Assembly (NCBI GenBank): GCA_023213395.1
Contig: CM041465.1
Coordinates: 174,475,741 to 174,539,740, forward strand
Direction: 5' to 3'
Length of the DNA: 64,000 bases
DNA from: Cycas panzhihuaensis
Lineage: Eukaryota > Plantae > Cycadophyta
Numbering within the stretch: the stretch's first letter is position 1; each line of letters opens with the position of its first letter. The notes under the pieces are model-generated. The model was not told the DNA's origin, made no database searches, and saw only the letters and a list, made by a program, of their open reading frames with translations. A program made the translations under genes and the position numbers. Positions 1 through 64,000 of this stretch are shown one piece after another.

Positions 1-1610
1 AAGTAACAAATTCTTGGTCAAAATGAATCGTGACAATCTCAAATATTTCCTCAATCAAAGCTCCTTATCAGAAGAACAACAAAAATGGGTAAGCTAGCTA
101 CAATCCTTTGATTTTGACATCATCTATAAGAAGGGAAAGGGGAACATGGTTGTAGATGATTTATCCAAGATTCTAGAACAATCAACATGCCAAGCTATCT
201 CAATAGTCAAACCCAATTGGACACAAGAATTGGCACAAGAATACAAGGAAGATCTAGCATCACAATAGATACTCTAGAAGATTTAAGAAGGAATACAGAT
301 AGATTACAGATTACAAAACGATTTGATACTACATTGGGGGAAGATTTTTGTCTCGCATACTTCAACACTCAAGGAGAAGTTCCTCCAAGAAGCTCACGCG
401 ACATTGTTGATAGGACACAGGGCATTGACAAAACATACGACCAAATCCATAACATATTTTTCTAGAAGGGATTGAAGGCAAACATCTACAAGTTCATTTT
501 TGAATGCGAAACTTATCAAAGAAATAAAAGTGAAAGCATCAAAATTCTAGGATTACTTCAACCGTTACATATGCTAGAACAAAAATGGGAAGGAATATTG
601 ATGTATTTTATTTTTAGTCTACCTAGAATAGAGGGAAAAGATTTGATATTTGTTGTAGTGGATCAATTGACCAAGTATCCACACCTCAAAGGCACACAAT
701 CCATAGCTAAGGCTACTTATGTCAGATTTATTTGTTAAAGAAATCCACAAACTGCATGATTTTTCTAAGGTCATAGTAATCAATCGCAACCCAAAATGCA
801 CAAGCAATTTTTGGTAAGAGATGTTCCAACAAGTAGGAACCAACTCACGATGAGCATAGCATATCATCCCCAAACAAGTGCATAAACAACAGAAGTAGTA
901 AATAAATGTTTGGAAGGCTATTTGCAAAATTTTTCATTTGATAAGCAACAACACTGGCATAAGTAGTTACATCTCATTGAATGGTGGTACAACACTTCCC
1001 ATCATACATCGGCTAAAATGACTCCTTTTCAAGCACTTTATGGATATGAACCTCCATCTCTCCTCACATGGGCTGACAACTCCAATGTACCTGCTGTATA
1101 GGATCAACAACAACAACAAATTGCTCAAGCATTACAAATTTTGAGAGCAATCTCAACTTAGCAAGGAACAACATGAAGTAGCAAGGCGACTTGCACAGAT
1201 TTGAAAAGTTATTTAAGAAAGGGGATTGGGTATTTTAAGGCTTCAACCATATAAATAATCTTCCCTAAAATAGGTAGGGAGGCACAAATTACAACCATGA
1301 TTTTATGGGCCTTATTAGATCTTGGAAAGGATAGAGTAGCCTATTCGCTCGATCTAACGGCATCCAAAAAAGTACACAATATGTTCCATGTTTCCTGTCT
1401 CAAATCAAAGTTGGGATAAACCGTAATAGCATAGTCAAAATTTTCAAAATTTGTAGACCCTAAAGGCATCCTCCAGATACAAACCAAGTAACTTTGACCC
1501 AAGGAGGTTCGAGAGTATTTGATCAAATAGAAGAACCTCAATAAAGAGGATGCCATGTGGGAATCCAAAGAATGGTTCCAACAACATTCTTACATTCCCA
1601 TGCTTTGAGG
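1..1610 (+). pseudogene. Ty3/gypsy (chromovirus) pol 3' part: RNase H end, integrase, chromodomain; decayed
   Basis: Translates to QQKWVS*LQSFDFDIIYKKGKGNMVVDDLS, IFVVVDQLTKYPHL, EWWYNTSHH, FYGPY and EYLIK*KNLNKEDAMWE, with many stops and frameshifts. Confidence 0.9.
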
Positions 1611-1637
1611 GCAAAGCATGTTTTTAGGAGAGGGACT

Positions 1638-2107
1638 TATAGCATGTCCTCTCTCTCTCTCTCTCTCTCTTCTAAAACTACCTTCCAATTCATGATAGTT
1701 ATTACATCTATATATTCTCTATTTAAGGAATAGACTTTCTCTCTTCTAAAATCGACTTCCATCCATGGCATTTATTACATCTATATATAGGCCTTCTTGC
1801 CCCATTTTATAATCATCATTTTGAGAGAGATTTAAGCTTTCCATTTTTGGCTCCTAGTTGGAGGCTGCAACTAGAGGACACCTCACCTCAAAGAGGGGAT
1901 TTTCTATAAGATTCAATATTTGTTATTTTCATTTGATACTATTTGATTTGCAAGGATTATTTGGTGTATTTCTAGAGATTTACTTTAGATTTGTGCATTT
2001 GTGGGTCATTATTATTATCATAAATTACTTTTAAATAGCATATATTTGTGTCATTTATTAATTTTGGTTTGAGTTTCAGTTGGAGTTCTTGCAAGCATCC
2101 AATAACA
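1638..2107 (+). repeat. 3' LTR of the chromovirus at 1-1610
   Basis: Follows purine tract aggagaggga (1626-1635). Starts tatagca (decayed TGTAGCA) and ends aataaca exactly where the copia integrase is cut. Contains (CT)n and an internal ~75-bp duplication. Confidence 0.75.
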
Positions 2108-5100
2108 TCCTTGCCTTTCATCATGGACTTGGCTTTTTCAACCAAGGTCCTGTTCATACGCTCAGCTACCCCATTCTACTGAGGTGTGTAGGTAGTAGCA
2201 AATTGTCTTTTTATCCCCTGACCCTTGCAAATTTGATTGAATTCATTTGAGGTGAATTCTCTACCATTATCAATTCGCAAAATTTTAATCTTGTGTCCAC
2301 TTTCATTTTTAGCACTTTCCTTAAGCTGTTTGAAAGGGTAAAGGCTTGAGATTTCTCCTTTAAAAGATAGACCTAAACTTTCTGTGAGAAGTCATCAATG
2401 AAAGTAAAGGGTAAAGGCTTGAGATTTCTCCTTTAAAAGATAGCCCTAAACTATCTATGAGAAGTCATCAATGAAAGTAAGGAAATACTTAGCTCCTCCA
2501 AGTGATACAACTGGCATTGGTCCATAGATATCCGAGTGTACCAAGCAAAGCTTCTCTTTGGCCCACCGAGCTCGTTTTTAGGAAAATGGTTTTTTGTGTT
2601 GTTTATTCATAATGCAGGGTTCACACATATAGTTTTTAACGTTAGTTTTAGGTAGGCCATGCAACATCTTTAACTTATGCATCAATTGAAGACCATAGTA
2701 GTTCAAATGTCTCCTTTTTTCATGCCAAAGTTTCTATTTTGGAGATGTAGTAAGCAAGACTCTTTGTACTTTAGAGCGTCCTTGTAGTTTATACAAATGA
2801 TTATCCCTAATTCCTATATCTACAACCTTGGTCTGTTCATCTTAAACCATGCCCTATCCTCCAACAAATGTGATACTTGTGTTTTGCTATTCAATTTCTC
2901 CCACTAATACAAGGTTGGCCTTCAAATTAGGTACATAAAGCACATACTCCAAGTAATATTTCTCTCCATTTGGCATCTTGATGGGTACATTTCTAACACC
3001 AATTACCTCCAGATCAATATTATCTTCAATGGTGACTTTTTGGTTGACCTCCCACATCTCCCTAAACCATTCCAGCCTATTAGTCATGTCTAGACACACC
3101 AGAGTCTATGAACCAAACATCATGTGCATAAGATCACATTTTGAATGCCACAATGAAAATCGTTTTCTCTATCTCTACAGATGCATTCCTCAATGCATGT
3201 GAAATGTGTTCTCTTTGACTAGTAAGATGTTGTTATCTCTACCACTACTGAGGTTGATGTTGCGATTGTTGTTGCTTCCACTACAATTCCCAACAATCCA
3301 CCTTTATATGCCCAACCTAACCACCGTGAAAAAACTTAGGTTTGTATTGCCCTTTGGAATTTCTAGGCCTCTCCTAAACATTGTATTCAAAGGATGTGTT
3401 CCTCCTAAAACAAATGGTTTTTTCCCCTTTGTTCTGGTTGCTAGTGCTCCAGACAACTCCTTGCTCAGGTTCTTTAGCTTCTATTCGTTCTCAAGCAGTA
3501 ATGATTCCAAGGAACTAAAAGTTATGGTGGAAAGCTTGTCTACTAGTGTCAAGGTGGTGGTGAAGTTCTCAGAGGCAACTGGTAGACTCCTCAAGATGCA
3601 AGTGATTATCTCGTTCTTAGGCATGGTCTCTACAATGTTGATTGGCTAGTATTGAATGGTTTTAACTTGCTATAGATGGTCCATATGGTTTCCATAAGTT
3701 TCAAGTTGCACAATTGATTTCTTAGCTTCAAGGCTCTCACATCATCCTTTTGCTCAAACAATGTGGTGACTATATCCCATATTCTCTTACGGTTAATGGA
3801 AACTCTTATGTTCATAACGAGGTTATCACTAATTGACAGACTAAAAAAACCAAAAGTGATTCCCACTTTTGCATCATCTTCTACTTTAAAATTTGTGTCA
3901 TCTTTTAATTTGGTTGTAAAAGCAATAATCTCTACAGTAGTTATCCCCGTTGCTGAATTCTCCATATACTTCTACAAATCATTGAGAAAGAGGAAGCTAC
4001 GCATATGACACTTCCACATAGCATAATTTTTAGAACCAGTGAGTTTTTCAATAACAGATCCCATTATCCCACTCCCACTTGCCATGGTTAAATGTGTCCT
4101 ATAGAATCAAAGCTCAACTTGCAATCCAAATTTGATCAGAGATTGTCTTACCCATAACACATCCAAAGAACAAAATTTCAAAAAAAATCTCCACACTATC
4201 TTTGATCTACACATGGTAGCTAGAATCAACCCAATAAAATTTCTTAGTCTATGTGCAGGTAGCCAAAATTAACACCAAAATATTAAAAAATACATTTTAC
4301 ATTATCTGTTGTATGTAATGGTCCATATGAACATCATTAGATGAAAGAGAGCAAAAGTCTAAATAAGTTGTGTTCTCAAATTTTCAAATGGGTTGTTGTA
4401 TTAGCTAGAAATGGCTTTAGCCCTTTCATTGCAATATGACCAGGGGCTAATTTGTTGGGTGCTTGAGGCCAGATTTCAAAAGGTTATAAAAGAATAATTT
4501 GATGTCACTTGACTTTGTAGAAATGAAAATTTTATTTTACCCAAAGTTTTCAAATATGAATATTTGATAGATATACTTCTTCCATTACAATTTTTTGTGA
4601 TTTTTTGTTTATTTTTTGTGTTTTTTAAATCTACAATTTGATTAGGTTTGTTTGGGGATCTTTGACCATCTCGGTATTTGTTTTGTCTTCAACTAGTATT
4701 GATCTACCTGTGTCTAGCGATTGATACCATTCAAACTTCAACGTTTAATGATCTTCATTTTGTCACAAAAGACTTTGCCATTAATATTCTTCACGTTCAT
4801 TGACTTCAAGTTTAGAAATGATGTCTCATTGTTCATCTTGCAGATTCTCTTTGAATTTGAAGGTGTTTTCTTGAATGTGACTTTGATGGATTCAACATTG
4901 GCATTTAATCTAGTTTTAAAACCCACAAAAATTTGATCTTGACCTTGCTATAGTCGAACCTTCTCATGGAAGCTCTTTAGCACTTGCTCATTGCTCAGTA
5001 GTCTCAGGAGTCAACTCTCTTATCAAACCTTTGTTTGTTGTATAAGCGATCATATGAATGTACTCCATCATCGTTGAAATCCATGGCCATGAACCAACAC

Positions 5101-5340
5101 AAATGCCCACACAAACTTACTATGAATGCTCCAAACAAAACCCACAAAAGAAATTATTTGACCCTACAATGGCAATTGAAAAACTAGAAACTTGCTCTAT
5201 AAGTCCATAGAGATACTCTACTCCAAAGTTTTAAAAAATTTTCCCTAGCCATATATTTACAATGAAATATCCAAGCATTACATTGAGTTTTTCATAGTTC
5301 AAACCATTAAAAAATTTCAAACCAGGACCTCACACATGAA

Positions 5341-5355
5341 CCCACTCTGATAGCA
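5341..5355 (-). promoter_or_regulatory. Primer-binding site, tRNA-iMet type
   Basis: Reverse complement tgctatcagagtggg resembles TGGTATCAGAGC and abuts the LTR end CA. Confidence 0.8.
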
Positions 5356-5698
5356 TGTTGGTATTCGCAGCTAGGATCAAACATGATAGAAGAAAATTGA
5401 AACAAGAACACTCAAGGAAAATCGGCTTCAACAAATGCTTATATTCATCTCTCCCATACATTTTACAACACAAAGTACAAATACATATACTATACACTAT
5501 ACACAACAAGAAATGTAACATACACTACAAGAAATGTATTTGCTTACATGTGGTCCTAACAAGTGTGTGGATGGTTGAGTAACCCCCACAACTCATTGCT
5601 CACACACTAATAAAAAAATGCTAAAAGTACAATACAGAAAAGGCAAGGGGGAAGCTCATTGTGAGCCTAGATATTTATCAACATTAATTATTCCAACA
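5356..5698 (-). repeat. 5' LTR of the minus-strand copia
   Basis: tgttgg...ccaaca termini next to the PBS. Partner LTR is outside the window; 5747 is an alternative far end. Confidence 0.65.
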
Positions 5699-5719
5699 AT
5701 TTCATTGAGTATGATCTAG

Positions 5720-7980
5720 TTATCATAGACCTTGGCTATTGACAACACAACGAGTTCCACAACGAGACCTTCCAATGCCACCCAAGGAGCCAATGAATAA
5801 AGAAAGAGCAGAATCCAACCGAGAGAGCACAGTAAGATGGGCCAAGGGGCGAGGGGAATAACATGAAAAGAAGAAGACAATAGTAATAGGAGAAGCTAGG
5901 GAGAGGTCAACTAATGAAACAAAAAAATAGTGAAGAAAAGCATGCCCCATTGATAGATAAGTAGGTATAATATAGATACATTTGATGATAAAGTGACCCC
6001 TAAGACATAAGAAGCCCACCTATTAGACTTTGGCGAGGCATAAATAGGTAAGGAACAAATCTATGGCTAGAAAATGACATTAGAAGAAAGTTTAGAGAGC
6101 TTGAACAGAAAAGAAGAAAATGTAATAGAAGGTCCCATGGCAGATTTCAAGAATTTCTTTATCAAACAGTTATTCAATACACCTCCAAGAAGGGTGCCAA
6201 GGGAAGACAATCTATTCTTAATTGAAACTCCATTAATAATCCATATTCCAAGGATAGATACACTAATATATTTGAGGATGTTTCATAGAAATCCCTTATT
6301 TAAGAATAAAATAGAGCCAAAACCAACACCCATAATGGCAAACATACCACCCCCAATTGTGATATGTCAAAACAAAAATGTCCTTAGTCATCTCATTTTT
6401 TATGGTACAAATGACCCTATAGAGAACCTATTTCTATTTAAAAATATGATTGCAATATGATGCATTGAGAAAGAGGAGGACATTAAGGATCATTTTGCAT
6501 GTACATTATAGGGTGTCATGCAAGCATGGCATTATAACTTGAGTACTGACACTGTGGATTAGGAAAGTACTTAGCAAAGATTCTTAGAGAGATTCTATAA
6601 ACTTGATGACAATCAAGAGGTAATTTGGGCCTCAAAAGAGATCGGGCAACATCTTGGGAATTAGCTCTAAACTATGAAAGCATAATCAATATAAGTGTAG
6701 TGAATATGACATCAAATGTAGTTATACCAAATTACCTTTTGCAAGGATTTTCTATGGATGAGTTGTCAATAAAGTTACATGACTCAATGAGGCAACACCC
6801 AATCAAGAGTTATAACCAAGCACATGACTTGGCACTGAAATTTGAGGTCCAAATTAATAATGAGGGGGGTGTCTTAAGAGATGATAGTATGTTCTAATAA
6901 CTAAAAGTAGAAATCTAAGAATTACATGTTGAGAGAATATGTCATGGCACCACAAAAATAAAAGGAAATACTAAGCTAGAAGTACTCCACTTAGAAATAG
7001 CTAAGTTGAAATTGGACTTAGCAAAGGCCTAGAAAAAGCCAATAGAGCCTAATATAAAGCCACAATAACAAATTGTAGAATAAGAAGCAAGAAGAGACAA
7101 TAGAAAAGTGGTGCATAATTATGAAGCATTGATGCATGATCACGTGATTGCTACTATAATGCAGAACATAATAATGCTCGAGGAAGTGGGTGAGGAAAAG
7201 GAGGCAACCCAAGCCCTCCTACACAATAAAGGTGTTAGATTTTAACATGGAAAGCATTCAACTCCAACATCAATATCAACAATATCAATGAACAAAGCAA
7301 GGCTTGTATTAAGATAACACCATCAGATTACACCAAAACACTAATGCACCATAGACTCAACATGAGTCCCAATGATGACTTCATTACATACACTACCTCA
7401 ACCACCTTTATATACAACATAGGTGGGAGAACATACAAGAGATGGGACACGTGGGACAATTACCTTTAACTTAACCAATGACACTTTACCAACTAATGAC
7501 CTTCTAACTTTCCACACAATATTATTATAAGGTATGACCCTTAGACCTTAATACTTAGGACTATGACTAAGGCACATATAACATTAAACCTTATCTTCTA
7601 AGAAAAGGTAGTGTAAAATCCACCCAACAAGGAGAAACCAATGTGGCGATTGCATGTTTTATTTCGAATTTGGCCATTGGCATTTGAATGGCCATACGAG
7701 AAAGTGGGAAATGAAACTTTCTCACATGTTTCACAAATGTGGGCTTGTTAACCATGACTCAGATAACTGTTTGAATAATGACAAAACCACCAATTTGAAA
7801 ACAATAAGCCAAGAGTAGCTAGGCCACTAAACTAACAAATAAGGAGTGGTGTAAAAGAGAAAGCTAAACTAATAACGTCCAACTACATAAACCTCACAAT
7901 AGAGATTGATCAGTTCATAGCCGCTAAGAAAGCATTAGAGTAAGCAATAAGGGAAGTGGAAGCTAGCCAACCAATGTCAC
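5720..7980 (+). pseudogene. Decayed Ty3/gypsy gag (capsid-like region and zinc knuckle)
   Basis: FYGTNDPIENL..HFACTL*GVMQAWHY; decayed CCHC-like motif near 7720-7770; continues beyond the 7981-16087 insertion. Confidence 0.6.
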
Positions 7981-8267
7981 TGATGAGTAACTCATTACTG
8001 ATAATGTATGTTTAATATTCTTTGTACTATAGGATACGAGTAACTCATTACTTATAATGTATGTTTAGAATATATGATACTCACTCAATAATTAGGTGGA
8101 ACAATTACTTCATGGATGACAAGTGTCCTTCCATGCACCCCACCAACATATGTATATATACTAATGATCATTTTAGGAATACATTAAGGAAGAAGAAGTC
8201 TCATTCTTCACTTGCTCCCTCGGGGTTTTCAAGTATGCTTATTCTTTCTCTGTCTTAATGCTCATCA
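7981..8267 (+). repeat. 5' LTR
   Basis: Direct repeat of 15854-16087 with an extra internal duplication of the LTR start (gagtaactcattac... recurs at 8038). Confidence 0.92.
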
Positions 8268-11200
8268 ATTTGGTATAGCCTAGTCAGCCTCGGGGGATCT
8301 TAGCATCGTTTTTTTTTTTCTTCTTGCCATAATCCATCTTTGCAAGCATCTCGTCAAAGCCTCAACAGACTGAGTTCTAGATATGAAGGCTTTGTCAATA
8401 GATTTGATCTGTCCATCCTTAGAAAATTCATTATAGACATGTTATCCATCATTACGAGTTGCTAGACCCACTTAGAAGGCTATGACACAATAAACTCAAG
8501 ACCAAGTCAGATTTGGCATCCTCCATTTTCTTCCGAATGTGGTGACTCTACTCTACACAGTGGGCATTGTTTTGATTCCAACGGGGAAAAAAAAAGTCAA
8601 CAATAAACCCTTACAAAGAAGGACATGCCATTGATTGTAGATCTAGTCATAAGAGGAGTAGATTTCCATGTCTGTCCGAGTGCTTCTATGGATTAGTGGA
8701 CATAATCTGCATAGTCATACTTGGGATCAAATTACATGAACCCATACAAGACAAAGATCAAAGATCTGAGACTATTCTGGCTAAATTGTGGGCAACACCA
8801 AGCGCATCTAGACATTGCCACTCCAGATTCAAACCCGATGAAAAAATGCAAAATAGCACATTTGCAAAGATGAATTGACCTGTGACATTTAGCCAAGCTC
8901 ATTTTTCCAAAGTAGGAGATTATATTTCAATTAGTATAATCTTTAGAATATTTCCTCTCTAATCTTTCTTTTAGCCTAAGGTAATTCCCTTTTACAAATA
9001 TCATTTTATAATACACCACCTCTAAATTGACATTTTTTTTTCAAAAATCCATTGAGACATTGTCATTTCTCGCCTTTACTCTTGAGGCTTTTCCTTTTTG
9101 TCTCTTTATATTATTACCACAAAAAAAAAAATGAGCTTATAGCATTTCATAGGCATATAGCCGTGAGCCCTCACAAGCAGGCATACCCCATCACAATCAT
9201 TATTTTTGTAGTACGAATATATAGTTGCAGGTCCTCATATGCAGGCATACACTGTCATAATTTGGACATATAGCCTAATAGGCAACCATACCCCACCTTG
9301 TTCACAATGTCTCATGAGCAAGAGGGACACTCCACTGGCAAAATCACCCAATATTGGCACAAGAACTCAAAGAGTAGTGCCAAGATGCCCAGACATTCCA
9401 ACAGAACTTGGTCACTAGTATGATGACCATGTTCCAACAACTTTGGCACTAGCAAGCAACCCCCACAACACTTCTGCTCCAACAACTCTCTTTTAAGCTA
9501 GACACAAAAATCAATATTCCACTTTTTGAGGGGACCTTGAAAACAAATAAATTAGACACATGGCTTCACAGTCTTGAAGCATACTTTAAGACATAATAAT
9601 TAAAAGAGCCCCAAAAGATAATGATTGTCCAAGTACACATGGTTGATCAAACCTTAAATTGGCGGCAAGGCCTCTCACACCAACAATCTGTCACTAACTG
9701 GAGTGATTTCAAAACAACCATTTACAAATAGTTTTACCCATTGGAGTACATGGACAAGATCACCACACGACAGCTACACTTATGACAATCTTTAGGGCAG
9801 TCAGTCCAACAATACATTGACAAGTTCCTTAAACTTTCCATTTAGTTGGAGATTACCAATTTAGATCACATTCTCAAGCTTAAGTTCGTTGGAGGCCTCT
9901 TCTCATACATTTGGCACGAAATGGACCTACTCCAAATTTCTACACCATAGGTAGCCTTCCAATTAGCCCTCAAGATAGAAGGCAACAACGAAAGCCAAAA
10001 ATGCCTCAATTGCCCTTTGTAGCACTTGTTCTTCATCCAAGGCAACATATGTGCCTAAATCCCAGTGGCCACCAACCACGAGCTCCAAAAAGTACTCCTC
10101 TTTTCACAAATTCTACAAGTACATAGATAATGAATGCAAGGCACAACAAAAGACCCACATCTTAATTCATAGAGCCAAAAGCAACACCAGAACAAGGAGA
10201 CATCATTACTATAGCCAACCCAGAAGCTCCAAATCCACGTTCGACACTCATGACAATTGAATATTCTACACAACACAGAGAGTAATTGTTCACTCAAAAT
10301 TGTCAAGTCAAAGATTGGCTAACTCTTTGCATCATTGACAACAAAAGCGTGAAGAATTTGATCTTTAAATCTGTAGCGAACTCCCTGCAACTACCCACCA
10401 AACCACATCCCAAACCATACACTCTTGGATGGGTAACATCCACTGGACAAACCACCATAGTTAACGAGATTTGCAGCATCACATTTACTATCCCAACATT
10501 CATCGACACAATCAATTGCAATGTTACCCCTGTGGATTGTAGTGACATCATACTTGAGCATCCCTACCAACATGATTGTCAAGCATTATATGATGGATTT
10601 CATAACACTTATATACTCCACAAAGATGGAAAGACATAAATTTGCATCTGCAACTACTACTTCTCCTCCATCTATGACACTTCTTACAAGAATCAAGTAG
10701 TCAAACTAGTTAGTACTTCCAAACAAATGGTACTTTGTGTAGTTCGACAAGTTGAAAAAGCTAATTATAACAAAGCTCCACCAATAACAATAAGAGCTCT
10801 TTTCGATGCATATTCCAATGTGTTTGAAGATCCCAAAGGACTTCAACCAAAAGGAGCCATACAACATGCCATTGACCTTTTCCCAGTATCACCCCTCTCA
10901 AATGAAGCTCCATATTGAACAACCCCAATTGCACACGTTGAACTGAAACACCAACTTGTCCAATTAATTGAAGAAGGAAAAATTCAACCAAGTTGCTCTC
11001 CTTGTAGCTCCCCGGTCTTGTTGATCCCTAAAAAGGACAAAGAATGGTGCTTTGCATCAACTACAAGGCTTTAAATAAAATCATAGTAAAAAATAGGTAT
11101 CCTCTTCCACGCATTGACAACTTGCTAGATCAACTTAAAGGAGCCAAGTGCTTCACCAAAATTGACTTGGCCTCAAGATATCAGCGAGTTCGCATGGAAG

Positions 11201-11287
11201 CACGTGACACTTGGAAAATGGCCTTTAAGACCTAGCATGGCTTATATAAGTGGTTAGTTATGTCTTTGGCCTAACCAATGCCCCTAT

Positions 11288-13650
11288 TGTTGGTTTTGGA
11301 GAGGCTTCGATACCACAATGTTGGATTTGTGGTATAGCTATGATATCATAAAGATGAATTAAGATGTGAAGCAACATAAGTGGACCCAACAATGTACAAA
11401 GAATGATGAATGTGGTGAGTGAATGATAAAGAAATGAGACACAATAAGATGAACATGTACAAGAATAAGCGTAAAGTATAGTGGAAGATTGGCCAAACTT
11501 CAAATTATGAGAAAGATCATGTATATACTTATACGACATCTCACCACATCTGACAACCCTCAAAGGTCAACCATTGTGTGTTGTCACACTTTTCAAGGTC
11601 ATACACAAAACTCAAAGCGACGATGAATATAAAATATGAATAATATAAGAAAAAGTGTGAATGTGGTTGGAATGTAATTGGATATTACATCCAACATTTT
11701 TCTCTGTAATAAACAAGTACATTACATCAAATATCACATCTAATATAAATTTCGAAGTTTTCAAATCGTGCTAGATCAAGTTGTTGCAAATAACATAAAA
11801 TGTTGCTGACGTCCATATGAAGTGAGTTCCATCCATTAAACCGTATGGGTAACCAACAGTTGTAACCACTGGTTAGCTAGATTGCTCTTTAGTGTATTGG
11901 TGCAGTTAGTGCCAAGTCAGCTACACCCTGGAAACATGCCATTCTATGTCGCTGAACAAGTAAGCTGAGAATAATGCAAGAGTAGCTGAAAAGAAGGGAC
12001 CCACCTCTTGTCAATATGGCACAATAAATTGTTGTCATTGACTACAATGGCTGAAAATACATGATGAAATGGCTCTATGGCCTTACAAGGGCACTATGGC
12101 CTTAAATTTGCTTCCACAGGCTTACAAACTTCCCTCTATGTGCTTACAAATACCTCTTAAGGGCTTACATTTACCTCAATGGGCTTACATTTTCCACAAT
12201 GGGCTACAATGTCCAGCAATAATGTCATAAACATGACTGAAAAATGGATGTAACTCAATAATCATTAACAATGACTCTTTACATGATAATTTTGACAAAT
12301 TTTAGTGATAAATGGGTTCTCAAGAGCCTAAAGTAGAACCTATATAACAACTTTTACATTTACCCACCCCCCCCCCCCCCCCCAATTTGGTGTACATTAC
12401 ATCAATATAAATGATATCAAATAGTTTGGAACCTTTGAAAATGAAGAAATGTGCCTAAAAATAATGAAAAATTCATAAAAAAGTAAGTTATGAAAAAAAC
12501 TTTTCATTTTGGGTTGAAATTTCTTCATCGAATCAACTCCAAAATAGCTCATCTAAGCTGTCAAATCAAACAGGGCTGACCTGAATTTCCAATACAACTT
12601 TCAATTTGAAATCCAATTTCGTATGCTCAAGATACAACTAAAAATGTGAAGCCAACTCCTCATGAAATGTGAAGGGGGCTAAAATCAGGGGCTTTTTCCC
12701 TTTCGTGTTGAGTTGGTGGTCATATGGCACCTCCATGTGACCAAGGGCTAAACATAGAGGGGGCTTCATGGATTCCAAATAATATCAAATTTAGTTAATA
12801 TTTTTTTGCAAATAAAAAAAAATTAAAATCGTTTTGGATGATGATTTTGTGTCTATGTAATCATAAATAAAATTGCCAAAAATATATTACACCAAAATTT
12901 TTTCATCATGTATAATATTCTGCCAAAAATCATATTGCACTATTAGGGTTTTCCATATTGATGAGTTGCATTCTTTGTGATGTTATTATAGGTGGATTTT
13001 TTGCAGGGCGCCATGATATTACAACCCCTTCATTTGCCTCTAGCATCTTTCACCATTGAATGACAATTGTTTACTGTTGGTCTCGCGTGCCTTGTTCAAT
13101 TCATTGTTGTCTACTGTCGCCTTTTGTGTGGTTGCTTCTATGCTTTTCTGCCTTCATACTCTGCCATTTCTTGTCTATAGCCTTTTGAGCAAGTATTATA
13201 GGGATGATTTTTCTTTGTTCTAGGTCTCTCATCTGTTGACTTGAAAATACGACCCTATTGTAAATGCAGATGCATTTTTCACCAAATGCAAATCAAAATG
13301 ATACTGTTTAGCACAAATGGTGGGTGAAAACGCAAATCAAAATGATATTGTTCAACATAAATGGTAAACTACTGCTAAGTACATGACAATGGCACAAATG
13401 CGAATCAATTGACTCTCACCACAAACTTAACTGACACTTGATATTCAACAGTCTAACCAACATACAACTTGTAATGGAACAAATATACATAGTTGATGAT
13501 GTTCAAACTTGTATAGACGTAGCCGCCCATTCACACCATCTCCTCTCTCAATCAACTATGGCATTCTTCCTTCGTAGGCACTTCAGTTACCATACATTTT
13601 CCTTTTCTCCCCGTTATTATTATTATTTTACAACATATAGAGATTTTCCC
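11288..13650 (-). mobile_element. Truncated LTR element (3' LTR 11288-11696 plus non-coding internal DNA) inserted in the chromovirus RT
   Basis: tgttgg...ccaaca LTR with a purine run on the minus strand at 11697-11706. Host RT stops at GLTNAP (11287) and resumes at SISYLAFI (~13680) with the YxDD region missing. LTR end resembles that of copia A. Confidence 0.6.
12075..12215. repeat. Degenerate ~20-bp tandem repeat
   Basis: About 7 units resembling gggcttacatttacctcaat. Confidence 0.7.
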
Positions 13651-15853
13651 TTTTTTTTTTTTTTTGCAAGTTCACAGGAATCCATCTCCTACCTCGCATT
13701 CATCATGAATGTAGAGGGTATTTATGTGAATCATAACAAGATTCACATCATTCATAACTAGCCTACACCCTCCAATCTCACAGAGCTCAAAGTTTCCTAG
13801 GAAGCATCAATTTCTACAAGAAATTCATTCAACACTTCTCCAATATTGCACGTCCACTCAACATTCTCACAAAAAAGTTCCAAGGATTTCATATGCCCCC
13901 CGCAAGCAAAAACAACATTTCAAAAGCTCAAGGTTGCCTTATACACAAGACTTGTCCTCCATCTTCCCAACATCAAACAAGCTTTTGAAGTAGAGACAGA
14001 CACTTCCCAATTTGCCTTGGGCACTGAGCTAGGAGGACACGCAGTAGCCTACCACTCTAAAACATTTTCACAAGCCAAACTTAATTACATCACATATGAT
14101 AAAGAGTTCTACACACTAGTCCAAGCCCTCAAACACTAGTGGCATTTTTTGCTTGGAAAAGAAACTATCATCCATACTGGTCATCAACGCCTTCAATTCC
14201 TTAACTCCAATCCAAAATACAAGAGCATCAACACTTGAAATGGGCTTCCTACATCTAGTAGTTCTAGATTGTCATCAAATACAAAATGGGGATTTCCAAC
14301 AAAGTCATTGACTTCTTAAGCCACCCACCTAATCATACGTTGACCACCATTTTGGACACCAGATTTAGTGGCTATTCATAGTGGAAGGATCTTTATCCCT
14401 TTGACCCACATTTTGGACCTATGTTGTCTACTCTACTACACCCCACAAAAACTAATCTAGAAACCTTTCTAGATTATCATCTTAAAGACAACCTATTATT
14501 CAAACTCAATTGCCTTTGTGTTCCTGTAAAAGTACTATGTCAACAATTGCTCAAAGAAGCCCATTCCGCAACATATAGAGGACACTTTGGAACACACAAA
14601 ACCCTACAACGCCTCCAATGATACTTTCATTGGCCATCCATGTAGAAAATTATGGAGGATTACATTAGCCATTGTTCTTTATGCAATCAATCCAAACCTT
14701 CTAATAGGAAGATAGGATTGTATCAACAATTACCTATACCGAGTCGACCATGGAAGTCCATCTCTATGGATTTCATTAACGAACTACTCACACAATAGTG
14801 AGAACACAACTGCATTTTTGTGATCGTTTGTAAATTTTCCAAAATGGTTGTATTCGTTCCATGCAAAAAGAAGATCTTTGCACCCCAAGCAACAACAATT
14901 TTTTTTCAGCATATATGGACGCACTATGGCCTACCTTTCTCCATTATCTTTGATAGACTAGTCATTTTCTTAGTCATTTATGGCAGTCCCTTTGGAACAT
15001 GCTTGTTTGCCAACTAAAATTTTCAACATAATTTCACCCTCAGATTGATTGCCAAATTGAGGTTTTCAACAGAATGTTGGTCCATGTGCTCTAAATATAT
15101 CACCACAACAACGAGCAGTGGGACACACATCTGCATCCTATTCAACATAGTTATAATCGAGCTACTCATGTCTCCATTGACCATTCTCCATTTGAAGTCC
15201 ATTATGAGTAGTAGTTGCTTGCACCATATGAGATACCACTCGTAATTCCCACTCCTGTGACAGCACATGAACACAAGGAACAACAAAAGGCAACCACTTT
15301 TGTTGATCATATGGCCCAAATTCATTCTATAGTGCAACACATACTACAAAAGACGCAAGATAAATACAAAGCACTTCAAGACCAACATCAAGCCAAATCT
15401 TAGACCCCAGTCAGTGACAAAGTTTGGCTTCATTTGGACATAAGGCATTTTAAACAACATCACAAACTTAAACCTATCCATTTTGGTCCTTACATTATCC
15501 TTTGAGCCATTGGACCCAATGCCTTTCACCTAGACCTACCTACTTGTTTAGGTATCCACGATGTGGTCAACATCAATAACCTCAAATTATATGAAGCACC
15601 ATAATTGGATGATGAACCTTTGGCCACTCATCCACACAATACCATCCCATAGTTTCAGCCACCATTGCAAAAGGATGCCCTACTAGACACCAGGGAATGG
15701 CTCACTAGGCAATAAAAGATTACAACATATTTGGTTGGCAAAAAAGGAACCCTCCCAACCAACGAGAAATGGATTTCTAAAGCATTTTTTCAAGTACTAT
15801 TCCCCCATCTCTGGCAGAAATTGGGGACCATTTCTTCCTTAGTAGGGAGGAAA

Positions 15854-16087
15854 TGATGAGTAACTCATTACTCATAATGTATGTTTAATGTATAGGATAC
15901 TCACTCAATAGTTAGGTGGAACAATTACTACATGGATGACAAATTTCCTTGCATGCACCCCATCAACATATGTATATATATTAATGATCATTTTAGGAAT
16001 ACATCAAGGAAGAATAAATCTCATTCTTCACTTGCTCCCTCGGGGTTTTCAAGTCTACTTGTTCTTTCTCTGTCTTAGAGCTCATCA
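15854..16087 (+). repeat. 3' LTR (234 bp)
   Basis: Follows PPT; matches 7981-8267; followed by TSD gccac. Confidence 0.92.
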
Positions 16088-17610
16088 GCCACCCAAACTA
16101 GAAATTACAAAAGTTTATAGGAGGAAAGAATCTTCCAAGGACAACATGGCATAAGTCGCCATGAGTCCATAACAAAGGGGAGATCCATCATCCTTTATTG
16201 GGGAGGAGTTACTTAGTAGCCCTTAATTTCCCATAATAGGCAACTAATCAATCCCCAAGATGTAAGTGTCTTAAACATCTAACTAAGAAATTACAGCTAA
16301 GAATTCCATTAACTAAAGTTATAAAGTGGATCAAGGTGAGGGCAATGCAATTATAATCTAAAGGGTAAAGTCCAAAGGATCCAAAACCTCTTAGAACTAA
16401 TTAATGAGGACCTCAAAGTCACCATGATAAAACTTGGTGAAACAATAGAAGCAACAATCATAGATGGTGAATTTCTAGTTAATGTATTACTAGAACATAC
16501 ATGGAGAAGGTTGGGATGTCCAAAGATGGTATCTGCAACCTATTCAATAAAATTGGCGAATCAACTAAAAATTAGACCGTTAGGTGTGGTTCTGAACTTT
16601 GAAGTAAATCTTGTGGGCATCATTGTTAGCCTCAAGTTTGTGGTCATAGAAATGGTAGAAGGGGAACCTCATACCCCATGCTACTTTGATGGCCTTAGTT
16701 ATATGACATAGAATGCCTTCAAAATTGGAAAAAGAGAATGTTTATCCTAACCCATGATGGAAGATCTATACCACTACCAATGTTGTGCAATGCAACAATA
16801 ATAGAGAAAATATTGGACAAGAAATCAAGCATGACTATTGCTAGAGAGCAAACCACTAGGTCTTAGGATGAGGCAATAGCATTCTGCTATGTGGAATAAG
16901 CAACAATGATGAACAACCCATATGAATAGGAACCAAACTATTATGGGGGATTTCAACCTTACTCAAAAGTTGGAGAAACAGACACATATTTAACAAATTG
17001 ATTACTAGGGACATATGAGGCAAACAAGACCACCTTTGACTGTGCACACATGCCAATCATTTATGACAATAACTATGATGATAATAATAATAATAATAAT
17101 CAATATATACATGCAACTAGCAATATTCCTAGTGATTGTAATAGTGAACTATATGAAGAGGTAGGTGAGTCATTCTATGTCATTAGTAGCGTAGATAGTG
17201 AGTCCCCTTATGAGGAAATGCCCAATCTAGAAGAGGTAGTGATTAATAGTATGATCCTTGCTATAGAAATAGATGGGATGTCCAAAAAGCCAAGCTATTA
17301 AGCCCCTAGATAGGTTAGGGAATTAGATTCCCTCAAAAACATTGTTCCTAATTTCATTAGGACTAACACAACAAAGTTAAGAATAAAACACATTAGAAAG
17401 TTTGTAAGAGCATTGGGCCAAGCATCAACTTAACAATAAAATCCAATTAGTAGTATATTTTGCCACAACCATGCAGGGAGTGTCTTTATAATAGTATTTA
17501 CCACATTGTGTCCTACTACAGAATTGGGCAAAATTGCAATGTGTATCCAACCTAAGATTCAATTGCCAACTAATAGGAAAAACACCTTTGTTCTTAGTAG
17601 GGGACTATCC
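16088..17610 (+). pseudogene. Continuation of the 5720-7980 element: aspartic protease remnant, no RT/integrase, possible PPT
   Basis: ORF 16424-16711 (TIIDGEFLVNVL..IKLANQLKIRPLGVV..FVVIEM) is gypsy protease-like; agtagggga near 17597. Confidence 0.6.
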
Positions 17611-17827
17611 TCGTAAAAATATCAAGTCATATACAAAATATTAGAGAAACATCAGTGTTAAGAGACATGCTTGTTGATTGAAGATCAACATACCAATTAT
17701 CACAAGGTTACACGTTTATTCTTCAGTCACATGATTTCTTCAAATTGACATCGTCCTCTTCATGTCTTCTAGCCTTGTTTGCTTTGTTGACTTGTTGCTA
17801 CATGTTAGTGCTCATACACACATATGT

Positions 17828-19370
17828 TGTAATGAAAACACTTACACAAGCATACTCATACACATTGCACACAAGTTTTCCTTGTAACTCATAATTCCAT
17901 TAAACATTGCCAATTACAATGCTTAGGAATGAATCACCTTTTGGGTATGCTTGAATGTTTGGATCTCACACCAAAAACCAAGAGAGAATGCCCTATTTAT
18001 ACCCTAAATGGTGACCATTTTAACTAGAAGTTACAACCATTCACAATGTCCATTGACTTTCCATAACAAATAATTAATTATATTTATTAAATTGTGCCTT
18101 TCCTATATGTTTCTACATTCGTATGGACGCCTATACCGTTTCACTATGGTTCGTACTATTCTGTTGTGATTTGTGGCTTTTTAGCATACCATTCCTAAGG
18201 AACAATTCCCATTCCCTTCTAACCATTCCCATATTGTCCCTTTCTAGCAATTGTTCCCAGACAGTTGTTTTATTAACCTACGACTATTCTAACCATTCCT
18301 ACAATTGTTCCAACAATTTCAAAGTGGGTTTTGATTGTTTTTTACATTGAATAATGTCATTCTAACTACTTGCATCATTCCTAAGGTCTTTCCACAACAT
18401 TCCAAGTGCCAAAACTACTATATACATCTATCCTGAGGTTCAAAAATGGTGAGCATCCTTGCTCACAATTCAGGAATGTTTGCCACCAAAATTTTATCAA
18501 AAAACTTTTATTTTTAAGGGGATTATTTTCTCCCTCCCTTTCCTTTAAGCTACCCCTATAGCTCGACTATCAATGACTTTGCAATTGTCTTCTCTTGCCT
18601 TAACTATCGTATGGTGTTCTCATAGCTTCATTTCATTTCATCATTCAAGCTTATAAAGTTTTCAATTTGTATTTTCTTGGCTTCCAATTCCCTTATCATG
18701 TTTTCTTGTTGAGATGCCTAGTTGCATTATGTTTCCATTTCATTTTCATCTACATTTTCTGAATCTTGCTTCCCATGGCTACTCATGCCAAGGTCGACCC
18801 TTCCCCTCCATCTTGTTGTACTGGGAACTACTGTAGCGAAGGGGCTGATTCCTATTCTCTCTCTTCCCCCTCTTGTCTCTGACTGTATCAATCTATGTGT
18901 CCATTTCATGGCTGCCTTCTTCGGCCTATGGTGGTAGGGTTTTCACATCCTACAAAACCACTCCATGATACTTCACATTACTACATCAACTCATCTCTTT
19001 GCATTTTTTGACCCTGTTTCATACAAGAACACCTCTATCCATTGTTGTATAAGTGGCCAATCTTCCTTGATTCTCTCTCCGTAGTCATGATATAGATATC
19101 TACATGAATAACAATGCCAACAACATAACTTCATGTCTAAACATGGGTTTCTCTCCCCATAAGTCTTGCAACTGCTTCAAGATTGTTTCTACCAGATACT
19201 CACTCTAATTCAACATGATTCCTAGCCATATTTCTTATATTGTGCTTATCATTCTAATAGGGCAATAGGTAAATTTCATTTTTTTCAAGGAACCTAATTA
19301 CCAAAATTGTGGCTATCTATTGTAGCCCTTGGTCTATTACATCCTCAATTTTTATTTCTTTAGAATACAT
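17828..19370 (-). mobile_element. 3' end of an old non-chromoviral gypsy: accessory ORF remnant (~18520-19360) and 3' LTR (~17828-18426)
   Basis: Shares acatctatcc and the hairpin gagcatccttgctc with 59970-60016; peptide similarity to the 60086-61136 ORF; minus-strand TATAAATAG near 17993-18001. Left end uncertain. Confidence 0.65.
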
Positions 19371-19529
19371 GTGTGGGTTGGGTTTGTAGTACAACTGAGT
19401 AATTAATTCTCAATCCACTTCACTCTTTATATTTACCTACAACTCTCTCCTAGTTTGGGGTAATCTTGTTAACCTCTAGATAAGATCAACTAAAATCTCA
19501 ATTTGATCTAGGTTTTAGGACACAAACCC

Positions 19530-20960
19530 TATGATGAGGAAAATTTCTAGGGGGAGAAAGTGTGCATAAAGATAGTGTTAAACTAGGGTTGTAAAGGGGG
19601 ATTGGGATTTGTCCTAAAACGAGATTTGAGCTAAGGGATTAGGATTTTGACTAACTATGGGATAGGGAAAGGAGTGTTTCTCTATTGCTATTGAACTTGG
19701 AAATGAGAGAGACAGATAAACCTACCAAAAGAAATGTGCATATGCAATACAAGATCAATGAGTACCTTGCATGGAGCTTGTTGAGGTTCTTCTTTAGAAT
19801 CCTTTGCCTCCATCAATCATTCTCTCGCTTATTCTTTGATAGCTTCATGTCGCTCCTGTGTAGCTTCTTGCATCTCTTCCTTGATCTCGATTTGTCTCTT
19901 GTGAGACTCTTTCGTCATATGTACTTGCTTCGAGTCCTCTCTACAATCATGTTGTTTCCTCTAAACTGGTTCTTTTTCCTATTCCTATAAGGTCTCTGGG
20001 ACCTCCTCTTTAATAGTTTATTTTTCTCCCTCTGCTTCTTCTTCTCCTATTTTTTGCCAATTCGTTTAGTAGCTTTGACGTTTAGATATCCTCATGAAAA
20101 GATTCGATATATATAGATTGAAACCAATACCAATTGGAGAGTATAGATGCTTCTTTAGACCAATTTATGAACCAATCAAGAGCTCTTCCCTCCAGGAAGT
20201 GTTTTAACAATGGTCCATACACTACAATTTTTATACCCCACATGTATTCACAATAGATCGAGTGTTTCTATTTGATGCGCCATATTATCCTCGTGGTCTA
20301 GATTAAAAAATTCTCTTCCCACTTTTCCTTTTAGTCTCTAAGCTTTAGGCTCCATATGTTCCCTCTTTAGTTCTCAAGTTTTCTTTGCAATTTTTTATTG
20401 ATTGCAGTACTTGAAACTAGTATGGAACAAACTTCCTTTAAAATCCTCCTATATCACCCATTTTAGAAATGACCACTTAAAAGTACTCTAAGTCCTTGTA
20501 GGTTTTACAAAACTACCTAACCCACTTTATTCCATTACCACTTAGATATTGGGATGCGAGAGGAATCTTCTTTTCTTTAGGCATCAGGTAAATGTCAAAG
20601 TAGGCATCCAATATCATTGTCCATTCTATCACCTCTATTCCTTTGTTGGGGTTCCTTTTCTCTAATGAGATCTATACTTTATTAGCCATCTTGAATGGAT
20701 CAATTAAATTTCTTCTTGTAACTATGAATACTTGAAAAAGTTTTTGGTCAACAGAAGCTGCAACTTCATTGATTAAAATCTATATCATCTGCTGGTCAAA
20801 ATTATCACATATGACCACTTGCAACAATCGTCTCTGAACCAGGATTCCAACGGTTTAGACGACATTGCAATGTGATACCTATAACTTGGGTTATAGATGA
20901 AAACGTCTAGGTACCCTATTTTGAAAGTATAATTAAAAAAGGAAAAAAAAAAGTCCTTTT
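19530..20960 (-). mobile_element. Internal fragment (F) of the same pol-less family as D and E
   Basis: Reverse complement aligns continuously with 26840-28285. Confidence 0.85.
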
Positions 20961-22769
20961 CCCCCATTTGAATATTGTAATGTGACCATGCAGTGGACAG
21001 GCTCAACATGGAAATTCAATTTATTTTAATATTATCAAAATATTAGGAAAACGAAGTATATTTAGGTTGCAAACTGTTGGACCTGGCACACAGGATTTTT
21101 TTTGACATTCCTCGCATCAGATTCTGCCTTGCCCAAGTTTGACTCAAATCTGCTTTGTCTTCTATAATTAATCTTCGATTTGCTTTGGACTCTAGTACAA
21201 AATGGTACATAGATAGCAATGACAAATAGCAAACAATAATGGTGGCTCAAACGAAGGCTATGAACAAATAATGGTGAGGCCAGGGCAGTGCTAAATGATG
21301 GTGCGTAGGATGTAGAGCTCCAACAATGGATAGACAAGAAGAAGATCTCCACGAAAAAAGAAGAAGTGCGCAACAAGTCCCCTTTAGTTGTTTAAAGGGG
21401 CTTAATTGTTTTTTCAAAAAGCCTGCATCATCTGAAGTACCTATTTTTGCTTCAGTGAGCATAACTATTACATGTGGGGCCCATTTTCAGATTTGTCAGC
21501 TTTAGAGTGATCTCATTTTCACTTAAATGAAACCAGAGGTCACATAATTATATTGGGTTTGCATTTGGCAATCCATTTAATGAGACAAAGTTGATGATAA
21601 TTTTTCCTTATAGTTTATGTACTAAGGGCTCTGTATTTAAACATGACCTCCTTATACTATTTAAGGTATAACTTTGCCATGTAGTGTCAGAATTAAGTGT
21701 CGTCCAAAGCATTGAACTCGTATTTCATTTTTCTACAAAGTGAATGGTCATTTGAATAATTTTGAAATCACTTAATATACTTCTCTTATGATCAAAGTTG
21801 ATGTAGTTTGTGGGCTTCCTATGAGTTGACTCTTTAAACAAACTTAGCAAAAACTTCACTTTGTAATTATAATCTAATACAAATTTTTATCTTGGAGGAG
21901 GTTGAGTCCCAGTCGGGACGCTTATGCATGTTCCAAAGTTGAAGGGGGACAATTTGGCTTGTGGTTGAGTGTTTTTCTATTGCCTTGTTTAGTGCATCTT
22001 TTAGTCTTTCATCAAAGCACTTTATTTTTCAAAGAGCAATATATCTTTCAAGGCAATGGCTTCTAGCATAAGCAATGTTATGGTACCTAAGTTTGATGGT
22101 GCCAATTTTTTGAATTGGAGTTGTATGATGAAACCTATTTTTGTATCAAAATACATGCGGGATTTAATTGAAAATGGATATCGTACACTTAATCCTAACA
22201 CCACTGCAAATAAATAGAAGACCTTCAAGGAGAACGAAAAGAGAGATAATGAAGCTTTGGAATTCATCTTCTGTACTTTGGAGGACCACATCTTCCTAAG
22301 AGTTAGTGAGGCGACTACATCAAAGAATGTGTGAAATGCTTTGAAGACCACCTATGAAGGAGCTGTTGTATCAAAACTTTAAACATTAAGGAGCAAATTT
22401 GAAAATTGTAGAATGAACAACAATGAAGGCATTAATAACTTCATAACCAAGGTACAAGGGCTAGTTAATCAAATGAGGACCTTAAGAGAAGTTATTAGTA
22501 AACAAAGGATGGTAGAAAAAATTCCAAGGGGTGTTAGTGACATCAAGAGGTTTGAAATGGTAGTTACAAGTATTGAGGTCTCCAAAGACCTTACAACATT
22601 CAAGGTTGATCAACTTAGTGCCATGTTATTGGCTGTTGAAGAAAAGAAAGGCGGTAGTGAGTCCTTGGAACATGCATTTGCCACTAAGACAAAGATTAGG
22701 CCATCATATAAAAGCCAAAGTTCTAGAGGAGGAGATCAATCTCCTTGATGAAGGGAACAAAACTTTAGA

Positions 22770-22940
22770 AGCCAAGGGCAATTTCATCAAGGACAAGGTC
22801 AAATTTATCAAGGTCAAGGTCAAGAACAATTCTATCAAGGTCAAGGTCAATTCCATCAAGGATAAGGTCAAGGACAAAGGCAATTCTATCAAGGCCAATT
22901 TAATCAAGGTCAAGGACAAGGTTTTGGACCTCAAGGAATA
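22770..22940 (+). repeat. Coding minisatellite in copia gag (QGQ/FYQ repeats)
   Basis: caaggtcaa-based units; the gag frame reads QGQFHQGQGQIYQGQGQEQFYQGQGQFHQG. Confidence 0.85.
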
Positions 22941-25332
22941 GGTAGAGGGCAAAGTCCAAGGGGAAAGAATCAAAGACAAAGAGGAAAGAGTCCTAAAGGT
23001 AGAGGAAGAGGAACAATACAATGTTCCTATTGTCATAGAAATGGACACTTAGAAAATAATTGTTTCACAAAAAGGTTTAACATGCAAAGAGGAACAACAA
23101 CTCCAATAGTTGAAGAACCAAGGGAGAATGAAAGACTTTTCCTATCTAGTTTAATGGCTAATGAAGAGGAAGATAGTTGGTATATTGATTCAGATTGCTC
23201 TACTCATATGACATACGGGAAAGAATGGTTCAAAAAGTTGGACAATACTCTAAAACACAAAATCATGTTTAGGGATAATACTACTCAAGCTGCAATAGGT
23301 AAAGGAAATGTAGCCATCCAAATAGATTTTGGAGAGACCAGGTGCATCAATGATGTACTTTATATCCCTGCACTCAAGAAAAACTTGTTATCAATTGGAT
23401 AAATGATGGGGCAAAAGTACAAAGTTATCTTTGATAATGGTGAGTGCATCATTAAGGACAAGTTGAAGAATAAGGCAATAGTTGCTAAGGGTCAAATGAC
23501 TAGTGATAGATTGCCTAAGTTAGTCATACCCCCAAATGACTACTATGCCTTAAAGACATTAATTAATGTGGATAGTGAGACTTGGCATAAAAGATTTGGC
23601 CATGTGAACTACAATAGCTTAACATTAATGAAAAAGATGAAAATGGTGGTTGGTCTACCTAACATTGAACATGGCAATGAAATATGTGAGGGTTGTATAC
23701 TAGGCAAACGACAAAGGGAAGGAATCCCTAATGACAGTTATAGGGCAACTGAGCCTCTTCAAATAGTATACATAGATCTATGTGAACCAATGGATGTACC
23801 TTCACTTGGGGGAGCCAAGTACTTAATAACTTTTATTGATGACTTTACAAGAATGACTTGGGCTTATTTACTCAAGTTCAAATTAGATGAACTTTGATAT
23901 TTTATTGATTTCAAAGTGATGATTGAAAGGCAAAGTGGGTATAAAAAATTAATCCTTAGATCAGATAATGGGGGAGAATTCATTTCAAATGAATTCAAGG
24001 ACTATTGTAGGTACTATGGGATAAGGAAACAACTTACTAATTCTTACACTCCTCAACAAAATGGAGTAGCAGAAAGGAAAAACAGAACCATTCTTGAGAT
24101 GGCTAGGAGCATGCTTAAGGATAAGCATCCTAGCAATGAACATTGGGTAGAAGTTATTTATACAACTGTTTATTTATTGAACAAATGCATAATAAAGGCA
24201 GTGAGATGGGTCACACCTGAGAAGGCTTGGACAAGTCACAAGCCAAGTATTAAACACTTAAGAGTGTTTAGGTGCATAGCATATGCACATGTTCCAGAAA
24301 AGAGAAGAACAAGATTGAATGATGAAAGCACTGAGTGTATATTTATAGGATATAGTGACACATCAAGATCCTATAAGTTATATAACCCTAAGGGTAAAAA
24401 AGTCATCATGAGCAGGGATGTCATCTTCAATAAAAATGAATTCAATCAAGAAGAAGTTATTGAAAAAGACGAAGGCAAAACCATTGTGATTGATGTAGAA
24501 CCTAATTCAAATGGTACAAACGTATTTAATACAAGTGAAGCAAGTCCTTTCATTTCAAATCAAAGGGTTCTAAAATGGGTGCAGAGTGGTCATAACCCTC
24601 AAAATATTTTAGATACTAACTTTGAGAAAAGGATAACAAGATCTAAAAGGGTAAATTTTGCACTTATGACTCCAATTATAGAGTCAAATGAGCCTCAAAA
24701 TTTTGCAGAGGCAAATAGCCAAGATAAATGGAAAGGAGCAATGAAGGAAGAATATAATGCCTTAATGAAGAATGCCACTTTTGAGTTCATTGATTTGCCA
24801 CCAAGGAAGAATGACATTGGGACAAAATGGATCTAAAAAACCAAGTACAAGTCAAATTGTTCCATTGATAAATACAAGGCAGGATTAGTTGCAAAGGGCT
24901 ATGATCAAGTTGAAGGCATAACTATAATGAAATAATTGCACTAGTTGCAAGGTTAGAAACAGTTAGATTAATCACAACCTTAGTTGCACAACAAGGTTGG
25001 ACAGCCCATTAGATGGATGAGAAGAATGCCTTCTTACATGGATATGTTGATGAGGAAATATATGTCCAACAAGCTAAGGGTTTTAAAGTGAAAGGAAAGG
25101 AAGTCAAGGTTTATAAACTCAAAAAAGCCTTGTATGAACTCAAACAAGCACCTAGAGCATGGTACTCTAAGATTGATAAATACTTTAAGGATAAAGGATT
25201 CTTAAGGAGCCAATCAGACCCTAACTTGTACATAAATTTGGAAGGAAGCTCAATGTTGATTGTTGGCTTATATGTGGATGACCTAATATATATTAGGAAC
25301 TATGATTACTTGTCCCAAAAGTTTAAGGAAGA

Positions 25333-28300
25333 TGTAACATTCCCAAAAACAAAGAGGTAAATTTTCTATAGAGGGAATTATTACTATGAAGTTGATTTTT
25401 AAGAGGATTAAAGAAAGAATCAATTAATATATTTTATTATAAAGTCAATTTTTTTAGAGAGAGAATTAGGAGCTGGTTTCAAGAGAGAGAGAAATAAAGG
25501 TTATAAATAGAAAAGCCTTGTTCATTTGTTGAACATTCTTGGAGAATTTATTATTACTTGGGATAATGGCCTTGTGTCATTAGGCCTTATTTGCCTATTT
25601 TGGAGGACTACTCTCACCTCGAAGAAGGTTACTTTATTGCTAGACATTATATCAAATTCTGCTATTGTTATTCTATTATCAATATATGTACTGTATACTG
25701 TTGTTATCAAAATATATACTATTAGATGAATGATTTATATGCCTAGTGAGTTGAATATTGTGGAGATTGTCTATTGTAAGTATCCATTACCTGCTACGAA
25801 TACTCTACCATCTGTTGTTGCATGTGAATTTGGATTACCACAACTGGTATCAGAACTACCAATCAGAGCTTGTGTGTAGCTCATGCTTGAAAGATTGCTT
25901 GGGGACTTTCTGTCCATCAATTGATGCCTAGTGAGTTGTCAAAGCCTGCATTGTGCCGGTATCCCTATGACCGTTCGTCTATTGTACCATTAAGGACACG
26001 TTGCCTTGCAATTGTCGTTTCCTTGAGCTGCCTTTCTACCAACCACTACTTTTCCATTGAAGTTATGTGGATTCGCTTTGACGTATTGCATGGAGCATGA
26101 TGGGATGAGAAGAATTGAGTGCATAGAATAGACAAGTTGTACTGAGGAGAATTGACAAGAACTTGCGAAGGAAAAATACATCAGCAACACAGTGCAAGAA
26201 ATTACCTCGGTCATGCAATACATTGAGGAGCACCAATAACCGCCTTTAAATCCATTCATAAATTGCAAGAGGAGGTGAGATCCATCCGTGATTCACAAAG
26301 GAGCACCAATAGCCGCCTCTTAATTCATCTATGATTCATAAGTAGATTCAAGAACCTTATAGAGGTGCCATAGGAGGCCGAGATGCCAATCACTTCTCGC
26401 GTAGTGATGGAAATGCAGGGCCAATATTTGTCAGTAGGAGGACATGATGCAGCGTAAGGACGGATCGAATACAAGGAGAAACAATCAGACGCAGATGCCC
26501 ATATGAAATTGCTCGAATGCCCATAGATTGTGGATCATTATTTTGAATTGCAAAACTAAATTATAGCCATCCGATTTGATGGAGAAGCATATAAATCCTT
26601 CACAAACATAGTAGAACAACCATAAACCCTTCACGATGATAAAAAACATAAGAAATTGCCATTTGACTTCTTGCACTATTGAATTATTTTCAACCATATA
26701 TTATTTCTTTGATTAATGTTTGCAAATGAAATTACATTTGAATTGGTTTGGAGTCCACCCCCTCACAGTTAAGTGATAGGTCACATTGACCTAGCAAGTG
26801 ACCAAGGGTTGAACCAAAAAGGGGCTTAAAACCCTTTTATTTTATTTTATTTTTTCAATTTTATTTTTCAAATAGGGTACCTAGATATTTTTGTTCATAA
26901 CCCAAGCTACAAGTACCGAATTGTAGTGTTGTCTGAACCATTGGAGTCCTAGTTCAAAGACGATCATTTCAAGTGGTTATACATGATAGTTTTGACCAGT
27001 AGATGATATAGATTTTAATCAATGAAGTTGCAGCTTTTGTTGACCAAAAACTTTTTGAGTATCCACATTTACATGAAAGAATTTAATTGAGCCATTCGAG
27101 ATGGCTAACAAAGTGTAGATCTTATTAGAACAATGGGACCTTGATGAAAGAATAGAGACGATAGAATGTACAATAATGTTGGACGTCTACTTCAATGTCC
27201 ATCTGATGCTTGAAGGGAAGAAGATTCCTTTTGCATCCCAATATCTAAGTGGTGATGGGGTAAAGTGGTTCAGATAATTTTGTAGAACCTACAAGGACTC
27301 AGAGTGCTTTAAGTGGTCATTTCTAAGAAGGGTGATAAGAGGATTTTAAAGGAAGTTGGTTCTAAACTAGTTTCAAGTCTTGCGATAAATAGAAATTTGC
27401 AAAGACAACTCGAGAACTAAAGAGGGCACATCTGGAGTTTAAATATCAGAGACTAAAAGGAAAAATGGAGAGATTTTTAAAATCTGGATCATGAGGATAA
27501 TATGAAGCATTGGTTAGAAACACCTGAGATCTATTGTGAATACATGTGGGACACAAAAACTGAAGTGTATGGACCATTATTAAAATGCTTCCTAGAAAAA
27601 AGAGCTCTTGATTGGTTCATAATTAAGCTGAAGAATCACCCATGCTCTCCAATTGGGGTTGGTTTCGATTTTCATGTATCTAAGCCATTCATAAGGACAT
27701 CAAGGCATTAAAGGTACTACATGAATTAGCAAAAATAGAAGAAGAAGAAGCAGAGAAAGAAGAACAAACTATTGAAGACAAGGCCTCAGAGACCTTACGA
27801 AAACAAGAACAAGAACCAGTTCAAAGGAAGCAACACAATTGCATAAAAGACTCGAAGCAAGCACATATGATGTTTGATCACTTACTGGAAGAGTCTCGCA
27901 ACAAGCAAATTGAGATCAAGGAAGAGATCCAAGGAGAAGCTACACAAGAGCAACACAAAACTATCAAAGAGAAAGCAAGAGAATGATCGGTGGAGGCAAA
28001 GGATTCTAAAGAAGAACCTCAACAAGCTTCATGCGAATCTTGCCAGGTACTCATTGATCCTATATTGCACATGCACATTTCTTTTGGTAGTTTTATCTGT
28101 CCTCTCTCATTTCCAAGTTCAATGGCAGTAGAGAAACCCTTCTTTCCCTATTCCATAGTTAGTCAAAATCCTAAACCCCTTAGCTCAAATCTTGTCGTAG
28201 GACAAATCCCAATTCCCTTTTACCACCCTAGTCTAATACTATCTTTACACAATTTTTTTCCCCATAAGATTTTCCCTCATTAGGCTATTTTAAACCATCC

Positions 28301-29664
28301 TTCCTCACTTCATTAGGTCTCATCACATGGTACGATGATTACTCCCTATAAAACCCCATCTGGTCCATCCCAATCCCCTTCTTTTTCTTAGTACCAATAT
28401 TGTTTTGTTCGCTTAAATCCTTCATTTTCTCTAAATACCATTCCTAAAACCCTATTATTATTATTTTTTTTCATAAAGAACATCTATCACTAATACCTTA
28501 TCCATCTTTTTCCCCTAAGAATTCTTGTGGTCAAACAAACACTTCATAAATTCTCATTCAAGTCAAAATCCAAACTTCATCATTTCTTTCTATACCTTTA
28601 AAGCTATGGTTAATCACCATTCAAAATTCCACTTCTTTTCATTTTTTGCTAAGTAATCATTAATTCAAGACCCTTATGATCGACTCCTTTACCAATCTCC
28701 CAAATTCCATCATAACCTTCTCCACAAAAATTCTACGTATTCTAATCACCTATCATTCCACAAGCCATTCCATCAGAGGACAAAATGTGCAAACACAAAG
28801 CAAGATCAGGATGAGGCATTTGAAGCACCTCACAGGTCTTAGGATCCCTTCAATACAGGACAGGTTACAACATGTACCTAGCTCCAGGAACGAACATTAG
28901 CAAGTTCATAAAACTCCTTAGCAAAATCCAACAAAAGTTGCAAGATTGGACCTAGTCTTCACGACATAAAGGACTTAGCAAGTGGTGGCTAGAAGAATTG
29001 ATCAGAGCTAGACAATGACATGCGACAAGCAATTCCCAATACTTCAAAGTTGAAGCATTATTTTAAGGGGAGGAGAATTGTAGCATTCCCAAAAATAAAG
29101 AAGAAGTTGGTTTTCTATAGAGGGGATTATTACTATGAAGTCAGTTTTTAAAAGGATTAAAGAGATAATCAATTAATATATTTTATTATGAAGTTAGTTT
29201 TTTTAGAGAGAGAATCAGGAGTTGGTTTTGAGAGAGAAAAATAAGGGCTATAAATAAAAAATCCTTGTTCATTTGTAAAACATTCTGGAAGAATTTATTA
29301 TTACCTGGGATAATAGCCTTGCACCATTAGGGCCTTGTGCCTAGTTTGGAGGACTGCTCTCTCCTTGAAGAGGGTTACTTTACTGTTGGACATTGTATCG
29401 GGTTTTGTTATTGTTATTATGTTATTATCGCTTCATTACTACTGTTATCAATATATGTATTGCTGGATGAATGATTTCTATCCATGTTGAGTTGAATATT
29501 ATGGAGATTGTCTGCTATAAGTATCCATTATCTACTATGAATACTCTACTATCTATTGTATGTGAATTGGGATTGCCACAACTTATGGAGCTTGTCTGTT
29601 GTAAGTATGCATTATCTACTGTGAATACTCTGATATATGTTGCATGTGAATTGGGACCGCCATA
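25333..29664 (+). mobile_element. Non-autonomous LTR element D (no pol)
   Basis: LTRs 25333-25842 and 29079-29664, perfect TSD gaaga, PBS tggtatcagaac 25845-25856, PPT aaggggaggagaa. Gag-like KCFLEKRALDWF in 27502-27711. Confidence 0.93.
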
Positions 29665-30809
29665 GAAGATATGTGCAAAGAGTTTGAAATAACATATTTG
29701 GGACTTATGCATTATTTCTTAGGCATTGAATTATGGTAGGATGGAAAGGGGATATTTATGTCATAGAGGAAATATACATTGGATATGCTGCACAAATTTA
29801 ACATGGCCAGTTGCAAGCCACTTGTAACACCAACTGAAGTTGGGTTTAAAATTGTCTAAGTTTAAGGAGTTTGAATCAATTGATCCTACACTCTATAGGT
29901 AGTTGATTAGGAGCCTTATTTACTTGACTTCAAGTCAACTAGATATTATGTATGCAATCAGTGTGGTTTCTAGGTTTATGCATGAGCGTAAGGTAAAACA
30001 TTAGCAAGCATCCAAAAGGATTCTCAAGTATCTCAGAGGAACCATTAGGTATGGTTTGCATTATAGGTCATAGGAGGGATTATAGGTTGATAGGTTATAC
30101 AGACTCAGACTAGGCAAGTTGTATAGATGACAAGAAGTCTACTTCATGTTATACATTTAGTTTGGGTCCATTAGCAATAGCATGGAGTTCAAAGAAATAA
30201 GCAATAATATCCCTCTCTATTGCAGAAGCTGAGTATAAGGAAGCGGTAGCAGGAGCTTGTAAAACAGTTTGGCTTAGGAGATTACTTCAAGATTTATAGG
30301 AAGAACAAATTGGTCTGACATAATTGTTTTGTTATAACCAAAGTACAATTCAGATGACTAGGAATCTAATGTTTCACGGCAGGACAAAGAACATAAAAAC
30401 ACATCACTTCATCAAAAAACTAGTGCAACAAGGTAAGCTGAAGTTGGTCTATTATAGCACAGAGAATCATGTAGTAGATATCTTCACAAAGGCACATGGA
30501 AAAATATAATTTATCAAATTCAAAGATAAGCTTGGAGTCTTGCCAAATAGGCATTATGGAGGAGAAATATTAGATAATGCGTACATTGGGGCTATACCCT
30601 GTAGCTTAGAGGCAGTTCTCTTTTCTGGTATTTGTCAAAGCTAGGTGGCAGTTGACCTTAAAAGGTGTGCCAAACTTTCTCCATCCCGCTTATTTATCCA
30701 TGGGGCCTGAAGACCCTGGGGTTCATCAATACCACCCTCTTTTCGACAATAATTTATTTCCTTCTTGCCTGTTGTGTGCATGCATTTGCTCTTGCCCTCT
30801 AATTCCATC

Positions 30810-33078
30810 AGTAGTTTTCCTTGATGACATTTTAATTTTTAGCAAAAATATGGATGAACACATACATCATTTAAAGATTGTCCTAGATATTTTAATAAAA
30901 AAAAAAGTTGTATGATAAACTTTCTAAGTGTGAATTTTTTTAGGAGGAAATAGAAAATTTTGGACATATAGTGTCATCAATAGGAATTACTCTCAATCCT
31001 AAAAAAACTCAAGTTATACTAGAATGGAAAACACCACAAAATGTCCATAACATATGTAGCTTTCTTGGACTAGCAAGTTTTTATAGAAATTTTGCTCAAA
31101 ACTTCTCTAAAGTTGCAAATGCTCTTATTGAATTACTAAAGAAAAATAAAAGATTAGTTTGGATGTAAAAATGCGAGCAGAGCTTTCAAACTCTTAAAGA
31201 AAAGATCACAACAACTCTAATTTTAACACTTCCAGATTCCTCCAAACCATTTAGAGTCTTTACAAATGCATTAGGATATGTGATAGTGGTGGTATTAATG
31301 CAAGATGATAATGTTATTGCCTATAAAAGTAGGAAGATGAATTCAGCGAAACAAAGATATCCAATTTTTTATCAAGAATTATTGGCAATAATCCATGGAA
31401 TCAAAATTTGAAAGCATTATTTAAAGGGAATAACTTTGAGGTGGTCACATATTATAAACCACTTTAAAGTTTTCCCCCAAAAAGAGAACTCTCTTTACAT
31501 TAGTATAGGTGGGCATTGTTATTTCAGGAATTTAGCCCTAAACTCATTTATCAAATTAGTAAAGAAAATGTGGTGGCTGATGTACTTTCGTAGTATTCAC
31601 AAGCTTTCAATATTTCACTTGTGACAACAAATTTCAAGAACCAATTATTCAGGCATAACAAATAGATCAATGGTGTCAAAAAGTTAAGGCTTCGTTACAG
31701 AAAGGAGAACCTTTCTTTAAAGATTTCTAAATAAGGGAAGATGGTCTTTGGAAAGGTAACAGGATTGTGGTGCTAGATGTTGCATAATTAAAATAAAAAA
31801 ATTTATTTGATATACATGAAACTCCTTTTGCAAGCCATATAGGCACTAATAAAACAATAGATTTGGCTCAAAGATATGCATATTAGAAGAATATGAATCA
31901 AGAGATAGCAGATTATATCGCACTTGCAAATCATGTCAAATAAATAAAGTAGAAAGGACAAAAGCACTAGGGTTATTAACGTCTTTATCAATCCCATTGG
32001 GGAAATGGTAGAATATATCAATGGATTTTGTCACTGATTTGCCTAAGTCTAGGAATAATCATGCCCAAATATTAGTGGTACTAGATTGATTAACAAAAAT
32101 GGCAAGATTCATCCCATGCAAAATGACCAATACAACAAGCCAAATAGCATAAATACTTGTTATAGAAGTATTTTCAAAATTTGGATTTCCAAAAGCTATT
32201 GTCAATGACAGGAATACAAAATTTGCAAGCAAGTTGTGGAAAGAACTGTTTAAAACATTTAAAACAGAATTACAATTCAGTAGCAGACACCATCCACAAA
32301 CTGATGGACAAACAAAAAGAGTTAATTAAATCATGGAAGACATGCTATGCTTTCATGTTGCAATGAAGCCAAAGCATTGGCAAGCAAGTTTACCTTATGT
32401 AGAATTTTCTTATAATAATGGTAAGCATTCCTCAATAGGAATGTCACCATTTTGAACAATGTATGGATATGGGCCCTCTATTCCACTGGAACTTACTCTT
32501 CAAACACAAACAGGGGCTACTCAAGTATTAGCTGAAATGATTAATCAAATGCAACAAGATCTAGAGGATCGCAGAAACAATATGGAAAGGGCACAAGAAA
32601 GGGAAAAACTATATGTAGATCAACATAGAAGTCCTCGCAACTTTAATATTGGCAATAAAGTTCATCTCAAAGTTCCACCAAATTCAAATCCTCTCACAAG
32701 AAAGTGTACCAAACTCTCACTAAGATATTGTGGACCATTAGAAGTTATTTAAAAGATAAATGAACTGGCTTATCACTTACAACAACAAGATCATATAAAG
32801 ACACATTTGGTATTCCACGTTAGTGTTTTGAAACAAGCACTCTCTATATTTGATAATAAGATACCAACTTATGTAGATGGTCAATAGGTTCAGCAAAATT
32901 TGGTTGAACCAATATGAATACTAGATGTCCCAATTAGAAAACTCTGGCATAGACAACTCAATGAGTATCTAATACAATGGTAAAATAAGCCCATTGAGGA
33001 AGCCATATGGGAGTCAACAAAATTTGCAAGAGAAGTAGGTCTCATTGAGGACAATGACTCTTCCAAAGCAAGGAAAAA
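30810..33078 (+). pseudogene. Ty3/gypsy chromovirus pol (RT from the DD motif, RNase H, integrase, chromodomain), 5'-truncated
   Basis: VVFLDDILIFSK, SFLGLASFYRNF, ISMDFVTDLP, HPQTDGQTKRVN, KLSLRYCGPLEVI, EYLIQW*NKPIEEAIWES. Confidence 0.92.
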
Positions 33079-33264
33079 TGTTACAAGAGGGGTTTCCCCC
33101 TTCAATGTTTAAGACCCTAAATTTAATTTCAAAAGCTAAAGTTGGAAATAAGGAAGAGTTAAAGTTAAGAAAGTGTGCACAAGTGGTGGGCATGAAAAGA
33201 CGTGCACAAGAGGTGGAATATGACTCGCTCTCTAAATGACCAACCTCTCAAAATCTAGTCAAAT

Positions 33265-35901
33265 TGTAGCATTCCAAAATCTCGTCAAAACTATACCATG
33301 TAACCATTCAAATTGAAAGCCTTTGAACGAGGATTCCAACGGTTTAGACAAAAGTCAATTCTGACATCTTTGTCAAAAGTTATGACCATTTAAAGTTAGC
33401 CTACCAGTTTTGGAGAAGTTCTGGCCGACTTCAATTTTAGCAATATTAAGGATAATATCACCTAGTCTAGCCGACTTCTAATTGAAGTATTTTGATCACT
33501 ATATATAGGAAGTTTGGGCCGCATCCTAAACCATCATTCGGAGGTTCTTTTGGTTGTGCATTTTCAGTTCTAGGGCTGCAATTAGCTCGTCCATTTGGGG
33601 GCTACAGTTTTGAGGTTTCCTTGCCTCGAAGAGGGAAGCTCACTTTTTCAGAAAAGACTGGTATTTTGTTCTATTTTGGTATTATTCAACAATAAAGATT
33701 ATTATTTACTTTGGTGGATTTTGTAATTCCTGTTCATGGTTCATTTTCTTGTTGAATAGCATCTAGTTATTGTTTTTATGGATTATTACATGTATTTTTG
33801 AGAAAAATTGCTATAAATGTAGAACCAGATCGCGACAAGTGGTATCAGAGAAGGGAAAAGGCTGAGATAAAAGCTCAAAAAGGTCGATTCAATATTAAAA
33901 CACGTTATGAGGTGATTTGTGCTGGTTTTCTTTGACGATATCCTGATCTATAGCAAAGCATAGGAAGAACACTTGGAACAAATAAAGCCTAAGGGAAAAA
34001 ATGGAGACAGATTTTTTAAATTTGGAGGATCATGAGGGCATAAAAAAATGGATAAAAGATTTCAAATTCACGTCTGATACAAAATTTGAAGAGTATGGAC
34101 CAATATTAGAAATGATATTGAACGAACAAGCTTATGAGTGGTTCATTAATTAGGGTAAAGAACCTTTTCTATGGTACCAGTTTTCAAAGGCGACTACCAC
34201 AACTTTTAAGAAACATAAGCAGGGTGAGATTCAAGTAGATGAGGAAGGGCAAGAAGAAGACAGTAGTAATGAGGAGATCCTAGAGGTTTTGGAAGAGCTA
34301 GAATGAGATCTAGTGCAGAGAAAACAATATGATGACATAGAAGACCCGAAGCAGGTACAAGCAACAGAAGAGTCTCATTTGAATATCAAAGAGGAAGTCC
34401 AAAGTGAAGTTACACAGGAGCAGCATGAAGACAATGAGGAACAAGCAGATTTTTCTCAACAAATTTCATGCAAGGTAACCATTGATCCTGTATTGCACAT
34501 GCACATTTTGTTCGGTAGTTTTGTACGTCCTCTCTCTTTCCCTAGTTCAATAGCAATACAAAAGCCCTTTCTCCTCCACCCATAGTTAACCATGCTCTTA
34601 ATTCCCCTACCTTTAGTTTTTTCGTAGGTCAAATTTTATTTCCCTCAGTAACCCTAGCTCATCTCTGTACTCACCTACTGCTTCACCCCTATAGACCTTT
34701 CTCAACAGGATATGCTACAACTTCAATCTGTTCGTCAAGTCTTATCTCTTAGTATTGGCCCTTACAAAACTCCATTTGACTTTTCCCAAACCTCCTCAAT
34801 TCCATATTATCAATATCATCCTTTTCTGTTAAATCTTTCCTTTTATTTGAGTACTAATCCTAAAACCCTATTTAAGTTTTTTTTCCATAAAGAACCTCTA
34901 TCACAAATTCCCCATCCATCTTTATCTCCTAAAAGGTATTGTGGTCCAACAAAACTTGTACAAACTTTTATCCCCATCCAAGGCATATTCCAAAATTTAT
35001 CCTTTCTTCCTATACCTTCAAAGTTATGCTTGATCTCAATTCACAATTCCTCCTTTTCTTTTTATTTTCACAATAAGCAATCGCCAACCCATGACCCTTA
35101 TGATCAATTCCTTTTACAAAATCCTCACTTCTCCTTCCATAAACCATTTCATTTGAAAACAAAATATGCAAACACAAGGCAAGGCAGGGACAAGATAGTT
35201 GAGACACATCACAGGTCCCAGGATTCTCCCGATGCAGAACAAGATACAGCATGTACCTGGTCACAAGAACAAACATCGGCAAATTCAAGATGCCTGCTAG
35301 CAAAGCTCCATAGAAGACACAAGATTAAATCAAATCTTCATCATCTACAAGATCTAGCAGGAGGTGGTTGGAAGATTAGACCGAGCTACAAGCATTTATC
35401 AACACTTCGAGGGCAAAGTATTATTTTAAGGGGAGAGGAATTGTAGCATTCGAAAATCTAGTCAAAACTCTGCCATGTAACCATTCAAATTGAAGGCCTC
35501 TAAACGAGGATTCCAATGGTTCAGACGAAAGTCAATTCCGACATCTCTATCAAAAGTTATGACCATTTAAAGTTAGCCTAGCAGTTTTGGAGAAGTTCTG
35601 GCCAACTTCTATTTAAGCAGTATTGAGGATAATATCACCCAGTTTGACTGACTTTTAATTGAAGTATTTTGATCACTATATATAGGAAGTTTAGGCTGCA
35701 TCCCAAACTATCTTCGAAAGTTATTTTGGCTGCGTATTTTCAGTTTTAGGGCTGCAATTAGTTCGCCCATTTGGGGGCTGCAGTTTGGAGGGTTCCTCAC
35801 CTCAAAGAGGGAAGCTCACTTCTTCAGGAAAGGCTGGTATTTCGTTTTAATTTCGCTCTAGTTTTGGAAAATTGCTATAAAAGTAGAACCAGATCGCTAC
35901 A
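33265..35901 (+). mobile_element. Non-autonomous LTR element E (no pol)
   Basis: LTRs 33265-33837 and 35442-35901 (about 90% identical; the 3' copy lacks ~115 bp), PBS tggtatcagag 33840-33850, PPT aaggggagaggaa. Internal region homologous to D 27450-29060. Confidence 0.93.
33990..35446 (+). pseudogene. Disrupted single long ORF of element E: gag-like N-terminus, acidic region, F/P/S/L-rich region
   Basis: ORFs 34313-34585 and 34712-35446; CKVTIDPVLHMHILFGSF block shared with D and F. Confidence 0.5.
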
Positions 35902-37159
35902 AAGACCCTCAATTTAATTTCAAAAGCTAAAGTTAGAAATAAGGAAGAGTTAAACTTAAGAAAGTGTGCGCAAGTGGTGGGCATGAAAAGACGTGCACAA
36001 GAGGTGGAATATGATTCACTCTCTAAATGACCAACTTCTCAAATAAGACTTCTTCACCATCTCTCTAAGAAGAGACTCTCCATGATTTCATTCTATATAA
36101 ACAACTATTGGCCATTAAGAAGGAGAAAGGATGGAAGAGCAAGAAGACGTTATTGGACCCAATGAAGAGTCCAACTTCGTAAGGAAGGGATAAGAGTTCA
36201 AGTCATCATAGCTTTACCAAATACCTTCTAGTATATTTCTAAGATGGAGGGCAAGATTAGAGTTTATGCCTGAAGGGAGAAGGTACCCAGTAATTAATAT
36301 TTTTTGAAATTAATTATAAATATGTTTTTATAAACCCTAGAGCTACAAAAATGGCTATATCTTGAGTTTCACACAATAGATTTTCAAAAGAGTTATATAT
36401 TTGAACTCAAGATGAAATTTCCCATAAGTCGGGAAAATTTTATCTTGTTTGAGTAGTCCATACAACAATCGTACGGACCTGCAAACAACCATATGACCTA
36501 CAAGGTCATGGAATACAAGTACAAACCCCTTTTTGAGTGTCTTATACCTAAATCTCTCTTCTTGCAAAATTTCAACAAAAAATTCCATCATTTGACCTCA
36601 TAAATGTTTATTTTTCTAAAAAAATAGGGTTTGTAGGGTTATAGAGGTTGTGTACTATCTTGTACACATTAGAGCCATATTGATCTGACGTGATGGGTTC
36701 GTACACCCTCCAATAACTAACAATAGTACAACCATATAAATAGAAAATCATGGAAGATAGTAATAATATAAATAAGTGCATTCTTCCATAAAAAAGAAAT
36801 GCTTTCTTTCCAACATTACTAAGCAATCTTGCAGTAATTAATATTCTAAAAATTTCAGTCCAATATGTGTAGTATTAGGCATGTTAAAATCTGGCCATTC
36901 TTGCCTAAGAAATTATTATTGAAATTTGGACTTGAACGATGATATGTCAAAGATGATATAACCTGCTTGATTGGTAATCAAACCAATACAATGTAATTTC
37001 CTAAAATTGGTATTGACGAAGTATTACCAACAGGAAAATAAAGTATGGAGTGGCCTTCATTAAATACTGATAAGAGACAAAGGAGCAAACTTTATAAAGT
37101 CTTTGTTTTCTGAAAGAAAGAAAGAATGAAAATTTTGAAAGACATATTTGGACCCTACT

Positions 37160-37395
37160 ACTTGGGAGACTTCAGGGAACCCTTGAATAGTTTACCCCTT
37201 TTCATGTGTTGCATCAGGAGGATGCTTGGATGGAAGGACCCTTTGCATGTGCTGCGTTGGGAGGACTCATGGGTAGTTTACCCCTTAGCATGTGTTGTTT
37301 CTGGAGGATCCTTGAGTATAATTCTAAGTATATAGATTACCCTTATTTGCATAGGTTGCTTAGGGTGGATCCTTGAGTATTATACTATATACATC
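37160..37395. repeat. Degenerate tandem repeat, ~45-60-bp units
   Basis: 4-5 copies of accc(c)tt..gcatgtgttg...ggaggat.cttg. Confidence 0.65.
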
Positions 37396-37685
37396 TTGAA
37401 ATTAATGCTTGAAGGAAGAAGATGAATGAATTCTCCAAGAAGTATATGTGCATGGATTTTCCATGAGCTCTTTTCCCATGTAGGACTGAGACAAATATAA
37501 GGAATTAGTTAAAATTTACTTAGATGGATCAACTGGGAGACAGGATGCAGGATACCCTCTTGACTTGTGGTACTAAGAGGAAGACCCTTGGATACTTCCG
37601 ACATAATGGATGAGAATTGGGGTAGATACGTTTCTTGGTGGGATAGATCCTCTAAATTTGATAACCGGTTATCCAATGAATAATT

Positions 37686-38243
37686 TGTTGAGTTTATCAT
37701 TCAGCTCTGATACAAAATGTTGAAGGTGGTATGTGCTCCAATACCACAATGATAGCCTAGGATCTCTTGGAGAGAGTATGCTAAGATATTAAGATGATTA
37801 GCATCACATAAATAGCACTAAATGGACAAGCAAGTAAGCAAGCATAAACTCAAGTATATGAAGACAATAGAAATGGAGGAGTAGGAATTGTTCCTTTCTC
37901 CAAATAACAAGATTAGCTTGTATTCAAATGAGTAGCATAACAATACAATACCTCACTCTCACCTCATCTTCTTGCTCTACATGAGAAATGGTCTCATTAA
38001 ATATAGAAGGAGGAGGAATCTTAGGGGGTTGCATGTTTGATCCTTGTCAAACATGCATGCTTTGACCTTTGTGCACTCACATATGTGACAGTGCATGAGG
38101 GGTACATTGACCCTCAAGTCATAACATTGTGGTCACTAGAAAGAATGTGGGTGTGTATTTTATTACATTATTTGGTAAAGCACCCTTACATAAAGTTACA
38201 ATATAAAGTACAACACTTAATATTTAAACATAAAGGTTTAACA
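37686..38243 (-). repeat. 3' LTR of copia A
   Basis: Direct repeat of 50482-51007. Confidence 0.95.
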
Positions 38244-40667
38244 TCCCCTTTTAATGTTTACAATGTTAAGCTTTACTCCAATGTATTGCACTAAACAAGG
38301 GGTTGCTCCAAATATACCTCCTCTGCAGGGTTGCCCTTAGGAAGGTGCTTTTCACGTCTATCTAATGGATTGGCCATTTGCATTGAGAAGCTCAGGCCAA
38401 TATTAGTTTGACGGTGTTCATATTTTCTCAAGTGCAAAGGTTTCTCTATAGTCAATGCCTTCTTTCTGTTTGAATCCTTTGGCCACCTATCGAGCTTTAT
38501 GGCGCTTGATAAAACCATCAAATCAGAATTTGGTTTTGTGTCTCCTTTTGCAGTTGATTGCTTGTTTTTTGTTAGGCAATTTTACCAAATCCCAAGTTCT
38601 ATTCTTTACAATAGAATGGATTTCTTCATCAACGGCAACTTTCTACTCTTTATTTTTACAATTAGCCTCCTCAAAATTGGAAGGCTCATCAACACAAAGT
38701 ACTTCAGTCGTAAGTGCATAATTGACTACTTGCTACCTCATTTTGGATGGATATTTTCCTTCAATGACTTGTGCATTGATAACTTCTTCGGTGTTGAAGC
38801 AATAACCTCAATATCCTGGGCTTAAAGTGGCATATCAACAGAAGGGCTACTAGAGTCAAGGGGTGTTGATGATGTGGATGGAGCAGATGTTGATAAAGAA
38901 GCAATAGGAGCAGAAGATGACCATGGTGTTGAAGATTGAGAGGGAAGGAAGTCCTCTACAATCTATTTACCTTTGTCAAAAGGTAGATGGATGGATGCTT
39001 GGTCCATTACCTCATTATCTTCAATAAAGATGACATCTCGTGATATATGCATTTTCCTTGCAATGGGATACACACTCTATATGCTTTGCTGCTAATAGAG
39101 TAACTAATGAAAATGTATTTTAGACTTTTCTTGTCTAATTTCTTCCTTTGTTGTTGGAGAGTATGCATGTATGCAATGCACTTAAAAGTACACAAATGGC
39201 TAACAGTTGGCTTTTTACTAGACCAAGCCTCCTCTAGTGTCATATTGATGACTATTATAGCAGAGCTCCTATTGGAGACATAAGCTGCTACATGAAATGC
39301 TTCTACCCAATAAGAAAGTGAAAGACCCTTTGCATGCATCATGGCTTTGGCTTTGTTCGCCAAAGTTCTATTCATTCTCTCAGCTACTCCATCTTGTTGT
39401 CGTATGAGTAGTGTGTTGTCTCTTGATCCCGCGATATTTGCAAAACTAGTTGAAGTCCCTTGAGGTAAATTTACCTCCACTGTCGGATCGCAGTATTTTG
39501 ATGGGTAAATTTGATTCATTCTCCAGAGCAAGTTTGAATTCTTGGAATTTGTCCAAAGCTTCATATTTGTGTTTGATGAAATTGACTCAAACTTTATGTG
39601 AGAGGTCATCAATGAAAGTGATATAATATAGTGCGCCTCAAAGAGATGGTGTGGACATGGGTCCACATAAATCAGTATGAACCAACTGCAATGGTCATGA
39701 TGCATGCCATGCTTTGCCTCTAGGAAAAGGTGCTCAATGTTGTTTCTCCATTACACAAGCTTCACAAAGGCATTTAGATGTTGAAATCTTTGGAAGCCCA
39801 AACACCATGCTTTTGTTTAACATCATTTCAATGTTTTCTAGGTTTAAATAACCTAGTTTGTTATATCAAAGCTATTCTTTAGCCGGTGACTAAAACACAT
39901 ATGATAGTGAAGTGTCAAGTATAATATTCAAAGCATCCAGTTTGTAAAATCCATAGTCTTTATGACCAATGGCAACCACTTGATCATTCTTGTCATTAAT
40001 GGTGCATTTCTCAACTTTAAACAAAACACTCAATTGTTGCCTATCCAGTTAGCTAATAGATAATAGGTTCTTGTGCATTGATGGCACCAAGGAAGCATCA
40101 CCTGTAGGAAGTGTTGAAGCAGTGTGATCTAGTGAGTGGAATGAGGCAATTTTGCTCACTCTAGATATTTGTACAATCTCATTATTTCCAAAAGTGACCC
40201 TTTACCTTCTTTAACATAATAGAGCAAATCCTTATTTCCATTCATATGAAGAGATGCTCCTGAATCAACAATCCATGTGCTGTTACTATTTGTGGTGTGA
40301 TAGGCACAAAACAATTTATCATCATCATTGACAAACTGATTTGTGTGGCATTGATTGCCACCTCTAAATCCCCCCCTTCTTCTATGACCTCCTTGAAATC
40401 AACCTCGATTTGATCTATGAGAGGTTGTTGTTGCCATTGTGATCATTGTTGTTGCTATTGAGGTTGGTTTTATTGTTGTTGTTATTGTATGTCAAATTGA
40501 CATTTCTAGCACTCTAGTTGAATGTGGCCCATTTTGCCACAATAATAACAAACAATGTTATTGGCTTTTGATGTGCCAATATTTAAATTCCCAAACTACT
40601 TGTTGAAGTTCTATTTAGGAGTTTCTTTGCCATTGTACTTGGTTGTGAACACTCATAATGTGGATGT

Positions 40668-41222
40668 TGTTAAACCTTATGTTTACATGTTAAGGTTATG
40701 TACTTTAATTTTTATGTAATATGTGTACTTTTGTACTTTAGGGGTGACTTATCACTTAAGTGATAAAGTGCACACCCACATTCTTTCTAGTGACACAACA
40801 TTGTCACTAAAGGGTCAAATGGACCCTCATGCATTTTTGCTCACATGAGAGCCCAAAAGGACACATGTCCTACATGCAAGGGATGTATCTTGGATGTTTG
40901 ACACTTGTCAAACATCCAAGGCCTTAGGTCTCTCATTTCACTCTATATAATGAGATCTCTCCTCATTGTCTCACAAGAGAGTTGGAGTTGTATTGTTATA
41001 CTGTTAGGTTGCTAATCAAACTGTCTATTCTTTTGGAGGTTGGACCAATTCCAACTTCACACATTGGGTATCATTTCTCTTGCTCCTTCATTTTATGCTT
41101 TGTCTCTTATGCTTTCTTTCATCTTGAGAGTATTATACTTGTTAAGTATTTGTGCTTCTAGAACTAGAGTGATCCTAGCTTCTAGATCTTGGGATTGTGA
41201 GGCCATTAGGCCTCTTTTCACA
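40668..41222 (+). repeat. 5' LTR of copia B
   Basis: TGTTAA...TTCACA, followed by PBS. Confidence 0.97.
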
Positions 41223-42832
41223 TTTGGTATCAGAGCAAGAGGAGACTAGTTCCCTTTGTTCTGTTTGTAGCTACTCAAGGAGATTCAAAGAAGGGCTTCA
41301 AACCCTTGGTGACGACCTTCACCCTTCGAAGGCGATCCAAGGTTTGTTTGAGACCATTATCTTGCAGGTTCAAGCTTCTGGAGCAGCATTGAAAGGCTGG
41401 ACCACTCCATATTCAGATCTGAATTTTTTTTTTCAGATCACCTTCAAGGGTTTTGAGCAAGTTTACTCACGGTTTTTGTAATTTTTCTACTAAAATCTAC
41501 ATTTTTTAGCTAATTTTTTTCTCACATTTGGGTGCTGAGCTATTCTCTAGCCATTTGAAGCTCTCAGACTGAATTTATTTGAAGTTTGAGGACCCTTGCA
41601 GGCTGTGGATCAATTTCTGGGCATTTTCAGCCTTGAAACCCCACTAAAAAAGCATAAAAATTATAGTTTTTCACTCTTTTTTCTCATATCAAGTTAGTTG
41701 TCCACATACTGACCCTGCATGCAGCTGTAGCAGACTTAAGGGAAGAGTTTTAGAGATTAATATGAGGGTTTAAAACCCCGAACAACCATACGGCTCCAGT
41801 TTTCCTTTCTCAAGGACGTATAACCAGCCATAACTTCAATTACTTGTAGCTCTTAGCACATTTGACGAAAAGCCTTGAGATTTTAGAGGGAGTTGGATAC
41901 CACTTGGGCACCCCTCCTCCTGAATTTTCAGCACAAACAGAGGTCTCTACATGCTGTTCTCATCATTTGCGTGTCCACGGGAGTCGGCCAAGTCACGCTG
42001 CCATGAACGAGCTTTTTTTTATTTTGAAAAATTCAAATCAAACTTTTGATTTTTGAACCTTATTTTATACTTTTAAGAATATTTCTCTAAATATTGTTGG
42101 CTGGATATTAAAATTTCTGGGTTTAAATCCTCAATCAAGGCTCCCTGCGTGGTGTTCTTGCTGCTCAAATTTGTAAAAAGAAAAAAAAATATATATATTT
42201 TTTTGAATTTCAACCTTTGTTTTTGGCTCTTTAAGCTTTTTTTAACACTTAATTAATGTTGCATAAGTGTTAATTGTCTTAGGTGAAGTGATTTTAAGCG
42301 TTTGCACATTGTAAAAGTGATATTTATCACTATTTCAAACACTTCTTTAAGGCACCTTGCATGGTGACTTATTGCCCTTAGTCTCAAAAAGGGCTCTAAA
42401 AAAACACTTTGTACTTAATAAAATCACTTCTTTTTTATCGTTGGGACTATTTTAAAGTCCCAACACTTGGTGCTTGGTATCCTATTTTGCAAGTGGTTCT
42501 CTTACCTTCACTTTTGAGCATTAAAAGGAACCCACTTGTATTTTCATCACAAAGTTTTGCCTTGCTTCATTGAGTACTTAAGCACATTTTCAAAGTACTT
42601 TTTTGCAAAACTCATTGTAATCAAGCATCTGTTTTTTACTTGGATCTACATAAGCACTATATTTCATTAAAGTGATCATTGTAATAACACTTCAAGTGTT
42701 TATATTGATTGACTAAAATTGCTTCATTTTGAAGCCACTCTTTCATTGTAAAGCTTAATCAAGCATTCTCATAAGTACATCATCCAAGTAAAATAAATCT
42801 AAGTTCACTTTAAAACTGCTAAAAAGCGACTT

Positions 42833-43222
42833 AAAATCTTGTTGGAGAGGCCCGAAAAAGGTTCAAACCTTGCCTCTGAAATAACCTTAAGCTTGGTGCA
42901 TTCCCTAGGGGACCAACCGACCGTACGATCAGTGTACGACAATTAAGGTTGCTTGAGGGAAAGGAGGTTCGAAAAGGGTGTTATTGGGGCTGTGAATCCC
43001 AGGGAAAGCATGGTACGTCCATGCAAATCAACCCTACCTGCCTTGTCCTAGATTTAACTTGGCCAACTGTTGGATCTCCTCTATAAGATCAGAGTTGGAC
43101 CAACTCCATAGTCTAGTCCTCCACCCCTCATCATTCCATTCAGTTGTTGGATCTTCTAGTAAGATCAGGACTGTTGGTTTCGTCAGAAGGTGGAACTTAA
43201 GTAACGAAAACTTTGAGTTTCC
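42833..43222 (+). promoter_or_regulatory. Candidate structured cis-acting RNA at the end of the copia B leader
   Basis: Non-coding block conserved with 48672-49060 (minus); multiple hairpins with compensatory changes; ends 36 nt before the gag ATG. Confidence 0.7.
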
Positions 43223-43258
43223 AAGTTATCTGCTAGCTTCAAGCTTTATAACTGAAAC

Positions 43259-46200
43259 ATGGCTGCTATCAACATGCTAAATGCATGCACCATTCGATTA
43301 ATAGGTCAAGATAACTATCAAGAATGGAAAAGAATCACTCAGAATTTGTTGATCATGAATGAATTTTGGGGTTATGTTTCTGGAAGACTACCCCAACCTG
43401 TACCTGTTATCAATGGCAATGTAACTATGCAACCTGATGATGCTTTAGTTGTCACTTGGGAAGCCAAAGATGAAATCGCTTTGGTATTTCTTCATATGAT
43501 TGTTGATGTACATGTGGATCAAAACATTGCTTGTGCTAAAACTTCTAAGGAAGCTTGGGACATTTTGTCCTCATTGTATGAAAGGCGAGATGAAGCTCGC
43601 ATTTTAATGGTTAAAGCCAAATTGTATTCTGTAAAGTTTGTCAAACCCATGTCAGCTTTTCTTTCCCCCATCAAGGAGGTATGTAATGAGTTGAATACAC
43701 TAGGTAGTCCAGCAACAAGAGATGAACTGATCACATCTATCACCAAAGCTTTGCCAAAGGACTACAATGGCTTCATATCATCCACTACAAGAGATGGTTC
43801 TCTCAAAAGAATGACATTCAATGAATTTGAAAGTCTACTACTTCAAGAAGAACAAATCTACACCAAGGATAATGAGGAGGAACCATCCACATCAAGTGCA
43901 TTCACGGCCAAATCAAAGGCCAAGCAGAACCCTAAACCTGCACTCTCAAAGCAGTTTGGGAACATGAACATTGGGTCTTCAAGGACCAATGTTGTATGTC
44001 ATTATTGTGGCAAACCTGGCCACATAGCACCTGATTGTCGAAAAAAGCAAGCAGATCTACTTCAACAGCAGCAGCAACCACGTCAACCAAATCAACGACA
44101 GTAGCAGCCACATCAGCAATACCAACAAAGATTTCGGCAACAACAGTAGCAACAGCAACCCCCTCGACCAAATCGAGGTGCCTATCGAGGACGTCAAAGA
44201 GGAAGGGGGGGTTTTAGAGGTGGCAATCAATGCCACTTTAATCAGTTTGCAGATGAAGACAAACTGTTTTGTGCATATCAAACATCTAAGGTTGATGAAA
44301 CTTAGATTATTGATTCTGGAGCTTCACAACACATGACTAGAAGTGAAGAGCTCCTCACCGACATCAAGGAAGGTAAAGGTCAATCAGTGACCTTTGGGAA
44401 CAATCAATCTGTTAAGATTTCTGGAATAGGCACAATAACTCCATTTCATTCTTCATGAAATCCTTCCTCTTCATTTCTCAATGGCAATGCCTACTTCATA
44501 CCTTCAATGGACAAGAACTTACTATCTGTTAGCAAGTTAGACAAGCAACAGATGAGTGTCTTGTTCAAAAATGGGAAATGTGTAATCAGTGACAAAGATG
44601 ACCAAGTAGTAGCTGTTGGATATGAGGATCAAGGCCTCTACAAGTTGGATGCAAATAATATAACACTTGATTCTACTTACTCTGGTTCAATTGTCACTCC
44701 ATACTTGTCCAAGATGCAACTTTGGCATCAACGTCTAGGCCATTTGAGCTTAGACAATTTGAGGCAGATGATCAACAAGAATATGGTACATGGGCTTCCA
44801 AAGATCTATGGCACAAAATGTCTTTGTAAAGCATGCATTGTGGGGACTCAGCATCGCTTGTCTTTCCCTAAAGGCAAAGCATGGCGTGCATCACATCCTT
44901 TGCAGTTGGTACACTTGGATTTGTGTGGACCTATATCCACCGCATCTTTTGGAGGAGCTTTGTATTACATCTCCTTCATTGATGACTTTTCTCACAAAGT
45001 CTGGGTCTACTTCATCAAGCACAAGTCTGAAGCTTTTTCCAAATTCAAAGAATTCAAGCTTGAAGTAGAAAACGAGTCTGGCCACTCCATCAAAACATTT
45101 AGGACAGACAATGGAGGAGAATTTACTTCAAAGGAATTCACCCAATATTGTAAGGATAATGGCATTCAGAGACAACTGACTATTCCTCACACTCCTCAAC
45201 AAAATGGAGTCTCCGAACAAATGAACAGAACTTTGGCTAATAAAGCCAAAGTAATGATGCATGCACAAGGACTCACTCGAGCTTCTTGGCGAGCTTTTCA
45301 CAATGGCCTATGTGGCCAATCGCAGTCCAACTACAACAATCACCAATATGACACCCGAGGAAGCATGGTCTGGCAAAAAGCCTCATCAACCATTTGAGGA
45401 CTTTTGGGTGCACTGCTTATATGCACATTCCCGATCAGCAAAGGACAAAACTAGACAAGCATAGTCTTAAATGCATCTTTGTAGGATATGCCATTCATAG
45501 CAAAGCCTACAAGCTGTATGATCCCATTGGGAAGAAAATGCATCTCTCAAGAGATGTCATCTTTGCTGAAGAAGATCATAAGGAGTTGCAAACAGCATCC
45601 ATGCAACCTCCCATTGACAAAGGCAAGAAGATTGTTGAGGCCTTCCTTCCCTCTCAATCTTCTACACCATGTACATCATCTGCACCTACTGGACCGTCTA
45701 CATCAACTGATTTTGCTCCACTTGATCCAAGCACATCTTCTATTGATCAACCACTTAAACTAGAAGATCTTGAGATTCAAGTTACTTCGATTCAAAAGTT
45801 ACCAAAATGGTACACACAAACAGTATAGGATGGCCACATCATTGAAGGAAAATGTCCATCAAAATACAGGCAGCAGACCAATTATGCACTTATGGCTGAA
45901 GTGCTATGTGTTGATGAGCCTTCCACTTTTGAGGAGGCTTCTAAAAATGAAAATTGGAAGGCTGCCATGGATGAAGAAATCTATTCTATTGAAAAGAATG
46001 GTACTTGGGATTTGGTTGAATTGCCTAAACACAAACAGGCAATCAGTTGCAAATGGGTCTACAAGACCAAATTCCCTGATGGTTCATTTAAGCTGCAGAA
46101 GGCCCGCCTTGTGGCAAAAGGATTTAAACAAAAAGAAGGCATAGACTATGAAGAAACTTTTGCACCAGTGGTAAATATGAACACCATCAAACTCATCTTG

Positions 46201-47432
46201 GCCTTAGCTGCTCAATACAAATGGCCAGTCTATCAGATGGACGTGAAGAGTGTCTTTCTTAATGGCGATCTTCAGGAGGAGGTATACTTGGAGCAACCTC
46301 CCGGTTACAAAGTACAAGGCAAGGAGCATTTTGTATGTCGCCTAAAAAAGGCGTTATATGGCTTGAAACAAGCTCCACGAGCATGGTACTCAAAGATCAG
46401 TGATTACTTCTTGAGACATGGGTTTCATCGATCTACTTCAGATCCTAACCTATATATAAAACATGAAAAGAACCATGTCAATTTTGTTGCCTTGTATGTA
46501 GATGACTTAGTGATCACTGGCAGTGACACTAAGATGATACACATTCTCCAAGATGACTTGAAGAGAAGTTTCGAGATGACAGATCTTGGACTTCTCCATT
46601 ACTTTTTAGGCTTTGAGATATGGCAACAGCCAGGCTATATCTTCATCTCCCAAGCAAAATACTCTTGAGACATTTTGCAGCGGTTCAAGATGCACGACTG
46701 CAAACCAGTGCCTACGCCAATGGAGAATGGATCTAAGCTTACTCTCAATGAGGAAGCTGCACCTGCATATCCCACACTTTACCGACAATTGATTGGGAGC
46801 CTCATTTATCTCACCAACACTCGACCGGACATTTCATTTGCAGTTGGGATTTGCTCACGATACATGTCTCAACCTAATCAGATACATTGGAATGCAGCTA
46901 AACGCATACTTAAATACATCAAAGGCACATTGCAGCATGGCCTTGAGTATGCGCATAATGAGAACTTCACTGTGGAAGGGTTCTCAGATTCTGATTAGGC
47001 AGGTTGCCAAGATAGCAGGAGATCAATCTCGAGATACTGTTTTTCCCTTGGTTCAGCAGTTGTTTCGTGGAGTTGCAAGAAGCAACCTAATGTTACCTTG
47101 TCCTCCACCGAAGCAGTACAAAGTCGCCATCGGTGACTTGTGAAGCTATCTGGCTATGACGGATTCTTGGGGAACTTGGACTTGAGCAAAATCACCCCAC
47201 CAGGATATATTGTGACAATCAAGGTGTGCTCAAGTTAGCCAAGAATCCAGTTTTTCATGCGCGGACAAAATACATCGATGTTCACCATCACTTCATCAGA
47301 GAACATGTGTAGAATGGTGAGATCAACCTCCAAGATGCACTTCTGGAGGAGCAGACAGCAGATATCTTTACCAAGCCTCTTGGTAGAGAAAAGTTTGTAA
47401 AATTCAGAGATGGTCTTGGTGTCCGACTTAAC
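43259..47432 (+). pseudogene. Copia B gag-pol polyprotein with several stops and frameshifts
   Basis: gag 43259-44104 (CHYCGKPGHIAPDC), protease IIDSGASQHM, integrase 44507-45828 (RTDNGGEF), RT 45892-46668 (LYVDDLVITG), RNase H (GFSDSD*AG..ADIFTKPL). Confidence 0.95.
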
Positions 47433-47453
47433 ATTATAAATAGTAAGGGGGGG

Positions 47454-48007
47454 TGTTAAACCTTATGTTTATATGTTAAAGTTATGTACTTTAATTTTTA
47501 TGTAATATGTGTACTTTTGTACTTTAGGGGTGACTTATCACTTAAGTGATAAAGTGCACTCCCACATTCTTTCTAGTGACACAACGTTGTCACTAAAGGG
47601 TCAAATGGACCCCCATGCATTTTTGCTCACATGAGAGCCCAAAAGGACACATGTCCTACATGCAAGGCATGTATCTTGGATGTTTGACACTTGTCAAACA
47701 TCCAAGGCCTTAGGTCTTTCATTTCACTCTATATGATGAGACCTCTCCTCATTGTCTCACAAGAGAGTTGGGAGTATTGTTATCTTTGTTAGTTTGCTAA
47801 TCAAACTGTTTATTCTTTTGGAGGTTGGACCAATTCCAACTCCGCACATTGGGTATCATTTCTCTTGCTCCTTCATTTTATGCTTTGTCTCTTATGCTTT
47901 CTTTCATCTTGAGAATATTATACTTGTTAAGTATTTGTGCTTCTAGAACTAGAGTGATCCTAGCTTCTAGATCTTGGGATTGTGAGGCCATTAGGCCTCT
48001 TTTCACA
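47454..48007 (+). repeat. 3' LTR of copia B
   Basis: Follows PPT; matches the 5' LTR. Confidence 0.97.
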
Positions 48008-48671
48008 GATGCCTCATCCTGGCGAGAGTAGATTTGCTCTAGTAAATCTCTTTCAAGTTGATTGAAAGTCATTGTGCCAAGTGTGACTCCTTGTGTGATT
48101 GAAGAAATGAAGTCGTTGTATTCCTTTGGTAGTGCATGAATTGTGGCAGTCACAAAGTCTTTATTTGGTGTCGGTTTTCCTAATATAGTCAACTCGTTGT
48201 TGATCTCTTTGATAGAGGACAACAAAGTCGTCATAGGCTTAAAGTAAACAACTTTGCCTTAGTCATTACAATGTGAGTATCATCTTGCCTTTCATACAAA
48301 GAAAACAAAATATCCCATGCATTTTTTTAAGAAACAACATTTACAATATTTTGATCAACAAAATTGTCAATAGTCATATGAATAAATGATAAAGCTATTT
48401 CATCATTAGCTTCCCATGCAACAACCAAAACAAGATTGGGATGGATAATCACATTACTATCTATTGGATTTTCAATTGGAATAGGTTTATTAACTCTATA
48501 TGATATGTAAGCCCAAAGTTCACTCGTAATAAGCAATAATTTTTTTATTTTTATTTTTTATTCCTGAAAGTTATATTATCTAGTTAACTTAATGTGGCTT
48601 GTATTAAGCATGTTTATTGTTGTCATTATATTAAATTTGTTTAAAATGCTCTTGTAACTAAAAAATGACAT

Positions 48672-49060
48672 GGAAACTCAAGGCTTTTGCTGCTTAAGTT
48701 CCACTCACAAATACACCGCCAACCCTAATCTTACAAGGAAGATCAAACAACTAAAGAGAGTAATTTGAGAAGCGAAGGGCTAGGCAATGAGTTGGTCCAA
48801 CCCTGATCATTTTAATAGATTCAACAATTGGCCAAGATCAAATTTAGAACAAGTGAGGTAGGATTGGTCTACACGGATGTATCGTGCTTTCCTTGGAGTT
48901 CACAGCTCCAATTACACCCTTTTCGAACCTCCTTTCCTTCAAAGATCTCAATTGCTATGCATTGATCGTATGGTCGGTTGGTCCCCTTTGGGAATGCACT
49001 AATCTTGAGATGTGAAAGGCAAGGTTTTAATCTTTTTCGGGCCTCTCCAACAAAGATTTT
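48672..49060 (-). promoter_or_regulatory. Homologous structured RNA candidate in the copia A leader
   Basis: Aligns with 42833-43222 and sits in the same position relative to the gag ATG (48626). Confidence 0.7.
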
Positions 49061-50481
49061 TAAGCAATATTTTAAGTGATTAATTGTAAAATAAATTGCT
49101 TATGGAAGATGACGATGTTGCCTTACAATTTGCTTTAAAAACTGATACAAAATGCTTCCAAATGAAGCTGCTTGAGTGTTTAAAATAACACTTCAAGTGT
49201 AATAAAGAGAGCACTAAAAACTTGAAAAAAGTATAAGTGCCAAAAGAGAACTTGCTGCTTACTTGCAGTGCTTAAAGTGGGTTCCTTTTTTAAGTGCAAA
49301 ATCAACCACTTAATGCACAATTTAATCACTTGCACCAAGTCACACGCTACCAAGAAGATGTTAGGACTTAAAATAGTCCTAATACGCGCCAAAAAAAGTG
49401 ATTTTTATCCCTTTTTTGATGACTAGGACTAAGAGGACACCTCACAGGAAGACTTAAACACACATATTCAATGTGAATTTATCACAAAAAAAGTACAAAA
49501 ATGAGTCAAATCACTAAATTTTGAGTCAAAAAACACACTTACAAATTTTTTAAGGTGTTAATTGAACTCAAAAAAATTAAAAAGTGAGTTTTTTCTTGAA
49601 AAAACGATGAAATAAGATTTAAAAACTTAAAAAAAGTAAACTTTAGGGAAAACAAGGTTTATAAAATCTAGAATATTCTAAATGACATCCTAAAATTATT
49701 TTTACAAAGTGAAGGAATAAAATTTTCTTCAAAAGTTCGATTAGGCAGCGACAGGTGCAAATCTGAATACGTAGGTGCTTCGATCTCCTCAATAGAAGCT
49801 CATATCGAGACAAGATTATAGAGGTGGCACGATTTGGGGCCAACAAAGACTCAACTCAAATTTCGCTGCATTTGGTGCATCACAAAGAGAGTACTCAACA
49901 GATGACAAATGACGGAGTTCGAACGGATAACTAGGACAAAAATCAGCCTTCTCAGTGAGATTAATGCTTCAAGACAGGTGCGGCTATGGCTCAGACACCT
50001 ACAGGGAGCTTCAGAGATGAGACAACAAAGAAAAATGAGTTAAAATAATAGTTTTCTTCCTTGGAAATTCGCCTAGCTTTATGAGAAATTTGACCACAGT
50101 GTGTGAAGCTATCGATGTGCAAACTCTAATAGAGATGAACAAGTTTTGAAGCCAACAAAGGGTTGATCACACTGAGAACTTGCAGATCTACTAAAAAAAA
50201 TCCTACAAAATAATTTTTATTTGTAGAAAAATGAAGAAAAATAGTGATTTTCATGTGTTTTCTCTGTTGCACATATAAAATAGACCTCAAAAAAATCCCC
50301 AAAATTAAATTTGTTAATTTCTAGCCTACAAACACTTTGAAATGCTGAAAAAACATAGAAAATAAAACCAAACTTAGCCATGGATTGCCTTCGGAGAGTG
50401 TAGGTTGTCACCAAGGGTTTGGTGCACTTCCTCAAGCCTGCAAACAACAAATACTCCTCTCCAATCTGCTTTGATACCAAA

Positions 50482-51007
50482 TGTTGAGTTGAGCATTCAA
50501 CTTTGATACAAAATGTTGAAGGTAGTATGTGCTCCAATACCGCAATGACGACCTAGGATCTCTTGAAGAGAAAGTATGCTAACATCAAGTGAGCAAGCAT
50601 AAACTCAAGCATATGAAGACAATAGAAATGGAGGAGTAGGAATTGTTCCCATCTCTAAATAATAAGATTAGCTTGTATTTGAATGAGTAGCATGACAATA
50701 CAATACCTCACTCTCACCTCATCTTCTTACTCTACATGAGAAATGGTCTCATTATATAGAGGAGGAGGAAGAATCTTAGGGGGTTGCATGTTTGACACTT
50801 GTCAAACATGCATGCCTTGACCCATGTGCACTCACATGTGCAAAAGTGCATGAGGGGTACATTGACTCTCAAATCATAACATTGTGCTCACTAGAAAGAA
50901 TGTGGGTGTGTACCTTATCACACTAAGTGGTAAAGCACCCTTACATAAAGTACATAAAGTTACAATATAAAGTACAACATTTAATATTTAAACATAAAGG
51001 TCTAACA
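50482..51007 (-). repeat. 5' LTR of copia A
   Basis: Adjacent to PBS (gctttgatacca on plus); followed by TSD taatt. Confidence 0.95.
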
Positions 51008-51012
51008 TAATT

Positions 51013-51422
51013 GTACTTATGTACCATGAGATATATAAATAAAAAGGTGTCCCCTCCATAAGGGAGTGGCTTCTTCTCATAGAGGAGAATCACCCTTTAC
51101 ATCTTAAAGGAGGATGCAACTACTATGTGTGGTCTGCTTAATGTGACATCCGATGTTTAAAAATGAGTCCTTGCCACCATTGCTATATTTGGTACATGGA
51201 AAAACTACCATGGATTTGGGCATTACAGAGGGAAGACATGTAAAGCACAGTTCTAGCCTACAATGCACACAGGAATTCCCTATAATGGGTTGAGAAGCTT
51301 GGTAACTGCTATCCCATTCCTAACTTAATTAACAAACTATTTTACCTCTTAAGAAAATTAATCCAACATTAATTCAAGTAAACATATGGTTTTGCAAGCT
51401 ATAGAGGTGGCAATACGTGACA
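51013..51422 (+). repeat. LTR-like 3' segment (continuous with ~37645-37685 across element A)
   Basis: Diverged direct repeat of 53188-53637; both end in cgtgaca. Confidence 0.6.
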
Positions 51423-51429
51423 AGCAATA

Positions 51430-51699
51430 GAAAATTTTGGAGATTGGTAGAAACAAGTGCCAAAGAAGAGAAGAGAAAAGATTGAGGCAATATTAGATAA
51501 GCAAGTGGCTAAGTCAAGAGAGGAAAGGTATGAATCATACCTTATCATGTGGCAAGGTTTACCACTAGAAGACAATACTTAGATACCTAAAGTAGATGTG
51601 AGAAAACTATATGAAGAGATGTAGAAAGAATTTGAGAAGGCAAATGAGTGCGTGCTCATTTGATGTATGAATATTTCTTTTTGAACCAGGGAGGGATGG
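51430..51699 (+). pseudogene. Gypsy integrase C-terminal chromodomain remnant and PPT
   Basis: KIEAILDKQVAKSREERYESYLIMWQGLPLEDNT*IP; PPT agggagggatgg precedes TGTAGG at 51700. Confidence 0.8.
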
Positions 51700-51782
51700 T
51701 GTAGGAGCATCTATGTAAATACTATACTTAGTGTGCACATAGATGCTCCTACATCATCCTCCCTAGGAAAAAGAATGAATAC
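51670..51782. repeat. Inverted repeat spanning the PPT and LTR start
   Basis: 51700-51716 is the exact reverse complement of 51737-51753; pairing extends imperfectly to ~50 bp. Confidence 0.9.
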
Positions 51783-53187
51783 TTAGTAAAATTTGGAAGT
51801 TGGAATGTTTGTAGGAGAAATGAGTTCTAACTCGCAAACTACGACGTTAGTCGGACATATCTAGTACGAGTTTTCTCATGACACAAGTATCTAACTTGCA
51901 TCTCACAGTTTTTGTAGGAGACACTCGCATGAAGGAGTTTGTAGATTGTGAAAAAGAGAAGTTGTGAGTCGGGAAATCTATGAGTGGAAAAAGGTGCAGG
52001 GAGAACATGGCTATTGATTGGAAGAGACACGCAACCGCATTAGGAGTTATTCACAAATGGGCAAATCACATAGAAGAGAATTGGAGTGTGGAACCTTTTG
52101 CAAGGAAGTGAAGTACGATTTAAACACCGCTGTTAGATTGGGAATATGTGGCATCATCGCAGTGACTTCACGTCTAGAAGATTCGCATGAGGTTGACCAC
52201 CGAAAAGAAATCCATGAGTGAATGAGTTAGCGATGGAAGCAACTGTTGTTAGATCAAGAGGCACGTAGTGAAGATCTATGGACTTCATGCTGGGAGCACT
52301 CGCGATGAAATGCAAGTATGAGAGATGGGCAATTGATGTTAGTTGTGAGCGGTTAAAGCGTGAAGCAAACCACAATGCAACACATGGCCAGTTCACAAAA
52401 TTGAAGAAACACGAAAAGAGCAACGATTGCGTGAGAAGAAACCTATCAACCAACTATCATGGCAACTAATCACAATCCACTATTTGTATGAAGCACGCAA
52501 GTATCATCGGCACGTTGTGCATGTTGATTTAGTGCTAGTGACAATTTAAGATAGAGATCTTCATATAACTAGAGCACATTAAATAATTATGAGTGGAATA
52601 TGGCTAGATCTTGACAGTGTCCCAAAATACACTTTGCGAAGGAGGCTAGAGCAATGAACAAATCCATGGTAAAATCTTGTAATTGTAACTGATGATAGAG
52701 GGAAGGAAAAGTGCACAAAATCAAGAATATATGGGACTTAGGACAAATTGGAAGAGGGCTTTTTGGATTCTTGGTTTTCAACTCTTTAGGTGGTGGTTCA
52801 ATAGAGAATAGGGAGATAACGGAACTTTATTCTTCTATGCACTGTAATTTTCATTCCTTTTGGCATTCTCCATGTAATATGACATTTTAATAGTGATATA
52901 AGATTTCATTTTTAAAGATCCTAGTAGCAATGCTATGTGTTGTGAGTATTTTGTCTGTTCATTGTCTTGTGTTTGGGTTGTTACACCCCTTGTCTTTGAA
53001 AGGTATTGAGTCATTTGGAGATCAATACACTATGAGGTTAGGAGGAGAGCACTACTTCAAATAACTAGGAGGTAGGATGCAATATCCCCTTTTAATTATG
53101 TGGTACCAAGTCCAAAAGTGGTATAGCAAAATTCAAAAAAGGAGTATAAAATGCTTATAAGCTAAATAGATGCATCCTTGAGGCAAA

Positions 53188-53637
53188 TACTCTAAATTTG
53201 ATAACCGATTATCCATTGTACATTGTAAAAGTACTATGAATAAGTGAATATAAAAGATGTCTCCTCACTAAGGAAGTGGTTACTTTTGTAAGAGAGGAGT
53301 ACCCAATACATCATAAGGAAGGATGTGGCCTGTAAGGGAGCAATGGTCAGTAGCAACATCCTATATTCAAAAATGAATCCAAGGCACCATTCCTATATTT
53401 GGTATATGGGAACACCACCACAAAGATGGGCATTGCAAAGGGTGGATGTGCAAGGAATAGTTCTAGCCTAAGGCTAGGGGCAATGCATATAGGAGTGCCT
53501 TATGGTGGGTTATAACACCAAGTGAATTCTCATTCTAACCTTAATTTACAAATTCCTCTCTCTTATTGAAATTAAGCATAAGTTTAATTTTTAAATTTAT
53601 TATGTGCTTGCAAACTATGGAAGGAGAGGTTCGTGAC
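53188..53637 (+). repeat. Second diverged copy of the LTR-like segment
   Basis: Shares ctctaaatttgataaccg, ctatatttggta, agttctagccta and terminal cgtgaca with 37648-37685 plus 51013-51422. Confidence 0.6.
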
Positions 53638-53701
53638 AAAAATATAATCTAAATGCACCATGCACGTGTTGTAATAGATGTCAAAATCGAATTGACCAAG
53701 T

Positions 53702-54895
53702 CAAAGTGGAAGTTTAATTAGAGGGTTGTGGTTATACATGCTTGGGTTCGAACCCATTACTATGCCACCATGAAGAACTCAAGCTTCATAGGTTAATAAT
53801 GACAATCACTGGAGTTGAAATTTTTTCCATTTCTACCATGTTTGATATTAACAAAGCAAGATTCTAACCTTCCTAATCTTGTACAATGGCTAGTTGATGA
53901 TTTGTAGGCCTACCTAACTAATCATATCATGTAGCCATTTAGGAGACTCTATATGCGATGTTTGATATATGACTACAATATATATCACAATTTGACTCCA
54001 AATTGGTGAAACATGGATAAAAAAGTGATAGTGACAACTTTATAGTTGGTCACATGCCTATTGAGGGTTAATTTTAGAGCTTTGAAGATCATATTAAGGC
54101 AAGGATAACATAGAAGACAAGTGAGGTTTTTTATCTTAATTCAAGCTGAGGTTCTTCTCATCTACTAGCAGTATGTTATCGCAATTTTGTTTTTGTAGAT
54201 GCAACAAGTAGAAGTAGATATAACTAATCCAATTTGGTTGCAAATGGTTCATGTTATAATGGATACAATGGGTTTCCAATCTAGTCGATGATATAGGCCA
54301 AAGTGGAAGTTTAATTAGAGGGTTGTGGTTATACATGCTTGGGTTCGAACCCATTACTATGCCACCATGAAGAACTCAAGCTTCATAGGTTAATAATGAC
54401 AATCACTGGAGTTGAAATTTTTTCCATTTCTACCATGTTTGATATTAACAAAGCAAGATGCTAACCTTCCTAATCTTGTACAATGGCTAGTTGATGATTT
54501 GTAGGCCTACCTAACTAATCATATCATGTAGCCATTTAGGAGACTCTATATGCGATGTTTGATATATGACTACAATATATATCACAATTTGACTCCAAAT
54601 TGGTGAAACATGGATAAAAAAGTGATAGTGACAACTTTATAGTTGGTCACATGCCTGTTGAGGGTTAATTTTAGAGCTTTGAAGATCATATTAAGGCAAG
54701 GATAACATAGAAGACAAGTGAGGTTTTTTATCTTAATTCAAGCTGAGGTTCTTCTCATCTACTAGCAGTATGTAATAGCAATTTTGTTTTTGTAGATGCA
54801 ACAAGTAGAAGTAGATATAACTAATCCAATTTGGTTGCAAATGGTTCATGTTATAATGGATACAATGGGTTTCCAATCTAGTCGATGATATAGGC
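53702..54895. repeat. 597-bp tandem duplication, about 99% identical
   Basis: 53702-54298 vs 54299-54895; about 4 substitutions seen. Confidence 0.97.
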
Positions 54896-55269
54896 CAAGA
54901 CTCAATTGTTCTTGTAATTGTATTCCTAGTGAATGAATGCCCTGGTAATGATAAATCAAGCTATGTGAAGCTTGTGGTTTAGCCCAAACTCTCACTTAGA
55001 TGGATAAGGGTGAGCTAGTTGAATCATCCATAGAAGTTGTCACAAGGTGGGACTAGAACAAGGGAGTTGTTGCCACACGGAACTTAGGTACATGATGTTG
55101 GCATTCTGATGAGGACATGACTAGGGTCAAGGACAAAGACAATAGCCTAAGAGACTAGTGTAATACAACATGAATAGAACCATTCATAGGAGTCGCCACT
55201 GGGTGGGACTTGAATAAAGAAGTTGCTGCTAGATGACGAGGTGAAGATTAGTGAACTCTATACATGTAG

Positions 55270-58200
55270 TGTTGGGTATGTCAAACATTTTGCATGTTTT
55301 ACATGGGTATAGGCATTATGCTTAAGCCCCAATTTACAGGGTCCATGTGTGGGGGACCAACATGACTAACATGGGTTTGTACCCATGGTATTGTAATATG
55401 CTTGGTGGTTTCTTATAAAACTATGCCTATATATACTTGTGTAGTGTAGAGGCAAATAGAGGATTAGGGTTTTGAGTGATGGGAATCTATAATTCTTTAG
55501 CTATTGTTCTAAATAATAAAATGACCTATCATCATACTTGAAACTCTGTGTTATTCTTGATGATGTGCTTGAGTTATTTTTCTTGCATTGTTACAAGTTT
55601 TTTTAATCACATTGCTTCTCTGTTTGATTTTCTCTTTTGAATTAGAACATTTTATAAGCTTGAAGCAAGCACTATTTGTGTTAGATATAGCAGTCCAACC
55701 ATTGCAAAGAGTCGCAATGAGGCATACGAGACTTGTTGATTAAGAAGACTATGCTATGGCATTAGAGATTGGGCCATATTGGAGAACAAGGCCTCTATGA
55801 TTTGTACTCCAAAGGTGTGGCAAAAGGTATCTCTAATATTGATTGCTCCTTTGATTTTGAATTTGGTTAATATTGAATTTGCGACAAACAAAATCGAGTG
55901 AAGTTTCCCATTAGCACAAAAAGAGCAAATGGGATTTTGCAATTGATACACAATGATGTGTTTAGACCTGTTGATGTATCTTCATTGGGTAGGTCCAATT
56001 ATTTTGTTACTTTTATAGATGCTTTCTTGAGAAATACATGGGTGTACTTTCTTAGGTAGAAATCTTAAGTTTTTAGCAAGTTCAAGGAGTTTAAGGCCTT
56101 GATGGAAAATTAGACTGATAAGGAGATCAAGGTGCTAAGAATTGATAATGGAGGCAAATTTTTCTCAAATGAGTTTGAATAGTTTTGTAAGTAATGTATA
56201 ATAACAAGGTAGAAGACAACTTCGTATACAACACAACAAAATGGAGTTGTAAAACATATGAACAAAACCTTATTGGAAAGATAAGGAGTATGCCTAGTGC
56301 TACTAGTTTAAAAAATAAATTCTAGGCTAAGGCTGTGATGACTATGAGCTACATGACAAATAGATCACCAACAACAACTCTGGTTAATAAGACCCCTCAA
56401 GAGGTTTGGATTGGTAAGAAACCATCTCTTGGTCATCTTAGAGTCTTTAGTTGTGAAACTTTTGTGCATGTTTCTAGCTTGTAGAGGACTAAGCTTGATT
56501 ACAAGGCACAACAGTGTATTTTCATTGGCTATGGTGATGGCATAAAAGGTTATAGGCTTTATAACTCAAAATCACAAAACGTTGCATATTGTTGTGATGT
56601 GGTCTTTAGAGAGGAATTCAAGTCTCTAAAGCTGAAAGAAGAACCAAAGAAGCATGATTCTAAAAAGGTGTGATTCGAGTCTGGAGATGAAGATTTTGCA
56701 CCAAATATGAATTGGCTAAAGAAAATGAACCAACTGAGGAGGTGGCTCAACCTCAAGAGACTTGTCTTGAGGAGATCAACTCTAGCGAGAAGACAACCTG
56801 ACAGGCATACTCTTGAGGACTTTTGTTTTTCTTTTATTATATCTGCTACATATGATGATTCAAGGACTATTTAAGAGGTACTTGAATCAAAAGGGAGCAA
56901 GTTCTAGAAGGCGGCCATGGATGATGCAATGTTGGCCTTGGACAAAAACAGAACATGGGATTTGGTCAAGTTGCGTAGTGGTAGAAAATCTATTGAGAAT
57001 AAATGGCTCTTCAAGAAGAAGTACAGGGCAGATAGTACCATGGGAAAGTACAAAGCCCGATTGGTAGCAAAAGGTTATTCCTAGGTGAAGAGAATAGACT
57101 TTAGTGAGGATTTTTCTCCTATTGTAAAGCTAACATCAATCAGATTTTTGTTGGCTATGCCAGTTGTTCGTGATCTTGAGGTGGAATAGATGGATGTGAA
57201 TATAACATTTCTTCATGGTGACCTCGAAGAAGAAGTTTATATGTTACAGTCATAAGGTATCAAAGTTACAAGAAGAAGTTGGTGTGTATATTAAAAAAGT
57301 CCATTTATGGTTTGAAGCAATTGCTAAGGATGTGCTATCAAAAGTATGATACACGTGTTAGGAGACAAGATTGAATGCAACAAAGTTGATTACTGCATTT
57401 GCTACAAATAGGTTGGTAATCATTTTCTTATCTTGGTTTTGTGTGGTGATGACATTCTACTAATTGCTTACAACAAAAGAATGATCAATGTTATCAAATC
57501 CCAATTGGCATCTCACTTTGAGATGAAAGATCTTGGTGAAATACAGTTTTGTCTGGGCATTGAAATTATGAGAAATAGACAGAATAGGAAAATATGGCTA
57601 AGCTAGAGGAGATATATCAAACTAATATTGTGGAGATTTAGGTTGTAGTATTGAAAACTTATCAATGTTCCTATTCCTATTGGATCAAAACTATTAGTCA
57701 AACAATGTCCAAAGACTCAACAAGATATTGAGGACATGTCTTTTATCCCTTATGCAAATATTGTGGCAAGTCTAATGTATGCTATGGTCTGTACTAGGCT
57801 AGACATTGCTGATGTAGTGGGAGTTGTGAGAAGGTATATATCAAATCTAGGTAGACAACACATGCTTGTTGTGAAGAGAATCTTTAGATACCTACGAGGC
57901 ATGCTAGACTATGCAATTTGGTACCAAGGAAGACCCAAGTGGAATAGAGCAGTGGATTTATAAGGTTTTGTTGATATAGGTTGGGTCAGAGATCTCGACA
58001 ACAAAAGATTCACAAGCAGTTATGTATTTAACTTGTTTGGTGGCACAGTTAGTTGGATGAGCAGACGACAATTAGTTGTTGCACTCTCAAGCATAGAAAT
58101 TGAATATATGGCAACAACTCATGCATGCAAAGAAGTTGTTTTATTATAGAGATTGTGCATATATGTTGGTTTTATGCATAAAGCTATGAGGATAGATTGT

Positions 58201-58752
58201 GATAGTCAAAGTGCAATTTGTTTAGCCAAGAACCCTATATTTCATACTTGATCGAAGCATGTTGATAAGCAGTATTATTTTGTGAGAGAGATGGTGGAGA
58301 ATCACAAAGTGTTTTTGCAAAAATGTGATACACAAGAATGTTGCCAACTGATTGACCAAGTCTATTAGTACATAAAAGTTTACTTGGTGTAGGAAACCAA
58401 TGGGTGTTTATGATTTTGGCACTCAATAGTTTGTGTATGTAGATCCTTCACAAAGTATTCAACAAGTGAAAGAATGTTAGATATGTTGAACACTTTACAC
58501 GTTTTACACTTTACATGTTTTACGTGGGTATAGGCATTACACCTAAGCCCTTCTCTGTAGCGACCGACATGGTTTTGTACCCATAGTATTATAATACTGA
58601 TTGGTAGTTTCTTATAAAGTTGTGCCTATACTTGTGTAGTGTAGAGACAAATAGAGGAGTGCCTACTCTAAAATTCTTTAGCTATTGATGTGCTTGAGTT
58701 ATTTCTTTTGCGCTATTATAAGTTCTTTTTATTGCATTGCTTCTCTGTTCTT
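55270..58752 (+). mobile_element. Ty1/copia deletion derivative lacking gag and protease (Tnt1/Tork-like RT)
   Basis: LTRs 55270-55649 and 58475-~58752 (truncated); integrase LRIDNGGKF; RT PYANIVASLMYAMVCTRLDI; RNase H to ~58420; PPT aagtgaaagaa. Confidence 0.88.
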
Positions 58753-59142
58753 TATTTCTTTTTTTTTTATGGAGGACCTCTTAGCCAACTAGCGAGTGCA
58801 ATGACGAGTTACCCATGCACACTAGCAAAGAGTCTCTCTTCCATATAGACATCATCTAATCAATTTGTTTTTAATTGTTGTGATAAGTTATGTATACAAG
58901 GGATCTTCCTAGTAAATTGACAAGTACAAATGTTGGTTACACATGTACATCAATAGATGCTAGATTTCCTATAGAGACATGACCTTATGATTTTGTTATG
59001 TTAGTGTCCTACAAACATGTTGGCTATTGTTTTGGGATGAAATAACCAATATGTACTCTAGGAGAGATGATGGAATATGTAAATATGTAGTTGTGGCATG
59101 CCCACTGACATAAAACAAAAAATATAGTAGCTACATCATAAA

Positions 59143-59972
59143 TGTTGACTTGCTGGGGGTATCTTATTGCACTTACGAGATACCCCTTGCTACACTTGTC
59201 AAGGTTACAGTAGCTATAGTCTAGTTCGAATCATCAACATGGTCATTCACATACATTCCACATACATTCCATATATAATTCACGAATGGTACACAACAAG
59301 ATGCAATCAATACATACTCAATAAATCATCATTGCAACACCAAGAATACACCAATTTCCACATAACTCTTCCTTTTATTAAGTCAACAGTTCATTTACAC
59401 GGAGGCTGGAATGCATTCTGAGCATTCCAAGGTGATACAATCTTTCTGTTACAATGCGTGCCGGATGGTACTTATCATACGATGATGCTCCAAATGGTTG
59501 TCATGCGTCTTGGCTCCTGCACCTTTGCGTGCAGTGATATCAGGCTCTCACCCTAACCGGGTGAATCATCGTACCTCCTTAAGTACTCATCTTTGGTACC
59601 TTTTGGTGAAGGGTTATGGTACTGTCATATAGTACCTTCAGTCATGCGTACCCTTTCACTTAAACACTTGTTTGGCCTTAATTAATCCGTCCTTTGAGTC
59701 CATACGTCCGTACGTATGTCTGGCACCTCCTCAGGTCTTCACTGGTCCCCTTGAGTCATGCGTACCGCTTCTGCTCGGTTCCGTTCCGCCGTTGGTACGT
59801 ATCTATCATACGTACCCATTCTAGGTACGCACCTGTCATATGTACCCAGAATGCTAGTTTTTCTGCCGTTTTGCCTCGTGCGTACCTCCGTACAGTCCGT
59901 ACCTGCACAACTCAGGTTATCTGACCTACCTCTGGTCCTCACACAGCCATTGGATCACTTTTGACTCCAACA
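59143..59972 (-). repeat. 3' LTR
   Basis: tgttg...caaca termini; preceded on minus by gggataga as at 18427; many cgtacc motifs. 59989 is an alternative end. Confidence 0.65.
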
Positions 59973-60085
59973 TCTATCCCGGGTCAACAGTTATGGGTTT
60001 GAGCATCCTTGCTCAACAAAACTCAAAAATTCAAAATTTCGGGGTATCCCTCCCCCACTCTGTCTCAAGGTGGCTCCTGCTGCCT

Positions 60086-61136
60086 CTATCCTCCCAAAAT
60101 TTCCTCGTTTATCTGTGTCAGGGTGGCAATAATGGCATCCTTCTCCTTTATTTTGTCCTGTAGGGCCGCTATCTCTGCTTTGTACCCCGCCTCCATGTCC
60201 TGAATCATTTGGATGATGGGTCCTGCTTTATCCTGCGGTGTAGGAGGTGCGGAAGGTTCTCCTGCCTCTGTTGCTGGTGGGAAGTCTTCCCATTCTTCCC
60301 AGGATGTACCTTCCTCCTCCTCTTCTTCTTCTGTTTCTTCTTCCCCTTTCTTCCTCTTCCCACGACGATGAACAGCTTGCTTCGTCCGATGAGGGATAGG
60401 TGTTCCTGGTGTTTTTACGTGGCCGTGTAAGCACCTTTGCATCCGCTTTTGAACTCTCCGCTTTGCTTCGGTGGTTGTTGTGTCTAGAAATTACGCTACC
60501 CATTGTTTGATAATTGGCTCCAGGAGAGATGGTAGTTACGGTCAATCGAACTTCGGACCTTTGGTAGAATAATATTGCGGAAGCAATGAAGGATGGCGGA
60601 ATGGATGTGTCCGAATTTCACATAGCTTCTTGTCTCATGTTTTCCGCCAAAAATTCACCAATTCAACCTTTCTCCATCCCGAATTTTTAACAATACCGCA
60701 TCATGCCTCCCACGGATGTAGGTATACTTCCTCTTTGACAAAACACGGAATTAATTACTTTGGCCACCTTTGAAGTCTCCCATCCATAATGTCGGCTACC
60801 ACAGTTCCACCGGACATAATTTGAGTGTTAGGTGGCATAGTTCCTCGACCACATTTCCGGTCTACCTCAGGCCTCTTAGTTCCCAATGGAACCTCTCCCT
60901 CCTTGGGAAGTCTAGTGATAGTATGGACTATGTCGCGTCCATTTTGACCTTCTGGCATGCGCCTTTAGGGCCATTAGGATGTGGTCCATCAATTCAGGGT
61001 CATAATACATGGGGTTACAATAGATGTAGTCTCCCCAGCGTGCCTGCTTAACTTTGGCCTGAAATGCAGCTAGTAGAGCTTGGAGATCTTGCTTCAACTT
61101 TGGTATATAAGCCTCTTGGCACCCTGCTGTCCTCAT
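60086..61136 (-). pseudogene. Frameshifted accessory ORF (~350 aa) between pol and the 3' LTR; unknown function
   Basis: Joins ORFs 60912-61262, 60755-60958, 60228-60545 and 60086-60442; ITRLPKEGEVP motif, basic then acidic tract, C-terminal heptad pattern. Confidence 0.65.
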
Positions 61137-61349
61137 AATGGCTGTGGAGTCCCAGAGATAAGAAAGAAACCAAAGCGTACAGCTAGAACCACACATACAT
61201 ACCTCTGTCGAATGCTTGTCGTTCTTGCGTACTGTGATGCGTACCGGGGCAGTGTCTTGCATGCCGTTTTCCGCAATTCGTTCTGCGCTGCGTACCTCAC
61301 GGGAATGCTCGTAGGTACGTAATAATTTGTTGTTTTGCGGATTTTTGTC

Positions 61350-61765
61350 TTATACGTACCCTTAGTACGTATAGTGTTAAGAGCTTTCATTATACGTACT
61401 CGATTGCGTACTTTCTTCGGTACGTATAATGTAACTAGTCACTTGAGTATCATTTACACAGTGCGTACCCGATTACGTACTTTGTTGGTACGTATAATGT
61501 AGTTTTTAACTTACTCTCTTTTGCCTTTGTGCGTGCACGATTGCATACTTTTCGGTGCGTATAATGTAATTGAGCCACTTAAAAGTTATTTACCTTTGTG
61601 CATACACACTGCGTACTTTCAGTGCGTAAAGTGTAATTCGAAGTCACTTTTAAACTATCGTGCTTTAGTGAATTCCTTTGGTGCGTATAGTATATTTTCA
61701 ATTTTATCAACTGTTTCAATATGCGTGCAGTAACATACCTTTTTGGTACGTGCATAATGTAATTT
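61350..61765. repeat. Degenerate tandem array of ~42-bp hairpin-forming units, period ~60-70 bp
   Basis: Units like gtgcgtac.cgattrcgtacttt..ggtrcgtataatgtaa at 61391, 61461, 61529, 61598, 61657 and 61721, plus a partial unit at 61351. Confidence 0.85.
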
Positions 61766-61988
61766 CTTGTATGCTTAGATGAATTTCCCTCGATTTTTCT
61801 CGGATTATCTTTGTTGTTACTTATATCGATTAATGAGTTACGGTTATTTTTTATTTTTTCCAATTTTTTTTTTTCTATTTTTTGTATCCATACCGAACTG
61901 GATCATGGCTCGGTATTAAGGCAGTCGGTTGCCTCAACATCATGCAATACAATATGGTACAACCGGCTGATCCTGCTGGTAGGCTGGG

Positions 61989-64000
61989 CTACTCAATGTA
62001 AGGCTTGAGTCTGCTACCATTTACCCGAGTTGGTAGCAGAGGTCCATCGATCTCTCGAAGCTGCACCGATCCATTCTCAAAAATTCTTTCTGCGATGTAT
62101 GGTCCTAACCACTGCATCTTGAGTTTCCCGGGGTGCGTTTTGAATTTGCTGTCATACAGCAACACTTGATCACCTTCGTCGAATTGGGGTTTCCGTAGAT
62201 GGCGGTCGTGCCATGCTTTCTGTCGCCGTTTTTCGATATGTTGTAACCAGTTTGCTAGGCGTCTTTTCTCTTCCAACCATATTAAGTCTTCCAGTCGTCG
62301 TTCCAAAGACTGGAGGTCGTCTAATCGACATTGTATTGCCACTCGTAAGTTGGGTATCTCAAACTCTGTCGGAAGAATGGCTTCCGTGCCATATACAAGC
62401 TGAAATGGGGTCTGTCCAATTGACCTTTTGTATGTCGTACGAAAGGCCCATAGTACGGAGGGTAACTTCTCATTAATCCGATCTGATGTCGCATATCTTT
62501 ATAGCGATTTCGATTATTTTGTTCGAGCTTTTTTCTTGGCCATTGGCTCTTGGGTAGTAGGGAGTTGATTTCCGATGGCTAATCATGAAGGCGGTTGTCA
62601 ATGTTTCAATAGTTTGGTTGAGGAAGTGGGCACCTTGGTCACTGACGATCTCCAAAGAGCATCCAAATCGCATAATTATTACCTCATACAGAAATCTTGC
62701 TGTGCTTTCTGCATCGGTTTTTCGTAACGCGTGTGCTTCCACCCATTTTGTCGTATAATCGGTTGCCACCAGAATGTATCGAGCTTTTGATCTCCGCGCC
62801 GCTGGTTTGATTGGCCCCACAAAGTCGAGCCCCCATCTTTCGAACGGTGCCAAAGGTAATATGGGATGCAACGGTTGGAAATCCTGTCGGTTAGGTTTCC
62901 CCACGCGTTGGCAATAATCACATGTTTGAATCCATTTTTTGACATCTTCGAACATTGATGGCCACCAGAATCCCGACGTCAAGATCTTCCGCCATGTGGC
63001 CACCCGCTACTCCATGTGCCTGGGACATGATCTGGTTTGTCTCATGCTGTCGAACACAACGTCGCAATACATCATCTGGCCCCAATTTGTACAACTTGCT
63101 GCTGATAAGCTGATACGGCTCTGCTTTTCTGATGAAATTTCTTTTCCCCGTACGATCTAACTCTGCTGGCACTTCTCCGGTCACTAGATACTCTGGTATT
63201 CCCTCATACCAGTCTGTTGGAACTGCTTCCACGCTGAACAGAGCTACGTCTGGAAAATCATCTGGTATCCCCATGGCTTTTTCTCCGTTTTTTATTCTCG
63301 ACAGCTGATCTGCAATGATATGGGCTTTGCCGGGTTTCACAATGATTTTGAATGAGAATTCATGAAACAACATTAACCATCTACTGATTCTTCCCCGCAT
63401 AATCGATTTATTTACTAGATACATCAGGGCTTGGTGGTCGACGAAAAACAGGAATGGATTGGATAACAAATAATGTCAAAACTTTTGCAATGCATAAACC
63501 ATGCCGAGTGCTTCCCTTTAAAATCGTATAATTACCTTTCGACTCTCGTAAGTTTTCGATGGCAAAATAGATTGGATGATCTGCTTTATCATCATTTGGG
63601 TTGTGCCATACGCATCCAATAGCGTGTTGTGACGCATCCACATGAGCGTGAAAAGTTTTCGTCCAATCACGGAAATCGCAGATAGTAACCTTTGCTACAA
63701 TGGCCTGTTTCAATGTTTCAAATGCTCGTTACTGATCTCTTGTCCATATCCATTCAATATTCTTTTTCAGCAATTCTTCGGAGGTCGGATATATATGCAT
63801 ACCCTCTGATAAATTTTCTATAATATCCTGTCAAACCCAGAAAACCTTTCAGCTGTTTTCTTGTAATCGGTGTCGCAAAATGTAGAATGGCAGACACTTT
63901 TGCTGGATCTATTAGCAATCCTTCTTTGCTGACTATATGCCCTAAGAGGTTTCCAAAGGGTACCAGAAATGTACACTTTTCTGGATTGAGACACAGTTTA
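61989..64000 (-). pseudogene. Gypsy pol (RT end, RNase H, integrase), frameshifted
   Basis: HVDASQHAIG, FFVDHQALMYLVNK, PFERWGLDFVGPI, IVSDQGAHF, GKLKMQWLGPY, RVNGSRLKPY. Confidence 0.93.

Follow-up and report, generated by a model that had tools for sequence, protein, structure and literature searches.

Two nested Ty1/copia elements occupy part of the window, by which we mean the whole 64,000-nt stretch of Cycas panzhihuaensis DNA that was analysed. Element B (40668-48007, plus strand) is inserted within gag of the older element A. Its LTRs (40668-41222 and 47454-48007) are identical at 535 of 553 aligned sites and flank gag with a CCHC knuckle, integrase, and reverse transcriptase (RT). Element A, interrupted by B, extends from 51007 to 37686 on the minus strand, with LTRs at 51007-50482 and 38243-37686 (470 of 515 aligned sites identical). 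The primer-binding site (PBS) of B lies at 41225 (plus), which we take to be of the tRNA-iMet type; that of A lies at 50479 (minus). Pfam matches were obtained to copia gag, the CCHC knuckle, integrase, and RVT_2, and assignment to Ty1/copia rests on the LTRs, the PBS, and a gag-integrase-RT order with copia-type domains. The open reading frames of both elements are disrupted, in B by stops and frameshifts.

Comparison of A with B revealed amino-acid identities of about 52% for Gag, 53% for integrase, and 70% for RT. At 4-fold sites, 49 of 99 positions are identical; neutral sites are near saturation. The nearest RT neighbours of the elements were found in Ginkgo (63-64% protein identity), followed by Taxus and pine (57-59%). 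Translation of gag is assigned to AUG 43259 (plus) in B, which has a strong context (A at -3, G at +4), and to AUG 48626 (minus) in A. Close Gag relatives are fragments only, and they start at the same Met as AUG 43259. After the Gag zinc knuckle, both elements encode a glutamine-rich and then RGG-rich low-complexity tail (44070-44160, plus; about 40420-40520, minus), possibly a condensate or RNA-chaperone region.

The window also contains a near-perfect 600 bp tandem duplication (53702-54898; 99.3%), which is either a recent event or an assembly artefact. Other repeats and decayed copia pol of different families were located at 19534-20951 with 28280-26840, 22383-30064, 55739-57924, and 2110-2970.

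The pre-gag block and its leader

Both elements carry the AT-rich leaders of roughly 2 kb given in the preliminary description. About 2035 nt (B; 37.4% GC) and 1855 nt (A; 34.9% GC) separate the LTR end from the gag AUG, with 8 and 12 intervening AUGs, respectively. Measured from the transcription start inferred at a TATA-like site, the 5' UTR is 2.28 kb long in B and 2.10 kb in A, and the many upstream AUGs reported earlier number 10 and 19, the count in A being partly due to decay. Most of the leader is 30-47% U per 200 nt.

A non-coding block of about 380 nt closes each leader. In B it spans 42843-43223 (plus) and ends 35 nt before the gag AUG; in A it spans 48671-49049 (minus), with a 44-nt spacer to AUG 48626. 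The block of about 390 nt described initially, with its second copy on the minus strand, was therefore present within slightly revised limits. The spacer and gag start of B occupy 43224-43261, the 35-nt spacer being 66% AU. Block GC content (45.6% and 41.6% in the two copies) exceeds that of the whole leaders, as had been noted. Some 1.6 kb separate the PBS from the block, which is absent from the other repeats and decayed copia pol regions of the window.

Nucleotide identity between A and B is 0.77 in the block. The upstream leader reaches 0.53, where shuffled sequence gives 0.47-0.49; the values for 5' gag and pol are 0.66 and 0.70. Conservation above the rest of the leader, proposed as a test at the outset, was thus found, and this non-coding tract has been kept better than coding sequence. 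The conserved region is bounded by a predicted closing stem and does not reach into the spacer or gag. Two invariant motifs (42844-42860 and 42961-42981) each occur exactly twice in the window, against 0.05 and 0.01 occurrences expected by chance, with their second occurrences at 49048-49032 and 48934-48914 (minus). Neither of the two AUGs within the B block is conserved, so that the block holds no conserved AUG. The block was found in 20 of 24 listed sequencing runs (13 studies, 12 organisms), where it occurs in many copies; some of these runs are possibly the window's own source. Contig depth was greater over the block than upstream, depth not being equivalent to copy number. The block is certainly under sequence constraint.

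As a distinct feature of the leader the block held up, but smaller conserved islands also occur elsewhere. One lies 3' of the PBS (41290-41342, plus; about 50430-50378, minus) and is 83% identical over 53 nt. In B, this island is predicted to form a hairpin with the 10-nt palindrome CCTTCGAAGG and holds a third YCGAA word; it is a candidate dimerisation or packaging site. A small hairpin of 8-9 bp outside the block (42440-42464, plus; 49382-49361, minus) has undergone a G-C to A-U double change and gave z scores of -5.5 and -4.5. Further islands were observed at 42523-42537 and 42684-42735 (plus).

CACTT/AAGTG words are enriched just upstream of the block, at 42230-42830 (plus) and 49060-49660 (minus), at densities of 25 and 18 per kb (window as a whole, 3.4 per kb). 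They form several small hairpins or palindromes, and similar palindromes are present in the LTR U3 (about 40750-40767 and 40897-40914).

Predicted architecture of the block

The RNAalifold consensus was combined with folding of single domains to give a model of 99 pairs that fits both copies. The model comprises six domains (B coordinates, plus strand) and a 4-bp basal stem (42843-42846 with 43220-43223), which is invariant and hence predicted only. Domain I (42847-42876) consists of a helix, a CCGAAA bulge (42852-42857), a second helix, and a loop; the bulge also appears in the minimum-energy fold of the domain alone. Domain II (42883-42950) has an outer stem with one double change; inside it, two small hairpins meet at a three-way junction, where ACCAAC (42912-42917) is unpaired and invariant. 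The long stem of domain III (42957-43049) contains a UCGAAA bulge (42969-42974) and carries two hairpins, one at 42985-43001 with an invariant CUGUGAA loop and one double change, and the other at 43008-43024. Domain IV (43059-43103) is a stem with a GUUG/AG internal loop and a GAUCU hairpin. In domain V (43120-43194), an outer helix (43120-43125/43189-43194; one double change) encloses a similar hairpin at 43141-43173. Domain VI is a hairpin (43195-43218) that can be extended to 43192-43222 in an alternative fold, which excludes the domain V outer helix and the basal stem. Both of these folds are plausible as models, and the one with the domain V outer helix is backed by variation. Two elements were dropped during modelling: a helix at 43048-43054/43110-43116, broken by majority letters, and the fourth pair of the 42961 helix. 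Between the block and the rest of the B transcript, 13 long-range helices of 11-13 bp are predicted.

All six stems quoted in the preliminary description were located in both copies, and two of its other observations needed rereading. The purine-rich linkers are indeed invariant, but most of their length is predicted to form helix around a 6-nt bulge. Likewise, the pyrimidine tract exists, but its 5' part (43120-43125) is predicted to pair with 43189-43194, which competes with the lower half of the last hairpin quoted there.

Two duplicated modules had been overlooked. Module alpha is a helix, a 6-nt YCGAAA bulge, and a helix, found in domain I (bulge at 42852) and domain III (42969). A descriptor derived from the block itself picked out 3 of the 4 sites there, the fourth failing at a change private to A. 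None of the 18 YCGAAA sites elsewhere in the window matched (0.6-0.8% per site expected by chance). Among unrelated copia loci, 1 of 140 YCGAAA sites matched. Module beta is the GUUG/AG internal loop beneath a GAUCU hairpin, present in domains IV (43069) and V (43146). The unpaired ACCAAC of domain II is complementary to 43173-43178 and to GUUGG in either beta loop, giving three unpaired GUUGG sites. This pairing is a candidate pseudoknot or dimer contact whose letters show no variation. The YCGAA-type bulges resemble T-loop pentaloops. A double T-loop, as found in the T-box, RNase P, and the L1 stalk, is defined by two pentanucleotide T-loops interdigitated head to tail (PMC4810234), and the likeness of the block to it is a sequence resemblance of two invariant bulges.

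A and B agree at 73 of the 99 modelled pairs, including one that is mismatched in each of them. Among the others, 17 differ on one side and 5 on both, and 4 are broken. G-U is gained or lost in all 17 one-sided changes. Identity is 84% in stem columns and 69-70% in loops and junctions, a difference that is partly built in. Consensus energy was -81.6, versus -58.0 +/- 4.9 for 40 column shuffles with the structure re-predicted (z -4.8), and the SCI was 0.74 versus 0.59. The same null also favours the reverse complement (z -4.3), the LTR (-5.7), and coding controls (to -3.4). Folding of single copies gave z scores of -2.1 and -1.0. When the structure was predicted from a single copy, pairing was preserved at 13 of 26 and 16 of 28 changed pairs, against a rate of 32% for coding controls (p 0.05 and 0.007); at a stricter cut-off, the values were 5 of 14 (p 0.40) for the B-derived structure and 12 of 19 (p 0.006) for the other copy.

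The compensatory changes proposed initially exist as double changes, but not in excess over shuffles: 6 were counted against a mean of 4.8 and a maximum of 9 in 40 shuffles, from two full copies and unphased variant tables. With the structure fixed, 14 of 500 shuffles reached 5 double changes (basal stem entered one column off). The U-A to C-G change quoted at 43011/43021 is present. This pair is polymorphic, and both its positions belong to CpG dinucleotides, for which one would expect parallel decay; pair-breaking variants in its hairpin (43008-43024) reach 30-67%.

Contig variants were used to weigh the individual pairs. Contigs of four DNA runs aligned to copy A provided 39 variant rows at >= 15%; on the copy B side, 40 of 265 rows were covered. 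At three of the 4 broken pairs in A, 84-99% of contig depth has the pairing letter (15-49% at the fourth), and these three breaks are private decay of the older copy. Majority differences from A in retained stems (>= 50% in at least 3 runs) keep or restore pairing in 9 of 9 cases, all nine reverting to the letter of B, on which the model was built. An independent case is the mismatch common to both copies, which pairs in 89-99% of the depth aligned to B (within the 40 of 265 rows). No variant row was present on A's side at the double changes 42988/42998 and 43125/43189, indicating that A's letters there are family-level. At 42888/42945, one side has 7-16% other letters and the other side low depth, and the fifth double-change pair is B-specific. 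With conservation above that of coding sequence, edges at the closing stem, and most breaks explained as private decay, the earlier view of a conserved, structured cis-acting RNA was upheld, and on this model the block very probably has a conserved fold.

Relatives of the block

Searches with Rfam covariance models, which include the described IRES classes, gave a best E of 0.3, far under gathering scores, in line with the preliminary remark that the block was not recognised as a described family. ARAGORN detected 0 tRNA genes in the window, and the block does not appear as a tRNA-derived insert. A sequence-only profile finds just the two copies in the window. Pattern scans for the block returned 0 viral and 0 genome contigs. 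A metagenome pattern scan returned 9 loci, all of which were rejected as one unrelated tandem repeat of about 40 nt containing GAGGTYYGAAAA, with no similarity to B.

RT-based scans recovered 0 and 1 distant locus from viral contigs and 79 copia contigs from prokaryote assemblies (RT 38-58% identical). Eukaryotic copia RT contigs thus occur in many prokaryote assemblies (L010-L089), most likely as contamination. The block was found in none of the 80 RT-found loci (best nhmmer E 1.5), few of which extend upstream of gag. The closest distant relative among these loci (L011; RT 58%) has about 50 nt from PBS to gag and lacks the block, as a single case.

The literature searched holds no account of this element; supplements and TE libraries, outside the search, could hold the family. 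Copia lineage definitions, in the part consulted, leave leaders untreated (PMC6317226), and what was seen of a 2025 review of the plant LTR retrotransposon life cycle does not mention IRES, UTR, or secondary structure (PMC12786077). Sirevirus likewise has non-coding motifs that are conserved between divergent plant copia elements. In the portion consulted, these comprise repeat boxes in the LTRs, multiple PPTs, and short inverted repeats, unlike a 380-nt multi-domain RNA before gag (PMC2829016). We regard the block as a real leader domain, very probably structured, that is restricted to a single copia lineage of gymnosperm type; its modular layout is unusual, and the literature searched does not describe it.

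Candidate functions

Our tentative first choice, which is a real possibility and somewhat short of probable, is that the block acts as an IRES-like start element bypassing the 10-19 upstream AUGs. The layout is of the IRES type: a predicted structured domain lies right before the start codon, behind a leader hostile to scanning. We chose this reading because the AU-rich distance to a strong-context AUG is fixed at 35-44 nt, because scanning ribosomes would cross the leader poorly, and because the separate PBS-side island is free for dimerisation or packaging and the short-leader relative L011 has no block. The block would recruit the host translation machinery internally, so that Gag-Pol would be initiated 35-44 nt further on, at the AUG, even though the leader exceeds 2 kb. 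The YCGAAA bulges, CUGUGAA loop, ACCAAC junction, and GUUG loops might make tertiary contacts or bind a conserved host partner, perhaps the 40S subunit, an initiation factor, or initiator tRNA. Unpaired nucleotides kept tighter than Gag would fit such a slowly evolving partner. The AU-rich spacer could serve as the landing site, and packaging signals would sit apart, in the island beside the PBS.

Known 5' IRESs of retroelements offer the closest comparison. Gypsy, VL30, and LINE-1 are reported to show such activity; about other retroelements little is known, according to the part of the source consulted (PMC10974842). Like the leaders of gypsy (Drosophila), VL30 (mouse), LINE-1, and retroviruses, the block is a structured non-coding region right before gag. 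It differs in lying in a plant Ty1/copia element, at the end of a 2-kb leader and far from the PBS, and in its duplicated YCGAAA-bulge and GUUG-loop modules without an Rfam match. For a plant copia element, software has predicted an IRES between two ORFs (PMC11044480, excerpt). Against the IRES-like reading, BARE1/BARE is described, in the passages available, as having separate capped and uncapped RNA pools, the capped RNA solving translation (PMC3735527).

The leaders of Caulimoviridae, which support ribosome shunting, are likewise plant reverse-transcribing, structured, and followed by an AU-rich stretch after the basal stem. The pararetroviral shunt uses a short uORF ending few nt before the basal stem (PMC5902531, relevant part). 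A shunt of this type was rejected since no short uORF ends close to the basal stem (the nearest lies 462 nt away in B and 403 nt in A), and the part of the leader that bears uORFs lies outside the stem.

The retroviral packaging signal (Psi) and IRES overlap just before gag. Position therefore does not separate IRES from packaging. Elements that bind proteins for packaging or export have duplicated modules at least as typically as IRESs do. A packaging or dimerisation domain is the main rival, since such modules would also suit multimeric Gag. This alternative strikes us as less likely. It proposes that nucleocapsid would bind the repeated modules and unpaired guanines, and that a palindromic hairpin at 42919-42930 or the ACCAAC/GUUGG pairing would join genomes. 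It is consistent with a Gag that carries a CCHC knuckle, with two pairs of modules, and with an invariant ACCAAC able to pair with three unpaired GUUGG sites. Ty1, of the same superfamily and with Gag as its RNA-binding protein, needs a 5' region of about 380 nt with palindromes and a Gag-binding pseudoknot (PMC6844567, sections seen). Like that region (pseudoknot, PAL1-3, extended tRNA boxes) and retroviral Psi, the block is about 380 nt long and multi-stem, with a candidate palindrome. However, the Ty1 packaging and dimer signals lie beside the PBS (same sections of PMC6844567), in a region at the RNA 5' end that includes the PBS and overlaps gag; the block is wholly non-coding and 1.6 kb past the PBS, where another island is conserved. 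Packaging also fits poorly with a block kept better than Gag itself, with the absence of the block from L011, and with a palindromic hairpin that has only a 4-nt loop and contains CpG sites. Position, leader length, and conservation lean towards translation over packaging, and the two roles are not mutually exclusive.

Export was considered as a further role, in which the block would be a CTE-like scaffold through which a host RNA-binding protein exports or stabilises unspliced, intron-like U-rich genomic RNA. The MPMV CTE has two loops, which the repeated internal loops of the block recall. The twofold repetition, the U content of the leader (mostly 30-47% per 200 nt), and conservation pointing to a host partner would suit this reading, which leaves the fixed distance to the AUG unexplained and appears unlikely to us.

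A fold that is merely incidental to a DNA element (an internal promoter or enhancer), or to a tract recombined between families, would agree with covariation that is not significant, A/B differences without significant clustering (permutation p 0.10 and 0.08), and an LTR promoter region that scores well under the same folding null. Against it stand the higher identity of stems than of loops and junctions (84% vs 69-70%, partly built in) and edges of conservation that match the predicted closing stem, short of the spacer and gag. In addition, both letter types are common in contigs at two double-change pairs, the TATA-like loop of B is not kept in A, and the bulge module matches 3 of 4 block sites versus 0 of 18 other window sites. 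We regard this explanation, too, as distinctly unlikely.

The weakest alternative, which we consider very improbable, makes the leader an intron that the block regulates or lies within, with spliced RNA translated and unspliced RNA keeping the block: a pyrimidine tract followed by YAG in both copies (43143 in B, matching place in A) and a donor-like AG/GT at the end of the PBS island in B (41340) would allow it, but the tract and YAG are predicted to be paired in a helix with a double change, A has GC instead of GT at the donor-like site, and known plant copia introns, in the excerpts seen, centre on the protease region (PMC5580714, PMC3735527). Among the matches listed from a run guessed to be RNA (X15), there was no GT-AG joint and no loose end at the acceptor site; contigs cannot show starts or levels, and this result carries no weight for or against splicing.

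The IRES-like reading can be extended speculatively. The block might represent a new IRES class and would then be the first IRES with a defined structure known from plant LTR retrotransposons. Its two YCGAAA bulges would fold as T-loops and dock into a tRNA-elbow platform capturing initiator tRNA-Met. The alternative fold of domains V and VI by the AUG would then switch the genome between Gag translation and priming by the same tRNA. We consider this model a long shot.

The block is a compact, bounded candidate for how long-leader plant LTR retrotransposons start translation or choose RNA for packaging. Should it serve in packaging, no earlier domain of that kind has been defined in a plant copia element as far as the literature searched shows. 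Should it be an IRES, it would bring a new fold and a tool of plant origin for cap-independent, polycistronic expression.
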